NCBI GenBank assembly: GCA_965206595.1
Contig: OZ242214.1
Span: 6,656,001-6,720,000 of the forward strand
DNA from: Candidatus Latescibacterota bacterium
GTDB lineage: Bacteria > Latescibacterota > UBA2968 > UBA8231
Direction of reading: 5' to 3'
Length of the DNA: 64,000 nucleotides
The notes under the pieces: generated by a model
The model's input: the letters and a program-made list of their open reading frames with translations, nothing else
What the model was told of the DNA's origin: nothing
Database searches by the model: none
Shown: positions 1 to 64,000 of the stretch, one piece after another
Position numbering within the stretch: the stretch's first letter is position 1
How the letters are laid out: every line of letters starts with the position of its first letter
Made by a program: the position numbers and the translations under genes

Positions 1-202
1 TGCGCGCCTTCCTGAGTGCGGCGGTGAGCCCGGTGCGCAGCCAAGAATTGGTAGGACCGCCGACGCTTGCGAAGGCATCCAGATCGACGCGCACGCTCCC
101 GGCGAGCGCCGTCCTCCCGCGCGCCCGGGTCAACTCAACCGCGTACAACCCCCGGTCATCGAAGTGGATGCCGGTGGCTCGCTTTTGCCATGGCCGCAGC
201 AT
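1..202 (-). CDS. PilM-like type IV pilus assembly protein, N-terminal part (runs off window)
   Basis: Not in the ORF track. Manual translation from ATG at 202 gives MLRPWQKRATGIHFDDRGLYAVELTRARGRTALAGSVRV..., open to position 1. It resembles the PilM/FtsA N-terminal GIDIG...VEL motif and lies 4 bp downstream of comEA. Confidence 0.45.
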   Translation of the reverse strand, partial: MLRPWQKRATGIHFDDRGLYAVELTRARGRTALAGSVRVDLDAFASVGGPTNSWLRTGLTAALRKAR

Positions 203-206
203 GTCT

Positions 207-593
207 TCAGTTCAGGGTGACTGCCGGACGGATCTTTTCGAGTGTTGCGGGGCCGATGCCCTTGACCTCCAGAAGATCCTCCAGCCTGGAAAAAGGCCCA
301 TTCTGTTCCCGGAAGCTGAGAATGCGCGCCGCGGTCTTCGGCCCTATCGAGGGAAGCGTCTGCAGCTGCGCCGCAGTCGCCGAGTTGACGGCGACCGGTA
401 CCACCGGTTCGGGGGGCGGAGGCGGGTCGCGATCGGCGGCAGGGGGCTCGGCCGGCACCTCTACCGCCCCTTCGATCACGTGGAACTCCTCCATCGCTTC
501 TGGATCGTAGCGGTCGACGACGGCTACGCCGGTGCCGAGCAGGAGCGCTGCCGACAGGAACAGCAGCGCGGTCTGCTCCTGCCGGTTGAACAT
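207..593 (-). CDS. comEA: ComEA-family helix-hairpin-helix DNA-binding protein
   Basis: N-terminal TM anchor, Pro-rich linker, then VNSATAAQLQTLPSIGPKTAARILSFREQNGPFSRLEDLLEVKGIGPATLEKI. Start chosen at MFNRQEQ (593) within ORF 207..806. Confidence 0.9.
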   Translation of the reverse strand: MFNRQEQTALLFLSAALLLGTGVAVVDRYDPEAMEEFHVIEGAVEVPAEPPAADRDPPPPPEPVVPVAVNSATAAQLQTLPSIGPKTAARILSFREQNGPFSRLEDLLEVKGIGPATLEKIRPAVTLN

Positions 594-655
594 CGAAGAT
601 ACCGGTTGCAGAAGTCGGGTCAAACCTGTCCACACGCCCCTGGTGACCATCGCCG

Positions 656-3600
656 TCAGCGGAAAGTCAGCACGCCGGAGACCTTCACCTCGTGCACCTT
701 GCGCAACTGCTCTCTGCGGTTGTCGCGGCTGTAGTCCAGGCGCACGACGCCGTTGCCCCGGAAGGTGTCGCTGAAGCGGTAGGTCCCCTTCAGTTCCGCT
801 TTCCATTCATCCTTTGACTCGAGGGGCACAGGTTCTTCCAAGCCGGTGGCGCTCGATCTTTTCTTCGAGCCGCGCTCGACCTCGAAGGCGAGATCGACCT
901 CGCTCTTAAGTTTGCCGAAGAGCGGCAGCTCCCCAGGCCTCAGCCGGTACTTCACCTCGAGGCTGGTCGACCTCCGCTCGCTCGTCCCGCTACCGCGCAC
1001 GGGGGGCCTCTGGCCGGCCTCGGCATCCGCGGAGAGCTCGTAGTTGGTTTCGTCGGACAGGGAACGCGTCACGCCGATGCGGGTGCTCGGACCCCAGCGC
1101 CACTGTCCGGTCCAGTTCAGGCGCATCTCGTCCGTCGTTTCCTCGCTCAGCAGGTTGTGCGGAAGCAGGGAGTTGTTCCCCTCGTCGGTAACCCCGCCGT
1201 CGATGGAGGCGCTCACCTGGGCGCTGTTGAGGAACCTCTTGATGTAGGGAATTCGGTCCGCCCGGCCCCAGCTGATGGTGAAGCTGGGAAAGGTTTCCTC
1301 GCGGCGAACCCGCATCCGGTTGCGGGTGCTGCCGCTACGGCGCGAGGTCTGGTCCTTGAAATTGGTTTTGACGCTGAACCCCATCGGCAGCTTGACCCCG
1401 GTCGACAACTCGAGGTTCTCGTTGCGGCTGTCCTGATCCTGCGTGGTCAACCCCGAGGCGGCGCGCCGCCTCTCGAGGCTGTCGGCGAGCCCGAGCTGGT
1501 ACGAGAATGCCGGGCGTCCGACGAGGTTGTAGTTTCGCGTCTCCCCGCTACGGCGCCAGTTGGCGCTCAATGGGTCGACGCGGCCCCCGGCGAAATGCAG
1601 GAACCGGCGCAGGAAGAACGGCTGCCGGTCCGCCCCCCTCTTCTCGGGGCTGCTCGTATTCACATCCCCCTCTCTTTTCTTCCTGGAGCTCCTGCTCGGC
1701 TTCACCCCCGGCTTGCCCACCGCCTTCATCAGCTGCCCGAGGCGCAGGTTCACGCGGCCGGAAATATTGTTCTTGGTCGTAATGTCGATCGTTTTGACCG
1801 GGAGTCCGGTGACCGTGTCGATGACCGCCTGCGCCTGCCTTCTCCTCGGATCGTTGATCTCCTCGTAGTTGGCCAGGAAGGTATAACTCTGGTCGAGCCA
1901 TTTCAGGAACCTGAGGGTCAGCTTGACGTCCGCTTTCTGGTTTCGCCTGACCTCGCGGCCGAAGCTCATCCTCCTGAGGTCGTACTTCTTGCGCAGGTCG
2001 CGATTGATCTGGAGGCTATAGTCCCCGGACAGCACTTTCAGCGGATTGGCCTTGGCGGTGTAGGTTTCCCTCATCGCGAACTCTTCCTGGAAGGTCGTAT
2101 CGATGTTCGAGCGCTGCAGGGTCACCGACTCCCTGTGGTTGACGGACATCGAATAGTTTGCGGTCGTCGGCAGGAAGCGCAGCTCGAATTTCGACCACGA
2201 GTCCGGCGCGAACCCCGGGAGCCAGGCGAGAAACCGGAACGAGGGTTTCGGCAGGGGCATCTTGTAGCCGAAGCTGAGGTTCTGGTTGTCCCTGTTTTCC
2301 AGCGGACGGATCGGGGAGAAACCGCGCTCCCGGGTCTGCGATATGCGGAAGTTCATCTGGTCGACCGACCAGCGAGTGAGCCAGTTCTTGCTCGAGCGTT
2401 TGCTGATCGAGATCTCGTAGAGCTCCTTGGCCCGGCGCGACTTCTGCTCCTGCTTTTCCTGAGGGTTCAGCTCGACGTCGGAGTTGGGACCGAAGCGGGG
2501 CAGGCTCTGGTTGCGCGAGTAGGTCGCCTTGACCGGGATGGAAAAACCCCAGCTCCCCGGTAGGAACTTGTGGAGGTTGGTCGTGGTGTTGAGCGCCGTC
2601 CGGAAGTCGGATTGCTTGCGGCCGGTATTGGTGATCGTGCGAAAGTTCTCCCCCTGCCAGTCGACCGAGGCCTCGACGTTGACCAAGTCGGCCAGCGAGC
2701 TGTTGACGCGGGCATAGGCCGCCAGTCCGGGATCGTTGCGCGCCTCGTCCAGGCGCAGCTCGTCTGTGAACAGCCGCCCCGAGTAGCTGCGCAGGGCGCT
2801 GCGGTTGCGCACCCCGATGGCCAGTTGCCTGATCTGCTGCAGCGACGGACTGCCGCGCACGCGATAGGTCGCAGGGGTGCCGTCGCGGAGATCCGGATCG
2901 ACGATCACGGTGTCGATTTCGGTTACCGGATTTCCCAGCTCGTCTGTGCGGCCCTCCTCCAGCAGCGCCTTCAGCTGCGCCATCTGCAGCAGGTCGACGT
3001 CGACCTCGTTGCGCTCGTCCCAGCCCGGGAAGATCGGCATGGCGAACTCGTAGTAGTTGGAGCCGTCCCGCCCGAAGCGCACGAACAGCTCGATCTCGCT
3101 CGAGTCGACGTCGACGAGATAGGTCCCGGAGGAGTCGCCGTGGGCGAACATTTTCAGGCGCGTGTACTTCGTGTAGTCCGCCTTGCCCGACAGCACCTTG
3201 GTGGCCACCGCCTGGTGCCCCGCTTCGAGGTCGCCGTACTCCAGAACCAGGGATTGCTCCCGCTCCCTCGCCCTCGAGCTGCGCAGGCGCCGAACCTTGA
3301 CCCCCGGTGGAGGTTTGTAGGTCAGGCTTTCGTCGGTGCCGATCACGGTTACGTTGAAGCTCTCCTCGCTGTCCGGTTCGATCGGCATGCCGCCTGGCAG
3401 CACCGCAATCTCCTGTTCCTGCCAGTCGTTGCGGATGATCTCGATCTTGGCGATCTCCACCTTGATGGTGGTTTCCCCGGGCGCAGGCGAGCCGCCGGCA
3501 AGGGTCAGGCGCCCGTACTCGACGCGGCTGGAGTCGGGCGAACCGACGCGTTCGACCCTTTCGTCGAACAGCGCCCTTCTGTAGAGACGCCAGCCCGCCG

Positions 3601-6600
3601 GACTTTCGGAACCCGGGACATGCCCGCCGTCGGACAGATCGATGACGTGGTGGTAGTAGTCGTTGCTGCGGTTTAGAATGCCGTCGTTGTTGAGGTCCTC
3701 GGTGTCGGGACGCGTCCCGGCTTCGGTGTTGCGGTTGCCCTCGGTACCGTTTATGCGGCTGTAGTCGTCGCGGTTGCGGCTCGAGTCGTAGCGCCAGTTG
3801 TCTCCCTCCGGATCGCCCGGGTCGCGGTCTTCGTACTGGGGCAGGGCCCTGAACTGAACCCGCATCTCTTCAGCTGTCAGTCCCTCCGTACCGACTCCGG
3901 CCGCGGCGAGGTAGAAAGCGAGCTCCCCGGTATCGTCGCGGCCGTCGATGCCGACGTCCTCATCCTTCGAGACCACGTTGTCCCCGGATCTGCTTCCCGC
4001 GTACGGGACGTCTTCGGTGTCGAGAACGCCGTTCTCGATCCAGTCCTCGTCGATCGAACCCAGATCGATGTGCAGCACCCCCTCGGTGCCGCGCACCCAG
4101 ACCTCGAGAAACTTGCTCTGCGAGAAGTCGCGCACCCCCGTCGACCAAGTCGTCATCAGGCCGTCCCAGGACTCGGGAACCCCGTCGAGGGGCGTCAGCT
4201 CCATCACCAGCACGTCGGTCTTGTTCTGGCTGGCTTCGACCTGCTCCTCCTGCCGCGGCCAGATCTCGGTGAGGGCGATCCTGTTGAAGGGGTTGTACCA
4301 GATCATCCTGCCGCGGTCCTCGCCGTCGAAGCCCAACGGCCGGCTCGACGGCGTCCAGTTTCTGCGGAATACACGGAATTCCTCCGGCCTTTCGCTGCCC
4401 TCGAAGTCGTCGATGTAGCCGCGCCCCTTGGTGTTCAGGTTGGGACGACTCTGGGCGACCTCGGCGTGGAAGGACAGGTCGGACTTCGCCGCGGTCTTCA
4501 GCATCGGCAGGGCGTCGACCGCCCGGGTCAGCAGCGGGGCGTCGAACTTCGCCTTGAAGTCGAGATCCCAAACCACGGTGCGCGCCGGCTCGGCGCCGAC
4601 GCGGACGCGGGGCTCGGCGCTGCGAACGTTGTTGTAGAGGATCGTTCCGCCCACGGTCGCGTCCCCGCCCATGAATTCGTACTCCCCCCGCGTGCCAAGC
4701 AGGGTTTTCTGCTGGCTACCAAGGCCGAGCAGGTCCTGCGACTCGTAGCTGATTTCCAGCTCTGCCCCGGGGTCGGCAACGATGTTCTGCACCTCGCCGA
4801 GGAAGGTTACGTCCCCGGTGAAAGACACGGTGTAATCGATGTCGCGCTGCAGCCTTTTCCCGTTGAGGCGCACCTGCACCGACTCGGTGGCGATGCCGGC
4901 GAGGCGCCCCTGGGTAAGGCTGATGCGCTGCTCGCCGGAGCTGTTAACGACCTGAATCAGGAAGCGGCTCACCTCTTCCTGGTCGCGGCGCTGGTGCGAG
5001 TTGTAGATCTTGGGCACCGGATTCTTGAGCGCGGAGAAGCGCTGATCGCTGGGGGCGAACGGGGTCAGGTCCGGGAAAATCAGCACCCCCCTGCTCTCGT
5101 CGAGACCTATGTAGTCGGCGTCGATCAGCTGATCGGGAGGAGTTCCCGAGTCCTGACCGTGCGAGTCGAGGCCCATGATCTGCAGCAGCGACTTCCTGCC
5201 CTGGGAAGGGGAAGGCTCACGCCCCGGCACCTCCTCGAGGATCTCGACGCGAATCTTGTCCCTTTCGAACTGGCGCCCCCGGGAAAAGCCGCGAACGATG
5301 CGGTAGACGTTCTTCCACTCGAGATCCCAGGTCGGAAAGTCGGGGCGGGCATTGCGCGCCTTTATCAGCCTGAGCTGCAGCTGATCGCCTCCGCCGCCGA
5401 ACTCCTCGCCACCAACGGTGCGGTACCTGACGGCGAGGGCGTAGCGATCCTGCACTGGGCGGTTGAGGATGATGAAGCCGAACTCGCGCACCAGGGAGTA
5501 GTCGTTGTCGGGATCGAGCCTGTGCCAGGTTCCCTCTTCGCGACACCCGGTTCGATCGACAGCACCGCTGGCGTCGAAGCACTCGATGCGCGAGCCGCCG
5601 GCCGCGGCCAGCTGCGCGTCCTGGGCGTCGACGGCCGCCACCCCCTGCTTGGCCAGGAGCTCGGCGTCGTTGTTGATGTTGAAGTCGTTTATGTAGACCT
5701 CGAGGCTGGCCTCGTCGATGATGTCGGCCTGGACCAGGCCGCGAGGCTGGGTCGAGGCCACCTCGCGAAAGTCGCCGAGCCGGTCGCGATAGCGCATTCC
5801 CAGGTAGAAATAGGTGTTGCGGATGTAGTCGTGGTCCCTCACCGTGAAGGTGTCGACCTGAGCCCCGCCCCGGAAGGTGCGCCTGTTGCTCTCGCTTTTC
5901 TCATGGCTGGCGATGGTCGTGAACGCCATCGGCCCCAGGCGCCCCTTGGCGCGGATTCCGAACAGCCCCTTGTGCTGCTGGTTGAAGGTCACGAAGCGGG
6001 TCTGCGGCAGGGCCAGGGTGGTGTTGCCGGCGACGACCTCCTGGAAGATGTCGTCCTCGTCCCCCTTGAAGTCGAGCTTGATCTCGTTGGCGAGCTTGTC
6101 CTTGAAGCCGGTGGTGAACCCCTGGCCGAGCTGCTGCGTGTCCTGATCAATGCGCACGTTGATCGCCTCGCCGACACTGCCTTCGACGGAGAATTTCGAT
6201 TCCTGCTCCATCGCCAGAGACGGAAACTTGGACGACCCTCCGGCGCGGGTGAACTCCTCCCCCGCGGTCCACTGGCTCTTTCCTGCCAGGGTAGCCGTAT
6301 GACTGCCGTTGATCCTCAGGCTGCCCTCGTCCCCGATGAAGCGGCGCACCGGCGCCGGAGCGGGGAAGGGGACCCTCCACTCGAAGCGCCCTCGCTGCCC
6401 TGCCTGGCGGGCGGCGGTCACCTTCTGGTTGCGGCGCACGGTCTCCCGCCACCTGGTTCTCAGAGTGTGGTCATACCCCAGGTCGAGGTAGTCATCGAGA
6501 GAAAGGGTCACCGGGGGCCCGCTGGGAAAGCCGGCCGCCTGCGGGGAGTAGTGAACGCCGTTGGAGTCGACGGTGACCTCTTTCATGTCAAAGGACATCG

Positions 6601-6829
6601 CCGATTCCAGCATCGGCTTCTTCCAGCGCCAGCGAAGCAGGGGCTGGCCCGGGCGCGTGATATCGCCGTATTCGAGAGGCTGGTGAAAAAGCTGTGCTAC
6701 TGGTCCGACCAGAGGCTGGCCACGCAACCCGACCTCGGCTGCGGACACCTGAACACACAGGGTGCACGCGAAGAAGCCCAGGAACCCGAACCGGGCCCTC
6801 TTCTCGGTGAATCGAGATCTGATGCTCAA
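656..6829 (-). CDS. sprA: SprA/Sov-like large outer-membrane protein (T9SS translocon homologue), 2057 aa
   Basis: Signal peptide. SprA-type motifs: IKLDFKGDEDDIFQEVVAGNTTLALP...KGLFGI, QQKTLLGTRGEY, GYIDDFEGSE, PDTEDLNNDG, FTDELRL. Beta-strand-rich C-terminus. Confidence 0.85.
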   Translation of the reverse strand: MSIRSRFTEKRARFGFLGFFACTLCVQVSAAEVGLRGQPLVGPVAQLFHQPLEYGDITRPGQPLLRWRWKKPMLESAMSFDMKEVTVDSNGVHYSPQAAGFPSGPPVTLSLDDYLDLGYDHTLRTRWRETVRRNQKVTAARQAGQRGRFEWRVPFPAPAPVRRFIGDEGSLRINGSHTATLAGKSQWTAGEEFTRAGGSSKFPSLAMEQESKFSVEGSVGEAINVRIDQDTQQLGQGFTTGFKDKLANEIKLDFKGDEDDIFQEVVAGNTTLALPQTRFVTFNQQHKGLFGIRAKGRLGPMAFTTIASHEKSESNRRTFRGGAQVDTFTVRDHDYIRNTYFYLGMRYRDRLGDFREVASTQPRGLVQADIIDEASLEVYINDFNINNDAELLAKQGVAAVDAQDAQLAAAGGSRIECFDASGAVDRTGCREEGTWHRLDPDNDYSLVREFGFIILNRPVQDRYALAVRYRTVGGEEFGGGGDQLQLRLIKARNARPDFPTWDLEWKNVYRIVRGFSRGRQFERDKIRVEILEEVPGREPSPSQGRKSLLQIMGLDSHGQDSGTPPDQLIDADYIGLDESRGVLIFPDLTPFAPSDQRFSALKNPVPKIYNSHQRRDQEEVSRFLIQVVNSSGEQRISLTQGRLAGIATESVQVRLNGKRLQRDIDYTVSFTGDVTFLGEVQNIVADPGAELEISYESQDLLGLGSQQKTLLGTRGEYEFMGGDATVGGTILYNNVRSAEPRVRVGAEPARTVVWDLDFKAKFDAPLLTRAVDALPMLKTAAKSDLSFHAEVAQSRPNLNTKGRGYIDDFEGSERPEEFRVFRRNWTPSSRPLGFDGEDRGRMIWYNPFNRIALTEIWPRQEEQVEASQNKTDVLVMELTPLDGVPESWDGLMTTWSTGVRDFSQSKFLEVWVRGTEGVLHIDLGSIDEDWIENGVLDTEDVPYAGSRSGDNVVSKDEDVGIDGRDDTGELAFYLAAAGVGTEGLTAEEMRVQFRALPQYEDRDPGDPEGDNWRYDSSRNRDDYSRINGTEGNRNTEAGTRPDTEDLNNDGILNRSNDYYHHVIDLSDGGHVPGSESPAGWRLYRRALFDERVERVGSPDSSRVEYGRLTLAGGSPAPGETTIKVEIAKIEIIRNDWQEQEIAVLPGGMPIEPDSEESFNVTVIGTDESLTYKPPPGVKVRRLRSSRAREREQSLVLEYGDLEAGHQAVATKVLSGKADYTKYTRLKMFAHGDSSGTYLVDVDSSEIELFVRFGRDGSNYYEFAMPIFPGWDERNEVDVDLLQMAQLKALLEEGRTDELGNPVTEIDTVIVDPDLRDGTPATYRVRGSPSLQQIRQLAIGVRNRSALRSYSGRLFTDELRLDEARNDPGLAAYARVNSSLADLVNVEASVDWQGENFRTITNTGRKQSDFRTALNTTTNLHKFLPGSWGFSIPVKATYSRNQSLPRFGPNSDVELNPQEKQEQKSRRAKELYEISISKRSSKNWLTRWSVDQMNFRISQTRERGFSPIRPLENRDNQNLSFGYKMPLPKPSFRFLAWLPGFAPDSWSKFELRFLPTTANYSMSVNHRESVTLQRSNIDTTFQEEFAMRETYTAKANPLKVLSGDYSLQINRDLRKKYDLRRMSFGREVRRNQKADVKLTLRFLKWLDQSYTFLANYEEINDPRRRQAQAVIDTVTGLPVKTIDITTKNNISGRVNLRLGQLMKAVGKPGVKPSRSSRKKREGDVNTSSPEKRGADRQPFFLRRFLHFAGGRVDPLSANWRRSGETRNYNLVGRPAFSYQLGLADSLERRRAASGLTTQDQDSRNENLELSTGVKLPMGFSVKTNFKDQTSRRSGSTRNRMRVRREETFPSFTISWGRADRIPYIKRFLNSAQVSASIDGGVTDEGNNSLLPHNLLSEETTDEMRLNWTGQWRWGPSTRIGVTRSLSDETNYELSADAEAGQRPPVRGSGTSERRSTSLEVKYRLRPGELPLFGKLKSEVDLAFEVERGSKKRSSATGLEEPVPLESKDEWKAELKGTYRFSDTFRGNGVVRLDYSRDNRREQLRKVHEVKVSGVLTFR

Positions 6830-6858
6830 GACGAATTCCGTTCACGGCACGGATGTAC

Positions 6859-6874
6859 AGCAAGGATCGTACCG
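6859..6874 (-). promoter_or_regulatory. Putative sigma54 (-24/-12) promoter for sprA
   Basis: Minus strand CGGTACGATCCTTGCT (GG-N10-GC) versus consensus TGGCACGnnnnTTGCW, 30 bp upstream of the start. Confidence 0.4.
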
Positions 6875-7439
6875 CGAGTGTCGTGCATGGTCCTTCGTAA
6901 ACCGGGGTGATGGCTTGGGGCATGTCCGGAAAATCCGCCCGCATGCGGGTGAGCCCGCAAGGGCCTTGCCCAGGCCGAACGGATCGCCGGAAAGGCTCTG
7001 GAGTCCTGGAGCTTGTCCTCCCGCTTCAGCGGCGCCCGCGTCGCTGAGCAGGTCCTACATACGTTCGCTATGGAGCGATAAGCGGACTCCAGAGATGGGC
7101 GGGTTCAGTTGGGGAAACCGTAGAGACAAGCCTTCCACGCGGGACCGTGGGGTGGAGTTAAATCTTTAATAAACATAGCATAAAGGCTTAGATTACATCA
7201 AGCAGAGCCGCCTTCCGCGGCAGCGGGGACCGAGGTCGGCCAAGGTCGGCATCGAGGATGGGTCGGGCGGTCTCCGGGCCGATTGCGCGCTCCGCGCCGT
7301 TCCTTCCTGGATCGGAACGGGCCTTCCCGGGCCCGGCGGAACGTTTCGCTGCCCTCCCCGCGTCCCGAGATGGCGACGTTTCCGCTATTACACGGGGAGT
7401 GTCCCTATATATTCACGCACGGAAAGCCGGGCGGTTCCC

Positions 7440-8825
7440 TTGAATCCACTTTCACGCTACGTCCTCGCTCAGCATCTGGGCCCGTTTCTGTTCGGCTGTT
7501 CCCTGATCGTGTTCGTGCTGGTCATCGACGTGGTCCTGCAGATGATGGACCGGGTGCTGAGCAGGGGGCTGTCGTTCGCCGCGGCAGGCCAGCTGTTTTT
7601 CTACAACCTCGGCTGGATAGTCGCGCTCGCCGTGCCGATGGCCGTGCTAGTGGCGGTGTTGATGGCGTTCGGCCGGCTCTCGGCCGACAGCGAGATCCTC
7701 GCCCTCAAATCGAGCGGCATCAGCCTGGTTCAGCTGATGAAGCCGGTCCTTGTGGCAGCCGCGATCCTGACCGCACTGATGGTCCTTTTCAACGATCGGG
7801 TGCTCCCCGACTGGAACCACAAAGCCCGTAGCATCCAGGCCGACCTGAAGCGGCGCAAGGCCGCCCTCGTTCTCAAGCAGAAGGAAGGCCTCTTCATCCG
7901 CGATCTGGGCGGATACAACCTGCTAATCCGCCGCGTCGACGAGGCGGAAAACAGGCTCTACGGGGTGACCCTCGTCGACGGCGGTCGCGGCAGCGGCCCG
8001 CCGCAGACGCTGCACGCGGACTCGGCTGAGGTGCGAATCTTCGACGACGGAGGGTACATGCGCCTGACCCTGTTCGACGGCGAATTCCACCGCATCGACT
8101 CCCAGAATCCCCGGCAGTTCGTCGATGGCCGCTTCGAGCGCCAAGTAATTCACATAAAGGACCGCGACCGGGCGGCGCGGACATACCCTTCTACTTCCTC
8201 TTCCTACCGCAGCGACCGCGAGATGGATGTCGGCGCCATGATGACCGCGGTGACGGACTATCGCACCGAGCAGGCCCGCGAAACCGCGGCGATGGATTCT
8301 GCCGTGCATGCCTTCCTCGACACGGTGGCGGCCAGCTACGGAACGACTGCGGCCGGGGATGAGACCGAAGAAGGGCTATCGGAAACGCCACTCCGGGCGA
8401 GAGCCGAGAAAATCGCCAAACAGCTTCACAGGCAGAGGCGCCTCAACCAGAACCGCGAGCGCCGCGCAAACGCCTATCTCGTGGAGATTCACAAAAAGTT
8501 CTCGATCGCTGCGGCCTGCATAGTTTTCGTTCTCGTCGGGGGCCCGGCGGGAGCCCTCGTGCGCACGCGGGGGGCGGCGACAGCCGTCGTCCTCAGCCTG
8601 GTCTTCTTCTTTGTATACTGGATGTTCCTGATCGGCGGCGAGGGCCTGGCGGACCGCGGGTACGTTCCCCCCGCCCTGGCGATGTGGGCTCCCAATCTCT
8701 GCTTCGGCGGCCTCGGAATCCTGCTGCTGAGGGTGGTCGCCCTCGACCAGCCGACCGGCGGCCGCCTCGGCGGACGGCTGTTGGCAACCCTCGCCTACTA
8801 CCGCCCGGGGGCCCGCGTGCGATGA
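7440..8825 (+). CDS. lptF: LPS export ABC permease LptF (YjgP/YjgQ family)
   Basis: LSRYVLAQHLGPF..., AVPMAVLVAVLMAFGRLSADSEILALKSSGIS, VEIHKKFSIAAAC, MWAPN. Confidence 0.9.
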   Translation: MNPLSRYVLAQHLGPFLFGCSLIVFVLVIDVVLQMMDRVLSRGLSFAAAGQLFFYNLGWIVALAVPMAVLVAVLMAFGRLSADSEILALKSSGISLVQLMKPVLVAAAILTALMVLFNDRVLPDWNHKARSIQADLKRRKAALVLKQKEGLFIRDLGGYNLLIRRVDEAENRLYGVTLVDGGRGSGPPQTLHADSAEVRIFDDGGYMRLTLFDGEFHRIDSQNPRQFVDGRFERQVIHIKDRDRAARTYPSTSSSYRSDREMDVGAMMTAVTDYRTEQARETAAMDSAVHAFLDTVAASYGTTAAGDETEEGLSETPLRARAEKIAKQLHRQRRLNQNRERRANAYLVEIHKKFSIAAACIVFVLVGGPAGALVRTRGAATAVVLSLVFFFVYWMFLIGGEGLADRGYVPPALAMWAPNLCFGGLGILLLRVVALDQPTGGRLGGRLLATLAYYRPGARVR

Positions 8826-9889
8826 TCCTCGATCTCTACCTCCTGCGGCGGTTCGCCGTCTGGTTCGCCATCAGCGTCGTCGCCCTGTGGCTGATCGCCG
8901 CCATCGTCGACCTCATCGAGAGCATCGACACCTTCATCGACCACGCCGCACTGCCCGGCCAGATCCTGAGATACTATCTCTTCCGGAGCCCCTACTGGAT
9001 CGTGTTGATCCTGCCGGCCGCGGCGATGCTCGCCACCCTTTTCGCCCTCACCGGGTTTGCGCGCCGCGGCGAGATCGCGGCGATGAAGGCGGCAGGGGTC
9101 AGTCTCCACCGCCTCCTGATTCCGGTGCTGGCCAGCGCCCTGTTGTTCAGCGGCGGGGCCATGCTTTTCACCGAGTACGTCGTTCCTCCGGCGACGTTCC
9201 GCTACAACACGACCAGGGACGACATTCGCTCGTACAGCCGCAGCGACGGATCACGGCGGCAGGTGCTGCTCCAGGACATCGGCGGACAGCTGGTGTTCGC
9301 GCGCTCGTACGACCACACCAGGCAGCGGGCCCAGCAAGTGCTGTGGGAGAGCCGGCCCGGGGGCCGTACGGGCGAGCGCGCCGCGGCGGAGCGGCTGGAA
9401 TGGAACGAGGGGCGCTGGGTGCTGGTCGAAGGCACCCGCTACGCGCTGACCGGCGACCGCTTCGAGGTCAGCTCCTTCGACACCCTGACCCTTTCGACGT
9501 TGACCCTCGAGCCCGGCGATTTCTCACGCCAGCGGAAAAAGCCGGAAGAGATGAATTTCGGTGAGCTGAGGTCCTACGTGGACCGCGCCCGCGCCAACGG
9601 CGAGGACGCCACCCGCCACCTCGTCGACTTGCACCTGAAGATCGCTTTTCCCCTCGTATCCTTCGCGATCGTCCTGGTCACGGCGCCGCTGGCCGCCAAC
9701 ACCCGTCGCTCGGGGCGCGCCGCCAGCTTCGGGTTCGGCGTGCTGATCTGCTTCCTGCTCTACACCTGCGTCAAGGCGGGACAGGCGCTCGGGTGGAACG
9801 AGATCATCCCCCCCTGGCAGGGGGCCTGGGGGGCCAATCTCGTTTTCGGCCTCATGGGCCTGATACTGCTGAAGAGGGCGCACTCGTAA
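8822..9889 (+). CDS. lptG: LPS export ABC permease LptG
   Basis: Start MILDLYLLRRF overlaps the lptF stop (ATGA). Motifs GEIAAMKAAGVS, PEEMNFGEL, HLKIAFP. Confidence 0.9.
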   Translation: MILDLYLLRRFAVWFAISVVALWLIAAIVDLIESIDTFIDHAALPGQILRYYLFRSPYWIVLILPAAAMLATLFALTGFARRGEIAAMKAAGVSLHRLLIPVLASALLFSGGAMLFTEYVVPPATFRYNTTRDDIRSYSRSDGSRRQVLLQDIGGQLVFARSYDHTRQRAQQVLWESRPGGRTGERAAAERLEWNEGRWVLVEGTRYALTGDRFEVSSFDTLTLSTLTLEPGDFSRQRKKPEEMNFGELRSYVDRARANGEDATRHLVDLHLKIAFPLVSFAIVLVTAPLAANTRRSGRAASFGFGVLICFLLYTCVKAGQALGWNEIIPPWQGAWGANLVFGLMGLILLKRAHS

Positions 9890-9937
9890 AACGGAAGCCG
9901 CCCCGGATACCTTCTCCTCCGGGACCGCTTCCGTTTT
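9888..9937. terminator. Bidirectional intrinsic terminator-like hairpin
   Basis: AAAACGGAAGC...GCTTCCGTTTT inverted repeat with inner CCCGGA/TCCGGG, between convergent genes. Confidence 0.6.
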
Positions 9938-10013
9938 GGCCGCTGTCTCCGACAGCGCAGACCCCATTCTTCCCGCCGGGGCTTCCCCCGGTCTCCCGAC
10001 TCCCCGCGGAATG

Positions 10014-11141
10014 CTAGTCGAGACCCTGCTGCATGTGATAGATCTTGAGCTTGAGCGCCGGCGACCTCCCCTTCCACCCCTCGAGCAACTCCTCGGCCTC
10101 CGGTTCCGCTCGCCTGTCTAGCCGGGTCTTCAGCTCGAGCAGCATCCCGGCCATTTTCACCAGTCGCTCCTCGCTCGCCGTGGTCGCCAGGCGCTCGAGA
10201 TCTCTTAGCAACTCGCTGCCGAACGTCGCCCCGGTGTTGGCGATCGCCGCGGTGAGGAACGAAGCATGCCGGCGGGCAAAGGCGTCGTCGCGGGCGCAGC
10301 GTCCGACAAGATGGCGCACCAGCTCTGCCGACGGCTCTTCCAGCATGGCCGTCTCCACCATCCTGGCCAGTCGATGCCACCTTCGCAGCATTTCGGTCGC
10401 CTCTTTGCCTGCCCGGGGATCGAAGGTTGGCAAGCCCCGTTTTTCGACGAAATGCTCGAAGATCTCAACTTGGGGCAGGCAGGCGACCAAGGCGAGAATC
10501 GCCTCTTCGCTGGCCGATCCTACCCATTCGACGGCCAGCTCCGCTATCGTCACAGCCAACGAGCCCGGTGCCGTCCTCAGCTTGTCCAGCAGGATGGTTT
10601 GGACATCCCGGACGCAGCCGGCAAGCACGGCCGAAACCAGGGCGGCTGCCGTCTCCCTGCTGATCGGCAGTCCCAGTGCCGCTTCGCGGGCAATTCCGGG
10701 GACGCGGTGGAGGAGAAACTCCCTCGCCCCGGTCCTGCCGCGCAGGGCCCAGACGAGCGCGCGCCCCACTTCCGGATCGGTTTCGTTCCGGATCCACGCG
10801 GTCAGCCGTTCCGCCCCCGACCGGACGGCCAGCCAGCCGCGGTGAAAACCGAGCAATTCAGCCGCGGCCAACCGGCGCGGATCGGATGCGTCCTCAACGA
10901 TCCCGCCCAGGAAGTCGGCCCCTTCCCTGCTGGGGACGAGGGCACGCAACTGCGCCATCGCATCCGCTCGCTCCCCGGCGACTTCGCTGCATGCCGCATT
11001 CAGCAGATCCTCCAGATCTGGGCCCGACTCCGGGGCTTCGGGTTCCTCAGGCGCCGGGGGTTCCGCTTTCTCCTGTCCGGCGACGTCCGGTTGATTCTCG
11101 TCGTCTTCGGCGAATTGCAGATGTCGAATATCCAGAATCAT
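10014..11141 (-). CDS. Hypothetical alpha-helical (HEAT-repeat-like) protein
   Basis: 375 aa with an acidic disordered N-terminus and helical repeats (RLAAAELLG, ETDPEVGRALVWAL). Confidence 0.6.
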   Translation of the reverse strand: MILDIRHLQFAEDDENQPDVAGQEKAEPPAPEEPEAPESGPDLEDLLNAACSEVAGERADAMAQLRALVPSREGADFLGGIVEDASDPRRLAAAELLGFHRGWLAVRSGAERLTAWIRNETDPEVGRALVWALRGRTGAREFLLHRVPGIAREAALGLPISRETAAALVSAVLAGCVRDVQTILLDKLRTAPGSLAVTIAELAVEWVGSASEEAILALVACLPQVEIFEHFVEKRGLPTFDPRAGKEATEMLRRWHRLARMVETAMLEEPSAELVRHLVGRCARDDAFARRHASFLTAAIANTGATFGSELLRDLERLATTASEERLVKMAGMLLELKTRLDRRAEPEAEELLEGWKGRSPALKLKIYHMQQGLD

Positions 11142-11459
11142 GACCGGGTCTCTCAGTTGTATTGTCCAGGTAATTCAGCTTTCGAACGAGTTGGGGATGA
11201 TTGCTCACCGGAACCAACGGCGTGGTGGGCACGTCCTGTTGCGTCCCGGCGCGGCAACCCGCAAGACGGGGGCCTTGCAGGCATGACGTCACCTTGCGCG
11301 GCGAGCGAAATGCCGAGGCACCGCTACAGGGGAGGAGAGTCTGTGGAGAAGGGGGAGGGAAAATCCGGCGCCCTTGGAGATAGGGCGCGGTCGGCGGCGC
11401 TCGAAGCGGCGCCTGCCATCGGACAAATCCAAAATTTATAAGATGTTACAAGATATCGG

Positions 11460-11489
11460 AATATAGCACCGGCAATCGGGAACGGGCAA
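11460..11489 (-). promoter_or_regulatory. Putative sigma70 promoter with extended -10
   Basis: Minus strand TTGCCC-N18-TATATT with TGn before the -10, in an AT-rich patch about 320 bp upstream of the HEAT-like gene. Confidence 0.4.
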
Positions 11490-11528
11490 GCGTCCCCGGC
11501 GGGATTTCGATTGTCAGCATCTTCGAAA

Positions 11529-14306
11529 TCATCGCAGACTGGCGTACACCGTCGCGAACGACAGGCCGCCTGTCTCCGATTGCCGCTTTCGGTCCGATCT
11601 TTCGAAGCTTCTTCTGTTGAGGCTGTACCCGAACTGGGTTACCAACCGGTAGCCTCCGTACTCTCCGATGTTGGTCACCTGGGCCGCCAGCACGGTGTTG
11701 CGGAAGTCGCCGGTGAATTCCCCATCTCCCACCTCTTCGTCATCAACGATCAGTTCCTCGAAGAACAGCTGCTCGACCCCCAGCTCGACGTGACTCCTGT
11801 TGAGGAACGGGAATCGCACCGAGACATCGAGCGTGCCGGTCCACTCCCGGCGCTCCTCCCCTCCGAGCGCATACGGGGTATTGTCTCGCAGAAGCTCGCT
11901 TTTGACTCTGGGCCGAATCTGGAGGCTGCCGGCGTCGATCAGGTACCCCGCCTTGTTGATGACACCCAGGAAGCGGGTGCTCTCCTTGTGTCCGCTCTCC
12001 GACGAACCTTGTCTCAGGGTCTGGTACTTGAGCTTGTGAGCGAAGTTTACTCCCAGATTTTCCCGGCGCTCCAAGCCTAGCCAGGCGGTGTTGATCCAAG
12101 TGTCGAGGGCGGCAAGGGGGTCGGCGACCGGTATCAGCGAGCCTGTCGAACCTGGCGCCTGCACCCACTGTACCAGATCGTCCTGGATGTCGTCTTCCGC
12201 TTTCTTGAGCAAGTTGTAGAAACGCAACTTGCCCGCCCCGGCAAAATCCCGCTCAAAGGCAACCATCCCGTAGGTCGTCTGGTTTCTTCGGTCGTCAGAT
12301 ATCAGCTCCTGGCGCGTCTGCCCCGCCTGCAGCCGCAACTCCGGAGACAGGTAACGGCGCAGGTACAGGTTATACCCCTTTAGATTCCGTTTGTAGGGAT
12401 AATCCGGTTCGTTGTCGTTCTCGAAGCGGTCGGTCCAGCCGTTGTTGTTCAGGTCGATTCCGAACAGAAACTCGGGGCGGTCCGAGGCGTAGCGCAGGAA
12501 GGGCTCGTCGTAATCGGGAAAGACGTTTTCCTGCAGTCGATTGCTGTTCTGGTTGAAGTCGGAGACGAAATCGCCGTTCTCGTCCCAACCCGGAAAAATG
12601 GCGTCGTCGGCAAAACCTGCCGAGGAGCGACTCTGGTTCTGCCTTTGGTGCCCCTGCCTCGGGTCCTGGAAAAGCCGCTTTTGATCGGGGAGCCTGTCGT
12701 CGTCGTCATTGTCATCGACGAAATCGTACAGGCTTCGGGTGTCATCCTCGTAGTCGACCCTGCCGATTCCGTCGAGGATATAGGAACTCGTGCTGTAGTC
12801 TTCGTCCATGTAGAAGCCTTCAGCAAGGAAATACCAAGGGTAGTCCGATTTCGACAGGTTCATCATCCAGGCCTGGGCACTCTCGTCCCCTTCGATCCCC
12901 GAGAACGACCGGTGTTTCTGCAACTGGTTGTTGGGATACTGCCTGTACCGATGGTTGACGTCGAATTCGGTGAACAGCCGGAAGCCGAGGATGTCCTTCG
13001 TCTCGAGGGTGAGCCCAAAGATCTGGTTTGCCGTCGGCAGGCCGTAATTGAAGGCGACCTCGCGCCGGTTCGAGCCGTCCTGTATGTTGCCTGCGGCCTG
13101 GGCAACGGTCAGGAAAACCGGCTGCCCTTCGAGGTTGGTCTGCCGGTCGGAGGTGACTTCCACCTTGTAGTCGTTGACCAGAATCAGGCGAAAGCGGACC
13201 GCCCTGATGTTCTTCACGAGATCCCTGTCGCTTATGATCTCCCCCAGTCTGCCGAGCTCGTAACGCAGCAGGATCTGCTCGCTTCCGTCGGCGACCAACA
13301 CTCCTTCCTTCAGCGTCCCCCCCTCCCGGTCGGGCGGAAAGCCGATGCTGTTGCCCGAAAGAACGGTGTCGACACCCCCGATGGTGGTCGCGACCTCGAT
13401 ATCGTCGTAAAGGAGGACCGCTCCGCCCCTTGAATCCCCCGGTGAATCGTCGCTCAGCCTGATGGTTATCGTGTTGACCTGGTTCTGCACCTGGCTCGTC
13501 GACAGCGCCCCTTTCAGCGGGTTGCCCTTGAAGCTTTCCAGGGTACCTCTCGTGCTGTGGGCGTTCACGAAGGTGCCGCCGAGGGTGACGTAGTCGCCGA
13601 TGTTGAACTCCGCCCTGCCCGCCTGCATGTTGACGGCGTTGTTGAGGGCGGCGGGATTCGGGTCGGTCGTGAAGCCGGGAGCGCTTATCCGCGACATCAG
13701 CCCGGTGATCACCAGCCGGTCCGAGGCGAAGTCTACCTTTGTTCCGTTGTAAGCCGCTTTGCGGAAAGTCATCGGCGTCAAGGTCGTTCCGATCTCGTCG
13801 CCGATCGTGACGGCGTAGGAGTACTGTCCCTTCTGGTCCACGGCAATGATAAGGTTGGAAAAGAAGGCGGAGTATTTGTCTTTCCTGAGGATGCGGCTGC
13901 CTTCCGAGGTTCGCGGACGATCTTCGGTCCAGTTGTAGATCAGCCACCCCCTGGTGAGGAAGTTCCCAAAGTTGTCGTAGTGATATTCACCCTGCAGAAG
14001 GGGGGACAGGTAGCGCTTGTAGGAATCGCCGGCGTAGTTGGTGGTTTGCCACGTTCGCCACCGGTACTCGTCGCGGATCTCCTGTGGCAGGTACTGTTTC
14101 CTCAGCATCGGGTCGAGGAGATCCGTGTCGACACCCGGCCCGTACGGTCGAAAAACCACTCCAGTTGGTCCCCGTTCTCCCAGACGGTTGCCGTACTCCG
14201 GCTGCGCTCCTCCCGGTTGCGGCCAACCTGCCAGGGCGGACAGCAGGCAGAGGATCCCGATACTGCTTCCCCGGCGTCCGAAGATGGTCGGTATGAGGTC
14301 GTTCAT
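11529..14306 (-). CDS. Uncharacterised secreted/putative outer-membrane beta-barrel protein, paralogue B (925 aa)
   Basis: Signal peptide, acidic Ca-binding-like loops (DFVDDNDDDD, WDENGDF, IDLNNNGW), amphipathic strands ending FATVYASLR. Clear paralogue of the next ORF. Confidence 0.75.
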   Translation of the reverse strand: MNDLIPTIFGRRGSSIGILCLLSALAGWPQPGGAQPEYGNRLGERGPTGVVFRPYGPGVDTDLLDPMLRKQYLPQEIRDEYRWRTWQTTNYAGDSYKRYLSPLLQGEYHYDNFGNFLTRGWLIYNWTEDRPRTSEGSRILRKDKYSAFFSNLIIAVDQKGQYSYAVTIGDEIGTTLTPMTFRKAAYNGTKVDFASDRLVITGLMSRISAPGFTTDPNPAALNNAVNMQAGRAEFNIGDYVTLGGTFVNAHSTRGTLESFKGNPLKGALSTSQVQNQVNTITIRLSDDSPGDSRGGAVLLYDDIEVATTIGGVDTVLSGNSIGFPPDREGGTLKEGVLVADGSEQILLRYELGRLGEIISDRDLVKNIRAVRFRLILVNDYKVEVTSDRQTNLEGQPVFLTVAQAAGNIQDGSNRREVAFNYGLPTANQIFGLTLETKDILGFRLFTEFDVNHRYRQYPNNQLQKHRSFSGIEGDESAQAWMMNLSKSDYPWYFLAEGFYMDEDYSTSSYILDGIGRVDYEDDTRSLYDFVDDNDDDDRLPDQKRLFQDPRQGHQRQNQSRSSAGFADDAIFPGWDENGDFVSDFNQNSNRLQENVFPDYDEPFLRYASDRPEFLFGIDLNNNGWTDRFENDNEPDYPYKRNLKGYNLYLRRYLSPELRLQAGQTRQELISDDRRNQTTYGMVAFERDFAGAGKLRFYNLLKKAEDDIQDDLVQWVQAPGSTGSLIPVADPLAALDTWINTAWLGLERRENLGVNFAHKLKYQTLRQGSSESGHKESTRFLGVINKAGYLIDAGSLQIRPRVKSELLRDNTPYALGGEERREWTGTLDVSVRFPFLNRSHVELGVEQLFFEELIVDDEEVGDGEFTGDFRNTVLAAQVTNIGEYGGYRLVTQFGYSLNRRSFERSDRKRQSETGGLSFATVYASLR

Positions 14307-14322
14307 GCTCCCAAGCCCCTCA

Positions 14323-17118
14323 TCACTCCAGACCGGCGTAAATGGTCAGGAAAGTGGTGCCCGTGGTTTCGGAGTCCATCCTCTTCACAGTTTCCAATTC
14401 CCGGATCTCGATCGTCTCGATCGCCGCCCGCGTCAGTCTGAATCCGGTCTGCAGCAGCAGCTTGTAGCCCTGGTAGTCGGTGCGCGTCGACCACTGCAGG
14501 GCGAGGTTCGTCTCGTTGAGATCTCCCGTGGGACCGATCGTGTTCTGGTTGAGGAGATCCTGCTCGTCGAGCTCGAAATCGGCTAGATGCATCAGCTCTA
14601 GCCCCAGCTCCAGCTGCGAGTTCCGCAGGATCGGGGTCTTGCCCGTCAGGGAAATCAGGCGCCGCCACTCCTTGCGGTCCTGGTTGCGCTTCAGGAATGC
14701 AGTCTGGCGCAGGAACTCGCTCTTGACCCGCGGCTGCAGGATGAAGACGCCGATCTCGTACGTGTAATCTGCCCGATTGACGATTCCCAAAAAGGCGGAT
14801 TCGCCGTTGAGCTGGCTGCCGTCCAGGGCCCGCGGATCGTCATCCTGCTGCGCATAGGTCTCGAGCTTGAACTTGTTGACGACGTTGAGATTGGAGATGC
14901 GCCGGTAGTCGAATCCCAGCCACAGTGAGTTGACCCAGGTGTTCGGCGCCGGCACGATATCGGGGACGTTGCGCGGCGCTCCGGCGAGCAGGAAGGCCTG
15001 CGGCTCGAAGCGGTCGTCGGGAATTTCGTCCTCGACCCTCTTGAGCATGTTGAAAACCCGCAGGCGCCCCAGCGACGAATAATCCCTGTCGAAACTCACG
15101 AGACCGTAGGTCGTGTTGTTCCTCCGGTTCGACGACAGCAGCTCCTGCCGGGTCTGTCCCACGGTCACCCGCCCGTAGGCGGTGAGATCGACACCCCCGT
15201 AGGCGTTGTAACCGCTGTGGTCCCGCTTGTAGGGGTAGTCGGACTCGTCGTCGTTTTCGAAGCGGTCGATCCAGCCGTTGTTGTTGAGGTCGATGCCGAA
15301 CAGGAATTCCGGACGGTCGACGGTGTACCTGAGGAACGGCTCTTCGTAGTCGGGAAGGCGATTGCTGATCGAACGGTTGTCGTTCTGGTTGAAATCGGAG
15401 ACGAAATCGTTGTTCTCGTCCCAGCCAGGGAAGATCTCGAGGTCGCGCCCGCCCTGGTTAGGCCGCTGCCAGTCCGGGTAGCGGTCCTGGTCGTCGTTGT
15501 CGTCGACGAATTCGTAGAAGGAACTCGAGGGGCGGTCGTAGACCACGTCGCCGAGGATGTTGACGATGTAAGAGCTTGTCGAGTAGTCGCGCTCCATCGA
15601 GAACGCCTCGCCAAGAAAGAACCAGGGAAAAGACTGGTACGAGGCGTTCACCATCCATGCTTCGGAGCTCGAAGAGGCGGTCGAGAAGGTCTTGTTGTCG
15701 TTGAAGCGGGCGGCGTTCGGATACTGCCGAAAGCGGTGGTTGACGTCATACTCGGCGTACACGTCGAGCCCCTTGACGTCGGTGAGCTCGATGGTGAAGC
15801 CGGCGATCTGGTTCGCCGTAGGCAAGCCGTAATCGAATGCCACGCGCTGGCGGTTGGAGCCGTCCTTGACGTTCCCCGAGGCTTGCGCGACATCGAGCAG
15901 GGCAGGATTCTCGCGGTCGAGGGCCGCTATGGTCAAGGGGGCGTTCGGCACGACCGACTGACCGGTCTGCCGGTCGGACCATACTTGGACCCTGAAGTCG
16001 TTGGCCAGTATCAGCTCGAAGGCGACCTCGACGATCTCGCTCGGGTCCGGGCCGATGTAGGCCGGATCGGTGAAGTCGTAGTTGATAATCATGCGCTGAC
16101 GACCATTGGCCGACAGGAATCCTTCTTCGAAGAAACCGCCTTCAATGATCGGCCAACGGGTCGGATCGCTGGTCAGGTCTGCGAGCCGCAAGGTAGTTCT
16201 GGCCCCACTCTGGAAATCTTGGCGGACGACCTTGACGTCGTGGGAGAACAGGGCCGCCCCCGCCTCCCCGTCCTCCGGGGAGTCATCGCCCAGGATGAGG
16301 GCGATCGCCGTCACCGGGGAGCTCCCCTGTCCTTCTGCCAGGGTCCCTTTGAAGGAATTGCCGGTGAAGGCACCGAGGCTCGAGCGCGAGTTGTGGGCGT
16401 TGACGAGGGTGCCTCCGACGGTGACGAAGTCGCCGACCTGAGCCGTCAGGCGGCCCGCGATCAGATTGGTCGAGCTGGTGCGGCGGTCCGGCGCCGTGAC
16501 CGATCCATTGATCGGGCTGTTGGCGCGGGAAAGCAACAGCGTCCCGGTGAACTTGTCGGTCGCCGCATCGAGCTGAATCCCGTTGTAGCGGGGCTTCGAG
16601 AAGGTCAGCGGCGTCAGTGTCGTGCGGATGTCGTCGCCAACGGTGAGGGAATAGAATACCGACCCCTTCGAGTCGGATGCCACGGCGAGGCTGCTGAACC
16701 AGTTGCGGTAGTTGGCATCCTGGTAGATCGAGCTGCCCTGGGGGGTGTTCGCCTCCTGGCGCCAGTCGTAAATCAGCCACCCCCTGGTTACGTAGTTCCC
16801 GTACACGTCGTAGAAATAGTCGCCTTCGAGCGCCGTGTTGACGTAGCGCTGGTAGGGTACCCTGGCGTAGTTCGAATACTCCCAGGACTTCCAGCGGTAC
16901 TCGTTGTAGAGCTCCTGGGGGACGTACCACCTCTTGACCGCCGGGTCGAGGGCGTCGAAGAGAACGCCGGCGCCCCGCGGTTCGAAGGTGACCGTACCTC
17001 CGCGCCGCGTCCCCAGGCGGGCGCCGTAGTCCTGCGCCAGGGCGGTGGTCGCCAGTCCTGCCGCGGTGAGGACGGGGATCAGCAGGCACGCGTACCCCCT
17101 CATGAAAATCCCGGTCAT
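14323..17118 (-). CDS. Uncharacterised secreted/putative outer-membrane beta-barrel protein, paralogue A (931 aa)
   Basis: Shares YGxRLG, TRGWLIYxW, TTLTPxTF, YGLPTANQI, PDYxEPFLRY..DRPEFLFGIDLNNNGW.DRFEND with 11529..14306. Ends FLTIYAGLE. Confidence 0.75.
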   Translation of the reverse strand: MTGIFMRGYACLLIPVLTAAGLATTALAQDYGARLGTRRGGTVTFEPRGAGVLFDALDPAVKRWYVPQELYNEYRWKSWEYSNYARVPYQRYVNTALEGDYFYDVYGNYVTRGWLIYDWRQEANTPQGSSIYQDANYRNWFSSLAVASDSKGSVFYSLTVGDDIRTTLTPLTFSKPRYNGIQLDAATDKFTGTLLLSRANSPINGSVTAPDRRTSSTNLIAGRLTAQVGDFVTVGGTLVNAHNSRSSLGAFTGNSFKGTLAEGQGSSPVTAIALILGDDSPEDGEAGAALFSHDVKVVRQDFQSGARTTLRLADLTSDPTRWPIIEGGFFEEGFLSANGRQRMIINYDFTDPAYIGPDPSEIVEVAFELILANDFRVQVWSDRQTGQSVVPNAPLTIAALDRENPALLDVAQASGNVKDGSNRQRVAFDYGLPTANQIAGFTIELTDVKGLDVYAEYDVNHRFRQYPNAARFNDNKTFSTASSSSEAWMVNASYQSFPWFFLGEAFSMERDYSTSSYIVNILGDVVYDRPSSSFYEFVDDNDDQDRYPDWQRPNQGGRDLEIFPGWDENNDFVSDFNQNDNRSISNRLPDYEEPFLRYTVDRPEFLFGIDLNNNGWIDRFENDDESDYPYKRDHSGYNAYGGVDLTAYGRVTVGQTRQELLSSNRRNNTTYGLVSFDRDYSSLGRLRVFNMLKRVEDEIPDDRFEPQAFLLAGAPRNVPDIVPAPNTWVNSLWLGFDYRRISNLNVVNKFKLETYAQQDDDPRALDGSQLNGESAFLGIVNRADYTYEIGVFILQPRVKSEFLRQTAFLKRNQDRKEWRRLISLTGKTPILRNSQLELGLELMHLADFELDEQDLLNQNTIGPTGDLNETNLALQWSTRTDYQGYKLLLQTGFRLTRAAIETIEIRELETVKRMDSETTGTTFLTIYAGLE

Positions 17119-17154
17119 ATAAGAACTCTCCCTTTTTTCCAGAAGCGGCGCCCG

Positions 17155-19374
17155 TCAGTACGCCACAACTACTATCCCATTCTTTTCTTCGTTCCCGGAG
17201 TCGGCGTCTACGGAGATGCTGTACAGGTAGGATCCCGGTGGCACGGTATTCCCGAAAGCATCGGTTCCGTCCCAGCTTCGCGAATACCTCCCGCTTTTGT
17301 CGGTGCCCGTGTATACCTCGCGCACCAAGCGGCCGGAAAGGTCGTATATCCACGTTGTGACCTCCGCCCTCCCGATCAGGCTCGTCACGTCGTAGTCGAG
17401 GACCGTGGTTTCGTTGAATCCGTCGCCGTTAGGGGTAAATACTTCCGGAGTGGCCCCCGCGTTTATCAGGAGGGCCCCTTTTATCGGAATTTGGACGACG
17501 ATGTTCGCCGCATTGCGCACTACCTTCCCCCCGGATGCGGAGGCGATGTCCGCGGCGTTGCCGCCGCTCAACTCCTGCGGCAGGCCGTCGGGGGCTTCGG
17601 GAAGAGCCCTGCCCGAAAAAGCGGTCGCCGCCCTCAGCACGGGGCAGGTGAACTTCACATTGAGGACGGTCATCTCCCCGTCTTCGATACGGCTGGATTC
17701 CACGGTGGGAAAACCGATGCGGAAGCGCGTCTCTTCGACTTGGTCGACGCTGATATCTCCACGCCGGATCGGAAGGGTGCTGAGGTCGGCGTCCTCGAAG
17801 TTTTCGGCAGAGGTGCTGCCATCCGGCCTCGTATAGGTGATCTCGCCTATGGATACGACACGCACCGGCGTCGAAATCTCGAGAGCGCTGAACCCGAGGT
17901 CGATTCCGGGACGCAGATCGGGGATCACGGTGTAGGAAAACTCCCGAGCGCTGCCCAGGTCGGCTTCCCGGGGACTGATTTCAGCAACGATCTGCTCCGC
18001 AAGAGAGGGGCCGGAAACGTCGATGGAAAGGGATCCGAGACTCCTGGCGGAAAACAGGTCGTCGTTCTCGAAGTCGATCCTCACCTGGAAGTATCGCGCC
18101 GGCCCGGGCGAAACGATCGGGGTTCCACCTTCTCCGTCGGCGATCTGGAGAGCAGTTCCGGCCCCCGCCGGGGAGTACGGCGGCGACCACGTACTCCAGT
18201 TGTCCACGTCGTCGCGCACAAGGCCCTTGACCCCCGAATTGAGGCGGCCGTATTCCCCTTCACTCAAGGCGATGGCGTTGCGCTGATCGAGCGGCAACTC
18301 GCCGTAGAGCCGCAAAGCCGCCCGCGGATCGAGGTCTTCGGCATCGAGCATCTCGACGATCTCTCTCTCCTCGGTGCCCCCGTCGTACTCCCCGGCACCC
18401 GCCCATGGCACCTGCGCGCCGTCAGGGCGGCGACGGTTGAAAACCACCGGGGTGTCGTCGATACCGGTTCGCGTGCGGATCTCGACGCGCGAGCGCAGGG
18501 AATCGCCGATGCTCTCCTCTTCCCAGCGAATCCTGCCCCAGAGAGCAAGGTCCTCGCCGAAATCGAGGATGTTGGTCAAGTACTGTGCCCGGGGCACGAA
18601 ACCGGCCCCGAAAACCTGAAACTCGGCGATTTCGAAATCGACGGTGGTCAGCGATTTGAGCTGGATGTGGCGCACGAGCTGGGGTTCGATGATCAACTCG
18701 ACAACGGGCTTGTCGTTCTGCAGCTCGAGCAGGACCCCGGGTCCGAACACCGGCCGGCCGCTGATCTGGGTTTCGTCGGAGCCGTCGTTGAGAAACAGCT
18801 CGAACGCCCGCAGGAAATCGTCTTCGAACGGAAACGCTTCGGTGGCGTAGGCGGGGTCGGCGTTCCTGGGAAAGAACTTGAACCTGCTGACGCCGAACTG
18901 CGAGCCGAGATCGAACTGCATGACGACCCCCAGGGTGTTCACCTGCCTTCCGGGGGAGTCCTTTCTCTCGAAGGCGGTCTCCCCGTCGTCGTCGATCATC
19001 TGGGGAAGTACGGTGTCGAGATTCTCGAACACGTTCGGCGCGGTAACCGCACCGCCGCGTTGGAGCAGGCCCAGGGCGATATTCTCGGATTCATCGGCCA
19101 GTTCCGGCGAGATCCATCCATCCCTGGTCTCGAAGTCGATGACGCCTCCAGGGGTGTTCCCGAACTCGATCTCCTGAGAGCCTGTGATGTAGACCGGGGT
19201 GATTCCTTCGCCGCCACTACTCCAATCGATGCCGTTCTCCCCACCGAAGACGATGGTGCGCCCATTTGCCGTAGCCGCCGTACAGGCCAGAACCAGAACT
19301 CCTTCGAGAAGCCGTCGAAGAGGTTTGTTTCGCCGGCGCCCCGATTCCCTGCACCCGGTTCGTTCAGAATTCAT
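17155..19374 (-). CDS. Secreted protein with C-terminal FlgD-Ig / type-B T9SS CTD-like domain (739 aa)
   Basis: Signal peptide and discoidin-like N-terminal region. C-terminus FTPNGDGFNE...IYDLSGRLVR...WDGTD..GNTVPPGSYLY. Confidence 0.8.
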   Translation of the reverse strand: MNSERTGCRESGRRRNKPLRRLLEGVLVLACTAATANGRTIVFGGENGIDWSSGGEGITPVYITGSQEIEFGNTPGGVIDFETRDGWISPELADESENIALGLLQRGGAVTAPNVFENLDTVLPQMIDDDGETAFERKDSPGRQVNTLGVVMQFDLGSQFGVSRFKFFPRNADPAYATEAFPFEDDFLRAFELFLNDGSDETQISGRPVFGPGVLLELQNDKPVVELIIEPQLVRHIQLKSLTTVDFEIAEFQVFGAGFVPRAQYLTNILDFGEDLALWGRIRWEEESIGDSLRSRVEIRTRTGIDDTPVVFNRRRPDGAQVPWAGAGEYDGGTEEREIVEMLDAEDLDPRAALRLYGELPLDQRNAIALSEGEYGRLNSGVKGLVRDDVDNWSTWSPPYSPAGAGTALQIADGEGGTPIVSPGPARYFQVRIDFENDDLFSARSLGSLSIDVSGPSLAEQIVAEISPREADLGSAREFSYTVIPDLRPGIDLGFSALEISTPVRVVSIGEITYTRPDGSTSAENFEDADLSTLPIRRGDISVDQVEETRFRIGFPTVESSRIEDGEMTVLNVKFTCPVLRAATAFSGRALPEAPDGLPQELSGGNAADIASASGGKVVRNAANIVVQIPIKGALLINAGATPEVFTPNGDGFNETTVLDYDVTSLIGRAEVTTWIYDLSGRLVREVYTGTDKSGRYSRSWDGTDAFGNTVPPGSYLYSISVDADSGNEEKNGIVVVAY

Positions 19375-19543
19375 AAGAAAGTCGTAATCCTTCCCCCGAT
19401 GGACGGGGAAGTATCAATTCTCCGAATCGCGGTACGTTTCCATAGGAAATCCCACAGCATGGCAGGGAGGCTGCGAGGAGCCGGCAGATTGGAAAATCGC
19501 GGTTCCGCTTCCCGATAGGGAGGCATTCCAAGTCGAGGGCTCC

Positions 19544-22276
19544 TTAATACGCCACGTGGATCAGCCGGTGCGCCGCTGTCGAGGTAGCCGACGCGGAATC
19601 GACAGCGATCTCGATTCTGGCGATGTAGATGCCCGGGGGCACGAGCACTTGGGAATCGTCGTCCCCGAGCCAGGAGATCGCGTAGGAACCTCGCGGATCC
19701 GTCCGCTTTTCCATGGTCTGGCGTACTACGGTGCCGCCGAGGTCGAAAATAGTCAGCCTTACCTCGCGCTCGCTGTTGATGCGAGCGACCGTGAAATGGA
19801 ACGTCATCATATCGTTGATGCCGTCCCCGTTGGGAGTGAGAACCCCCGATCCTGTGGAGAGATTGCTGATTACCTCGTTCCCGGCCAGCGCCAGGACTGC
19901 CGTTGTCTGGCTGTTGACCAGTTCGGTGGCGTCGCCGGCATCGACGCGCTGCCATAAACCGGGCTCCTCAGAGTTCTGCCCGGCCACCTTGAACGAAGTG
20001 CTCGTGGAGAAAATCGTCGGCCTGAAGCGCACTTCGACGAGGTCCGTTCCCTTGGCTACTGGTTCGGGCAATCGAAACCACAACGTGCTGTCAGCGGAGC
20101 CAATCATCACCAGCTCGGCTGCCGAAAAGACCTTTGCTCCGTCCCCGGCGAAGTCTTCATCGCTTCCGACCAGCGCCTCGACCAACTCCATGGTGGTTCC
20201 TCCGGTCGCCTCTATTCTCAACTCGTCGAAGCGCTGCCTGGAACTGGAAAACGAAGGGCGTATGAAGAAGGACAGGTCCAATGGTTTTCCGAGATCCTCT
20301 ACCTGGCTCGGAAACACTTCGCCGACCAGGCGATCGGCCACAGGATCCGAGAAATTCACCGTGATCGAGTGCAGAGACGCCCCCACATCTGCCAGTTCGG
20401 AGAACAAAGTCGCACGGATCTGCATGAACTCCCTGGGGCTCGGAGAGGTGATGTCGGCCCCCTGAAACTGGTACGGAGGACTCCATGCAGACCAGTCTCC
20501 TCCGGGTATGAAGAAGTTTTTTACCTCCCCCTTCTTCGACTTGGGCAGGCGGTCGTATTTCGATTTTGCCGCCTCGGGATCGTCGACCGGCTCCACGGGA
20601 TTACCATTAGAATCGAAATAGAGGAAATTCTCGATCAGCTCGTTCCCGGAACGTGTCTGGATTTCGATGCGGGTCCCCTCGGGAAAGTCGGCTTCCCAGG
20701 AAATCGTGCTGAGGTTCTTGCTGCCGCCGAGCTCGATGAGATCGGAAACCATCACCAGTTCCGGAACGAACCCTTCCCCGTACAACAGCATTTCCGCGAA
20801 AGCCGTGAACGTTCCCAGTACCCCACCGCCTCCCGGATTTGATTTGAGCGTGCCGATCGTGCCTTTGAGATAGCGCACAAGGGTAGGCTCGATATCGTAC
20901 TGGCGGAATTTTTGCGCCCCCTCACCAGCGCAGTGATCGCACGAATACCCGAAATGGGATCCCGTGCCTCCCACTCCCAGCCCGGTGACCTCACCCGCCG
21001 CCCGCGTCCACTTGATGCTTCCATCCGGAGCGCGGGAACCGTCCGATACATCCACCGCCATCTCGTCGATCGCATCCTTGCCGTCCATCAGGAACTGCAT
21101 GGTGTCGACCCAGTAGAGAGCGCCAAGATCCACGACGAAGTCGCTCGGACCGAAGTGCCTGAACAAGGTAACGGTATGCGCCGTCGAATGCCTGCCGTCG
21201 ACTGCGACCGCGGTGATGTCCTTCCACCCCAGGCCCGGACTCGGAAACTCAATGTTGACGCTGCCGCCCCGTTCCGCCATTCTGAGCGCCAAGTTGTCTC
21301 CCGAGGTCCAGACCTCGATCTCGGCGACCCGCGGCCGCTCTCTTCTGTAATACCTGATCGAGCCCCGGCGCTCCTCCCTGATGTTTTCGTACTCGCTCCG
21401 GGAGATCAACGTCTCGCGTCCCGATGGCTCGCGACGGTAGTGATCGATGGCGCCTCGCTCCTCGGGGGATATGGCCCCGTACTTTTCCTCGGCGGTCTCC
21501 CCGTCGGACAACACCTCGGAAGACCTTTCGAGATCTGTGTCAGTGGCGAATATCTGAATCCTGTCTATGGCGTCGCCGCCGAAACTGTCGCTGGCGGGAA
21601 TCAGGGATTCCGGAGGCCGGAATGTGTTGTTCGCCTCGGGATCCGGAAAAAACTCGAACACCCTCTGACTTTTGTTCGGCTTGTCCGTCCTGCCCAGCTC
21701 CCAGTACTTCGGAATGTCCGGGGCTCCGTTCAGCCAGAGCTCGGGAGCTCCTCTCGGAGGAGCGTGGCGCCACGCGAGTACCTTGAACTGCAGGAACGGA
21801 TCTCCCTCTTCTTCCTCGGCGAAGCGCACCACGATCCTGTTGGCAACCACTATGCGCCCGAGGTTTACTTCCGCCCACCATTCGGACAAAGGGCTGTCCG
21901 TGTCGGGTCCCCAGGTCGTTGCAGGGTTGCCGTCGATCAGGAACCGCGCCTCGCTGTCATTGGAACCCACAATGACTCCTCCCGGTCCATCGTCGAAAGC
22001 TGCTCCCTTGGCTTCGTTTTCGAACTCCGTGGCGTCGAAAGCTGCGTTGATGCCTTTGCGCATGAAACGAGGTCCGACGGAGCCATCGCCGGTTATTTCC
22101 GCGGTGCCGCCCGCGACCGCCCACTGCTGCCAGTGGGAGCTGCGGTCAACGACAATCTCGTTTCCCTGTATGCTGTATCCGAGCTGAGCCGACAGCGGCG
22201 ACGAACCTGGGGCAATAACGGCCAAGGCAGCCGCGAACGAAATCGGATGAAAGATCTGCACCTTGGAATTTATCAT
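19544..22276 (-). CDS. Secreted protein with C-terminal FlgD-Ig / type-B T9SS CTD-like domain
   Basis: Likely start MINSKV (22276; ORF extends to TTG 22363). C-terminus LTPNGDGIND...IFDLGG...VPPGIYIA. Shares GxGFVP, I(R/Q)TR(T/S)G, WSxWSPPY, SPxP with the 739-aa protein. Confidence 0.8.
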   Translation of the reverse strand: MINSKVQIFHPISFAAALAVIAPGSSPLSAQLGYSIQGNEIVVDRSSHWQQWAVAGGTAEITGDGSVGPRFMRKGINAAFDATEFENEAKGAAFDDGPGGVIVGSNDSEARFLIDGNPATTWGPDTDSPLSEWWAEVNLGRIVVANRIVVRFAEEEEGDPFLQFKVLAWRHAPPRGAPELWLNGAPDIPKYWELGRTDKPNKSQRVFEFFPDPEANNTFRPPESLIPASDSFGGDAIDRIQIFATDTDLERSSEVLSDGETAEEKYGAISPEERGAIDHYRREPSGRETLISRSEYENIREERRGSIRYYRRERPRVAEIEVWTSGDNLALRMAERGGSVNIEFPSPGLGWKDITAVAVDGRHSTAHTVTLFRHFGPSDFVVDLGALYWVDTMQFLMDGKDAIDEMAVDVSDGSRAPDGSIKWTRAAGEVTGLGVGGTGSHFGYSCDHCAGEGAQKFRQYDIEPTLVRYLKGTIGTLKSNPGGGGVLGTFTAFAEMLLYGEGFVPELVMVSDLIELGGSKNLSTISWEADFPEGTRIEIQTRSGNELIENFLYFDSNGNPVEPVDDPEAAKSKYDRLPKSKKGEVKNFFIPGGDWSAWSPPYQFQGADITSPSPREFMQIRATLFSELADVGASLHSITVNFSDPVADRLVGEVFPSQVEDLGKPLDLSFFIRPSFSSSRQRFDELRIEATGGTTMELVEALVGSDEDFAGDGAKVFSAAELVMIGSADSTLWFRLPEPVAKGTDLVEVRFRPTIFSTSTSFKVAGQNSEEPGLWQRVDAGDATELVNSQTTAVLALAGNEVISNLSTGSGVLTPNGDGINDMMTFHFTVARINSEREVRLTIFDLGGTVVRQTMEKRTDPRGSYAISWLGDDDSQVLVPPGIYIARIEIAVDSASATSTAAHRLIHVAY

Positions 22277-22369
22277 AAGCCCTGCGATTGTTTCTCGACG
22301 CGGTAACGGTGTGAACTCTGGACTGATTCTCTTTAAAAGGATCTTCTTCAACTTGGACGTCAATGCAAC

Positions 22370-22412
22370 AGAAAGAGAACAGGGGGGGCTCCTGTTGTTT
22401 GAACCCCCCCTG
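22370..22412 (-). terminator. Intrinsic terminator/attenuator after the HEPPG gene
   Basis: Minus strand CAGGGGGGGTTC-loop-GAGCCCCCCCTG followed by TTCTCTTTCT. Confidence 0.6.
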
Positions 22413-22445
22413 CCTGTTTACTACGCCCTTTCCTCGTCTACTTCA

Positions 22446-23396
22446 TTACTCCTCGATGAGGAAATCGGACTTGATTCGGCCCCAAGTGTCGGTCTCGACA
22501 GCCGTCGGCCACAGCGAGTCGTCGATTTCGAGCAACTCGAAGTCGGCGAGCAGACTGCTGTTGCGCCAAGTGTCGTGCAACGGCGGAAAATCATACGAAG
22601 CCGAGTAACGCTCACCCTCGACGGGAACGTCGAAATCCTTGAACATGTAGGCAATGCCGAGGATGCTACCCACTTCGAGATCGACGATAGTGCTGCGGGA
22701 CTCGCCATCTTCACCGCGATACAGGTTCTCCCACGGGGTCACCATCATCTCGTAGGTGCGGGTTCCGGGTTCGTAGAGCTCGGCATTGAGCGTCCAACCC
22801 ACCTCGAGGTACTGGGGGGCCAGGATCTCGCGACCGGTGGTCAGGAAGTTGTCGTTGCCGACAAAACCGCGACCGAGCATGAAGATGTAGTAGCCGTCGA
22901 GGGGCGGGGTGTAGTAGCGGTAGTTCTGGCCCGAAACGAAGATCAAGTCGATCTGGTCGTCGTGCTCTTCTGCGTGCCAGTCACTGTTCCACAAGTCGCC
23001 GCCGCTGTGGTCGGCATCGACGATGAAATCGAAACCGTCATCCCAATCGACGCCGGAGGGGTCTTCCTTATCCCTCTTGAAGTAGTCGTCAAACACGTCG
23101 GCCGTTACATAGAGGCGGTTGGTCTCTTCGTTCCAGCCGAGGATGTGCTTGGTGTTGAAATCGTCGAGTCTGACTTCGGTGTCGTTGCCGACCACCGTCT
23201 CTTCGAAATCATTCTCGCGAGTCACCCAGTACGACTCGGGAACCATGTCCCAATCGCTGAGGTCGCCATCGATGGTCGGAATGGCGTGGGTCGGGAACGC
23301 GACCGCGAAGTACGTCACGCCCGGGGGCTCGTGCGCCGAGGCGGCGCTGAGGCCCAGGATGAGGCTGAGTGAAAGAATGCCCTTCAAACTTTTCAT
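22446..23396 (-). CDS. Secreted CBM9/DOMON-like protein (HEPPG family) with C-terminal AVExxTWGRIK motif
   Basis: Signal peptide MKSLKG...ASA|HEPPG, motif PTIDGDLSDW, VDADHSGG, tail TAVETDTWGRIKSDF. Confidence 0.75.
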   Translation of the reverse strand: MKSLKGILSLSLILGLSAASAHEPPGVTYFAVAFPTHAIPTIDGDLSDWDMVPESYWVTRENDFEETVVGNDTEVRLDDFNTKHILGWNEETNRLYVTADVFDDYFKRDKEDPSGVDWDDGFDFIVDADHSGGDLWNSDWHAEEHDDQIDLIFVSGQNYRYYTPPLDGYYIFMLGRGFVGNDNFLTTGREILAPQYLEVGWTLNAELYEPGTRTYEMMVTPWENLYRGEDGESRSTIVDLEVGSILGIAYMFKDFDVPVEGERYSASYDFPPLHDTWRNSSLLADFELLEIDDSLWPTAVETDTWGRIKSDFLIEE

Positions 23397-23821
23397 TGCT
23401 TTGGATCTCCTCACGGACTGAAGGGGTTTTGAAAAATTGCAATCGCCACACTCTGTGTCGTTGCAAGTCTGCCGGCAGAATGGGCGCCGACAAGGAATTG
23501 TTCGTCGAGTTGTCGCATTGAACTGCGCCTGCCGCGAATGCGGTACTCATTCAGCTCGGTCCCACTCATAGGCTCATCCGGCAAGTTCTGAGTTCATTCC
23601 TTAATGGCAGTACGGGTTTGTTTATTTGGCAGTAATGGTTGACTATTCAAAATAGTAATGAAACAGTTTTGATAAAAGGTGTTTGGAGTTAGGAATCGTT
23701 GGAAATGTACGCCTTCCCGATGTTCCAAAGCAAGAGGCAAGCACTCGGAGATGAACAATTGAACACTGGTGAACCGTTGCGCCTTCAGGTCTCCTCCGGT
23801 TCGGATGACGGCAATTCTCCG

Positions 23822-25987
23822 TCATTTCCTCTCTTCGAGGAACTGTCGCACCGAGGCCGCCAGTGGGTGCTCCGGCCCGAGCTCAAGACCCTTCAGTGCC
23901 ACCTCGTAGGCACGTCGGTACTGGCCGGTGGCGTAGAGCGCTTTGGCGAGGTTGAAGTAGGCTGTTGAATGAGTAGGGTCGAAATCGAGGAGCCGCTCCC
24001 ACAAGCGGATCGCCTCTCCGACCCGACCGGTGCTGGCGCAGGCGATCGCCAAGTCGTTGTAGTACTCGGGACCGTCGGGAAACAAGGCCACCGCGGCCCT
24101 CAGTAAGGGCAGTGCCCGGTCGTAGGCGCGCAGGTAGCCATGGGCGATTCCCGCGTTTCCATACAGGCGGTGGGCGTAGACATCGGGCAACAAGTCGGAC
24201 AACTGAGGCACCTTCAGGGCCCGGTCGAAGGTGCGCACCGCCTCGTTCCAGTCGGAGGCCCGCATCGCCAGCGACCCGATCCGGGTATTCAGCAGCACGT
24301 CGAACAAGGTACTGGCGCCTGGTTCGGCACCCTCCATGTCGGACGGCAGTAATCCCAGCCGGATGGTGGGACCGGAGTGCTCCATCCCGGCTAACCCCGA
24401 CAGCGGCAGGAAATACCAGTCCATGGGATCGAATGCCGCTGCATCCACCCCTGTACCGGGTGAAAATGTCTGCGGCCACGAAGCGGAAGAGACGAGTTTC
24501 CCGGAATTCGGCGACACCTCGGCATCGGCGCAGAGCGGGTGTCGATACTCCAATAAAACAACATGCGGACTCGCCCCGGTTGCCAGCCTTGCACTTTCCC
24601 AAACCCTAGCCGGGTCAGGTTCGAGAAACAGCGGCGGAAGATGTTCGCGTTTGCGAAGCCAATCGTACGCCGCGATCAGCTTCTCCTCACCATAGCTGCG
24701 AAGAAAATGCGTCTCCCTGACGAGGACTCGGCGCGGTGTCAGCACCTGGATGTTCCCGCACCTGTCGGGGAGGTGCACCAGCCGCCTGCTGGCGGGGGCG
24801 TTGTTCTCCATCCAGGTGACGGCCTGTTCGCGCGTGTCGCTGCCTGACAGCAGAGCCCTGGTGTGCAGCGAGGCGTAGGCCGGCTCCGCGAGCAGGACGG
24901 CGAGAACCGCCGCCATCAGCGTGGGGCTGCGGCGCAACCGGAGCAGGGGCCGAACCATCAGCACCGACATGATCGGAGTCAGCGGCAGCGCGTATCGCAT
25001 GAAAACCGAGCCCGCTGCGGCCAGCAGAATCGCGAAGGCACCCAGTCCTGAGAGCAGAACGACCTCGTCCCTCTTCAGGCTCCCCGGCTTTCTCGCCAGA
25101 GACAGAAGCAGGAGGGCGACCCCCGCCAGGCCAAGGCCGAAACGCAGGGTGTGACGCAAGTGGAAAAAAAAGGGCCGTTCTACGGCCGCATTCGGAAGCA
25201 AATGGTCGCCGCCCATTTGGGCGAAGTCCTTCCAGAAAGCGGCCGAATCCAGCCACACGTACGGAGTCGCAGCACAGAACGACAGCACCGCCGCAGCGCC
25301 GGCGCACCAGATGCCGGGATGGCGCAGAGAAGGGGTCCGCAGCAACGCCGCGGCCGCGACTGGCACCGCGACCAGGGCAGCCGGGTACTTGGTCGCTCCT
25401 GCCAGGCCGGCGAAGAGCCCGGCGACCAGCGCATCGACACAGGTCCCCCGTTGCCGCATCCGCACCGCAAACACCAGGGCCAGGCTGACCCACAGCACCG
25501 CCGGCGTGTCGGTGTTGGCGAGATGGCCGAAGCGCACCGACAGTGGCATCAGCGCCAGGACAAGGGCGGCCAACAGCCCCCCGGCGGAGCCGTACAGGAG
25601 ACGCCCTAGAAAGGCTGTCACCGCCACGGTAGCCGCCGCCATCACGGTGCTGCATGCGCGGGCGAGTGACAACAGATCGCCGCCGTCGACGAAATACCGG
25701 TAGGCGACGAACTGTTCCAGCGGAACGCTTTCCGCCAAGGTGAACTTTGCGAAATAGAGAAGGGATACCAGGTAGAACTGAAGGGTCGGATAGTTGAAGA
25801 AGTGGGGATTGAGATCGCCGCTCCAGAATCCCAGCGGAATCAGGACCAGCGATTCCTCATCGAAGTGCGACCACTCCGGCGCCGGGAGCGGCCAGCGCAG
25901 CCACAGCGAGAGAAGCACCGTCCCCCCCAGCAACCAGGGCCAGTATCTCGCGATGGACAGGGAAGAGTCGGGAGGCTGCGTTCTCAC
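23822..25987 (-). CDS. GT-C (GT39/PMT-like) glycosyltransferase with C-terminal TPR repeats
   Basis: HFDEES, PHFFNYPTL, many TM helices, ATKYPA, MRYALP. TPR motifs such as EYYNDLAIAC and TAYFNLAKALY. Confidence 0.8.
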   Translation of the reverse strand: MRTQPPDSSLSIARYWPWLLGGTVLLSLWLRWPLPAPEWSHFDEESLVLIPLGFWSGDLNPHFFNYPTLQFYLVSLLYFAKFTLAESVPLEQFVAYRYFVDGGDLLSLARACSTVMAAATVAVTAFLGRLLYGSAGGLLAALVLALMPLSVRFGHLANTDTPAVLWVSLALVFAVRMRQRGTCVDALVAGLFAGLAGATKYPAALVAVPVAAAALLRTPSLRHPGIWCAGAAAVLSFCAATPYVWLDSAAFWKDFAQMGGDHLLPNAAVERPFFFHLRHTLRFGLGLAGVALLLLSLARKPGSLKRDEVVLLSGLGAFAILLAAAGSVFMRYALPLTPIMSVLMVRPLLRLRRSPTLMAAVLAVLLAEPAYASLHTRALLSGSDTREQAVTWMENNAPASRRLVHLPDRCGNIQVLTPRRVLVRETHFLRSYGEEKLIAAYDWLRKREHLPPLFLEPDPARVWESARLATGASPHVVLLEYRHPLCADAEVSPNSGKLVSSASWPQTFSPGTGVDAAAFDPMDWYFLPLSGLAGMEHSGPTIRLGLLPSDMEGAEPGASTLFDVLLNTRIGSLAMRASDWNEAVRTFDRALKVPQLSDLLPDVYAHRLYGNAGIAHGYLRAYDRALPLLRAAVALFPDGPEYYNDLAIACASTGRVGEAIRLWERLLDFDPTHSTAYFNLAKALYATGQYRRAYEVALKGLELGPEHPLAASVRQFLEERK

Positions 25988-26035
25988 CCTCCGTAGGTTG
26001 CGCGCGTGCGAGTTGGGTACCGCTGCGACATTGCA

Positions 26036-27799
26036 CTACAGGGCGGACGCCAGGGCATCCTCGTAGATCTCCACCTCGGAGGCGTATTTCTCCCGCAAGC
26101 TTTCCACTTCACCTTCGAACAGCCGCTGCTTTCTCAGCCACCTGACGGTGGCGACGACGCGCCGCTCCACCTCCTCGAAGGTGACCTGACGGCGGTCCCT
26201 GGATATGACCCGGAAGACGGAGTACCCGTCAGCCACCTCGAGCGGACCCATGAGCTTTCCGATGGGAGCCTTCCTGACCGCGGCTTCGAGCCCCCCCCAG
26301 GCCGCCTTCTCGAAGGCATACAGCTCGGCCCTGCCGTTCTCGTTCCGGTGATCGAGGGGCCGCCCGGAGCGGCCGGCGAACTCGGCGAACGTCGCGCCTT
26401 CCTCAATCTGCTTTTTCAGGCCCAGTGCCTCCTCCTCGGAGTCCACGAGGATCTCGTCCATGACGAACAGCTCGGGATCGGCGAACATGGAGGCGTTGTC
26501 ATCGAAATACCGGCGTGCTTCGTCCTTGGAGACCTCAAGCCGTCCCTCGAGCACGGTGGTGCGCAGCTCGACAATCAGCAGCCACCTGCGCTGCTTTTCG
26601 AGCCAGGCAACTACCGCCGGCTCCTCGTGTATCTCCGAGCGCACTGCCGCCTCCATGAACATCGCATCCGGCACGAGGAAACGGGTTGCCGCGTCGATGA
26701 CGTCTTCAGCCGTCTCCATGGAATCCGGCCGTTGGCGTCGGACCTTCAGGGCTTCGATCAAATCCCCTGCGGTGATGCTTCCGTCACTGAAGGTGTAGAG
26801 GACTATCGAGTCCTCCTCTTCGGGTGAGAAGGGCTTGTCGATTCTCGTCCGGGAAAGGAAGCGGTCGACGCCGCTTCGATTCAGCTCGAGCCCGTACTCC
26901 CCCGCCAGCTCAGCGGCGAGCTTGTCGCGCGCCTTCCGGAACTTGAGAGTCTGGAATTCCTTCACCACCTCCTGCAACGCCATGGGTCCCAACTGCACCC
27001 TCATCTCGTCGGTCACCTTGACGACCGCCCAAAGTCCCCCGGCGAACCTGATCGCTTGGGATGTTTCACCCACTTCGAGAGAAAAAAGGGCGTCGCGGAA
27101 GACCGGATCGATTTCGACTTTGACGGAAGCCCGTCCCCTGTCTCCCCCGGTTTCCGCGGTGGCCTTGCTCAGCGACATTTCCCGGGCCACCTCCTCGAAG
27201 CTCCTGCCGCCGTCGATTTCGGCGCGGGCACGCTCCGCAGCTTGCATCGATTCCACGATGATCTCGCTGAACCGGATCGCCCGGTCGTGCTCCTCCCTTG
27301 CGACAAACTCCTCGAACTCCTTCGGATCCGTCTCGACCTCGATCTCACGGGCCTGGAAAATGCCGATGAGCCTTTCCTTTCTCGCCTTGCTCAGCCTTGT
27401 GACAAACCGGCGGCTCTGATCGAGACCTCGCGCGTGCGCCTCGAGCCGCAGAATCTCCCTGTCCATCAACGTCTGCAGGTGGTTTTTGGCCCTTTCGATA
27501 CCAGTCCGCTCGCCTCGCAGCTGCTCGGGCATTCTGCCGCTGAATTTTTTAAGATCCGCGGCGGTGATCTCCGCACCCGCCACCCTGGCCACGACCACAT
27601 CCCGGGGCAGGGCGGATTCGGTCGCCGCCGGAGCATCGTTTCCAGACGGAACGGGAACCGGTGCCTTTTCGTCCGGCGGTGCCGAGCAGGCGGCGAGGGC
27701 AAGGACGAGACCTGCGAGCCGCGGTCGGGGAAACACTCGGCGGTGCCCGGGGCATGGAGACGTTGAGGAACCTCTATTTTTACTGAGAATGCTGATCAT
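26036..27799 (-). CDS. Parvulin-type peptidyl-prolyl isomerase / foldase lipoprotein (two PpiC domains)
   Basis: Lipobox-like LAAC, VVARVAGAEIT, GRSFEEVAREMS...GGDRG, second domain GATFAEFA...GYSVFRV. Start chosen at MISILS. Confidence 0.8.
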   Translation of the reverse strand: MISILSKNRGSSTSPCPGHRRVFPRPRLAGLVLALAACSAPPDEKAPVPVPSGNDAPAATESALPRDVVVARVAGAEITAADLKKFSGRMPEQLRGERTGIERAKNHLQTLMDREILRLEAHARGLDQSRRFVTRLSKARKERLIGIFQAREIEVETDPKEFEEFVAREEHDRAIRFSEIIVESMQAAERARAEIDGGRSFEEVAREMSLSKATAETGGDRGRASVKVEIDPVFRDALFSLEVGETSQAIRFAGGLWAVVKVTDEMRVQLGPMALQEVVKEFQTLKFRKARDKLAAELAGEYGLELNRSGVDRFLSRTRIDKPFSPEEEDSIVLYTFSDGSITAGDLIEALKVRRQRPDSMETAEDVIDAATRFLVPDAMFMEAAVRSEIHEEPAVVAWLEKQRRWLLIVELRTTVLEGRLEVSKDEARRYFDDNASMFADPELFVMDEILVDSEEEALGLKKQIEEGATFAEFAGRSGRPLDHRNENGRAELYAFEKAAWGGLEAAVRKAPIGKLMGPLEVADGYSVFRVISRDRRQVTFEEVERRVVATVRWLRKQRLFEGEVESLREKYASEVEIYEDALASAL

Positions 27800-27887
27800 C
27801 CTTCCTCGTTCCTTCTGTTCCCCGTTTGTGATGGCGTTGCGGCAGGGCTGACTGCGGCGGGATTTAAGGATACAGAACCGATTTAAC

Positions 27888-29930
27888 ATGGCAAACCGGA
27901 CCTGGGTCGCCGCCATCTTCCTAGTCGCCCTTCTGCTGCGTCTGGGTTACCTCGCCGACGTTTCCGAGTCACCCTACTTCGACACCCTTATTCTCGATGC
28001 CGAGGAGTACGACCACCTGGCCGAGGAACTGAGTCGCGGGAACTGGCGGCTCGACGAGAAACAGACCTACGTGCATGGCCTGGGGTATCCCGCCGCCTTG
28101 GCGGCCCTCAAGATCCTGGGCTTCGGACTGACCGGCTTGCGGCTGTGGCAGGCGGTTCTGGGGGCGCTTTCGTGCGTCCTCGTCTACCGCATTGCCCGCC
28201 ACCTGTTCGACCCCGGGGTGGCCGCAATCGCCGGGACTATCGCCGCCGGGTACTGGCCTTTCCTGTTCTTTGGCGGCGAGCTGTTCGCAACCACCTTCTT
28301 CATTTTCATACAACTGCTCCTCGTCGACACCCTGCTCCGCTTCGCCGAGCGCCCCAGCCACGGCGCAGGTGCCGCATCCGGCTTTCTCCTGGGACTGCTC
28401 GTCGCGACCCGCGCAAACGCCCTGCTCGCAATACCAGCGGCCCTCTGGTGGATCTGCCGGTGCTCGGGCCAGAGTTTCTCTTGCGACCGGCAACGACTCT
28501 GGCCTTCCTTCGCGGTCGCCCTCGTGCTGACCCTCTCTCCGTTCGCTCTCCGCAACCATATCGTCCAGGGGGGACCGCTGCCGTTCCAGGGGGCGTGGAG
28601 TTTCTACATGGGGGCCAACCCCGAAGCCGACGGCACCCCCTACGTCCGGCAGGGGTTTCAGTGGCAGCGCCACGAGCTTCTGCCGCTGCGCGCCGGGTTC
28701 GCCGAGCCGGTTTCCAGGGGCTTCTATTACCTGCGGTCCGGAATGCGTTTTGCAGCGGAACACCCCGCGCAATACCTGCATCTACTCTACCGCAAGTTCA
28801 GACTTTTCTGGCACGCATTCGAGATACCCGTGAGCAGCGACCTGTCGTATTACCGGGAACATTCGATCCTGCATCGGATACTCTTGGTCAATTTCGGCGT
28901 CGTCGCGCCCCTGGCTCTGGCAGGCCTGCTCCTGGGTGGATGTCGCGATGCGCGCTATCTCCTTTTGTGGACCTTCGTGCTGGTGTCCCTCGCCACCGGG
29001 ATGTTGTTCACGGTCAGCGCCCGTTACCGCGTCCCGGCTGTCCCGTTCCTCATCGTCATCGGCGCCCACGCATTCTGGGAGCTCGCCGCCCTCGTGCGGG
29101 CGCGGGACTGGCGCAGGACCGCGGTCTTCGTCGCGGTGCTCGCAGCCGCGTCGGCGCTCGTTCACACAGGCGTCGATACAAGGCGGGTCGACCATGTACG
29201 ACCCGGCCTCCTCATGGGGATGGCCCACTACCGGAACGGGGAATACCCCGGCGCGGAACAGGCTTACCTTGAAGGCCTTGCGAAGAACCCCGACGACCCC
29301 GACCTGTTGAACGGCCTGGGAACCGCGTACGCCGCCCAGGGCCGCCATCGCGAAGCGGAAGACGCCTTCGCCAGAGCGATAGCCGTAGCGGATGACTACG
29401 GGCAGCCGCGATTCAACCTCGGGGCCCTGTACCTCCGGCTCGGCCGCCGCCAGGAAGCGATCGCCGCGCTGAAACAGGGGCTGGCAATCGACCTGCGGCC
29501 GATACCCCGGTACCAGGGGAACCTCGCCCTGGGAAACGCCCTCATGCAGGAAGGACAGTTCCGCGAGGCGTCGCGGGCGTTCGAGCGCGCCCTCGGGCAC
29601 CGGCGGGATCCCCACGCCTACTACGGGCTTTCGAACGCCCGCGGCAAGCTCGGGGATGTCGAGTCCCAGGTCCTGGCACTCGAACAAGCAGTAGAGCTCG
29701 ATTCGACCTTCGCCCCGGGGTTGCGCAACCTCGGTGTCCTCTACCTCATACACGGCGAGCCGGAAGCCGCCGAGGCCGCCCTTCTGCAGTCGATCCGCCA
29801 CGATTCCACATCGGCTGTTGCCCACCAGAACCTGTCAGAGCTCTACTCCCGGCGCGGACACCACGAGCGGGCTCGCGCCGCCCTGGACAAGGCCGAACGG
29901 TTGCTGGAACGGGGAATCAGCGAGCGCTAG
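27888..29930 (+). CDS. GT-C (GT39/PMT-like) glycosyltransferase with TPR repeats
   Basis: ILDAEEYD, multi-TM region, TRAN, ARYRVP, followed by several C-terminal TPRs. Confidence 0.8.
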   Translation: MANRTWVAAIFLVALLLRLGYLADVSESPYFDTLILDAEEYDHLAEELSRGNWRLDEKQTYVHGLGYPAALAALKILGFGLTGLRLWQAVLGALSCVLVYRIARHLFDPGVAAIAGTIAAGYWPFLFFGGELFATTFFIFIQLLLVDTLLRFAERPSHGAGAASGFLLGLLVATRANALLAIPAALWWICRCSGQSFSCDRQRLWPSFAVALVLTLSPFALRNHIVQGGPLPFQGAWSFYMGANPEADGTPYVRQGFQWQRHELLPLRAGFAEPVSRGFYYLRSGMRFAAEHPAQYLHLLYRKFRLFWHAFEIPVSSDLSYYREHSILHRILLVNFGVVAPLALAGLLLGGCRDARYLLLWTFVLVSLATGMLFTVSARYRVPAVPFLIVIGAHAFWELAALVRARDWRRTAVFVAVLAAASALVHTGVDTRRVDHVRPGLLMGMAHYRNGEYPGAEQAYLEGLAKNPDDPDLLNGLGTAYAAQGRHREAEDAFARAIAVADDYGQPRFNLGALYLRLGRRQEAIAALKQGLAIDLRPIPRYQGNLALGNALMQEGQFREASRAFERALGHRRDPHAYYGLSNARGKLGDVESQVLALEQAVELDSTFAPGLRNLGVLYLIHGEPEAAEAALLQSIRHDSTSAVAHQNLSELYSRRGHHERARAALDKAERLLERGISER

Positions 29931-30236
29931 TCAGGTCCCTGGATGACCTGCAGAAACCGATGGCCCGGAGGTCACGTCAGCCCGACGCTGGATTGGTGAG
30001 ATCTTGCGAACAAGGTTCCCTGCCTGCCGGCCCGCATGTCAGGACGCCACGACGAATGGTTTTCATGTTTTTGGCCCGAACGGACACCATTCCAGCATCC
30101 TAAAAGTCGAGACTCCGGACACACCGCTTTTTTAAGGGTCTCTGCTTGGTGTCCCCTTATGGCGGCGTATATTGGAGGCCGACCTGGGCCGTTACTCGTC
30201 GAGGAGGAGGAAAGACCGAATGAAGGATTCTTCGAT

Positions 30237-31040
30237 CTACATTCCCGCCTGCGACTGGGACTCGGCCGCATCCCTGCCGCAATCGCTTCCTGGCTGGCGG
30301 TACGCCAAGCGCCTAGTGCTGGTGAACGACAGCCAGGCCATCAGGTCGGGATCGGCTCCGAGCATGCGGTGGGCTCCGACCAGGCCGCCGCGGGCGTGGC
30401 CGCGGATGCGCACCGGGTCGAGGTTGTGGAACAGGGACAGGAGCCTGTCCTTCGCGGCCACCATGGCCTCGTAGTCGTACCCCAGATCCGCGGCCATCGG
30501 CGCCACGGATTCCGGCAGGTCGTGAAAGAAGTAGGAGCGGTGATTCATGTGATGGGGGGCGATTTCGTACCCCCACTCCGGCCCGTCCATCACGGCGCCG
30601 TCCGCCATCGGGAAGTGCTCTAGCGTGTCGACCATGCGTGCCACCCGCGACGCCAGCGTCTTGTCGTCGTGCAGGTGGTGGCCCGTACCGCCTGGACCGG
30701 CGCCACCGTCGGCGTACATGCAGTAAACCTGCATACCGCGGTCTTTGGCGGCGTTCATCGTCTTTTCCAGCAGGGCTCTTTTCTCGGGCAGCTTCTGCTC
30801 CGGCGGCGGCGGTGGCTCGACTCCGAGCCGCGTGTACACCGCCGGGTTCGGATCGTACGCCTCCGCCACGATGTCGCCGGTGGGAGCGGACACTGCATCC
30901 TTCGACAGTCTCGAAGTGCCGAAAACGAGTGGTCCGAACACGACTCCGTCGACGCCGCCCTCCGCCCAGGCATCGAGTATGCGCTCATGATCGTTCATCA
31001 CGCTTTCGAGATCGCGCATTACATCCATCCACAGCTTCAT
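30237..31040 (-). pseudogene. Probably 3'-truncated TIM-barrel/glycoside-hydrolase-like protein
   Basis: MKLWMDVMRDLE...DGAVMDGPEWGYEI. After LMAWLSF the frame runs into the antisense of a convergent gene start with a strong RBS. Confidence 0.5.
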
Positions 31041-31070
31041 GGTCAGCCTCCTTGCCTTTTTCGGCGCCCT

Positions 31071-33061
31071 TCAAACGAAGGACCCGCCGATCGGCTGGTT
31101 TCCCTGCACCCCTGTGAAATGGTCGATAACCAGCCACAAGCCGGAGCAGGAGATCTGCCCCAGAATGAGACCCAGGAAGAATGGCCTCGTCGTCCGGTAC
31201 AGGGAAGGCCCGCCGTACTTGAGGACAACCGACTTGATTGCCCATGCGATCATGACGCTGAACCATAAGTAGGTCATGATGAAAAAAGTGCTTATCGCGA
31301 AGCCCAGCGGATGCAGCGGCCACCAGACCAATCGTGCCCGCGCGGCCACGAGGAGCGCCTGAATAAGCCCGCCGGCGCCGGTGAACAGCCAGCCGCTCCA
31401 GCTCGGTGGGGTTGGATTGGCGATGAACTGGGCAATGTTGGTCCCGGCGTTGTGCGGAACCCCAATGAACCAGAATCCGTGCAGATTTACACCCCGTATT
31501 GGTAGGACAGGACGAGTACGCTCCAGAGCGACCCGGACAGGGCGACGAGAACGGCAAGGGCGATCGCCCATTTCAGCCGCTTTCGGCCGCACCCGATCTC
31601 CTGAGCCAGCCTCAGGGCGTTGGCAAATGCCGGCATGAAGAAGATGCGGATATTCGCCGCCCACACGTAGGTCAACCCCAGGGAAGCGATCCCGAAGCCC
31701 CCGATGGCGCTCGTGCCGAACCCTGAGATGACGAAGTCCGCCGGGGTCAGGGGGGTACGGATCACGGCCACCCCGCCCTCGACGACGGCCCGTTTCAAGG
31801 CCACGAAGACGACGAATGCCGCCAACAGGAACACCGGCACGAGCCACAGCGGCATGCCCGCCTTCCACATCCAGGCGCTGACTACGGCGAGTCCCCCCGA
31901 CATCCCGAACACGGCGGTGCGGTACGACAGCACCTCGTCGCTGTCGTCGATGCCGCCGTTCCTTCCCACAGCCTTGCGAAACACGGCCCCCAGATGGCTC
32001 CGACCCATCCATACCCCGGAAAGCACCAGGACGGCCATGGCCCCCATGGCCTGGTGCGCCAGGAACGGCCCGCTGTGGTTGGCAAACCGACTCAACGTCT
32101 CTGTGCTGGCGACGCCAAATACGTTGAAGGCTCCTCGCTGGACCACTGCCAGCAGGCAGAACATCCATAAGCCCAGGGCAATGTCGCGGCTCAGCAGGTA
32201 GGCGAAACCGATAAGCCCGAAATTCAGCATTACGACCAGGGTGGTGGTCCCGCGGAACACCGGGAAGGAAGTGATCAACGGGCCCTGCCCGTCCGACGTG
32301 GTCATCGGCGGAAGTGCCGGAAAATACTCGTGCAGGGAGTGGTAGGAACCGAGCAGGAAGGGGACCGCAAAACCTATCCACATCACCGGGTTCCGGAAGA
32401 AGGGTTTGAGAACCGAGTCGCCTTCGTCGCGGATCATTTCGAAAGGCACCTGAACCAGGGGATAGAGCAGCTTCTCGCGGTCCATCCACTGCCGGCGCAC
32501 GATGACCATGGCGCATGCGGAGGTCCGGTATACTGCGAGGATCAAGACCACCCACCAGAAAACCGGCTCCACCCAGACCTCCCAGGGAATCGGCATGCCG
32601 GAAGGCAGACCTTCGTAGAATTGGCGGACCGCCTCCTCCCCTTGGGGCACAGCCCAGCCTGGTAGGAAGGAATGGAAAGTGTCGTACCAGGCGTTTTCGG
32701 TAGTCGCGTAATAGGAGTACTCCGCGATGATTGGCAGCAGGTACTCGGAAAACCCGATCGTGGGAATCACGGCGGCGATCATCGCCATGATATAGATCGT
32801 CGCCAGTTCGCCGCGGGTAAAACCCAAACTGCACCTGATCGCTCTGGTCAGGGTATGGACGAATCCGACGAACAGGAAGAAAACGAACAGCGCTGCCGGC
32901 GCATTGTGGTTGTGTGCCAGCAGGCCCCCCTTGATGATCATGTTGGTGTACGGAAGCGACACACCGATGAACAATGCCAGTCCCCCACCGACGAGTAGCG
33001 CTCGCAGACTTACACCGCGCCTGTCCATTTCACCCCGATCCGCGGCTTCTGCGACTGGCAT
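31071..33061 (-). CDS. DUF6785/DUF6784-like polytopic membrane protein (putative transporter), frameshifted at C4 run 31492-31495
   Basis: Motifs RRQWMDREKLLYPL, WWPLHPLGF, KYGGPSLYR..RPFFLGLILG. One extra base joins ...YQYG to GVNLHGFWF and gives about 663 aa. Confidence 0.7.
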
Positions 33062-33219
33062 GGTGGCAAGGATTCCTTTTTTTGCGGACGCAAACCCCTT
33101 CGCGCTTGCCCACCCGAATTAAGTTCTCGGCACAACGGCAACGGGTACGGAGGCCGGGGCCATCAGACACCTGCTGCGGGAAACCAGCACCGACGATGTC
33201 CTCGGTCGCATGATCCTGG

Positions 33220-33490
33220 TCCCGGTACTCAACACACGTATCCGACAGATTGGACTTCGGCGCCGAAGCTGCCCTGGGTGATGTGAGGTTTTCCGCTCTC
33301 CAGGAACGGGCGCCCAAGTCGTCATACGGGCCCGGAACAGTTCCGGCGCAAGCCGTCCTTTGTTGAGGCCCCGTCACTACCTGCAGTTCAAGGTGGATTT
33401 CATCCCCAAGGAGGAGTCAGGAGGAGAGCTCCGGTATTTTGAAGTGCGCGCCTCGATGCCGCCGGTGGCTTCGAGAGCAGTAGGCGAATC
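33220..33490 (+). pseudogene. Decayed fragment of a FlgD/TPNGDG-family gene
   Basis: Manual translation across a frameshift: SDRLDFGAEAALGDVRF / GAQVVIRARN...PRHYLQFKVDF...PPVASRAVGE. Parallels TNILDFGEDLALWGRIRW, VEIRTRTG, PARYFQVRIDF, PSLAEQIVAE of 17155..19374. Confidence 0.5.
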
Positions 33491-33625
33491 CATCCGCGCC
33501 AAGCCGATGTCGGAGAGACCACCCGCTTCACCGCTCCCTGAAACCGACCTTGGAGGCGGCCAGATTCGGCCGGATGAGGACCTTGCCCCTTCCCCCGGAT
33601 CTGCAGAATCCCCTCCGTGTGGCCT

Positions 33626-35218
33626 TCAGGAGACCTTGCGCTCCCAGGGGCCCAGATCGGCGTCGACGAAGTCCCGGTGGAAACTCTTCCCCTTCAAGTA
33701 CTTGATCTCGATCTCGACGTCGCGGACGCTCGCTTCCGGTATCACCTCCGGATCCCTGCGCACCAGGGTCACTTCCAGGACGTTCCTGCCCCGGACCGGC
33801 CAATGCTCCCGGTCGAGCCGGAAAATGAACCAGTACCCGGTCGCCCGGTACCGCGGCGCCGACATGACGTACATCTGGTTCAGCCGGCGCAGCCGCCGCT
33901 CCGGCAGGACCCTGCCGTTGAGGGCGAACTCGATGCGGTCCAGCTCCGTGGCCTGCGCCACCCGCACCCGCAGAAGCACCTCGTGCACCCTGCCGGCACC
34001 GTCCCAGCGCGGCAGGTCGTCGCTCGCGGCGAACTCCAGCCGCACGAGCGCCCCTTCCCGTAGCGCCGCGGGCAACGGGTCGGGAGTCTGCGGCGGCACC
34101 ACCGGCTTGGGCGGCGCTTCGGTCGCCGTCGGTATGCGGTAGAACTTGTCCTTGGGCGCCATCACCTCCGGGTCGGCGATCTCGCGCAGCTTCTCGTAGA
34201 ACTCTGCCTCGTACGGCCAGCTCCCGAACCAGTGCGCCAGGTAGAGTCCGTCGATCCCCTGGGCCCAGAAGTTGCATGCCCCCGCCCTCATCATCTCGAT
34301 GGTGCCCTCCCCTATGCGGTCGGAATTGACCCGGTTCTGAATGGCGGCGATCACCCGGCAGGAGGTGCCGCGCGCCGCCTCGACGAAGGGAGTTAGATCG
34401 GCTGACGGGTCCGCCATGCCCGAGGCTTCGGGGATCACTGCGTCGACGGTACCCCGGCGCATCCACTCCAGCGGCTCGAGGCCGACGGCGAGCCCCCCTT
34501 CGATGTCCGCAGGCACGTGCACCACCAGCTCCCGTTCGCGACCGCCGGCCCTGACCGCCTCGTGCACCTGTCCAATCCACTCCCCCATGATCCGCCTCCC
34601 CTCTTCTGTCTCGTCAGGGTGGAAGTACCAGGGGGTGTAGTTCAGCTGCAGCTCCAGACCGTCCACCGGGTAGCTCGCCAGGACCTCTTCGACAACGGCC
34701 AGGGTGCGGGCGCGCACCTCCGGGTGCGCGAAGTCCGGACATCGATACCCCGGCCAATCGCTCTTTACCCCGCCCTTGGAGCCTACGTCGAGTGGATGCA
34801 GCCTGAACTGCCAGTCGTCCGCTGAAAAATCTTCCTCCTCCCAGCTTTTCAGCATGCGTTCCCTCGGCCCCTGCTGGGCAAGCAGGGTGGCGTAGAGCTG
34901 CATCCCCTTGGCGTGCGCGCGTTCGCACAGCACCCGCAGAGGGTCGTTCCCCTCGACAATCAGGGATGCGAAGTTCTGGTTGGCCCTCCGCCAGATCAGG
35001 TGCGGCCATTTCTCGACGTCCCTGCCCCAGAGCTCTCCCGCTTCCGAATCGTAGAGGAGGCTGCGGATGTCCCCCAGGGTCAGCATCAGCGCCTCTACGG
35101 GAGTGCCGACCAGCTCGTCCACCGCGGCCTCCAGCTCCTCTCTTCGTATCGGAGGCTCGTACATGTAGATGAGGGGATGCCGCCCGTCGTGGTCGAACAT
35201 GATGCGCGGTTTCGCCAT
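33626..35218 (-). CDS. Glycoside-hydrolase-like TIM-barrel protein (GHL10-like) with C-terminal beta-sandwich
   Basis: RIMFDHDG, DFAHPEVR...YPVDGLELQL, GIDGLYL, GRNVLEVTL. Confidence 0.65.
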   Translation of the reverse strand: MAKPRIMFDHDGRHPLIYMYEPPIRREELEAAVDELVGTPVEALMLTLGDIRSLLYDSEAGELWGRDVEKWPHLIWRRANQNFASLIVEGNDPLRVLCERAHAKGMQLYATLLAQQGPRERMLKSWEEEDFSADDWQFRLHPLDVGSKGGVKSDWPGYRCPDFAHPEVRARTLAVVEEVLASYPVDGLELQLNYTPWYFHPDETEEGRRIMGEWIGQVHEAVRAGGRERELVVHVPADIEGGLAVGLEPLEWMRRGTVDAVIPEASGMADPSADLTPFVEAARGTSCRVIAAIQNRVNSDRIGEGTIEMMRAGACNFWAQGIDGLYLAHWFGSWPYEAEFYEKLREIADPEVMAPKDKFYRIPTATEAPPKPVVPPQTPDPLPAALREGALVRLEFAASDDLPRWDGAGRVHEVLLRVRVAQATELDRIEFALNGRVLPERRLRRLNQMYVMSAPRYRATGYWFIFRLDREHWPVRGRNVLEVTLVRRDPEVIPEASVRDVEIEIKYLKGKSFHRDFVDADLGPWERKVS

Positions 35219-35378
35219 GGTTCCCGTGTCCTTTATCGGTTGGCGACGAAGTTTCCGACCGTTGCCCGGTGGTGGGACGGCAAGCCATCTTGTCTCTTCC
35301 CTCCTGCGCGGAGGTCGGCAAACGAGCTCGATCTACCGCGGCCTGCCCGCTCCAGCCCTTTCCGACGGCGACCAAACT

Positions 35379-36620
35379 ATGCAGAAAATCACCGTCTCCC
35401 GAAACGACGATATCTACGAGGCCTTCGCCGACGTCGCCCGGGCGGCCGACGGCACCCTGGTCTGCACCTATCGCGAAAGCATGTGCCACAGCCAGCGCCC
35501 CTTCTCGCGCGTCGTCGTCAGGCGCAGTGGCGACCGGGGTCTGACCTGGGGGCCGCGCCAGGTGATCTGCGAGTGCACGCGCGAAGAGACCGCCGCCGGC
35601 AAGGGCCGCTACAACTGCTCCCGCATCGCTGCCTGCGCCGACGGCACCCTGTTGCTGGTCGTCGACGAGCTTCACGTGCAGGCCTGGGAGGAGTATCTCG
35701 AGCCGGCTCCCTGCAGGAACCTCCTGTTCCGCAGCCGCGACGCCGGGCTCACCTGGGAAGGGCCGGAGGATACCGGCATCACCGCGGGGATCGTGCCCTC
35801 GATCAAGGAGCTGGCCAACGGCGACCTCCTGATCGGAGTCACCGAGCAGTTCGAAGGGGACGACCCCGGCCGGGGGTTTTCGGAAGCCCAGACGGTCTAC
35901 CGTTCCGGCGACGGCGGCGCCACCTGGGAAGGACCGGCGAGGGTGCCCAACCCCCCGGGGCTCACCGTCAGCGGCGAGAAGTGGCGCCTCAACGAGGGGG
36001 ACTTCGCCGAGATGGACGACGGCCGCGTCGTCCTCTACATGCGCGAGGACGGGGAGCGTCTCAGCGCCTGGAAGAGCCTGTCGGAAGACGGCGGCCGCAC
36101 CTGGTCGGAGCCGCTGCGCTCGCAGATCCCGTACTGCCACGGCCGCCCCTCGGTCGGGCGCCTGCGTTCCGGCGAGGTGGCCGTCACCTACCGCATGTCC
36201 ATCGGCCGCTCGACCTCCCTCGCCCTGTACGTCGAGTCCGCGGCGGAGGCGGTGCGCGGACTCCCCGGGGCCGGGGCCCGCGACATGGAGGATTACACGA
36301 GCACCGCGGAGGCGCGCTTCGCCGTGCTCGACAACGACCGCTCCGCGTGGGCGGACAGCGGCTACTCCGGCTGGGTGCAGCTCGACAGCGGCGACCTCTA
36401 CGTCGTCAACTACGTCAACGACGACGCCCCCCGCGCCTTCGTCCGCGGCTACCTGGTCGGCAGGGAGGACTGGTACCTGTTTCCCGAGGGCCGCATACTG
36501 GCCGAGTTGCCCTACGACTGGGAGGGGGAGTACGTCGCCGGGATGCAGGACCTGGCCCGGGAACAGCAGGCATGGGCCGATGCCCGGGACTGGTCGAGCA
36601 GGGTGCCGACGCAGAAGTAG
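35379..36620 (+). CDS. Sialidase/BNR-repeat beta-propeller protein
   Basis: Asp-boxes SGDRGLTW, SRDAGLTW, SGDGGATW, SEDGGRTW, and DSGYSG. Start MQKITVS. Confidence 0.8.
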   Translation: MQKITVSRNDDIYEAFADVARAADGTLVCTYRESMCHSQRPFSRVVVRRSGDRGLTWGPRQVICECTREETAAGKGRYNCSRIAACADGTLLLVVDELHVQAWEEYLEPAPCRNLLFRSRDAGLTWEGPEDTGITAGIVPSIKELANGDLLIGVTEQFEGDDPGRGFSEAQTVYRSGDGGATWEGPARVPNPPGLTVSGEKWRLNEGDFAEMDDGRVVLYMREDGERLSAWKSLSEDGGRTWSEPLRSQIPYCHGRPSVGRLRSGEVAVTYRMSIGRSTSLALYVESAAEAVRGLPGAGARDMEDYTSTAEARFAVLDNDRSAWADSGYSGWVQLDSGDLYVVNYVNDDAPRAFVRGYLVGREDWYLFPEGRILAELPYDWEGEYVAGMQDLAREQQAWADARDWSSRVPTQK

Positions 36621-36780
36621 GGCGTGGGGCAAACCTGGCGGCGGGCCAGCTGCGGGGGATCAGGCGAGGGCGTCGTCGACCAGGGCGCTCCCGGCCCTCG
36701 TCCTGCCATTGCCGGTGCGAACGGTATTGTCGTGCCGGCCTGCTATACTCTTTCCCTGATTCTCACGGTGGAGGATTGAC

Positions 36781-37769
36781 ATGAAATTCATTCTGGCAGC
36801 TGTTCTCGGCGTCGCTCTGGCGGCGACCGCTTCTGCCCATGAACCCCCAGGGATTTTCAGCCTTGCCTGGCCGTGGCCGACCGGCTATGAGCCGACCCTG
36901 GACGGAGACCTTTCGGAATGGGACATCGTCCGGACGAATTCCGCATTCCCTTCTCCTCAGAGGACTCCCACTACAGCGATCCTGAAGGCAACCGGCCGAC
37001 CGACTTCAACGATCTCAACTCCGAAATCATCGTCAGCTGGAGCGAATGCGAGAACAAGCTCTACGTGATGGAGAAGCGCTACGACGATTTCTACGACCGC
37101 AACGGTATCGGCACGGCCTATGGCGGAGACGACTTCCTCGAGATGCATCTCGACGGCGATCACGGCGGCGAACCGTTCTGGTTCAGCGACGAGGACTACC
37201 CGGATCCGGACGAACGCGCCCTCAACATGGGCCGCCGGGCCCAGACCTTCCACACCCGTTTCCCCGACCTGCCCGGCAGCACCGGTATGGGTCTTGAGAG
37301 CTGGGCCTGGTTCTGGGTCAGCCAGTCGACCTGGCATGACCAGCCGCAGTACATGGACCGTCGCTTCAAGATCGACGGCCAGCCGAATCAGGGTGAGGCC
37401 ACCCTCTACATCGAGTTCAGCACTGTGATGTGGGACGAGTTCATCTGGAACGATCCGGATGCCTCGGTTCAGACCGACCTCGAAGAGAACAACATCATCG
37501 GCCTGGGCTGGATTTACGGCGACCATGACCGCTCGGATTGGGACGCGGAGCTCCCTGGAGAGTGGTGGATCCTGTCCGGGGCCAGCGATGCCTGGAAGAC
37601 CTCGGCTGCGGCTTCGGACTTCCTTCTAGATCCGGTCCGCTCTGGTTGTTCCGAGGGGATCTGGTGCGGGCCGAAAAACCTTGGGAAGTGGCCCGATTGC
37701 GCCGAAGATTTCGAAACGGCTGTCGAAAAGCGGTCCTGGGGGCGCATCAAGGAAGCGTTCATACGGTAG
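36781..37769 (+). CDS. Second HEPPG-family secreted protein with WGRIK tail, frameshifted at 36930-36931
   Basis: MKFILAA...ASA|HEPPG...PTLDGDLSEWDIV. Adding one C gives ...VPDEFRI..., LDGDHGG, tail TAVEKRSWGRIKEAF (about 329 aa). Confidence 0.7.
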
Positions 37770-38012
37770 CATCCGCCGTCCCGGAGCCCGACCCCCTCGA
37801 CCCGGGATTCTGGTTGGGCCGAAAGGGATGGACTATTCTACAACCTCGCTCCCCAGTCCCCAGTCCTTGCCGCAGGTGATCGGACGGGCACAGGCCGTGC
37901 CAATTCAAAACCCCGAACACTTCCTGATTTCCTGCTACTTACCAACCACCTCCCACAACCATTTTTTCCGCGAGTCCCGCCTCCGGGACAGCAGTTCGAG
38001 AGGAAACCACCA

Positions 38013-38790
38013 ATGCGAGAGAAGCGCATCCTGATCGGAGATTTCACCCGCAAAGAGTTCAGGGAAATGCTGGCGGCCGGCACCATCGAGGCCGCGGTGG
38101 TTCCGACCGGCACCATCGAGCGGCACCATCGAGCAGCACCTCGAGCATCTCGAAATGTGCCACGACAGCGCCGCAGTCACCCACGTGGCGCATCAGGCCG
38201 CCCTCGCCCTGCACCCGAAGGTGGTGGTGGCGCCGACGGTGCAGGTCGGGGTGTCCGAGCATCACATGCCCCACCCGGGAACCCTGACGACCCGCGTCGG
38301 CACCTTTCTCGACTACGTTTTCGACATCTGCGAAAGCATAACCCGCGCCGGCATCGGCAACGTTCTCGTCCTCAACGGCCACGGCGGCCACATGCACGCC
38401 CTTGGCAAGGAGATGATCCGCTACCGCCAACTCCTGAGGGCGAACGTGGTCTGCATCTCCTACTGGGACCTGTACACGGAAGAGGAGGCGCATGCGCTCA
38501 TGGACAGCAAGCGCCTCCCCGGGCATGCCAACGAGTTCGAAACCTCCTTTGCCCTCGCCGCCTTCCCGGAACGCGTCCACGTCGAGGACATCGACGACGC
38601 CGACACCAAGCTCGCCACCGCGGAGAAGGGGCGGCGCGCCATCGATATCGTGGTGCCGCGCGTTACCGAGGTACTCGAGCGCATCTCGCAAGGGGAGACT
38701 CCCGCGATCGAGGCGCGCACCTTCACCCCCGACGGCGTTGTCACCGGGGCGGAGAAGTATTCCTACCAGGCGGGAAGGACGGAGGCGTAG
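38013..38790 (+). pseudogene. Creatininase/creatinine amidohydrolase family, broken by a 13-bp tandem duplication
   Basis: CGGCACCATCGAG repeated at 38108-38133. Removing one copy restores PTGTIEQH. Motifs GVSEHH, NGHGG, GHANEFETS. Confidence 0.8.
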
Positions 38791-38913
38791 CCGTTTCCAC
38801 CGTCCTTCACCTTGAATCCCCGCGGGCGGCGTATTCGCAACCCCACGGCCGTCCTAGTGGGAGCCCCGGGGAACTGCTCCCCTGCCGGGCGCCGCGCCCC
38901 TCGTCTGCCGGAC

Positions 38914-39795
38914 TCAGCGCGAAGGCTGCTCCCCCCTCCACGCAAGATCGATGCTGGTGTACCCGTCCACGTATCGGTGCAGGTGCGGCGGAAGGTCGGC
39001 GAGGAACCGCTGCCCGCTCTCCGGTATTTCCCAGGGGACGTCGATGCGGTGATTGCGGTCGCGGAAACCGATGGCACAGGACAGCCGGACTTCATCGAGG
39101 TTGTTGGCGAAGGCCCCGTGATAGGTGCGGTGGGCGAAGACGATCATGTCCCCCGGATCCGTGAACAAGGGGACGAGCCCCGGGATCTCGAAGCCGTCGT
39201 AGTTCGCTTCCTCTTCTCCTTGCGGGTAGAACGAGCGGCGGTCGCGAGTCAGGGCGAACCCTTCCGGGCCCTCCCAGCCTTCGAGATGCGAATCTGCGAT
39301 GACGCAGAGACCTCCGTGCACCGGCCGCGACCCGGTGATGTAGAACCACTTCCCCGAAGGCCACGGCCCGCGGTTGAGGACCTCGCCGGAGTTCTTCGGC
39401 GGCCCCTCCGCGAACCCGCACCAGTCGCTGTGCCAGCGTACCGGAGCCGACCCCGGCATGCGGATAATGGCAGCGGAGCGGTGAACGGTCAGCTCGTCCG
39501 TCCCGATCAGGTGGCGGTGGATCTCCATGAACGGCTCGGACTCCAGCAGCGACCACGCCCTCGGTCCCGACTCGATCCAGGCGTGGCGCGTCCGCGACTC
39601 CCCGGGCCCCAGGGTGCGGTCCGGGTCCGTGCCGTCCCATACGGCCTTCCTGAGTCCGGCGACGATGTCGTCGGGAAGCACATCCTTGATGATCGCGAAG
39701 CCGTGTGCTTCCAGGCAGGCCGACACCAGGTCGAGCTCCCCGGTGGAGAACTCGTACCGGCACCCGGGATCCGGTTTCTCGATCGCCTCGGTCAT
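38914..39795 (-). CDS. Phytanoyl-CoA dioxygenase (PhyH)-family Fe(II)/2OG dioxygenase
   Basis: HGFAIIKDVL, WHSD (HxD), PGDMIVFAHRTYHG...R. Confidence 0.8.
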   Translation of the reverse strand: MTEAIEKPDPGCRYEFSTGELDLVSACLEAHGFAIIKDVLPDDIVAGLRKAVWDGTDPDRTLGPGESRTRHAWIESGPRAWSLLESEPFMEIHRHLIGTDELTVHRSAAIIRMPGSAPVRWHSDWCGFAEGPPKNSGEVLNRGPWPSGKWFYITGSRPVHGGLCVIADSHLEGWEGPEGFALTRDRRSFYPQGEEEANYDGFEIPGLVPLFTDPGDMIVFAHRTYHGAFANNLDEVRLSCAIGFRDRNHRIDVPWEIPESGQRFLADLPPHLHRYVDGYTSIDLAWRGEQPSR

Positions 39796-39991
39796 CCTTG
39801 CAACCCTCCTGTCATTTCATCGCGCCCATGGCTCGCGCCGGTTTCTCTGCTGCTCGGGATGGCAGATGCTCGGGAATGGCTGCCGGGCACGTGGATACGG
39901 AACGGGACCGGCATGCCGTACCCCGGCCGCGCCCGCAGCCATGCAGGTGCTGCCCAGACCGAAACGCATCCTCCCTCCAGGCCCGAAAAAG

Positions 39992-41083
39992 TCAGGTGCT
40001 CACCCTGAATTCGGTCAGGTAGATGTCGCACTCCGAGCGCTTGCGCAGGTAGGCGTCGAAGTGCCTCGGAGCGACCATCCCCGACCAGTAGGCGACGTCT
40101 GAGTAGTAGGACATGGCGAGGCGATCCGGGGCGAGGGATATCAGCCCTGGATAGGAGCTGTCCCCGCCGGCAGGCATCGAGAGTACCCGTTGCGCCCGGC
40201 CGCGCTCCAGCCGGTACACTCCGGTGGTGCCGTGGGGATTCCCCTCCGCCGCGACGCGGCCCGCCAGGTAGACCTGGTCCCCCGAGGCGCAGATCGCCGG
40301 GGCGTCGCAGCGCACCCCGAGATCGACGTTTCCCTCCCAGCTCTCGTACGGAGGGTGCGACCAGTACATCAGGGCCGGTCCGTGGGAGCGCACGATGCAC
40401 CAACACTCGCCGCCGGGAGACCAGTACAGGTCGGACTCCTCGGTGAAGCGGCGCGGATGGCCGGCAGCTATGCGCGCATGGCGGTGCCAGTCCACCCCGT
40501 CGTCGCTGGCGATCAGGTCGAAGGGCCCTTCTTCCTGCTCGAGGTAGCAGATCGCCGAGTAGAACCGGCCCTCGTGCAGGCGCACGCGCCACGTGTACGG
40601 GTAGTAGTCCCCGAGCCGCAGCACTTCGGGGGGCGACCAGCTCTGCCCGTCCTCGGTGTGGGACATGTAGATGCGCGACGGCTTGCCGCTGTCGCCGGGG
40701 AACTGCACCGGGAAGAACAGGAACAGCCGGTCCTCGTCCTGGGTGAAGTGCCCGGCGGCGATGCCGCGGCCGTCGACGATGCCGCCCGGGGGCTCGAAGC
40801 GCTGCACCCGTTGCCAGCGGCGCAGGTCGTTCGAGCGCAGCAGGATGACCGAGCTGTTGCCGCGGACGCAGCTGTGCCCGGTGCCGCGCCGGTACGAGAG
40901 CCAGTAGTAGCCGCGCCACCGGGTCAGGTCGGTGGGCATGTTGTACCAGCCGTCCCGGACCACCGTGCGCACCGCGGCGACGTCCGCGGGCGCCGGTCGG
41001 GCGCAGGCGAGAAACATCGTGTCGTCCCCTTCCCGGTGCGGGACTCCCCCGGGAACCGCATTCTCTGAACCGCTTGCCGTCAT
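39992..41083 (-). CDS. Beta-propeller (sialidase-like) hypothetical protein
   Basis: YNMPTDL, TEDGQSW, SDDGVDW, GGDSSYPG, MSYYS, DIYL. Confidence 0.65.
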   Translation of the reverse strand: MTASGSENAVPGGVPHREGDDTMFLACARPAPADVAAVRTVVRDGWYNMPTDLTRWRGYYWLSYRRGTGHSCVRGNSSVILLRSNDLRRWQRVQRFEPPGGIVDGRGIAAGHFTQDEDRLFLFFPVQFPGDSGKPSRIYMSHTEDGQSWSPPEVLRLGDYYPYTWRVRLHEGRFYSAICYLEQEEGPFDLIASDDGVDWHRHARIAAGHPRRFTEESDLYWSPGGECWCIVRSHGPALMYWSHPPYESWEGNVDLGVRCDAPAICASGDQVYLAGRVAAEGNPHGTTGVYRLERGRAQRVLSMPAGGDSSYPGLISLAPDRLAMSYYSDVAYWSGMVAPRHFDAYLRKRSECDIYLTEFRVST

Positions 41084-41183
41084 TGTTGTTTATCCAGGCC
41101 TGGTGTGGCGGCGGCAATAATCCATTACAGTAGAGCGAACAGGGCTTCGGGCGTTCGAGCTGCCGTCCGTTTCCGCTTCGTCC

Positions 41184-42032
41184 TCACCTCGCAGCTGCAG
41201 CGCGCTTGAACACCGGGGCGGCTGGGGTCGACTCCGGCTCGCTGAACTCGTACCCGCCGGCGTCGAAGCCGCGCAGGTCTTCCGCTTCCCTCACGTCGTT
41301 GTCGACGAGCCAGCGCGCCATCAGTCCGCGCGCGTACTTGGCGAACATTCCCAGGACCTTGAACTCCCCCTTCGATTCGTCCTTGAAGACCGGGTGCACC
41401 ACCGGACAGGGCAGCTCCTTTTCGCGCACCGACCGGTAGTACTCCTGGCTGGCCAGGTTGCAGACCCAGGCGGGATCCTCCTCGGCGAGCCCCTCGGTGA
41501 TGGCGCCGCCCCAGAACTGGTACAGGTCCCTGCCCTTCGGGGTCTCGAGCTTCGTTCCCATCTCGAGCCGGTAGGGCAGCATCAGGTCGAGGGGCCTGAG
41601 AAACCCGTACAGTCCGGACAGGATGCGGATCCGTTCCTGGGCGCGGCCGATCCCCCTGGACTTCAGGGACCCGGCGTCGAACCCCTGGTACACGTCCCCG
41701 GTGAAGGCCCACAGCGCCTGCTTGGCCGGCAGCGGGGAGGCTTCCTTGCCGGCTTTCTGGCTTGCCTGCTTCTCGATAACGGCCGGATCGAAGCTCTGGT
41801 AGCGCTGGAAGTTCAGCTCCGACAACCTCCCGCTCAGGCTCATCAGGTCCGCGAGCTCGACCGCGGATTTCTCCTTCAGCAGGCCTGCCAGCTCCGCGGT
41901 CTGCTGCGTCAGGAAGTGCGGGACCCCGGCCTTTCCGGTAGGGGCAGGAGTCTCGAAGTCGAGCGATTTGGCCGGGGACAACAGGATCAGCTGCGGTTTC
42001 CTTCCCTTGCTGCGGGATTTCGAAGTGGCCAT
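41184..42032 (-). CDS. yaaA: Peroxide stress protein YaaA (UPF0246)
   Basis: LLSPAKSLD, FTGDVYQG, ILSGLYGFLRPLD...YRLEMGT, NLASQEY, AKYARGLMAR. Confidence 0.92.
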   Translation of the reverse strand: MATSKSRSKGRKPQLILLSPAKSLDFETPAPTGKAGVPHFLTQQTAELAGLLKEKSAVELADLMSLSGRLSELNFQRYQSFDPAVIEKQASQKAGKEASPLPAKQALWAFTGDVYQGFDAGSLKSRGIGRAQERIRILSGLYGFLRPLDLMLPYRLEMGTKLETPKGRDLYQFWGGAITEGLAEEDPAWVCNLASQEYYRSVREKELPCPVVHPVFKDESKGEFKVLGMFAKYARGLMARWLVDNDVREAEDLRGFDAGGYEFSEPESTPAAPVFKRAAAAR

Positions 42033-42458
42033 TTCTCTCTCCAGGGTATGGTCTTTGGGTTGCCGGCCTGCGTACCGAGCAGCTCAGCCATGGGCTTTTT
42101 CCGGGCGTACCGAGACTGGCCGGACGCACGGGATCTGCAGGTCGAGCATCGACTTGATGTCTGCATGTGGGCGTCTGCTTCCGGCGAATTTCAGCCGATC
42201 CTTTCAGCATCGCAAACGCGGATTGCGTTGGGGGGAATGTATCCCGCGCCCGGTCCGGTGGGCACGAATCCAATGCCGTGCCAAGGGGCGGGATCCCGCG
42301 CCGAGACAAAGTGCCCGCGGCAGTGGCTTCTGCTCGCTGCAGACCCGCGAACCTCGACTTGCCGATCTCCTGACACGGGTTGGACCCCGCTGAAAAGCGG
42401 CTGTAAAGTAGAAACGTGCGATAAATCCAATCCACGAAATCCGGGAGCAACCCCCCTC

Positions 42459-43862
42459 ATGTCGGATCGACCCAACATCCTGTGGATCTGCACCGACCAG
42501 CAGCGCTGGGACACCATCCGCTGCCTCGGAAACGACAGGATCAATACCCCCAACCTCGACCGCCTCGCGGCGGCAGGGGTCGCCTTCACCCACGCCTTCG
42601 CCCAGTGCCCGGTCTGCACCCCGAGCCGGGCAAGCTTTCTCACCGGAATGTACCCGGGCAGCGTGCGCGCCTGCATGAACGGCAACGGCCACTGGGCCGG
42701 AGCCGCGCCGCTGCTACCCAGGCTGCTCGCCGACGCCGGCTACGACTGCGGCCTCTCGGGAAAGCTCCATCTCGCCGGCGCCCAGGGGCGCATCGAGCCC
42801 CGCGGCGACGACGGCTACCGCGTGTTCCACTGGAGCCACGACTCCATCGACCGCTGGGAGGAGGGCCACGAGTACGCCGACTGGCTGAAACGGCAAGGGC
42901 ACGACCTCGGCGCCTTCAACGACGCGCCCGAGACCATGCCCCCGGAGCTGCACCAGACGACGTGGTGCGCAGACACGGCCATCGATTTCATCCGGGAAGA
43001 GCGGGACGGGCCGTGGCTTTTCAGCGTCAACCCCTTCGATCCCCACCCGCCGTTCGACCCTCCGGGGGAGTACCTGCGCCGCTACGATCCCGACAGCCTG
43101 CCGGAGCCGCTGTGGCGGGACTCCGATGTCGACGCCCACCGGCCGTTCGCCGGGGTGGACGGATTCGCCGGACCGCCGCTGCCGCCCGCGGAGTTGGGAG
43201 GCCGTCGGATCAAGGCGGCCTACTACGCCATGATCGAGCTGATCGACCACAACGTCGGGCGCCTGCTGGACGCCCTCGAGGCCGCCGGTCAGCGCGACGA
43301 CACCATCGTCATCTTCACCTCCGACCACGGGGAGCTGCTCGGCGACCACGGCTTCCACACCAACAAGGGGTGCGCCTTCTTCGAAGCCTCGGTGCGGGTG
43401 CCGCTGATCCTCTCCTGGCCGGGGCACTTCAACGGCGGCCGGGGCAGCGACGCTCTCGTCGAGCTGATCGACCTGGCACCGACCCTGCTCGAGCATGCAG
43501 GGGTGGCGCGGCCGCCGCGCATGCAGGGGATCTCGCTGAACGGGCTGCTCGAAGGGACCGCCGCCGAGCACCGCGACCGGGTGCACTGCGAGTACTTCCG
43601 CGACCAGACCCTGTCGCCGCACCTGCGTCCCACCTTCGAGGGCAGTTATGCTACAATGGTCCGCGACCGGCGCTACAAGCTGATCGTGCACCACAACCGC
43701 AACAGCGGCCGCCTCTACGACCTGCAGGAGGACCCCGGGGAGTTCGACAACCGCTGGGACGATCCCCGGCTCGCCGGCGTCAAGGGGCAGCTGATGCTCG
43801 CAAGCTTCAACAGGCTCGCCCTATCCGTCGACGTCGGCCCTGAACCGACGACCGGGTTTTAG
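42459..43862 (+). CDS. Formylglycine-dependent sulfatase
   Basis: RPNILWICTDQQR, CTPSRAS (CxPxR), GKLH, DPHPPF, TSDHGE, LYDLQEDPGE. Confidence 0.92.
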   Translation: MSDRPNILWICTDQQRWDTIRCLGNDRINTPNLDRLAAAGVAFTHAFAQCPVCTPSRASFLTGMYPGSVRACMNGNGHWAGAAPLLPRLLADAGYDCGLSGKLHLAGAQGRIEPRGDDGYRVFHWSHDSIDRWEEGHEYADWLKRQGHDLGAFNDAPETMPPELHQTTWCADTAIDFIREERDGPWLFSVNPFDPHPPFDPPGEYLRRYDPDSLPEPLWRDSDVDAHRPFAGVDGFAGPPLPPAELGGRRIKAAYYAMIELIDHNVGRLLDALEAAGQRDDTIVIFTSDHGELLGDHGFHTNKGCAFFEASVRVPLILSWPGHFNGGRGSDALVELIDLAPTLLEHAGVARPPRMQGISLNGLLEGTAAEHRDRVHCEYFRDQTLSPHLRPTFEGSYATMVRDRRYKLIVHHNRNSGRLYDLQEDPGEFDNRWDDPRLAGVKGQLMLASFNRLALSVDVGPEPTTGF

Positions 43863-43887
43863 ACCGCCAGGTACTCCCTCAATCGGG
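43860..43887. repeat. Direct repeat copy 1 (duplicate of livF 3' end)
   Basis: TAGACCGCCAGGTACTCCCTCAATCGGG, 27/28 identical to 57700-57727. Confidence 0.85.
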
Positions 43888-43926
43888 CGCGTTTCGCCGT
43901 TTCACGCACATGACTCCAATAAACCC

Positions 43927-45928
43927 TTGACTCCCTCGTAACAACCCCGTTTTCAAGACAGAGGTTTTTTTCTTGAAACTTTAGTTTCACCAACATGAAA
44001 AAGAATCGGGAATGCGCCGCTATGTAAGCAGCTTCAGCGCCATATCGTCCGATGGCCTCGAATCGGGCTTATAAAGCCTTTTGCGGCGCCGAAAGGAACT
44101 TCCGTTCCCTTTTTCAGCCCATCGCCGGAGCTATGGCTTCGGGTTTGGGCGTAAGCGCCCGCAGCATTCTCTTGAAATTGCAAGCCAGGGCTTTGAGGTA
44201 AACGGCCAGCTCCACGCGCCAACGCCCGCGCACGCGCAGGGCGCCCAGCCCGTGTCTTCGTTTCAGTTCCGAGACCGTGGCCTCGATGCCGGCGCGAATG
44301 CGATAGCGCTCCCGGAAGGCGCCGCTGGCCATGGCGCGGCGGCGACGTTCGAGGTTGACGGCTTTCAGGTCCACGGTCACGGCGTAGCCGTCCCCGTCCT
44401 GGTTCGGCCGCACCGGGCAGAGGGGAAACAGGGCGCAGGTCTGGCAGCTTCGGCGCTCGAAGGTCAGCACCACGTGGTGCTTCTTCTTCTCATACGACGT
44501 TTGCTCGCGGGCCAGGTGTCCGGCCGGGCAGATGGCCGGATCCCGGAGACGGGCCTCGACGAGGAAGTCGGCCTCGGTCACCGTATCGGGCCGCTCCTCG
44601 ACGTCGACCTGGGGGCCTTTGACCGGGCTGACCAACTCGGTGCCGAGGCGTTCGGCGTGGATGGCATGGTCGCCGGAGCCGAAGGCGGTGTCGGCGACCA
44701 GCTCGTCGGGTCGCTGCCCGCGCTCTTCGAGGGCCTCCAGCACCGGCATCGTCGCGTGCTCGTCACTGGCGCAGGCATCGGTCACCGCTACGTGGGTGAT
44801 CATGTTCACGGTGTCGGTCTGGTCGTCGTCGGTCTGGTCGTCGTCAGTCTCGACGCAGGTCTCGGCGATCTGCACCTCATACCCCTTTGCCCTTGCGGCC
44901 GTGGTAGGTGGCCTCGGCATCATAGGGGCTTTGCAGCGAGTCGCTGCCGACGTGCTCCGGCGCCTTCAGCGCCACCGGCACGCCGCCTTCGCCGGCGTCG
45001 TCGTCCTCGGTCGAGGGGCGCTGCTTGTCCGCGACCACGTCGCACTGCTCCCACAGCAGGCGCTGCAGCAGCGCCCAGGACTCCAGGCCCTCGGCCGCCG
45101 TGCCCGCACACAGCTGATGGAGACGGTAGAGGTCGCGGGCGCACACCGGCAGCCGCCTCTTGCCCGTGCCGGAGGGCGCGTCCTGGTAGGCCGTGGCGCT
45201 GCCGTCCTCCTTCAGGTAGCGCTCGCGCAGGCGCTTCGACACCCGCCCGTACAGGCGCGGATGCTCCGCCGCCAGGGTTTTCAGAAAGTGACGGAGGGTC
45301 TCACACAACAGCCCCAGACGCGACAACACCGCGATGTTGCTGAGCACGTGGGTGGAGTCCAGGCGTTGCCGGGTGACCTTCGTACCCAACGCTTGCAGAA
45401 TGCCATCCGTAGTCGCCTCGAACGCCTGCCGGCCGCGGTCATGGGCCAGCAAGCGGGCGCGGAAGTTGTGCAGCGTCAGGACGTTGTTAGTCCTCGTCTT
45501 CTGCGCCAGGTGGGCCTCCTCCGGGGTCAGCTCCAGGGCGTGCTGCCACAACAGGCTGAACTCCAGCTGCTCCAGCGCCTCGGCGTCGGTCAGAGCGAAC
45601 ATCTCCTTGAGCAGAAGCACGCCCAAGACCGTCGCCACCGGCTGGTTGGGACGACCGTTGTCGTCGCAATACAAGGACGCAAACTGCGCTTCATCGATCA
45701 GCGGCAAGGCACGCGTGCGAAAGGTCTCCGCCCAGCTCGCCTGCAGGCGCTGCCGCTTGGCCGCAGGCACCAGGTTGCGGCTCTCGAACAGGGTGCGTTG
45801 CGAATCCTTCGTACGAAACATCAGCCCCATCCACTAGAGAGGAAGTGTGTGACGGATTGGTATACCCAATATACCAAGAATCCCTGATTATCGGGGCTGT
45901 GAGAGAGGGGTTTTTACGAGAGAATCAA
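43927..45928 (-). mobile_element. IS1182/IS5-like insertion sequence (~2.0 kb)
   Basis: Imperfect terminal IRs: TTGACTCCCTCGTAACAACCC at the left end and the reverse complement TTGATTCTCTCGTAAAAACCC at the right end. Encloses a transposase. No clear TSD. Confidence 0.85.
44114..45830 (-). pseudogene. IS1182-family-like DDE transposase, frameshifted at C4 run 44882-44885
   Basis: DUF772-like N-terminus (DNGRP...LLLKEM..LTD.EA), LDSTH, KGYEVQIAET, ADTAFGS, CxxCxxxxxC, YRIRAGIEATVSELKR. Confidence 0.85.
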
Positions 45929-46025
45929 GGCTTTGTTCGTCAAGGCCATTCTACAACAGCGATAGGTCGAATTTCCTGAATCGCACCAATATATCTCATC
46001 TTAAAATGATTTTTCATTGCCATAA

Positions 46026-46063
46026 GCCCTGAACACGGAGCTTGTCGAAGTGTGTCGAAGGGC
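46026..46063. repeat. REP-like palindromic element (CCCTGA..GTCGAAGGG type), apparently nested
   Basis: GCCCTGAACACGGAGCTTGTCGAAGTGTGTCGAAGGGC, with GCCCT/AGGGC arms and GTCGAAG twice. Confidence 0.4.
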
Positions 46064-46179
46064 ACACCGCGGCGGCGATTTCCCCTTCCGTCAGTCGGTA
46101 GAGTGTATAGACCAGCCGATCTATCTCCGCTTCCAATGTTTCTACCACGCATACTCATTGATATGCTGGCACCATGGGT

Positions 46180-49100
46180 TCACGGCGTGTTGTTCGTCAC
46201 CGTCGTCGTCGTAAGAGGCTGCACCCAAAAGCCCCAGGAGGGCTCGTTATTGGGGCGGTTCCGATTATAATAGCCATACTCGTCCCTGAGATCTTTACCG
46301 TTTCTAAGGTGGACGTATGCCACCGTCACCGCGTCGGTCGCCGCTACCGCCGACTCCAGAGTCAGCGTTACCTCTACCCCGCTCACGGCAACGCTGCTGA
46401 CTGTTCGGGCCGCGCCTTCAACCATCACCGTAAAGGCACTTGGTGAGGCGACGTAACGCTCATCTAATTTCACCTCTGAGTTAAGTGTCAGCGTTGCGCC
46501 ATCCACCTCTGCCGACTCCGGCAGGAATACCGGCCAGATGCGGAAGCGTTCCAGGTCAGGCGCCCGGTTCCCCAACAGGTCCCTGAGCCCCTTCACTAAG
46601 CCCCCAATAGGCCGGTTGTATGCCACCGCCACCCCGGCCGCTGTTACCGCCAAATCGAGGGTCAGTATCACCTCTTTCCCGCTCACGGTAACGCTGCGGA
46701 CCCTTCGCACCCCAGCCACAGACCCCTCCCTCACCTTGAAGGAATTTTCCGGTACGATGTCCATGTCCTCGTTCAGGGCCTCGCTAAAGACAAGTGTCAG
46801 CGTTACGCTGCCATCCGCCTCCGCCCTTATCTCCGACAGCGTCGGAGGTATAGTGTCTATTGATCGCACCTGGTATGGAAGGGAGACAGAACCTGCACCA
46901 TTCGCATTGACCGCCCGCAGCTCGAACAAGTAATAAGTCCTGTTAGTCAAGCCGGTCACGGTGTACTTCATCGCGTGGACCTCACCGGGGGCGCTCATGG
47001 CGATCGGCGTCCAGGTGTCGGGAAACGTGTCGTCTGACCCGAAGTCCGACTCCTTCTTGCGGAATTCATAGCCGGTGATGGAGCTGCCGCCATCCGCCGG
47101 CGCGGTCCAACTCAGCTCCACCTCACTACCGGTTTTTAAGTTTCTCGCCGACAGCCCCGGCACACCCGGCACGTCAGGGGTGCTGGTATGGAGCAGCGCC
47201 ACCGCAACCGTATTATCAGCTGCCGGCAGGGCAAAGCCGGAGGGAATTTCCCATTGATAGGAGGAACCAAAGTCGGTGAATTTTACGTCGGCATCGCCGA
47301 GATCAAACTCCGTTGTGCCTACGACTAAAATCAGATTTGTGCGATCGGGAATAGCAAAAGTGTCGAATCCAAGAATCATTTTGGATTGATAAGTCCTCAG
47401 ATCGCTTGCTACATAATTTCTGCCTGCAAACTCGAAATCCGTATCAGAGAGTTCACCAATCCAACCATCGGAATACCCAACAGCGCCAAATGACGCCCCC
47501 ACCGTCAGTGTGGCAGACCAGGCCAGGCTGGTCCCCTCTTCAAGCGTAGCCCCGCTTCCCGATGCGGACCAAGTGCTCTCACCTTCGTCATTCTCCGCCC
47601 GCACCTGCACTTCGCAGTTCCTGTCCGGGGTCAAACCCGTAAGGGTCGTGGTCAAGTCCGTGCCAGTGTATTCCGCATCCGTGAAGTCGCCGCTGCTGCC
47701 GATTCGATACTGCACATCGTAGTCCGTGATCACCGGCCCGGTGTTATCCGGCTCTGTCCAGGTCACCGTCAGGCTGGTGGATGAGGCCGCCATCACCTTC
47801 GGCGCATCGGCCCTGTCCGGCGGTTCAGCTACATCTTTCACGTTGATCGTCACGGCGATGGTCGCGCTGCCGCCGTGCTCGTTCTCGGCGGTCACCGTCA
47901 CCGAGTAGCTGTCCTTCGTCTCATGGTCGTACGTCTCCTCATCGTTAGTCCGAAGCTGACCGCTGGTCTCAACGATGGTGAAACTTCCCGCATTCGTACC
48001 TCCGAGGCTGTAGGTCAGTGCGCTCGTCTCCTCGTCGGTCGCGCTCACCGCATCCCCGATGTTCCGTGTCCCTGTCGTGTTCTCTTCCAGGTGGCGCGTC
48101 GCGCTCGTACCATCGCTGAAGGTCGGCACCTGATTGACACTGGTCGTCTCATTAACCAATGGCGACCAGTCACCTGGACCTTCGTCGTTGGTCGCCCGCA
48201 CCTGCATCTGATAGGTCGTGGCCGGGGTCAAGCTCATAATGGTCGTGGTCAGTGCCGTGCCCTCGTGAGTTACAGAAATAAACGAGCCGCCGCTCTCACG
48301 GTATTGCACGTCGTAGTCCGTAATCGCCGGCCCGGTGTTATCCGGCTCTGTCCAGATAACCGTCAGGCTATTCAACGTCACGGCCGTCACTGTTGGCGTC
48401 GCTGGAGCCGCTGGCGGTTCGATCTCATCGTTCAGGGTGATCCTCACGACAATGGTCGCACTGCCGCTGTGCTCGTCTTCGGCTGTCACCGTCACTACAT
48501 ACGAGCTCTTCGTCTCATGGTCGTACGTCACACCAGTCTTGGTCTGAAGCTGACCGCTGGTCTCAACGATGGTGAAACTCCCCGCATCGTTACCTCCGAG
48601 GCTGTAGGTCAGTGCGCTCGTCTCCTCGTCGGTCGCGCTCACCGCATCCCCGATGTTCTCTCCCGCCACCGCGTTCTCGGCAAAGCTGCGCGCCGGCGAT
48701 GCCTCGCTGAACGTCGGCAGCTGATTGGCGCGGGTCGTCCTGCTGCCCGAATCAGACCATGGGCTCCTCCCCTCGGCATTGATCGCCTGCACTTGCACCT
48801 CGTAGGTCGTGCCCGGGGTCAAGTCCGTAATGGCCGTGGTCAGCGCCGTGCCCTCGTGAGTCACACCCGTGAACGCACCGCTGCTGCCCTGGCGGTATTG
48901 CACATCGTAGTCGGTGATCGCCGGCCCGGTGTTCGCAGGGGCGGTCCAGATCACCGTCAGGCTGGTGGAGGATGTCGCCGTCACGGTCGGCGCAGTCGGC
49001 TTGTCCGGCGCCTCGCCAGTCACATCGGTCAAGGCGATCGTCACGTTGATGGTCGCGCTGCCGCCGTACTGGTCCTCTGCCCGCACCATTACCGAGTAGC

Positions 49101-51678
49101 TATTCTTCGTCTCATAGTTGTAGTCAATGCCTGTCCTGGTTTGAAGCTGACCAGTGCCCGAGACGATGCTGAAATTCTCCGCCTCCGTGCCCTGGAGGCT
49201 GTAGCTCAGTGTGCCGCCATCGCCGTCCGGGTCGGTCGCGCTCACCGGATTCCCGATGTTCTGTCCCGCCGCCGTGTTCTCGGCAAAGCTGCGCGTCGTG
49301 CTCGTACCATCGCTGAACGTCGGTGCTTGATTGGCCCTGGTCGTCCCATCAACCAATGGCGACCACGCACTCTCTCCTTCGTCATTCTCCGCCCGCACTT
49401 GCACCTGGTAGCTCCTGTCCGGAGTCAAGTGCGTAATGGTCGTGGTCCGTGCCGTGCCCTCGTGAGTCACATCCGTGAACGCGCCGCTGCTGCCCTGACG
49501 GTATTGCACATCGTAGTCGGTGATCTCAGGCCCGGTGTTCGCAGGGGCGGTCCAGATCACGGTCAGGCTGTTCAATGTCGAGACCGACACCGTGGGCTTG
49601 GCCGGAGCCGCTGGCGGTTCGTCCACATCGGTCAAGGTGATCGTCACGGCGATGGTCGCACTGCCGCCATGCTCATCCACGGCTTTCACCGTCACCAGAT
49701 ACGTGCTCTGCGTCTCATGGTCGTACGTCACTTCATCGTTAGTCTGAAGCTGACCGCTGGTCTCAGCGATGGTGAAACTCGCCGCATCCCCGCCTTCGAG
49801 GCTGTAGGCCAGTGTGCCGCCATCGCCGTCCGGGTCGGTCGCGCTCACCGGATTCCCGATGTTCTGTCCCGCCGCCGTGTTCTCGGCAAAGCTGCGCGTC
49901 GTGCTCGTACCATCGCTGAACGTCGGTGCTTGATTGGCTCTGGTCGTCCCATCAACCAATGGCGACCACACACTCTCTCCTTCGTCATTCTCCGCCCGCA
50001 CTTGCACCTGGTAGCTCCTGTCCGGAGTCAAGTGCGTAATGGTCGTGGTCCGTGCCGTGCCCTCGTGAGTCACATCCGTGAACGCGCCGCCGCTGCCCTG
50101 ACGGTATTGCACATCGTAGTCGGTGATCGCGGGCCCGGTGTTCGCAGGGGCGGTCCAGATCACGGTCAGGCTGGTGGACGATACATTCCTCACCGTCGGC
50201 GCATCGGGTCTGCCCGGCGGTTCTTTCACATTGTTCACTTCAATCGTCACACTGATGGTGGCATGTCCGCCATGCTCGTCCTCTACCCTCACCCTCACGG
50301 AATAACTTATCGTCGCTCCCTCATAGTCGTACGTCACACCAGCCTCAGTTTGAAGCTGACCGCTGGTCTCATCGATGGTGAAACTCGCCGCATCCCTGCC
50401 TTCGAGGCTGTAGGTCAGTGTGCCGGTGTCCGTGTCGTCGGTCGCGATCACCGGATTCCCGATGTTCTCTCCCGCCGCCGTGTGCTCGTCGAATCGGCGC
50501 GTGGCGCGCGTGCCCTCGGTGAACTCCGGCCACTGATTGTCACTGGTCCTCTCGCTGCCCGATGGCGACCAGTCACCTGTACTTTCGGCATTGGTCGCCC
50601 TCACTTGCACTTCGTAACGTGTGCCCGGGGTCAAGCCCGGAATGGTCGTGGTCAGGTCCGTGCCATCGTATCCTGCATCCGTGAAGGTGCCACTGCTGCC
50701 GATTCGATACTGCACATCGTAGTCCGTGATCGCCGGCCCGGTGTTATCCGGCTCTGTCCAGATCACCCTCAGACTGGTGGATGAGGCCACCTCCACTCTC
50801 GGTGTATTGGGTCTCTCCGGTACTGGTGCCACGACGACTGTGAAGGTCGCTTGCACGCTATTGCCCTGACTCTCATGTGCTGTCAGGGTGATGGTTGCAT
50901 TTCCTTCCTCCCCGGAGGTGATCGTCACCGTCGAACCCGAGATGCTCACCGCTGCCACATTCGGGTTCGACGAAGAAACCTCATACCTCAGACTGGCTGA
51001 AGAACTGATGATGTTCGACACATCCACAGACTTCTGGCTGCCATCCGGAGACAGCGTCTGCGTGTCAATGGAACCGACGACCTCTATCGGCCTGCCAAGG
51101 CTGCTGAGCAGCCCAACCCCAACTGTATGATTAACGGGCGGCAGGGCAAAGCCGGAGGAGACTGTCCAGACATAGGTGGAACCATAATCGGTTTCTCTTT
51201 CTTCGGCCTCGCCCAGATTAAACTTCGTTGTGCCTACGACCAAAGTCAGAGGTGTGCGATCAGAAATAGTTTTTTCGGCGACATCAAGAATCATTTTGGA
51301 TTGATAAGTCCTCAGTGCCGTTAGTTCATAACTTGTGCTTGCAAACACAAAATCCGTATCAGAGAGTTTACCAGCCAAATCGGAATACCCCGAACTGCCA
51401 AATGTCTCCCCCACCGTCAGTATGGCAGACCAGATCAGGCTGGTCCCCAACTCAATCGTAGCCCCCATGCCCGATGCGGACCAAGTGCTCTTCCCTCTGG
51501 TATTGATCGCCCGCACTTGCACCTCGTAGCTCGTGCCCGGGGTCAAGCCCGTGATCGTCGTGCTCAGGTCCGTGCCATCGTGAGTCACAGGGATAAACGC
51601 GCCGCTGCTGCCCTCACGGTATTGCACATCGTAGTCAGTGATGGCGGGTCTGGCGTTCGCAGGGGCGGTCCATGTCAC
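46180..51678 (-). CDS. C-terminal part of giant surface protein: about 8 FN3, 5 cadherin-like and 2 SwmB-like repeats
   Basis: W(T)xPxNTGPxITDYDVQYR and YxVQVRAxNxEG (FN3). NQxPxF..., YDHE, xTAxDxxGG (cadherin). LTLxFSEAL (SwmB-like). No signal peptide, and the frame is open upstream to the poly-C tract. Confidence 0.85.
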   Translation of the reverse strand: MTWTAPANARPAITDYDVQYREGSSGAFIPVTHDGTDLSTTITGLTPGTSYEVQVRAINTRGKSTWSASGMGATIELGTSLIWSAILTVGETFGSSGYSDLAGKLSDTDFVFASTSYELTALRTYQSKMILDVAEKTISDRTPLTLVVGTTKFNLGEAEERETDYGSTYVWTVSSGFALPPVNHTVGVGLLSSLGRPIEVVGSIDTQTLSPDGSQKSVDVSNIISSSASLRYEVSSSNPNVAAVSISGSTVTITSGEEGNATITLTAHESQGNSVQATFTVVVAPVPERPNTPRVEVASSTSLRVIWTEPDNTGPAITDYDVQYRIGSSGTFTDAGYDGTDLTTTIPGLTPGTRYEVQVRATNAESTGDWSPSGSERTSDNQWPEFTEGTRATRRFDEHTAAGENIGNPVIATDDTDTGTLTYSLEGRDAASFTIDETSGQLQTEAGVTYDYEGATISYSVRVRVEDEHGGHATISVTIEVNNVKEPPGRPDAPTVRNVSSTSLTVIWTAPANTGPAITDYDVQYRQGSGGAFTDVTHEGTARTTTITHLTPDRSYQVQVRAENDEGESVWSPLVDGTTRANQAPTFSDGTSTTRSFAENTAAGQNIGNPVSATDPDGDGGTLAYSLEGGDAASFTIAETSGQLQTNDEVTYDHETQSTYLVTVKAVDEHGGSATIAVTITLTDVDEPPAAPAKPTVSVSTLNSLTVIWTAPANTGPEITDYDVQYRQGSSGAFTDVTHEGTARTTTITHLTPDRSYQVQVRAENDEGESAWSPLVDGTTRANQAPTFSDGTSTTRSFAENTAAGQNIGNPVSATDPDGDGGTLSYSLQGTEAENFSIVSGTGQLQTRTGIDYNYETKNSYSVMVRAEDQYGGSATINVTIALTDVTGEAPDKPTAPTVTATSSTSLTVIWTAPANTGPAITDYDVQYRQGSSGAFTGVTHEGTALTTAITDLTPGTTYEVQVQAINAEGRSPWSDSGSRTTRANQLPTFSEASPARSFAENAVAGENIGDAVSATDEETSALTYSLGGNDAGSFTIVETSGQLQTKTGVTYDHETKSSYVVTVTAEDEHSGSATIVVRITLNDEIEPPAAPATPTVTAVTLNSLTVIWTEPDNTGPAITDYDVQYRESGGSFISVTHEGTALTTTIMSLTPATTYQMQVRATNDEGPGDWSPLVNETTSVNQVPTFSDGTSATRHLEENTTGTRNIGDAVSATDEETSALTYSLGGTNAGSFTIVETSGQLRTNDEETYDHETKDSYSVTVTAENEHGGSATIAVTINVKDVAEPPDRADAPKVMAASSTSLTVTWTEPDNTGPVITDYDVQYRIGSSGDFTDAEYTGTDLTTTLTGLTPDRNCEVQVRAENDEGESTWSASGSGATLEEGTSLAWSATLTVGASFGAVGYSDGWIGELSDTDFEFAGRNYVASDLRTYQSKMILGFDTFAIPDRTNLILVVGTTEFDLGDADVKFTDFGSSYQWEIPSGFALPAADNTVAVALLHTSTPDVPGVPGLSARNLKTGSEVELSWTAPADGGSSITGYEFRKKESDFGSDDTFPDTWTPIAMSAPGEVHAMKYTVTGLTNRTYYLFELRAVNANGAGSVSLPYQVRSIDTIPPTLSEIRAEADGSVTLTLVFSEALNEDMDIVPENSFKVREGSVAGVRRVRSVTVSGKEVILTLDLAVTAAGVAVAYNRPIGGLVKGLRDLLGNRAPDLERFRIWPVFLPESAEVDGATLTLNSEVKLDERYVASPSAFTVMVEGAARTVSSVAVSGVEVTLTLESAVAATDAVTVAYVHLRNGKDLRDEYGYYNRNRPNNEPSWGFWVQPLTTTTVTNNTP

Positions 51679-51704
51679 CTTCAGGCTGGTAGATGATGCC
51701 GGAG

Positions 51705-54700
51705 CTACTGCCGGCGCATTGGGTCTGGTCGGTGGTGGTGGGGGGGGGGCGGGGGGGTTACCGACCCACCATCACCATCACCACTGCTCGAGCCGGGCGG
51801 GGTCCGGGGCGGCCTGGGGGGCGGCTTGGGCTCGACGGTGAGGTTGAAGCTCAGCGACGCCTCCAATCCCTTCGGGTCGCGGGCGGTCACCGAGATCCGG
51901 GTCTGCCCGGTTTTCCTGGGGGTGATCAGCAGGCCGGTCCCCTCGACGGCCGCGGTGGCCACCGCTTCGTTGCTCGAGGTGGCGGTGTAGGTCAGGACGT
52001 CTTCTTCGTCCGGGTCGGTGAAGGCGCTCGACAGCTCGACCCGTGCCGGGCTGCCGATGCGGATCTTGCGGTTGGCCAGTGCTTTGGCCTCCGGGGGGCG
52101 GTTGGACGGGTACACGGTCACGGCCACCGGCAGGGTGGCAGCCCGGCCCCCTTCGTCGCGGGCGGTCACCGAGACCGTCACCTCGCCCGGGGCGACCGGG
52201 GCGATGGTCACCGTCGAGTCGGCCAGACTCGCGGCGGCGACCGCCTCGTCGCTGGAAGTCGCGGTGAGGGTCAGGGGGCCCCCTTCCGGGTCGCCGAAGC
52301 GGCCGGTCAGGTTCAGGGTCGCCGAGGCCCCCTCTACTTTCAGGATCTGCGCCGGCAGCCCGGCCCCCAGGGTCAGGCCGTAGGGCTCCTTCAGGCCGGT
52401 GGTGACCAGGTCTTCCACGTCGCTGCCGTCGAGATTCGCCCGCTGGATCTTGTCGGTGCCGTAGTCGGTCCAGTACATCCTGCCCTCTACAAGGTCGAGG
52501 GCGATCGCCTGGGAGGTCTGCAGGCCCTCGGTGACCAGGTCTTCCACACCGGAGCCGTCGAGATAAGCCCGCTGGATCTTGTCCGTGCCCCAGTCGGGCC
52601 AGTACATGCGGCCCTCTCCCAGGTCGAGGGCGATCCCTCGGGGCTGGTTGAGGCCGGTGACCAGGTCCTCGACCTGGGAGCCGTCGAGATTGGCCCGCTG
52701 AATCCGGTCGCTGCCCCAGTCGGTCCAGTAGATCTTGCCGCCGTCCCGATCGAGGGCGAGACCGTAGGGCTCGTTGAGGCCGGTAGTGACGAGGTCTTCG
52801 ATTTCGGAGCCGTCGAGGTGGGACCGCTGAATCTTGTCGGTGCCCCAGTCGGTCCAGTAGATCTTCCCTCCGGCCAGGTCGAGGGCGAGGCCGAACGGCT
52901 CCTGCAAGCCCTCGGTTACCAGGTCTTCGACCTTTGAGCCGTCGAGGTGGGACCGCTGGATCTTGTCGGCGCCGCTGTCGGTCCAGTACATGCGGCCCCC
53001 GTCCCGGTCGAGAGCGAGGTCCCGGGGCTGCATGAGTCCGGTGACCAGGGTGTGGATGCCGCTGCCGTCGAGCTCGGCGCGCTGGATGCGGTCGCTGCGG
53101 GCGTCGGTCCAGTAGAGCCAGGGCACGGCTACCGGGGGCTCGTTGGAAGCCTGCACGGTGACGGTGAAGGTTCGGGTTGCCTGCAGTCCCCCCGGGTCGC
53201 GGGCGGTCACGGTGATGGCGGTCTGGCCTACGGCCAGCAGACGCAGGGTCACCAGGGAATCGGCTACTTCTACTGACGCCACCGCTTCGTCGCCGGAGGA
53301 GGCCGTGTAGGTCAGGGCGTCGCCGTCCGGGTCGCTGCCGAAAAGCTCGAGGGTCAGCGAGTCGCCGGTTGCCGCGGTGCGGTCGGCCAGCGGCTCCAGG
53401 GAGGGGGCCTGGTTGTCGGCGGCCGCGGTCCGAACCAGGGCCAGGCCCCGCGGGCTCAGCAAGCCCTCGGTCACCAGGTCTTCCACCTCGCTGCCGTCGA
53501 GGTTGGACCGCTGGATGCGGTCGGTGCTGCTGTCGGCCCAGTAGAGCTTGCCCGCAGAAACGTCGAGGGCCAGGCCCCGGGGCGTGCCCAGACCGGTGGT
53601 GACGAGGTCCTCGACTTCCGTGCCGTCGAGGTTGGACCGCTGGATGCGGTCGCTGCCGCTGTCGGCCCAGTAGAGCTTGCCCGCGGCCGTATCCAGGGCC
53701 AGCCCCCGGGGGATCCGCAGGCCGGTAGCGACCAGATCCTCGATCCCGCTGCCGTCGAGGTTGGCCCGCTGGATCTTGTCGGCGCCGCTGTCGGTCCAGT
53801 AGAGCTTGCCGCCGGCCGCGTCCAGGGCCAGCCCCAACGGGGTCCGCAGGCCGGTGACGAGGTCTTCCACTTGAGAGCCGTCGAGGTTGGACCGCTGAAT
53901 CCGGTCGGTGCCGTTGTCCGTCCAGTAGAGCTTGCCCGCGGCCGCGTCCAGGGCCAGCCCCAGGGGAATCTGCAGGTCGGTGGTGACCAGGTCCTCCACC
54001 TCGGAGCCGTCGAGGTTGGACCGCTGGATGCGGTCGCTGCCGTAGTCGGTCCAGTAGAGCTTGCCGGCGGCCTCGTCCACGGCCAGCCCGCGCGGATTGA
54101 CCAGGCCGCTGTCGATCACGTCCTCCACCCCCGTGCCGTCGAGGTGGGACCGCCGGATCCGGTCCGCCTCCGCGTCCGTCCAGTAGAGCCGGACGACGGT
54201 CCCGGGGCCCCCGGCTCCGACGAGGACGGCGAAGCGCTGCACGGCCTCCAGGCCCTCCGGGTCGCGGGCGGTCGCGGTGATCGTGGCCCGGCCCATCGAC
54301 AGCGCGTAGACCGTCAGCAGGGAGTCGGTCACCTCGACCCGGGCTACCGCCTCGTCGCTCGATGAAGCCGTGTAGGTCAGGGCGTCGCCGTCCGGGTCGC
54401 TGGCGGCCGCCGCCAGGGTCAGGGTGTCGCCGGCCGCCGCGGCCCGGTCGGCCAGTGGCGCCAAGGTGGGGGGCCGGTTGCCGACCGTCTCTGCAGTCCG
54501 GGCCAGGGCCAGCCCCCGCGGACTCAGCAGGCCCTCGGTCACCAGGTCTTCGATTTCAGAGCCGTCGAGATTCGCCCGCTGGATCTTGCCGGTGCCGCTG
54601 TCCGTCCAATAGAGCTTGCCCCCCTCCGCGTCGAGGGCCAGGCCCCGGGGGGTGTGCAAGCCGGTGCTTACCAGCTCTTCCACCTCGGAGCCGTCGAGGT

Positions 54701-56312
54701 TGGCCCGCTGAATCTGGTCGCTGCCGTTGTCCGTCCAGTAGAGCTTGCCCCCGGCTGCGTCCACGGCCAGCCCCCGGGGAAGGTCCAGGCCGGTGGCGAC
54801 CAGGTCCTCGATTTCGGAGCCGTCGAGGTTGGACCGCTGGATCTTGTCGGCGCCGCTGTCGGTCCAGTAGAGCTGGCCGCCGGCTGCATCCAGGGCCAGG
54901 CTCAGCGGCGTCTGCAGGCCGGTGACCACATCCTCGACTTGAGAGCCGTCGAGGTTGGACCGCTGGATCTTGTCGCTGCCGTAGTCGGTCCAGTAGAGTT
55001 TGCCCGTTCCCGCGTCGAGGGCCAGGCCCAGGGGGATGCGCAGACCGGTGGTGACGAGGTCCTCGACTTGAGAGCCGTCGAGGTTGGACCGCTGAATCCG
55101 GTCGCTGCCGTAGTCGGTCCAGTAGAGCTGGCCGGCGGCTGAGTCCACGGCCAGGCCGCGCGGGTTGACCAGGCCGCTGTCGATTACGTCCTCGACCCCG
55201 GAGCCGTCCAGGCGGGAGCGCTGAATGCGGTCGCCGTCCGCGTCCGTCCAGTAGAGCCAGGTCGTATCCCCGCCGGCCGCCAAGGACCCGATCCCTTCCG
55301 GCAGCGACGGGTCGGACGGGTCGGCGTGGTAGGCCTCGATGAGCCGGGCGTCGTCCAGGTCGACCTGCCCGTCCCGGTTGACGTCGCCGAGAGAAATGTC
55401 GCCGGTGGGCAGGGACAGGGTCGGGTCCTCGCTGTAGGAGGCGATCAGCAGGGCGTCGGCGAGATCGACCCGGCCGTTGCCGTCGACGTCCCCCAGCAGG
55501 CCGCCTGCAACCGCCGCCTTGCCCCGAGGCAGGTCCGCCAGCGTTTGAACCTGGATCTCGACCCGCCCGGCCCCCACCCGGAAGGCCGGGTCGACCCAGG
55601 GAACCAGCCCCGATCCCGAGACCGTCAGCCCGTAGAGCTGACCCTCGCCGTGGACCGAAGCCCTCGCCCCATCCGAAACCGCTCCACCCGCCGGGACCAC
55701 CGGGCCGTCCAGCAGCACCATCGACCGCGTCAGGCGCTCCCCGCCGCCCAGCAGACGGTACAGGTACACCCCCGAAGCCACGCCTCGCCCGGAGGCGTCG
55801 GTCGCGTTCCAGGTTGCGGTGTGAAAGCCGGCCGGCCGCGCCCCGTCGACCAGGGTCGTCACCCGCTGCCCCAGGATGTTGAACACCTCCAGGCGCACCC
55901 GCGCCGGGGCCGGCAGCTGATACGGAATGATCGTCGAGGGATTGAACGGGTTGGGGTAGTTCTGACCCAGCTGCAGGCGCGCCGGCAGGGGCGCCGCCCG
56001 GTGCAGCGCCTTCAGGGGCAGGGCGAAATAGCCGCTCTCATCCGCGGTGGCGCCCAGCGAGCGCCCCAGCTCGGCGAACAGCCGCACCCGCGCCCCGGCT
56101 GCCGGGGCGCCCGAAGACAGAAGCACCCGACCCTCCAGCAGCGGCTCGGCGCCGGCGGCGGCCCCGGCGCCTGATCCCGGTCCCGCGAGGCAGCCGAGCA
56201 CCGCCAGCAGCCATCCAAAACCGCCGGCACCCGGGAAAGAGGCCGAGGAGCGCCGGGCGGCCAGGGTGCGGGGCGTATCGATGGGGTTCTCCAGTCGTAA
56301 GGTCGGCCGCAT
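51705..56312 (-). CDS. N-terminal part of giant surface protein: T9SS-type-A/FlgD domain, dockerin/EF-hand, three 6-bladed YWTD propellers, Ig-like domains
   Basis: Signal peptide, QNYPNPFNPST...GVYLY, GDVDGNGRVD/GDVNRDG, 18 YW(T/A/P)D repeats in three blocks of six, A(S)DPDGDALTY Ig-like repeats. Confidence 0.88.
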   Translation of the reverse strand: MRPTLRLENPIDTPRTLAARRSSASFPGAGGFGWLLAVLGCLAGPGSGAGAAAGAEPLLEGRVLLSSGAPAAGARVRLFAELGRSLGATADESGYFALPLKALHRAAPLPARLQLGQNYPNPFNPSTIIPYQLPAPARVRLEVFNILGQRVTTLVDGARPAGFHTATWNATDASGRGVASGVYLYRLLGGGERLTRSMVLLDGPVVPAGGAVSDGARASVHGEGQLYGLTVSGSGLVPWVDPAFRVGAGRVEIQVQTLADLPRGKAAVAGGLLGDVDGNGRVDLADALLIASYSEDPTLSLPTGDISLGDVNRDGQVDLDDARLIEAYHADPSDPSLPEGIGSLAAGGDTTWLYWTDADGDRIQRSRLDGSGVEDVIDSGLVNPRGLAVDSAAGQLYWTDYGSDRIQRSNLDGSQVEDLVTTGLRIPLGLALDAGTGKLYWTDYGSDKIQRSNLDGSQVEDVVTGLQTPLSLALDAAGGQLYWTDSGADKIQRSNLDGSEIEDLVATGLDLPRGLAVDAAGGKLYWTDNGSDQIQRANLDGSEVEELVSTGLHTPRGLALDAEGGKLYWTDSGTGKIQRANLDGSEIEDLVTEGLLSPRGLALARTAETVGNRPPTLAPLADRAAAAGDTLTLAAAASDPDGDALTYTASSSDEAVARVEVTDSLLTVYALSMGRATITATARDPEGLEAVQRFAVLVGAGGPGTVVRLYWTDAEADRIRRSHLDGTGVEDVIDSGLVNPRGLAVDEAAGKLYWTDYGSDRIQRSNLDGSEVEDLVTTDLQIPLGLALDAAAGKLYWTDNGTDRIQRSNLDGSQVEDLVTGLRTPLGLALDAAGGKLYWTDSGADKIQRANLDGSGIEDLVATGLRIPRGLALDTAAGKLYWADSGSDRIQRSNLDGTEVEDLVTTGLGTPRGLALDVSAGKLYWADSSTDRIQRSNLDGSEVEDLVTEGLLSPRGLALVRTAAADNQAPSLEPLADRTAATGDSLTLELFGSDPDGDALTYTASSGDEAVASVEVADSLVTLRLLAVGQTAITVTARDPGGLQATRTFTVTVQASNEPPVAVPWLYWTDARSDRIQRAELDGSGIHTLVTGLMQPRDLALDRDGGRMYWTDSGADKIQRSHLDGSKVEDLVTEGLQEPFGLALDLAGGKIYWTDWGTDKIQRSHLDGSEIEDLVTTGLNEPYGLALDRDGGKIYWTDWGSDRIQRANLDGSQVEDLVTGLNQPRGIALDLGEGRMYWPDWGTDKIQRAYLDGSGVEDLVTEGLQTSQAIALDLVEGRMYWTDYGTDKIQRANLDGSDVEDLVTTGLKEPYGLTLGAGLPAQILKVEGASATLNLTGRFGDPEGGPLTLTATSSDEAVAAASLADSTVTIAPVAPGEVTVSVTARDEGGRAATLPVAVTVYPSNRPPEAKALANRKIRIGSPARVELSSAFTDPDEEDVLTYTATSSNEAVATAAVEGTGLLITPRKTGQTRISVTARDPKGLEASLSFNLTVEPKPPPRPPRTPPGSSSGDGDGGSVTPPPPPHHHRPDPMRRQ
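51740..51757. repeat. G10-C-G7 homopolymer tract at the frameshift between the two giant ORFs
   Basis: Coding strand C7-G-C10. C11 or C8 in the second run would join ...SVTPPPPPPPP to TRPNAPAVAPASSTSLKVTW. Confidence 0.85.
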
Positions 56313-56381
56313 ACAGGACCGGGGTTGCCGAAGCCGCGGCAGGAACGCAGGGGCCCTGCGCGTTTGGATCCTGTATGGGCG

Positions 56382-56630
56382 TGCAAAGACTGTTCCATCT
56401 TCGAAGAAATGGAGCTAACTACTTGCAGATAAAGGGGTTAATCCATATGGGGAGAAGCCGAGGAAAAAGGGGGAAGTGTCGCATTTTGAAATATTCCTGC
56501 GCTGCCCCGGGGGTTGCCTGAAGGGGGTTCACCTTGTTCAATCAACTGTTTATAAACGGGTTATAAAAAACCAGGGGAGGCAGGGAGGCCCATATGTAGC
56601 AATATGCGACACCTGTCTCAATTTGCGACA
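56382..56630 (-). promoter_or_regulatory. sigma54 promoter with IHF site and palindromic upstream activator sites
   Basis: TGGAACAGTCTTTGCA (minus, 56382-56397). AATCAACTGTTTA (56540-56552) matches WATCAANNNNTTR. TGTAGCAATATGCGACA (56595-56611) and TGTCTCAATTTGCGACA (56614-56630). Confidence 0.6.
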
Positions 56631-56711
56631 GAAAAGGGAAGACTGGAAAGGGGCCGTGCGGTCGGATCTCAGCGGGGATCCGCAGCCCGCGGACAGGCAG
56701 AATGCCCGGCT

Positions 56712-56878
56712 AGGTCTTCGACCTGGCTGCCGTCGGGGTTGGCCCGCTGGATCTTGTCGGTGCCGTAGTCGGTCCAGTACATCCTGCCCTCGCCCAGATC
56801 GAGGGCGATCGCCTGGGAGGTCTGCAGGCCCTCGGTGACCAGATCCTCGATTTCGGAGCCGTCGAGGCGGGCGCGCTG
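56712..56878 (-). pseudogene. Detached single YWTD repeat fragment
   Basis: Encodes QRARLDGSEIEDLVTEGLQTSQAIALDLGEGRMYWTDYGTDKIQRANPDGSQVEDL. Long identical stretches with 52441-52550. Confidence 0.8.
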
Positions 56879-57186
56879 CGCGTGCGCGGACGCTGGCGCG
56901 TGGAGCTGGCCGTCTACCTCAAAGCGCTGGCCTGCAATATCAAGAGAATGGTGCGGGCGCTTACGCCCAAACCCGAAGCCATAGCTCCGGCGATGGGCTG
57001 AAAAAGGGAACGGAGGTCCCTTTCGGTGCCGGAAAAAGGCCTGATAAGCCCGATTCGAGGCCATCGGACGATAGAGCGCTGAAGCCGCTAAACTGCGGCG
57101 CATTCTCGATTCTTTTCATGTGGGTGAAACTAAAGTTTCAAGAAAAAATCTCTGTCTTGAAAACGGGGTTGTTACGAGGGAGTCAA
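56869..57186 (+). mobile_element. 3' remnant of the same IS in inverted orientation
   Basis: Encodes LRVRGRWRVELAVYLKALACN...APAMG*, then a trailer and IR GGGGTTGTTACGAGGGAGTCAA. Closely matches the reverse complement of 43927-44250. Confidence 0.9.
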
Positions 57187-57188
57187 TC

Positions 57189-57343
57189 TTGATTCTCTCG
57201 TAAAAACCCTACGTCGCTCAGAATGCCCGGTTTATCACACAACATATAGTGTATGCCTTGTCTTTGTTGGCCAATATATAGTGGCGATCTAATGTGCTGA
57301 ATCGCTGAACATCCTCAAAATGGGGTTTATACGAAGAAGTCAA
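57189..57343. mobile_element. MITE copy 1 (155 bp) with IS-type IRs and two NrdR-box-like sites
   Basis: Begins TTGATTCTCTCGTAAAAACCC (same as the IS left IR) and ends GGGGTTTATACGAAGAAGTCAA. AT-rich and non-coding. Confidence 0.8.
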
Positions 57344-57345
57344 TG

Positions 57346-57499
57346 TTGATTCTCTCGTAACAACCATACGTCGCTCAGAACACCGGTTTTTTATACAACA
57401 TATAGTGTATGCTTTGTCTTGGTTGGCCAATATATAGTGGCGCTCAAATGTGCTGAATCGCTGAACACCCTCAAAATGGGGTTTATACGAAGAAGTCAA
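57346..57499. mobile_element. MITE copy 2 (154 bp)
   Basis: Diverged tandem copy of MITE 1, separated from it by 2 bp (TG). Confidence 0.8.
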
Positions 57500-57501
57500 T
57501 G

Positions 57502-57702
57502 TTGGTATTCGATGTCGACGATCCTCAGGGAGATGGTGGACCTGATGGAATTTATACTATCCCGCCTGTGGACCCCGACCCCGAGTCCAGCCAGGGGCCG
57601 GATTTTTTCGGGGACGGACTGCTTGTGCCCGTTGGTGGAACGGAGGACAGCGCCGTGGAGTCCGTCTCGTGGGGGCGCATCAAGGCCTCACTCCAGCCCT
57701 AG
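57502..57702 (+). pseudogene. 3' remnant of a third WGRIK-tail gene, truncated at the MITE array
   Basis: LVFDVDD...DFFGDGLLVPVGGTEDSAVESVSWGRIKASLQP*. Confidence 0.7.
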
Positions 57703-58397
57703 ACCGCCAGGTACTCCCTCAACCGGGAGTCGTCTTCCTTCAGCTCCTCCGCGGTCGCCGAAAAACGGATCGCGCCCCGCTCCATCACGTGCACCCGGTC
57801 GCTCAGGGCGAGCGCGAACTGCGGGTTCTGCTCGGCCAGCAGGATGGAAAGTCCGGTCTCCCTCAGGGCGGCGAGCTGCTCCTGCATCGACCTGACGACC
57901 AGCGGCGCCAACCCCTCCGACGGCTCGTCGAGCAGCAGCAGCTTCGGGCTCCCGACGAGGCTGCGGGCGATCGCCAGCAACTGCTGCTGCCCGCCGCTGA
58001 GCACTCCGCCGAGCCTTTTTGCGAGCGGGCCCAAATCCGGGAAGAGGTCGTACACGAAACGCTCGTCCCGCTGCCTTTTCCCGGGCCGTCTCGCGATCTG
58101 CAGGTTCTCCTCCACGCTCAGTCCCGGGAATATCCGCCGCTCCTCCGGCACGTAGCCGATCCCCAGGCGGGCGATCTTGTGAGTCGGGGCCGCGGTGACG
58201 TTCCTGCCGTTCCACTCGACCCGCCCGCGCCGCGCCGGGGTCAGGCCCATGATGCTGCGCAGGGTCGTGGTCTTGCCGGCGCCATTGCGCCCCATCAGGG
58301 CCACCACTTCCCCTTCGCCGACTTCGAAGCTCACCCCCGACAGAACGCGGCTGAGGCCGTAGGAGACATGCAGGTCGGTTACCTGGAGCCGGGTCAC
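57699..58397 (-). CDS. livF: Branched-chain amino acid ABC transporter ATPase
   Basis: GRNGAGKT, YVPEERRIF, LSGGQQQ, LLLDEPSEGLAP, AEQN. Confidence 0.92.
   Translation of the reverse strand: MTRLQVTDLHVSYGLSRVLSGVSFEVGEGEVVALMGRNGAGKTTTLRSIMGLTPARRGRVEWNGRNVTAAPTHKIARLGIGYVPEERRIFPGLSVEENLQIARRPGKRQRDERFVYDLFPDLGPLAKRLGGVLSGGQQQLLAIARSLVGSPKLLLLDEPSEGLAPLVVRSMQEQLAALRETGLSILLAEQNPQFALALSDRVHVMERGAIRFSATAEELKEDDSRLREYLAV
57700..57727. repeat. Direct repeat copy 2 (3' end of livF)
   Basis: TAGACCGCCAGGTACTCCCTCAACCGGG. Confidence 0.85.
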
Positions 58398-59128
58398 TCT
58401 TCTTCTCCCAGGTACACCTGCCTGACCTTCGGATTGCCCCGGATCTCCCGCGGCGTGCCCGAGGCGATCAGCTCGCCGTGGTGCAGCACCGATATGCGGT
58501 CGGCGATGCCGAACACCACCTCCATGTCGTGCTCGGTGAACAGCAGGCTGAGCCCGCGCGCCTCCTGGATGCGCTTGATCAGCCCGGTAGTCCGCCTCGT
58601 CTCCTCCGCGGACATGCCGGCCGTCGGCTCGTCGAGAAGCAGCAGGTGCGGTTCCAGGGCGAGGGCGAGGGCCAGCTCGAGCTGCTTCTGCTGTCCGTAG
58701 GCAAGCTCCCCGGCGACGCGGCCGCTTTCGCCTCCCAGGCCCACGACCGACAGCAACTCCTCGGCGAGGGCTCCAGCCTTTCTCCTGGTCCCGAACAGGC
58801 GCAGCTGCCGGCGCTGCTGCGCGATCACCGCGGCCTCGACGTTGGCGGCGACCGTCAGCCGCGGAAAGATGTTGATGCGCTGAAACGAACGCGCGACGCC
58901 GAGGCGCACGATCTCGTGGGGCGGCAACCCGGTGAGCGGCTGCCCGTAGAAGCTCACCCTCCCACCGTCCGGTTTCAGGTGGCCGGTGACGAGGTTGAAC
59001 AGCGTCGTCTTGCCGGCTCCGTTCGGTCCGATGACGGCGTGGGTTTCCCGCGGCGCGACCGTCAGGCTGACCTCCCCGACCGCGGCGAAGCCGTCGAAGC
59101 TCTTGTGGAGATTCTCGATCTCGAGCAC
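58394..59128 (-). CDS. livG: Branched-chain amino acid ABC transporter ATPase
   Basis: GPNGAGKT, RSFQ, LAYGQQK, LLLDEPTAGM, EHDM, VYLG. Confidence 0.92.
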   Translation of the reverse strand: MLEIENLHKSFDGFAAVGEVSLTVAPRETHAVIGPNGAGKTTLFNLVTGHLKPDGGRVSFYGQPLTGLPPHEIVRLGVARSFQRINIFPRLTVAANVEAAVIAQQRRQLRLFGTRRKAGALAEELLSVVGLGGESGRVAGELAYGQQKQLELALALALEPHLLLLDEPTAGMSAEETRRTTGLIKRIQEARGLSLLFTEHDMEVVFGIADRISVLHHGELIASGTPREIRGNPKVRQVYLGEEE

Positions 59129-59132
59129 CGCT

Positions 59133-60050
59133 TCAGTCTCCTCCGCGGCGGCGCCGGCGGCGCGCCAGCCCGGCGAGCCCCTCGGGGGCGGCGAGCACGA
59201 CCGCGAGCAGAATGACCCCGAGAACCGCGGGCCAGTACTCGGTGACCTGGTTGGCGAACTGCTCGAGCAGGTAGAGGACCGCGGCCCCGAGGGCCGGCCC
59301 GAAGAAGGAGTACATGCCGCCCAGCAGCACCATGATCAGTACCTGCGCCGACTCCGGCCAGAACGCCGATTCGACGTACATGCCGCGGTTGTACATCGCG
59401 AACAGAGCCCCGGCCAGACCGGCGAAGGTCCCGGCAACTACGAAGGCCGCCCATCTCATCAGGCGGGTGTCGACCCCGAGGAACTCGGCGCGGCCGCGGT
59501 TCTCGCGGATCGCGGTCAGCACGCGGCCGAACGGAGAGCGGCAGATCCCCCACAGGGCGGCGACCGACCCCCAGACCAGGAGCTGGCAGAAGTAGTAGAA
59601 AAACGTTCGCGAGGTCAGCGCCTGGGGCAGGGTGACGCCGACGAAGCCGTCGTCCCCCCCGGTCAGGGAGCGCCACTTGAAGGCGACCGACCAGACCAGC
59701 ATGGCGAAGGCCAGGGTCAGCATGGCGAAGTAGATGTCGGTGAGCCGCACGCAGAAGAACCCGACGGCCGCGGCGCAGAGGGCGCAGAAGAGGATCGCGG
59801 CAGGCAGGCTGGCATAGAGGGGCCAGTCGCAGGTGGTCAGCAGGATGGCGCAGCTGTACCCGCCGAGGGCGAAGTAGGCGGCGTGGCCGAACGAGACGTT
59901 GCCGGCGTACCCCACGAGCACGTTCAGGCTGGTGGCGAAGAGGATGTATATGGCGATTTCCGTCGTCAGGTCTACGAGGTAGTCCGACCCGGTCAGGGGG
60001 ACGCAGGCGAGCGCCAGCGCCGCGGCGGCGAGGAGGAGGGCGCGCCTCAT
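59133..60050 (-). CDS. livM: Branched-chain amino acid ABC permease
   Basis: Start MRRALLL (ATGA overlap with livH). VSFGHAAYF, YFAMLTLAF, TGGDDG, SPFGRVLTAIREN. Confidence 0.9.
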   Translation of the reverse strand: MRRALLLAAAALALACVPLTGSDYLVDLTTEIAIYILFATSLNVLVGYAGNVSFGHAAYFALGGYSCAILLTTCDWPLYASLPAAILFCALCAAAVGFFCVRLTDIYFAMLTLAFAMLVWSVAFKWRSLTGGDDGFVGVTLPQALTSRTFFYYFCQLLVWGSVAALWGICRSPFGRVLTAIRENRGRAEFLGVDTRLMRWAAFVVAGTFAGLAGALFAMYNRGMYVESAFWPESAQVLIMVLLGGMYSFFGPALGAAVLYLLEQFANQVTEYWPAVLGVILLAVVLAAPEGLAGLARRRRRRGGD

Positions 60051-60940
60051 CCGCCTTCCTCCGGTCTGCCGAAGATCCCGTGCGGCCGCCACAGCAGGAT
60101 TCCCAGCATCAGCACGTACGGAAGCATCAGCTCGACCTCGGGGGCGACCACGGTCCCGAAGGCGATGACGAACCCGAGGACGAGGGCGCCGATGAAGCTG
60201 CCGCGAAGCGAGCCCAGCCCGCCGATGATGACGATGATGAAGCACTCGACGATCAGGGTCGCTTCCATGCCCGGGGCGACGGCGATTCGGGGGGCGGCGA
60301 GGGCGCCGCCGATCCCGGCCAGCGCCGAGCCCGCGGCGAACACCAGGGTGTACACGAGGGGCACGTTGACGCCGAGGGCGGACAGCATCTCGCGGTCGTG
60401 GGCTGCCGCCTTGATCAGCCGGCCCCAGGGGCTGCGCTCGACCAGCAGCCACAGCATCCCGGCAACCGCCGGCCCCGCGGCGCACAGGAAGAGCAGGTAC
60501 GACGGGTAGCGGGTGATGCCGAGGTCGACGGCTCCGTCCAGTCCGGGGGGATACGAGACGCTGTGCTGACCGGTGCCCCAGATCATCTTGACGGCGTCGC
60601 CGGCGAGCAGCACCAAGGCGAAGGTGAACAGCAGCTGCATCAGCGGCTCGTGCCCGTAGAGATGGCGCAGCAGCAGGCGTTCGACGGCAACCGCCAGCAG
60701 CGCCAGCACCGCGGCCGCGGCGGCGACGCCGATCCAGAAGGCGCCCGGAGTCGAGGTTGCCTGCGCCACCACGGCGTAGCAGACGTAGGCCCCGACCATG
60801 AAGAAGGCGCCGTGGGCGAAGTTGACGATCCGCAGCACGCCGAAGATCAGCGACAGTCCCGAGGCGATGATGAACAGGTTCATCCCCAGGGACAGGGAGT
60901 TGAGAAGCTGGATCAGCAGGAAGGCGGGGTTGGTGAGCAT
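60047..60940 (-). CDS. livH: Branched-chain amino acid ABC permease
   Basis: GLSLIFGVLRIVNFAHGAF, IIGGLGS, RPHGIFG. Confidence 0.92.
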   Translation of the reverse strand: MLTNPAFLLIQLLNSLSLGMNLFIIASGLSLIFGVLRIVNFAHGAFFMVGAYVCYAVVAQATSTPGAFWIGVAAAAAVLALLAVAVERLLLRHLYGHEPLMQLLFTFALVLLAGDAVKMIWGTGQHSVSYPPGLDGAVDLGITRYPSYLLFLCAAGPAVAGMLWLLVERSPWGRLIKAAAHDREMLSALGVNVPLVYTLVFAAGSALAGIGGALAAPRIAVAPGMEATLIVECFIIVIIGGLGSLRGSFIGALVLGFVIAFGTVVAPEVELMLPYVLMLGILLWRPHGIFGRPEEGG

Positions 60941-60956
60941 CCCGGCAGCCGTGAGC

Positions 60957-62141
60957 TCAGTCGCCGGGGATGTAGGTGACCGGGTCCATCATCCGGAAAC
61001 CGTGCTTCGATTGCTTCATGGGGCCCCAGAACTGCCCGGTGTCGGCCTGGTGGGTCTCCGGGTCGATCCGGCGGGGCCCCACCGGCGTCTCTATGGCGAG
61101 CCCCTTGAAGGCCGCCGACAGCGCCTCCGGATCGGTCGAGCCGGCCTTCTCGATGGCCGCGGCAACGAACTGGACGCCGACGTACCCGAGGGTAGGCCAG
61201 CTCGGGGTGTGCGGGGTGCCGAAGCGCTCGGCGAGCTTCTGCTGGTAGGCCTCGTGCAGCGGCGAGTTGTGGTGGTACCACAGCTCGTAGGCGTTGCTCC
61301 AGACGTTGTCGGGATAGTCCCCCTTCAGCTCGGCGGCGATCTCCGGGGAGGCGATCTCGCCGCCCGACACGTACTTCACCTGCTCGAACAGTCCGAACGG
61401 CCTGCCCTGCTGGGCGATGTTTATGAAGGACGATCCCCACAGCCCGCTGGCGACGCAGTCGCATCCGGAACCAATCACCTGGGCGATGTAGGAATTGAAG
61501 TCGGTGGTCCCCAGCTTGATCTTGAGATCGAGGACGATCTCGGCCCCGGGGGCTTCTTGCGGCAGCGCCTTCATCACCCCCGCCCCCAGGTCGTGGCCGT
61601 AGGCGTAGTCGAACTGCAGGTGGCAGACCCGCCGGGCGCCCACCATGCCGAGGACGCGGGCGATGCCGCGCCCCTCGCTGTCGGTGTTGGCGGCGGTGCG
61701 AAAGACGTAGTCGTGTTTCCTTGTCGTGGAAAGCTGGATCGTCTTGGCGATCGTGGCGACGAAGATCACCTTCTCCCGGCGCGCCACCTCGGCGAGCGCC
61801 AGTCCGACCGCCGAGCTCAGGGACCCGAGGAGAATGGAGACCCCCTCCTTGGTTATCAGCTCCTTGGCCGCGGCCACCGCGGCTGCAGGCTTGAGCTTCG
61901 TGTCGCGAGCCTCGGTTTCGAGGCGGCGGCCGAGAACTCCCCCGGCGGCGTTTATCTCTTCCACGGCCATCTCGTGGCCGTCCAGCGCCGGCGAGCCGAA
62001 AACCGCGGCGCTTCCCGAGGTCGGGTAGAGCGCCCCGATGCGGATCGGTTCCGGTTCCTGTCCCCAGGCGGAGGTCGCCGCCCAGGCAAGGCAGAACAGC
62101 AGCATTTTCGATTGCGGGAAGTGCAAGGCGCGTCGTTTCAC
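60957..62141 (-). CDS. livK: Branched-chain amino acid-type ABC substrate-binding protein
   Basis: IRIG...SG..A, AVEEINAAGGVLGR, FRT, DYAYG. Start uncertain (GTG 62141, ATG 62105 or 62216). Confidence 0.85.
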   Translation of the reverse strand: MKRRALHFPQSKMLLFCLAWAATSAWGQEPEPIRIGALYPTSGSAAVFGSPALDGHEMAVEEINAAGGVLGRRLETEARDTKLKPAAAVAAAKELITKEGVSILLGSLSSAVGLALAEVARREKVIFVATIAKTIQLSTTRKHDYVFRTAANTDSEGRGIARVLGMVGARRVCHLQFDYAYGHDLGAGVMKALPQEAPGAEIVLDLKIKLGTTDFNSYIAQVIGSGCDCVASGLWGSSFINIAQQGRPFGLFEQVKYVSGGEIASPEIAAELKGDYPDNVWSNAYELWYHHNSPLHEAYQQKLAERFGTPHTPSWPTLGYVGVQFVAAAIEKAGSTDPEALSAAFKGLAIETPVGPRRIDPETHQADTGQFWGPMKQSKHGFRMMDPVTYIPGD

Positions 62142-62303
62142 GAGGGCGCCGAATATATCCCAGGCAGTGGCCGATCTCAAACGACCGCGGCCCCGCTTGT
62201 CGGCTGCTTTTCTCATCCCCTACCTTCCGTCCGACAAATGGGCTCCCTGGGACCGGCAGGTCGACCGTGAGCGGGAGCGGCACTCTCACCAGGAGAAAGC
62301 AGG

Positions 62304-62702
62304 ATGGACAAACGCGCCTTGATCGCCATGGTCGCCGTGTTCGTGGCCTTTACGATCCTCGACTTCATCATCCACAATCTCATCCTCATGGACGCCTACG
62401 CCTCGACTGCGGATCTCTGGCGTCCCCAGGAAGAGATGAAGCTCTCCCTGATTTATCTGGCGACAGGGATCTCCGCGGTCGTCTTCGTTTACGTGTACAC
62501 CCGCTTCTTCGGTGAAAAAAACCTCGGGAACGGGCTCAGGTACGGGTTCTTCATCGGCCTGGCATGGGGAGTCGGAATGGGCTATGGCACCTACGCCGTC
62601 ATGCCCCTGCCCTACGCGCTGGCCCTGGGCTGGTTTCTCGGAACCCTGGTCGAATTCATCGTCGCCGGCCTCCTGGTCGGCCTGATCGTCAAGGACGAGT
62701 AG
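62304..62702 (+). CDS. Small four-TM membrane protein (DUF1761-like)
   Basis: AGGAG RBS upstream, hydrophobic helices, GLRYGFFIG. Confidence 0.65.
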   Translation: MDKRALIAMVAVFVAFTILDFIIHNLILMDAYASTADLWRPQEEMKLSLIYLATGISAVVFVYVYTRFFGEKNLGNGLRYGFFIGLAWGVGMGYGTYAVMPLPYALALGWFLGTLVEFIVAGLLVGLIVKDE

Positions 62703-62915
62703 GCGGCCGGAGGACAGGGTGCCGAAGGACGGAGCCGCACGGGGTAGCTGGTGAATGAATTCCATCGCAATCGGGGGAGGAAGCACCGGTGCCCTGCGCG
62801 CAAGTCCGGGAAGGGATCGAAGCGAGGATACGCCGGGCAAGCAAGGCTCCTGAACGAGTCGTACGTAACGAGGCCGGCGGGGAAACGAACGCGGAATTGC
62901 GCACCTGGGCGCTGA

Positions 62916-63365
62916 GTGGAAACCCTGTCAATCGAAACTGAGCGGTACCTGCACGACAAGATTCCGCTCTCGAAGAGCATGCAGGTTTCCGTCGTTTCCA
63001 TCGACGAGACCGGTGTGCTCCTGGCGGCGCCGCTGGCCCCCAACGTCAATCACCGCGGCACCGTCTTCGGCGGCAGCGCCTCCGCCCTGGCGATAATCGC
63101 CGGCTGGACGCTCATCCACCTGCGGCTGCGCCGCCTCCCCTGTGAGACGGCGCTCGTCATCAGGCGCAACTCGGTGGAGTACTTCGCCCCCCTGCCGGCG
63201 GACTTCGAAGCTTTCGCCGCGGTCCCTGACCAGGACAGCTGGAGCGGCTTTCTCGCGGCCCTGGCGGAAGAAGGCAAGGGGCGCCTCGACCTGAGCGCAG
63301 ACATCCGCTGCAAAGGGGAGTCGGCCGGCCGCTTCACCGGGGAGTACGTCGCCCGGAAGGTTTGA
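62916..63365 (+). CDS. YiiD-like hotdog-fold thioesterase domain protein
   Basis: YLHDKIPLSKSM, APLAPNVNHRGTVFGGS. Confidence 0.85.
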   Translation: METLSIETERYLHDKIPLSKSMQVSVVSIDETGVLLAAPLAPNVNHRGTVFGGSASALAIIAGWTLIHLRLRRLPCETALVIRRNSVEYFAPLPADFEAFAAVPDQDSWSGFLAALAEEGKGRLDLSADIRCKGESAGRFTGEYVARKV

Positions 63366-63502
63366 CGCCCCTGCCCGTCGGCGGAGGCTCCCGTAGAGGA
63401 CGATCGCTCCCTCACCGGCCGCAGCATCGGTTCCGGACATTTCCATAACCGCTGTGTTTGCCCGAGGATGTGTGCGCTTAAGCCAGGGACAGGGCTGCAC
63501 GG

Positions 63503-63997
63503 TCAGCCACGGCGACAGTCCGCCCGGGCCCTTCTCCTGCGGACGTAGGGGGTCGGGATGCCGTGCTTGCGGCAAAGGCGGGCGAAGGATCGCGGGTGAA
63601 TGCCGAGTGCGGCGCTCGCCTCCTTGTTGGACTTGTACAGACGCGCGACTCTTTCGAGATCCTCGACACTGACTGGCTTCATCCTTTCGCTCCATCGGTG
63701 CGGTGATTCAGGACCTGAGGTTTCTGCGATGTCGGCGAACGCGGACTTCGCGGCCAATTTCGACTCCGGTGTCAGGTCGCCCCTGACCGCGGCTGCGAAC
63801 CGCTCCTCGTCTCCGGATGAGGCCCCGAGCTCGGCGATGATTGCCCCCACCTCGCGCAGCAGGAACTCGCGCGCCCTGGGGGCATTGCTTTCGAGATGGG
63901 CCTCGATTTCCCGTTCCACCCGGAGCCGGGACTCGGTTAGCATTCCTCCCCCGGCGAAGTGCAGCTTGCGGAAATCCCGCAACGCAGCCTTGTCCAT
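63503..63997 (-). CDS. Hypothetical protein with C-terminal Fis-like HTH
   Basis: SNKEASAALGIHPRSFARLCRKHGI. Possible internal start MKPVSV at 63682. The true start may lie beyond the window edge. Confidence 0.55.
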   Translation of the reverse strand: MDKAALRDFRKLHFAGGGMLTESRLRVEREIEAHLESNAPRAREFLLREVGAIIAELGASSGDEERFAAAVRGDLTPESKLAAKSAFADIAETSGPESPHRWSERMKPVSVEDLERVARLYKSNKEASAALGIHPRSFARLCRKHGIPTPYVRRRRARADCRRG

Positions 63998-64000
63998 CTC

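Follow-up and report, generated by a model that had tools for sequence, protein, structure and literature searches.

Five co-oriented genes, denoted here H, B1, B2, A1 and A2, in a 64,000-nucleotide stretch of DNA from Candidatus Latescibacterota (hereafter, the window) quite possibly form the core of a cell-envelope module of seven genes (I, P, H, B1, B2, A1 and A2) that is characteristic of Latescibacterota and would give rise to a surface complex for the capture of a substrate that is most likely a glycan, and for its passage across the outer membrane. Such a system would resemble SusCD in its mode of operation but would be unrelated to it. This tentative proposal draws on the predicted barrel-type fold of A1 and A2, the conservation of the module, the obligate pairing of A1 with A2, the copy number and diversity of the module clades, their specific catabolic neighbours, and the presence of binding modules, namely the F5/8 type C domain and the predicted CBM9 fold of H. 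No description of the module was found in print.

The initial annotation described five co-oriented genes with signal peptides, and all five ORFs are indeed found on the minus strand where it placed them (Table 1), and inspection of the translations by eye shows a signal peptide in each. The length of ~910 aa that it gave for B1 corresponds to an internal ATG at ~22276, which is probably the start of this gene. The TPNGDG motif attributed to the two CTD proteins is present in B1 and B2 alike, and the HEPPG motif of H appears in its translation as ..SAASA-HEPPG... The neighbours that had been named, namely the sprA, double-parvulin, DUF6785, BNR, GH32-like and sulfatase genes, are all encoded in the window. 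In addition to TPR families, P matches PMT_2 with 56.9 bits and contains six hydrophobic segments in a crude hydropathy scan; the same kind of scan yields eight such segments in the DUF6785 protein. The I protein scores above the cut-offs for Rotamase_2 (75 bits, two stretches), Rotamase (53.9) and Rotamase_3 (42.9) and below the cut-offs of the NCBIfam equivalog models for SurA, PrsA and EpsD.

Table 1. Genes of the module and relevant neighbours in the window.
Feature	Position	Strand	Description
SprA	656..6829		TIGR04189
A2	11529..14306	-	925 aa, second member of the A1-A2 pair
A1	14323..17118	-	931 aa, predicted giant outer-membrane beta-barrel, first of the pair
B2	17155..19374	-	739 aa, secreted multidomain protein with FlgD-Ig/CHU_C-like C-terminal domain ending ..VAY
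B1	19544..22363	-	939 aa from TTG start; CTD protein with N-terminal discoidin (F5/8 type C) domain
H	22446..23414	-	322 aa, secreted, predicted CBM9/DOMON fold, invariant His at predicted mature N-terminus
P	23822..25987	-	PMT_2 (GT-C glycosyltransferase type) membrane protein, TPR repeats at the C-terminus; immediately upstream of H
I	26036..27916	-	626 aa, SurA/PrsA-like foldase with two PPIase domains of the parvulin type
Second PMT_2 + TPR membrane protein	27888..29930	+	divergent; PMT_2 39.6 bits and TPR families; module membership uncertain
DUF6785 polytopic membrane protein	31487..33061	-	PF20581, 431.5 bits; candidate inner-membrane partner
Second H paralogue	36781..37769	+	frameshifted near 36930

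A1 and A2 are 43% identical across the entire length, in agreement with the paralogy originally suggested, and both contain the blocks DRPEFLFGIDLNNNGW.DRFEND and FPGWDEN.DFVSDFNQN that had been described as near-invariant. Neither protein matches any Pfam family at E<=0.1 or any NCBIfam model. The AF2 model of A1 is of moderate overall quality (mean pLDDT 63; below 50 in residues 22-152 and 538-619) and consists almost entirely of beta-strands, 28 of the 36 being at least 7 residues long. The top Foldseek matches in the PDB are all outer-membrane barrels, with Deinococcus SlpA (7zgx_A, E 2e-6) followed by LptD, MtrB and SprA, and the usher PapC is also among the matches; the TM-scores against the known barrels are low, none exceeding 0.25 (TMq 0.24 for SlpA). 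Together, the model and the fold search predict that the ~930-aa paralogues are large beta-barrels, as the initial annotation supposed. In the phylogenetic tree, A1 (80 rows) and A2 (75 rows) are split by a single branch with 99% SH-aLRT, each window protein falls into its respective clade, and the sub-clades of the two mirror each other; the pair is therefore an ancient one whose members diversify together. A TonB-dependent receptor or SusD match, the absence of which had been pointed out, was not detected in A1 or A2 or, by Pfam and NCBIfam, in B1, B2 and H, and neither was a plug; the 28 neighbouring ORFs scanned likewise yielded no TonB-dependent receptor or plug barrel domains and no SusD match at E<=0.001. 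Given that a plug or TonB box recognizable by Pfam is missing from A1 and A2, a mechanism of energized import is not evident. POTRA, usher and secretin domains were not found by Pfam either.

The notion that these barrels belong to no family holds insofar as no model is matched at threshold, but distant members weakly match the barrel family of SlpA. SlpA_C (PF21620), the only Pfam family touched by any relative, is hit by 12 of 49 diverse members at E<=0.01, all of them sub-threshold (best score 30.2 bits against the gathering score of 35; 0/49 above), so that the barrels do have some kin. The window A1 has no SlpA_C match, and SlpA was not recovered when PDB sequences were searched by profile. 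No SLH match was obtained for A1 or A2 with Pfam, there is no coiled coil, the A1 model includes no long helix, and no longer, fused forms of the family were found, although the latter observation carries little weight. The A family is characterized by an invariant Asp/Asn-rich block (residues 540-633). In PMC9388160, SlpA barrels are described as consisting of 28 or 30 strands, with metal-held insertions in the lumen; for the SlpA of D. radiodurans, where Asp residues hold the metal sites on these insertions, the proposed role is to scaffold the membrane and not to form a pore.

B1 and B2 are also paralogous (25% identity over 529 columns, E 9e-28), a relationship that had not been claimed previously. 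B2 exceeds the cut-off of 27 bits for both FlgD_ig (40.3 bits) and CHU_C (PF13585; 37.2 bits); in B1, CHU_C is below the cut-off (25.9 bits against 27) and F5_F8_type_C_2 equals its own (27.8 bits). The F5/8 type C domain is found in B1-type proteins. The comparison with type-B CTD proteins drawn originally is not supported by the curated model: the cut-off of TIGR04131 (35 bits) is missed by B2 (24.5 bits) as well as B1 (18.4 bits), the type-A model TIGR04183 is not reached by B2 (13.8 bits against 23), and the best score belongs to the FlgD Ig-like domain. Furthermore, the B2 profile matches FlgD among the structures in the C-terminal domain only (3osv_A, E 5e-9). With the CTD failing the curated T9SS models and FlgD itself being the best match, we can only infer that the B proteins are routed through the T9SS. 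This route is included in the proposal on the strength of the equivalog-level SprA in the window (TIGR04189 Sov/SprA, 614.9 bits; cut-off 200), which indicates that the organism possesses the T9SS translocon, and of the CHU_C score of B2. The listed B proteins share a ..V[A/V]Y-type C-terminus, with a single exception (..VF), and the surface proteins are not lipoproteins, the consensus of the B2 N-terminus containing no conserved Cys. In Bacteroidota, type-B CTD cargo stays on co-encoded PorP/SprF barrels, according to PMC9143113 and PMC12618676; no PorP_SprF match was obtained for A1 and A2 or in the 28 scanned neighbouring ORFs.

The H protein of the window matches no Pfam family at E<=0.1, including PF06452 (CBM9), and no NCBIfam model, and only one of the 120 listed relatives (P0451) carries PF06452. 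Nevertheless, H is predicted to have a CBM9/DOMON-type beta-sandwich fold: the AF2 model (pLDDT 69.8, pTM 0.73) matches the CBM9 entries 7nwn (E 4.9e-9, TMt 0.71), 7nwo (TMt 0.73) and 1i82_A (TMt 0.67) as well as redox subunits with the DOMON/CBM9 fold (2ivf_C and 7b04_C). The N-terminal motif, of the type P.IDGDLSEWD, is CBM9-like. H28 and H136, the latter within a DADH motif, do not vary in any of the 121 sequences; further Asp and Glu residues are likewise invariant, and the C-terminal tail TAVE.DSWGRIK is conserved. H28 comes immediately after A27, where the predicted signal peptide ends, with the cleavage site read by eye; an N-terminal His is a mark of copper histidine-brace proteins. 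The second H paralogue in the window aligns with columns 65-317 of the H profile (hhalign probability 100, E 1.2e-48); its N-terminal signal peptide, ..ASA-HEPPG.. and LDGDLSEWDIV are all located in a different reading frame.

The recurring combination of barrels and CTD proteins anticipated in the initial annotation is readily apparent: the same gene families co-occur at every one of the 80 related loci examined, these being the best 80 of at least 638 matches, nearly all from one phylum and hence not independent counts. This co-occurrence is far beyond chance. The core order B2-A1-A2 recurs in 70 of the 80 loci, B2 being directly upstream of A1 in 70; A2 directly follows A1 in 67 loci, while another 8 have a parvulin gene inserted between the two. 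The core genes are co-stranded in all 81 sources. At least one B gene is present in 79 loci, the B1 type in 51 and H in 59, with many of the 21 loci that lack H being cut by contig ends. A parvulin homologue is encoded within the module in 61 loci, including the 8 mentioned above, and 55 loci encode a TPR protein, which may or may not carry PMT_2. The usual module is larger than the 2+2(+1) described earlier, comprising three B paralogues, A1, A2, H, parvulin and the TPR protein; the third B type is not part of the window module. Among the suggested companions, parvulin (61/80) and, within 10 kb, DUF6785-like genes (32/80) recur, whereas sprA is within 10 kb in 0/80. The named relatives are from Candidatus Latescibacterota, with some records labelled Gemmatimonadota, rather than from Bacteroidota.

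Single genomes encode at least five divergent versions of the module. Contig OZ253462.1 contains five loci (L007, L024, L046, L065 and L075) and assembly JAJDVZ01 another five (L003, L020, L051, L057 and L079), in each case from five different module clades. The neighbours differ between clades: Amidohydro_2 and FGE-sulfatase in clade I, enolase-superfamily, AraC and SBP_bac_5/permease genes in clade II, HpcH aldolase and 2-hydroxyacid dehydrogenase in clade III, and PhyH in clade VI; sulfatases are located near the module in several clades. Non-catabolic neighbours, such as pentapeptide proteins, restriction-modification genes and dynamin-like GTPases, are also seen. Alternatively, plain synteny between related genomes could account for the clade-specific neighbours.

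Under the capture-and-uptake proposal, A1 and A2 would be exported by Sec and fold into two different giant beta-barrels, as predicted by the model, that would pair in the outer membrane and serve as a pore or platform. The double-parvulin protein I might chaperone the barrels or the B proteins across the periplasm, as suggested by gene linkage. B1 and B2, along with B3 elsewhere, carry discoidin-type binding domains and a FlgD-Ig/CHU_C-like CTD, and could reach the surface through the T9SS via SprA, where they would remain held by the barrels, by analogy with type-B cargo on PorP/SprF. H, with its predicted CBM9 fold and invariant N-terminal His, would serve to bind or act on the substrate via a metal site. 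The products would then reach the periplasm and, judging from the gene neighbourhoods, clade-specific sulfatases, BNR proteins and sugar-acid enzymes, and might also be handled by membrane proteins, namely DUF6785 or an ABC system. A more specific version of this scheme appears somewhat doubtful: a nutrient machine of Latescibacterota's own, unrelated to SusCD/TonB, that would combine a co-evolving pair of ~28-30-strand barrels, T9SS-delivered discoidin/Ig proteins and an H protein acting on a polymer through an N-terminal-His metal (possibly copper) site, and would have been duplicated as a whole and diversified into at least seven clades, each with its own substrate.

The same components could be interpreted differently. 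It is conceivable, albeit unlikely, that the module is a T9SS-independent export or assembly device in which A1 and A2 are translocons or sheaths threading or housing the B proteins, with the parvulin as the periplasmic chaperone. The templates for this scenario are MtrA/MtrC in MtrB, LptE in LptD, and pilus subunits passing through the usher. Very large barrels usually house a partner, and LptD, MtrB, SprA and the usher PapC are all among the fold matches. The location of B2 directly upstream of A1 (70/80), the chaperone-type gene inside the module (61/80) and the failure of the CTD with the curated T9SS models point in the same direction, and the common ..V[A/V]Y-type terminus of the B proteins could be a recognition strand. 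Conversely, B2 is above the Pfam cut-off for CHU_C and the window encodes SprA; POTRA, usher and secretin domains are absent, the three B types outnumber the two barrels, and the scenario specifies what is assembled but leaves the distinct enzymes of each module clade without an explanation.

The sole family signal, SlpA_C (12/49), the top position of SlpA in the fold search and the invariant Asp/Asn-rich block 540-633 would fit an envelope scaffold or adhesive surface layer, with A1 and A2 as abundant, SlpA-like structural barrels holding an Ig-rich coat of B proteins for adhesion or protection rather than uptake, in line with the scaffold role put forward for D. radiodurans SlpA in PMC9388160. 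However, SLH domains and a coiled coil are missing, the module includes domains of carbohydrate-binding type, and five divergent modules per genome with differing enzyme and regulator neighbours would be unexpected for a single structural layer; this explanation seems quite improbable. Very unlikely is an oxidative or metal-dependent polymer-attacking station with H as its catalytic heart, histidine-brace-like on a CBM9 scaffold, and with the barrels and B proteins only positioning H. Although the predicted mature N-terminal His and H136 are invariant (121/121), along with Asp and Glu, and the DOMON/CBM9 fold is also found in redox subunits (2ivf_C and 7b04_C), the fold of H matches no LPMO family, the titles of the PDB entries point to CBM9 modules as non-catalytic binders of calcium and sugars, the cleavage site of H was read by eye, and H is absent from 21 of the 80 loci, many of these cut by contig ends.

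With respect to known systems, the module, viewed as a capture-and-uptake complex, is similar to the SusC/SusD polysaccharide utilisation loci in that multiple divergent copies per genome combine barrel genes with surface proteins containing binding domains, clade-specific catabolic enzymes and, in some loci, a regulator (AraC), but differs in the absence of a TonB-dependent receptor, plug or SusD and in having surface proteins that are not lipoproteins. The SlpA/OmpM connectors of the outer membrane and peptidoglycan (PDB 8ae1 and 7zgx) share with A1 and A2 the predicted single-chain barrel of comparable size and the Asp-rich insertions, and SlpA both leads the fold matches and represents the sole Pfam family touched; in contrast, the sequence matches are sub-threshold, SLH and coiled coil are lacking, and A1 and A2 are predicted to be a hetero-pair, as opposed to a homotrimer, in operons shared with CTD proteins. 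The protein-in-barrel complexes (LptDE, MtrAB-C and SprA with plug or PorV) are among the top fold matches and, as predicted for the module, comprise a barrel of more than 26 strands encoded beside a possible partner; however, there is no sequence relationship, the partners come from different families, and the insertion of B would be hypothetical.

H is related to CBM9/DOMON domains by its predicted fold (TMt 0.71-0.73, E ~5e-9) and by the P.IDGDLSEWD-type motif, but is secreted as a stand-alone protein, is distinguished by its invariant N-terminal His, the DADH motif and the C-terminal tail, and has no Pfam CBM9 match. As in the histidine-brace LPMO-like proteins, the first residue of predicted mature H is His, and the invariant H136 would be a candidate for the second His of a brace; in contrast to the LPMO families, the predicted fold is CBM9/DOMON. 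Finally, the module shares with type-B T9SS cargo and PorP/SprF, as presented in PMC9143113 and PMC12618676, the TPNGDG-type C-terminal beta-sandwich proteins encoded beside barrel genes and, within the window, the SprA translocon. It differs in that the CTD is below the TIGR04131 cut-off and the co-evolving pair of ~930-aa predicted barrels has no PorP_SprF match, and in that it belongs to Latescibacterota, adds H, the parvulin and the TPR protein, and occurs as several modules per genome.

The five genes at 11529..23414, co-oriented as the initial annotation had it and all on the minus strand, belong to a multi-gene envelope module that is real and strongly conserved. They encode two paralogous predicted outer-membrane barrels (A1 and A2), two paralogous C-terminal-domain proteins (B1 and B2) and a protein of the CBM9/DOMON fold (H), and a hydrophobic segment resembling a signal peptide is recognizable by eye at the N-terminus of each translation. 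Together with the adjacent genes for a double-PPIase parvulin and a PMT_2/TPR protein, the order along this single strand is parvulin, PMT_2/TPR, H, B1, B2, A1, A2; the spacers measure 82 nt (H/B1), 169 nt (B1/B2), 36 nt (B2/A1) and 16 nt (A1/A2). A1 and A2 are 43% identical across 928 columns, and their pairwise alignment confirms that the sequence blocks quoted in the initial annotation are common to both; B1 and B2 are 25% identical over 529 columns (E 9e-28). Clear operon boundaries were not found in a scan of 9500..28500, which returned 6 promoter-like sites (3.4 expected) and 26 terminator-like ones (16.4 expected), using consensus sequences that may not suit the host phylum. The G+C content, about 64% across the window, falls to 0.56 in 22001..24000, over the H gene with the DNA upstream of it, and to 0.58 in 46001..48000, which covers the 3' part of a gene for an fn3/cadherin protein.

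Genes of the module and its immediate flank in the window
Feature	Position	Strand	Description
A2	11529..14306	-	ORF, 925 aa
A1	14323..17118	-	ORF, 931 aa
B2	17155..19374	-	ORF, 739 aa
B1	19544..22363	-	939 aa from TTG; ~910 aa from ATG near 22276
H	22446..23414	-	ORF, 322 aa
PMT_2/TPR protein	23822..25987	-	GT-C glycosyltransferase-like membrane protein, C-terminal TPR
Parvulin	26036..27916	-	Double PPIase
PMT_2/TPR protein	27888..29930	+	GT-C glycosyltransferase-like membrane protein, C-terminal TPR

Relatives of A1 number more than 1081 in a set of 5.8 billion proteins; those that are named are all "hypothetical" and none has a Pfam domain. They come mainly from Candidatus Latescibacteria/Latescibacterota, with some labelled Gemmatimonadetes and one Gammaproteobacteria, rather than from the Bacteroidota setting that had been drawn on previously. 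The window itself most likely derives from a member of the FCB group that resembles Latescibacterota, and not from Bacteroidota. A profile of the A family retrieves 969 representative clusters at E<=0.001, and the distant ones include proteins labelled Ignavibacteria and Bacteroidota. Among GTDB species genomes, a relative is encoded in at least 638 of 668 candidate stretches. The best 80 of these at least 638 matches were taken for locus counts, with ORFs called for this analysis rather than taken from annotation and classed by best BLASTP match among the proteins of the window and a reference set from three loci. Within these 80 loci, many of which end at contig edges so that the counts are lowered, a B2-type gene lies directly upstream of an A1-type gene in 70, A1 is directly followed by A2 in 67, and a parvulin gene separates the two in 8 more. 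H is encoded in 59 and a TPR protein, with or without PMT_2, in 55; 44 have A1, A2 and H together with parvulin and a B protein. The expected recurrence of barrels with C-terminal-domain proteins is thus borne out (some B protein in 79/80), as is the co-occurrence with parvulin (61/80) and with a DUF6785-like gene within 10 kb (32/80). The proposed composition of two barrels, two C-terminal-domain proteins and one further protein proved too small: three B genes are the commonest state (48 of the best 80), and parvulin and a TPR protein have to be added. The linkage to sprA does not hold up either, since sprA is found within 10 kb of the module in none of these 80 loci, and its closeness in the window is not a conserved feature. 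Some loci (L050 and L068) carry three A genes in the order A1, B2, A1, A2, and next to a DUF6785/DUF6784 gene L050 also encodes a protein of 1639 aa that matches GH42 weakly. The protein that takes the place of the PMT_2/TPR proteins flanking parvulin is sometimes TPR-only in other loci (e.g., L020:626-2149), so that the TPR region seems to be the conserved part.

When 155 A proteins are placed in a maximum-likelihood tree (IQ-TREE in quick mode, LG+G4), one branch parts 80 A1-type from 75 A2-type rows with an SH-aLRT of 99%, and the same locus groupings are seen in both halves; about seven module clades can be read from the tree; a single row, the A2 of locus L058, has a very long branch. At least five loci from five different clades are present on contig OZ253462.1, and the same is the case for assembly JAJDVZ01; these per-genome copy numbers are lower bounds because only the 80 best loci were kept. 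As judged from the tree, A1 and A2 appear to be an old, co-diversifying pair that is present in several copies per genome.

Neither A1 nor A2 matches any Pfam or NCBIfam family at E<=0.1, and searches of PDB sequences with A-family profiles gave nothing meaningful. The fold of A1 predicted from an 18-sequence alignment (mean pLDDT 63, pTM 0.57, with low confidence for residues 22-152 and 538-619) contains 36 strands, 28 of them of at least 7 residues, with long hairpins as far as the C-terminus. Its best PDB matches in Foldseek are outer-membrane barrels, with Deinococcus SlpA at the top (7zgx_A, E 2e-6) and LptD, MtrB, porins, TonB-dependent transporters, SprA and PapC behind it, all at low TM-scores (<=0.25). 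At the level of predicted structure, the original view of the ~930-aa paralogs as barrels stands, and A1 and A2 can be considered, with fair confidence, outer-membrane barrels of very large size, perhaps with a distant kinship to the SlpA barrel. Pfam SlpA_C is touched, always below threshold, by 12 of 49 diverse A-family members, and no other family is touched. The nearest named cluster for A1 in an atlas search, DUF6029 (0.89), is uncorroborated by Pfam and was set aside as a lead, and the search for longer, fused forms of A1 came up empty, a weak piece of evidence. An Asp/Asn-rich block at residues ~540-633 is invariant in the family. The N-terminal region (A1 ~30-140; 16699..17031, minus strand) is highly conserved and aromatic-rich, with the consensus ..VTFEPRGPGVLFDALDP..WYVPQELY.., and is modeled with very low confidence; it might act as a plug or serve for docking in the periplasm.

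The B proteins found across the loci are of three types, B3 (~650 aa), B1 (~850 aa, with an F5/8 type C domain) and B2 (~740 aa), of which the window encodes only B1 and B2, and all those listed have ..V[A/V]Y, or something close to it, at the C-terminus. At the C-terminus of B2, FlgD_ig and CHU_C match in overlap with 40.3 and 37.2 bits, respectively, where 27 are required. B1 has an N-terminal F5/8 type C match whose 27.8 bits equal the cut-off of that model, and its C-terminal matches are sub-threshold. The assignment of the TPNGDG-containing C-terminal domain to type B of the T9SS (type IX secretion system) fails: the two proteins score 24.5 and 18.4 bits against the 35 required by TIGR04131, and the type-A model is not reached by B2 either (13.8 vs 23). 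Searched against PDB sequences, a profile built on 30 relatives of B2 matches with its C-terminal domain only, best to FlgD (3osv_A, E 5e-9), with the PorU C-terminus far behind (E 0.15), and the atlas search with B2 returned only clusters of its own kind. The T9SS is the likeliest route for the B proteins, given that SprA is present and that B2 passes the CHU_C cut-off. A cysteine in the signal peptide of the window B2 suggested a lipoprotein; this reading was rejected because the position is not conserved among the 30 relatives. Elsewhere in the window, a T9SS type-A sorting domain (TIGR04183, 29.2 bits vs 23; also FlgD_ig) occupies residues 119-196, near the N-terminus rather than at the C-terminus, of a 1535-aa ORF (51705..56312, minus strand) that is rich in NHL repeats and repeats of LDL-receptor class B. 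The short upstream ORF 56669..57103 also has a repeat of the latter class; the long ORF may join two genes, or its gene model may be wrong.

H has no Pfam or NCBIfam match at E<=0.1. Its model (pLDDT 69.8, pTM 0.73) matches CBM9 modules (7nwn, E 4.9e-9, TMt 0.71), followed by a putative carbohydrate-binding protein of Bacteroides and the DOMON-like haem subunits of ethylbenzene dehydrogenase and nitrite oxidoreductase. The histidine that directly follows the signal-peptide end ..A-x-A is invariant in 24 H sequences taken from window and loci, as are D133, D135, H136 (DADHSGG), E222, D260, D262 and D291, and the C-terminal tail TAVE.DSWGRIK is conserved; in a wider set, H28 and H136 are each present in 121/121 and A27 in 118/121. 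Copper histidine-brace proteins are marked by a histidine at the mature N-terminus; the fold of H is a different one, and a metal site in H is a hypothesis. A frameshift near 36930 splits a second H paralog at 36781..37769 (plus strand): one frame holds the signal peptide, ..ASA-HEPPG.. and LDGDLSEWDIV, and a different one the remaining 283 aa. A sequencing error may account for this, or the gene may be a pseudogene. H-like proteins of another kind (L014:18673-19764, L018:19709-20836 and similar ones), encoded downstream of parvulin in clade II loci, have a C-terminal PKD domain and a mature start ..ALERPDTTF.. without the N-terminal histidine.

The 200 non-module ORFs of at least 180 aa in the neighborhoods form 87 clusters, 75 of which were searched against Pfam through their representatives, the other 12 being the shortest or singleton fragments. 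Recurrent families include FG-GAP/ASPIC proteins (a cluster of 32), Amidohydro_2, PhyH dioxygenases, pentapeptide proteins, enolase-superfamily enzymes, sulfatases and FGE, HpcH aldolases, 2-hydroxyacid dehydrogenases, SBP_bac_5 together with a permease, regulators of the AraC type, BNR proteins and GFO/IDH/MocA oxidoreductases. The neighborhoods also contain genes of no evident relation, for instance for dynamin-like GTPases and restriction-modification. Every recurrent family is linked to one or a few module clades, and the window conforms: within 20 kb it has genes for DUF6785, BNR, PhyH, GH32-like and sulfatase proteins. The resemblance to substrate-specific utilization loci is no more than suggestive, because synteny among related genomes would look the same. 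ORF 33626..35218, tried as a further DUF6785 protein, was rejected as it has no Pfam match and no hydrophobic segment. Two adjoining, overlapping ORFs at 44114..45830 (minus strand) with DDE_Tnp_1_6/DDE_Tnp_1 and DUF772, located between a sulfatase gene and the gene for the 1832-aa fn3/cadherin protein, look like one insertion-sequence transposase split in two.

With predicted barrels, a recurring architecture and the parvulin and DUF6785 associations, the core of the initial proposal survives the checks that were run. The best-supported reading, held tentatively and with function and protein contacts that we infer, is a complex for capture and entry at the cell surface. Its membrane part would consist of two different giant barrels, its exposed part of two or three discoidin/Ig proteins and the CBM9-fold protein; assembly would be aided by the dedicated parvulin and TPR protein, and clade-specific enzymes and membrane proteins would act downstream. 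Latescibacterota are widespread, uncultured bacteria whose genomes have been read as those of polymer degraders and, to our knowledge, lack SusCD systems. This conserved, multi-copy module with barrels outside the curated families would be a strong candidate for large-substrate uptake in the phylum and would show a role of T9SS-type C-terminal domains outside Bacteroidota. Annotation gains three unnamed protein families from it (A, with its 969 representative clusters, B and H), and structural study a clear co-evolving pair, A1-A2; it also includes a protein of the CBM9 fold whose N-terminal histidine is invariant. The module is apparently undescribed so far: no description was found in the open-access literature (PubMed Central, bioRxiv), where some papers were represented by title or the start of the abstract, and the same literature yielded nothing on type IX secretion in Latescibacteria, on DUF6785, or on FlgD Ig-like domains in connection with type IX secretion.

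Alternatively, the module might be a protein-in-barrel export device, an unlikely though not negligible reading. A complex prediction from alignments of A1 (140-931) and the C-terminal domain of B2 (630-739) scored 0.00, which speaks neither for nor against binding. That the module is centered on a catalytic H is quite improbable. A structural scaffold of the SlpA type, a distinctly unlikely reading, would fit the top structural match of A1; the barrels of SlpA consist of 28 or 30 strands, and Asp metal sites hold their lumen insertions (PMC9388160), but A1 and A2 are devoid of the SLH domain and the coiled coil of SlpA. For the B proteins, the precedent is the type-B cargo held by co-encoded PorP/SprF barrels, as presented in PMC9143113 and PMC12618676. 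A1 and A2 are unrelated to PorP/SprF and the C-terminal domain of the B proteins falls short of the curated model, so the module stands apart from the type-B cargo and PorP/SprF systems.

What the first reader, a model, noticed from the sequence alone, without database searches (positions are those of the whole stretch)
57237..57440. Each MITE carries a tandem pair of NrdR-box-like operators exactly 32 bp apart
Seen: ACACAACATATAGTGT (57237-57252) and GGCCAATATATAGTGG (57269-57284), repeated as ATACAACATATAGTGT (57393-57408) and GGCCAATATATAGTGG (57425-57440). The boxes are almost unchanged between copies while neighbouring bases vary. Established: the NrdR box consensus is acaCwAtATaTwGtgt (box 1 matches 15/16), and boxes occur in pairs about 31-32 bp apart. 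NrdR senses ATP/dATP and represses ribonucleotide reductase genes. No nrd gene is in this window, and I saw no such pair in the full IS. Inference: a mobile NrdR operator cassette that could place genes under dNTP control, titrate NrdR, or use NrdR binding to couple transposition to nucleotide status. I do not know of a described example.
Basis: partly seen in the sequence, partly recalled or inferred. Interest (0 to 1): 0.8.

Follow-up and report, generated by a model that had tools for sequence, protein, structure and literature searches.

The report
Mobile mini-element carrying NrdR-type operator pair
Two adjacent copies of a 155-base non-coding mobile element each carry, at their centre, a pair of sites that closely match the binding site of NrdR, the bacterial repressor that senses DNA-building-block levels, which suggests the element uses this host protein, though binding was not tested.

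Summary
All four 16-mers are at the stated coordinates, 32 bp start to start.

**What the units are**
- They are real MITEs of 155 and 154 bp (57189-57343 and 57346-57499).
- They carry the terminal inverted repeats of a 2-kb IS1182-like IS (43927-45928).
- They have 2-bp target duplications.
- They sit head to tail next to a truncated IS end.

**Match to NrdR criteria**
- Both boxes meet the published NrdR criteria: C4, A6, A8, T9, T11 and G13, a 16-bp linker, and an AT-rich core.
- They nearly equal synthetic boxes shown to bind E. coli and Streptomyces NrdR.
- This strict pair occurs in 5 of 1000 window shuffles and 11 of 100,000 MITE shuffles.

**Relatives**
- Five more copies occur in a Latescibacterota MAG.
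- A homologous 165-bp family (5 copies) occurs in Dehalococcoidia MAGs.
- The box pair stays central in both families while the linker and left arm diverge.
- The Dehalococcoidia boxes have C at position 11 and fail the criteria.

**Other points**
- The parental IS lacks the boxes.
- No nrd gene lies in the window or beside the five solo copies.
- Whether these lineages encode nrdR could not be checked.

**Verdict:** probably an NrdR-type operator kept for the element's own benefit. Binding and role are inferred.

The parts
43927..45928 (-). Full-length parental IS (2002 bp), IS1182-like. The left inverted repeat (IRL) is at 45928 and the right inverted repeat (IRR) at 43927. The transposase is split by a frameshift into 44877-45830 and 44114-44923. 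It has no NrdR-like box pair.
   Evidence: Searches give the sequence, repeats and ORFs. One search gives Pfam DUF772, DDE_Tnp_1_6 and DDE_Tnp_1. One search gives NCBIfam NF033551 (IS1182 family) at 55.5 and 124.2 bits, both below the 270-bit cut-off because the gene is split. In one search, related full-length copies have single 570-600 aa reading frames. Searches find no box pair.
56869..57186 (+). Truncated 3' end of a second IS copy: the transposase C-terminus plus the right inverted repeat, which ends in GAGTCAA at 57186. It cuts into a fragment of an LDL-receptor-repeat gene on the minus strand.
   Evidence: inverted repeats I1-I4 to 43927-44246. (91.6% identity over 321 nt). (protein 26).
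57187..57188 (.). 2-bp junction 'TC' between the IS right end and the left end of MITE1.
57189..57343 (+). MITE copy 1 (155 bp). IRL about 57189-57210, left arm, box pair, conserved right core 57285-57316, IRR about 57317-57343.
57237..57252 (+). MITE1 box 1, ACACAACATATAGTGT. It has C4, A6, A8, T9, T11 and G13 (6 of 6).
   Evidence: Criteria from PMC13584703.
57253..57268 (+). 16-bp linker. It is poorly conserved between families.
   Evidence: 7 of 15 aligned columns identical between families.
57269..57284 (+). MITE1 box 2, GGCCAATATATAGTGG (6 of 6 conserved positions).
57344..57345 (.). 2-bp junction 'TG' between MITE1 and MITE2.
57346..57499 (+). MITE copy 2 (154 bp, with a 1-nt deletion in the left arm). 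It is flanked by TG on both sides, so it has an intact 2-bp target duplication.
57393..57408 (+). MITE2 box 1, ATACAACATATAGTGT (6 of 6).
57425..57440 (+). MITE2 box 2, GGCCAATATATAGTGG (6 of 6).

Best explanation
**What it is**
- Each 155-bp unit is a non-autonomous derivative (MITE) of an IS1182-like insertion sequence.
- It inserts at CAA-NN-TTG-like targets and duplicates the two middle bases.
- The element's own end recreates half of that target. New copies therefore land right beside existing ends, which explains the tandem pair and the IS-MITE abutment.

**The central module**
- At its centre the MITE carries a module absent from the parental IS: a bipartite operator of the NrdR type, with two 16-bp boxes and a 16-bp linker.
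- I think this module most likely binds the host's NrdR tetramer in its dATP+ATP-loaded form.
- I think it is kept because it helps the element rather than the host.
- The probable mechanism is architectural. NrdR kinks the DNA at each box, and the structure paper writes of a sharp 180-degree turn. That bend would fold a DNA of about one persistence length so that the two terminal repeats meet. Alternatively, binding occludes the element.
- Either way, mobilisation would be tied to the dATP/ATP state of the cell.

**Shown versus inferred**
- Shown: MITE identity, motif match, central position, and conservation within and between families.
- Inferred: NrdR binding, and the direction and size of any effect on transposition.
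For: **MITE identity**
- The terminal repeats equal those of the 2-kb IS.
- There are 7 copies in two Latescibacterota genomes. All 5 of 5 solo copies have 2-bp target duplications: AC, GT, CC, GC and GA.
- Intact transposases of about 570-600 aa occur in related IS copies that are 88-95% identical to the window's IS.

**Operator match**
- Both boxes have all six highly conserved positions.
- The linker is 16 bp.
- AT content between C4 and G13 is 7 of 8 and 8 of 8.
- Box 1 differs from the synthetic consensus box only at positions 10 and 16. Box 2 equals the tested variant ACACAATATATAGTGG from position 4 onward.
[quoted passage not shown] Heterologous NrdRs bind each other's boxes (PMC13584703, sections 3 and 4 read).
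- Strict pairs occur only in the MITEs among 304,663 bases. They are rare in shuffles: 5 of 1000 and 11 of 100,000.

**Conservation**
- Within families, 2 of 64 box columns vary against 29 of 156 non-box core columns (p = 0.0012).
- Between the Latescibacterota and Dehalococcoidia families (59% identical overall), identity is 12 of 16 for box 1 and 10 of 16 for box 2. It is 9 of 26 for the left arm and 7 of 15 for the linker.
- All four positions that differ between families in box 1 (1, 7, 11, 15) also differ in box 2 (hypergeometric p = 0.008). This fits one protein reading both boxes.
- Positions invariant in all four box types are 4, 5, 6, 8, 9, 10, 13 and 14. They include 5 of the 6 NrdR-critical positions.

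**Geometry**
- The box pair is central.
- The right arm is 59 bp in both families. The left arm is 48 versus 59 bp, an 11-bp difference of about one helical turn.
- NrdR bends DNA sharply at each box (PMC9110341 passages; PMC12051234 passages).

**Not a transposase site**
- The box motif is absent from the full-length IS copies in the window and the 40 loci.
Against: - No NrdR protein, nrdR gene or RNR gene could be examined in these genomes, so the host factor is assumed. NrdR is reported in 77% of bacterial genomes (PMC13584703 abstract/importance).
- The Dehalococcoidia family has C at position 11 in both boxes in 5 of 5 copies. It fails the published regex, and T11 is present in all 10 validated natural boxes in PMC13584703 Table 1. 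If the module's function is shared by both families, strict NrdR recognition is doubtful there.
- Box 2 of that family has only 5 of 8 AT between C4 and G13, which is at the reported lower limit.
- The stretch to the right of box 2 is conserved about as well as the boxes (22 of 31 between families) and has no NrdR explanation.
- A 124-bp MITE with the same terminal repeats in a Kuenenia MAG (L035) has no boxes. The module is therefore not required for short elements of this IS type.
- The copy sample is small and biased: only copies with an exact 20-nt left end were retrieved.
- The within-family statistics treat related copies as independent.
- The motif was matched to NrdR after the fact.
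Confidence: 0.45

Rival explanations
1. The central module is functional but is not an NrdR site. The two CAAYATAYRGT-type boxes, and perhaps the conserved right core, are bound by some other protein, such as another host factor or a lineage-specific regulator. Alternatively they act through DNA shape. On this view the likeness to the NrdR box is a coincidence of an AT-rich partial palindrome.
For: - The Dehalococcoidia family keeps the architecture but has C11 in both boxes and fails the NrdR regex.
- The family-wide consensus reads equally well as a direct repeat about 31-32 bp apart.
- The conserved right core is unexplained by NrdR.
- The NrdR assignment was made post hoc.
- nrdR presence is unverified.
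Against: - The Latescibacterota boxes meet every published sequence and spacing criterion.
- They nearly equal DNA that binds two distant NrdRs.
- 5 of the 6 NrdR-critical positions are invariant across all four box types. The NrdR-indifferent position 7 varies.
- I know of no other regulator with this box and spacing (recalled, not searched systematically).
Confidence: 0.3
2. The box pair is a passenger: a piece of an nrd promoter captured between IS ends when the MITE arose. It binds NrdR but plays no part in transposition. Its effects are on the host, through scattering NrdR operators, occasional repression or roadblock at insertion sites, or mild titration of NrdR. These are the first reader's options 1 and 2.
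For: - The operator quality is as good as natural nrd operators.
- One copy (L017) lies 86 bp upstream of rimP-nusA, with the element pointing into the operon.
- MITEs with IHF sites are known to alter neighbouring transcription (PMC10969869 passages).
Against: - Host-level benefits act on single insertions and would not keep the module intact along the MITE lineage in two phyla while the linker and left arm diverge.
- The window copies and the five solo copies lie in degraded or mobile-rich DNA or inside a broken gene, not in promoters.
- No sigma-70-type promoter is predicted in the element.
- No source nrd promoter could be found, because none was accessible.
Confidence: 0.2
3. The repeat is not mobile DNA. 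It is a local tandem duplication of a regulatory region belonging to a neighbouring gene.
For: It appears as a 156-bp tandem repeat of 2.2 copies in the window.
Against: - Five dispersed solo copies exist in another genome, with different flanks and 2-bp target duplications.
- The terminal repeats are shared with an IS.
- A homologous family exists in another phylum.
- There is no intact gene downstream in the window.
Confidence: 0.02

Closest known systems
NrdR operators upstream of ribonucleotide reductase operons (nrdAB, nrdHIEF, nrdDG, nrdRJ)
   Same: - Two partially palindromic 16-bp boxes.
- A 15-16 bp non-conserved linker.
- C4, A6, A8, T9, T11 and G13 present.
- An AT-rich core.
- Near identity to synthetic boxes with measured nanomolar binding (PMC13584703).
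   Different: - Not next to any RNR gene.
- Not overlapping a recognisable promoter.
- Carried inside a transposable element and present in several dispersed copies.
- The sister family has C11.
Correia elements of Neisseria and other bacterial MITEs with an IHF-binding site
   Same: A short non-autonomous element with terminal inverted repeats and an internal binding site for a DNA-bending host protein. The IHF site on a Correia element was shown to affect neighbouring transcription (PMC10969869 passages).
   Different: - The candidate host protein here is a nucleotide-sensing, RNR-specific repressor rather than a general nucleoid protein.
- The parental IS family is IS1182-like.
- A role in transposition is my inference and has not been shown for either system in what I read.
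IS1182-family insertion sequences
   Same: The transposase has DUF772, DDE_Tnp_1_6 and DDE_Tnp_1 domains, and its best NCBIfam model is NF033551. The element is about 2 kb with imperfect terminal repeats.
   Different: - The window copy is frameshifted, and both halves score below the family cut-off.
- The CAA-NN-TTG target with a 2-bp duplication and end-adjacent insertion is described here from 12 MITE copies and about a dozen IS copies. It was not compared with ISfinder entries, which were not available.
Transposable elements that spread transcription-factor binding sites in eukaryotes
   Same: A MITE family whose copies each carry a consensus site for a host regulator.
   Different: This is a bacterial case. 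The copy number seen so far is low, and there is no evidence that neighbouring genes are wired into a regulon.

Membership tests
NrdR operator | Two 16-bp partially palindromic boxes | tested here: met
   Both boxes are present in 7 of 7 Latescibacterota copies.
NrdR operator | Highly conserved positions C4, A6, A8, T9, T11 and G13 in each box (PMC13584703) | tested here: met
   6 of 6 positions in both boxes of both window copies and of the 5 copies in loci L001, L007, L017, L019 and L020. Not met at T11 in 5 of 5 Dehalococcoidia copies.
NrdR operator | Linker of 15-16 bp (14-17 tolerated) | tested here: met
   16 bp in the Latescibacterota family and 15 bp in the Dehalococcoidia family.
NrdR operator | At least 63% AT between C4 and G13 | tested here: met
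   Read from the sequence: 7 of 8 (box 1) and 8 of 8 (box 2). The Dehalococcoidia boxes have 7 of 8 and 5 of 8.
NrdR operator | Lies upstream of, and overlaps the promoter of, an RNR operon (or nrdR itself) | tested here: not met
   No RNR or ATP-cone family among the 41 distinct window ORFs scanned, or among 24 ORFs flanking the five solo copies. No sigma-70-type promoter in 56900-57750.
NrdR operator | The host genome encodes NrdR | not testable with these tools
NrdR operator | Bound by the NrdR tetramer loaded with dATP and ATP | not testable with these tools
   This needs EMSA, MST or DAP-seq.
MITE (non-autonomous IS derivative) | Terminal inverted repeats shared with an autonomous IS | tested here: met
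   The first 21-22 nt equal the IS left end, and the right end resembles the IS right end.
MITE (non-autonomous IS derivative) | Small, with no transposase coding capacity | tested here: met
   153-158 bp. The core is unrelated to the IS interior.
MITE (non-autonomous IS derivative) | Several dispersed copies with target-site duplications | tested here: met
   Two copies in the window plus five solo copies in MAG CBDCXV01. 5 of 5 solo copies have matching 2-bp flanks. MITE2 in the window has TG/TG and MITE1 has TC/TG.
MITE (non-autonomous IS derivative) | An intact transposase source in the same genome | tested here: inconclusive
   The only full IS in the window is frameshifted. Intact frames exist in the related MAGs (L016, L029, L034). 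The rest of the window's genome was not available.
IS1182 family | The transposase matches the family model above its cut-off | tested here: inconclusive
   NF033551 is the best hit for both halves (55.5 and 124.2 bits), but both fall below the 270-bit cut-off because the gene is split. Pfam gives DUF772 and DDE_Tnp_1_6.

The most novel reading that the evidence does not exclude
A MITE lineage that moves between bacterial phyla has recruited NrdR as its architectural host factor. NrdR is a nucleotide-sensing repressor whose DNA recognition is conserved across bacteria. The dATP+ATP-loaded tetramer would fold the 155-165 bp element into a U-turn at its centre and so bring the two ends together. 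Mobilisation would then be gated by the cell's dNTP and replication state. This would be the first role for NrdR outside transcription, and the first transposable element that reads nucleotide pools through it.
Probability: 0.2. Interest if true: 0.85.

Novelty: new variant of a known kind. Interest (0 to 1): 0.62.

Why it matters
- NrdR is treated as a repressor dedicated to ribonucleotide reductase genes. topA in Pseudomonas is a rare extra target (PMC4409342 passages).
- A consensus-quality NrdR operator sits at the centre of a mobile element, is conserved in two phyla and is absent from the parental IS. That would widen what NrdR is used for.
- It would also give a concrete, testable case of a bacterial MITE depending on, or being gated by, a specific metabolic sensor.
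- It offers a natural multi-copy NrdR-site array for studying repressor titration.
- It warns that genome-wide NrdR-site predictions in MAGs can be inflated by repeats.

Tried and rejected
1. **Rfam.** A scan of the whole window at gathering thresholds gave 0 matches.
2. **Structured RNA or DNA.** RNAalifold on the 12 copies finds only pairing between the terminal repeats and two small hairpins. Only 2 of 29 pairs show compensatory change. A structured-RNA explanation was dropped.
3. **Outward promoter.** There are 0 sigma-70-type sites in 56900-57750. Promoter types of this phylum are not covered by the scan.
4. **Transposase binding sites.** The motif is absent from the full-length IS copies.
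5. **More copies.** An nhmmer profile of the core against the window and 40 loci found only the 12 known copies. Blastn of both MITE families against 72,556 plasmids gave no match.
6. **nrdR in the lineage.**
   - Paper searches for NrdR with Latescibacter* returned 0 papers.
   - NrdR with Dehalococcoid* returned 1 irrelevant paper.
   - Latescibacter* with ribonucleotide reductase returned 2 papers, irrelevant by title.
   - The readable supplements of PMC9110341 hold none of four phylum names searched.
   - The MMBR review on NrdR is not held.
7. **Composite IS+MITE as a mobile unit.** The window and L017 share the arrangement IS right end, 2 bp, MITE. The MITE in L017 has its own GC/GC duplication, so independent end-adjacent insertion is simpler.
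8. **Single strict boxes near IS ends in L010 and L011.** These were inspected and lack a partner box.
Full report

Yes. The four 16-mers are at the stated coordinates:
- box 1 at 57237-57252 and 57393-57408;
- box 2 at 57269-57284 and 57425-57440.

Starts are 32 bp apart in each unit, giving a 16-bp linker. Neither 16-mer occurs anywhere else in the window at up to three mismatches. Tandem Repeats Finder reports a 156-bp period, 2.2 copies, at 57160-57504. The region is AT-rich (MITE1 is 41.6% G+C) in a window of about 64% G+C.

**2. Anatomy**

*The parental IS.*
- The window holds one full insertion sequence on the minus strand, 43927-45928 (2002 bp).
- Its ends are TTGATTCTCTCGTAAAAACCCC and GGGGTTGTTACGAGGGAGTCAA.
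- Its transposase has DUF772, DDE_Tnp_1_6 and DDE_Tnp_1 domains.
- The best NCBIfam model is IS1182 family. Both halves score below the cut-off because the gene is frameshifted into 317- and 269-aa pieces.
- Related copies elsewhere have single frames of about 570-600 aa.

*The array at the finding.*
- A second, truncated copy of the IS 3' end lies at 56869-57186.
- Then follow, in order: 'TC', MITE1 (57189-57343, 155 bp), 'TG', MITE2 (57346-57499, 154 bp), 'TG'.
- Each unit starts with the IS left repeat and ends with a variant of the IS right repeat.
- The roughly 105 bp in between are unrelated to the IS interior.

**3. Relatives**

*The scan.* I scanned one genome per GTDB species for the 20-nt left end (one position free). 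It returned 40 loci from many phyla: Latescibacterota, Dehalococcoidia, Kuenenia, Planctomycetota, Acidobacteria, Nostoc/Anabaena and others. The window's own tandem is not among them, so its genome is not in that collection.

*Latescibacterota copies.*
- The MAG CBDCXV01 carries five solo copies of the same MITE, 91-95% identical (L001, L007, L017, L019, L020).
- All five have matching 2-bp flanks (AC, GT, CC, GC, GA) inside a CAA-NN-TTG-like target.
- The window's IS is 88-95% identical to copies in that MAG and in OZ244619. A repeat-protein gene is 88% identical to one in L020.
- The window therefore comes from a related Latescibacterota. T9SS genes in the window fit this.

*Why tandem arrays form.* The element's end (…TCAA) plus two bases plus TTG recreates the preferred target. 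New copies therefore insert right beside old ends. This explains:
- the tandem pair in the window;
- a tandem pair in Dehalococcoidia (L021);
- three IS-MITE abutments (window, L017, L033).

*Limitation.* Only copies with an exact left end could be retrieved, so the census is incomplete.

**4. A second family in another phylum**

- Two Dehalococcoidia MAGs (CBDAOG01 and JAKZVY01) carry a 165-bp MITE: L021a, L021b, L022, L033 and L040.
- It aligns with the Latescibacterota element over its whole length at 59% identity.
- The boxes align with each other:
  - box 1: ATACAACATATAGTGT versus GTACAATATACAGTCT;
  - box 2: GGCCAATATATAGTGG versus CCCCAACATACGGTAG;
  - linker: 16 versus 15 bp.
- Between-family identity by region:

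| Region | Identical columns |
|---|---|
| Left repeat | 20 of 22 |
| Left arm | 9 of 26 (plus an 11-bp indel) |
| Box 1 | 12 of 16 |
| Linker | 7 of 15 |
| Box 2 | 10 of 16 |
| Right core | 22 of 31 |
| Right repeat | 19 of 27 |

- Within families, variable columns are as follows:
  - Latescibacterota: 2 of 32 box columns versus 15 of 73 non-box core columns;
  - Dehalococcoidia: 0 of 32 versus 14 of 83;
  - pooled: 2 of 64 versus 29 of 156 (one-sided Fisher p = 0.0012).
- An earlier count on alignment A2 gave 2 of 32 versus 18 of 81 (two-sided p = 0.056).
- These tests treat related copies as independent. L021a and L022 are identical, so the p-values are optimistic.
- These counts omit the last base of the element.
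- The four positions that differ between families in box 1 (1, 7, 11, 15) all differ in box 2 as well (p = 0.008). This is what one expects if one protein reads both boxes under the same rules.
- The box pair sits at the centre. The right arm is 59 bp in both families. The left arm is 48 versus 59 bp, which is 11 bp or about one helical turn.

**5. Is it an NrdR operator?**

- two 16-bp boxes, both required;
- a 15-16 bp linker of no conserved sequence;
- highly conserved C4, A6, A8, T9, T11 and G13;
- C4 and G13 essential;
- at least 63% AT between them;
- positions 3, 5, 7, 10 and 14 tolerant.

*Match.*
- The consensus-based synthetic box is ACACAACATCTAGTGG. MITE1 box 1 differs from it only at positions 10 and 16.
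- Box 2 equals the tested variant ACACAATATATAGTGG from position 4 on.
- NrdRs bind each other's operators.
- Both window copies and all five MAG copies have 6 of 6 conserved positions in both boxes.
- By my own count of the 10 natural boxes in that paper's Table 1, 7 have 6 of 6 and 3 have 5 of 6. The MITE boxes are thus as good as validated sites.

*Specificity.*
- The paper's loose regex is not specific genome-wide: one chance pair at 4121 and a mean of 1.24 hits per shuffled window.
- The strict pair is found only in the MITEs in 304,663 bases. It appears in 5 of 1000 window shuffles and 11 of 100,000 MITE shuffles.

*Against the NrdR reading.*
- Both Dehalococcoidia boxes have C at position 11 (5 of 5 copies) and fail even the loose regex. 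T11 is present in 10 of 10 natural boxes of Table 1.
- The defining context is missing. No RNR or ATP-cone family appears among the 41 distinct window ORFs scanned or among 24 ORFs next to the five solo copies.
- No sigma-70-type promoter is predicted in the elements.
- I could not check whether these lineages encode NrdR.
- The only prior is that NrdR occurs in 77% of bacterial genomes (PMC13584703).

**6. Mechanism**

*What the evidence shows.*
- The module is absent from the parental IS copies, so it is not a transposase site.
- It is conserved along the MITE lineage in two phyla while neighbouring sequence drifts.
- Selection on single insertions for host benefit would not produce that pattern. 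Selection on the element's ability to propagate would.

*What is known about NrdR.*
- NrdR bound to DNA produces two sharp kinks, one at each box.
- The passages I read describe two 90-degree kinks, and the structure paper writes of a sharp 180-degree turn of the DNA (PMC9110341 passages; PMC12051234 passages).

*My inference.*
- A 155-165 bp element is about one DNA persistence length (established physics), so its ends cannot easily meet.
- A central U-turn with arms that are equal, or differ by one helical turn, would help the ends meet.
- My preferred reading is that the MITE uses NrdR as an architectural or gating host factor. NrdR binds DNA only when loaded with dATP plus ATP, so mobilisation would become sensitive to nucleotide status.
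- The direction of the effect, help or hindrance, is not determined.
- A host factor whose recognition is conserved across bacteria would suit an element whose IS ends are identical over 20 nt in many phyla.
- All of this is inference. Only the sequence features are shown.

*Counter-points.*
- A 124-bp MITE with the same ends in a Kuenenia MAG has no boxes and has an internal hairpin instead.
- The conserved right core remains unexplained.

**7. Rivals**

- **Another protein or a DNA-shape function, with only a coincidental likeness to NrdR boxes (0.3).** Favoured by C11 in the sister family and by the unexplained right core.
- **A captured nrd promoter fragment that binds NrdR but matters only to the host, through regulation or titration (0.2).** The contexts argue against it. 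The window copies and the five solo copies lie in degraded or mobile-rich DNA or in a broken dehydrogenase gene. Only L017 lies upstream of an operon, rimP-nusA.
- **A purely local tandem duplication.** Refuted.

**8. Comparison and novelty**

- It works like a natural NrdR operator in sequence and spacing, but it fails the context feature of that family.
- It is a member of the MITE class, derived from an IS1182-like IS.
- Its nearest analogue is a Correia-type MITE with an IHF site (PMC10969869 passages).
- Searches for NrdR with MITE returned 0 papers.
- NrdR with insertion sequence, transposase or regulon terms returned 4 papers. I read passages of two and judged the other two by title.
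- 'NrdR box' with transpos* returned 4 papers, none on the topic by title.
- I therefore found no description of NrdR boxes on a mobile element in the held library. Subscription journals and the NrdR review in MMBR were not available.
- I rate it a new variant of a known kind.

**9. Verdict**

- The element and the operator-like module are real and conserved. NrdR binding, and any coupling to nucleotide status, remain to be tested.
- Interest: 0.62.

Noticed in passing
window 43927-45928, 56869-57501; L017 3866-5441; L021 3856-4187; L033 4001-6153: The IS and its MITEs insert at CAA-NN-TTG-like targets with a 2-bp duplication. Because an element end recreates half the target, they pile up end to end. 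Examples are tandem MITEs with 2-bp junctions in two phyla and MITEs abutting IS ends in three loci. A 6-8 bp duplication of a fixed AANNTT target fits the sequence equally well.
   Followed up: partly
window 44877-44923: The only full IS in the window has its transposase split into two overlapping frames (317 and 269 aa). Related copies have single frames of about 570-600 aa, so this copy is probably inactive.
   Followed up: partly
L001-L040: The 20-nt IS left end is identical in MAGs labelled Latescibacterota, Dehalococcoidia, Kuenenia, Planctomycetota, Acidobacteria, Gemmatimonadota, Nostoc/Anabaena, Fibrobacter, Desulfocapsa and Oscillospiraceae. This suggests wide horizontal spread of this IS type.
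   Followed up: no
L035 3897-4020: A Kuenenia MAG has a 124-bp MITE with the same ends but no box pair. Its centre is a long perfect hairpin (GACGTAAGTCCTT…AAGGACTTACGTC).
   Followed up: no
window 57285-57316 and 57441-57472; L021 3962-3993: Just right of box 2 is a MITE-specific stretch (GCGCTC..ATGTGCT.AA.CGCTG.AAC) conserved between the two families about as well as the boxes. It has a short possible hairpin and no known function.
   Followed up: partly
L040 68-252: This Dehalococcoidia MITE copy is flanked by a perfect 10-bp inverted repeat (TAGACATGGA / TCCATGTCTA) instead of a direct duplication. It may have inserted into a palindrome or into another element.
   Followed up: no
window 46180-51678 and 51705-56312 (minus strand); fragment 56669-56870: There are two giant repeat proteins. 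One is 1832 aa with FN3 and cadherin repeats. The other is 1535 aa with LDL-receptor class B/NHL beta-propeller repeats and Ig-like domains. A fragment of another LDL-repeat gene is cut off by the truncated IS.
   Followed up: no
window 57499-57702 (+): A 67-aa open frame right after MITE2 has no family match. It ends in …SWGRIKASLQP. It may be the C-terminal remnant of a gene whose 5' part was lost to the insertions. This is my reading and was not tested.
   Followed up: no
window 4121-4160: This is the only other match in the window to the published loose NrdR-pair regex. It is GC-rich coding sequence inside the SprA-like gene and a chance hit. It shows the regex is unspecific outside RNR upstream regions.
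   Followed up: yes
L001 3241-4356: The MITE copy in L001 appears to interrupt a D-2-hydroxyacid dehydrogenase gene. Only the C-terminal part of the NAD-binding domain is left downstream, and a DDE_3 transposase fragment lies next to it.
   Followed up: partly
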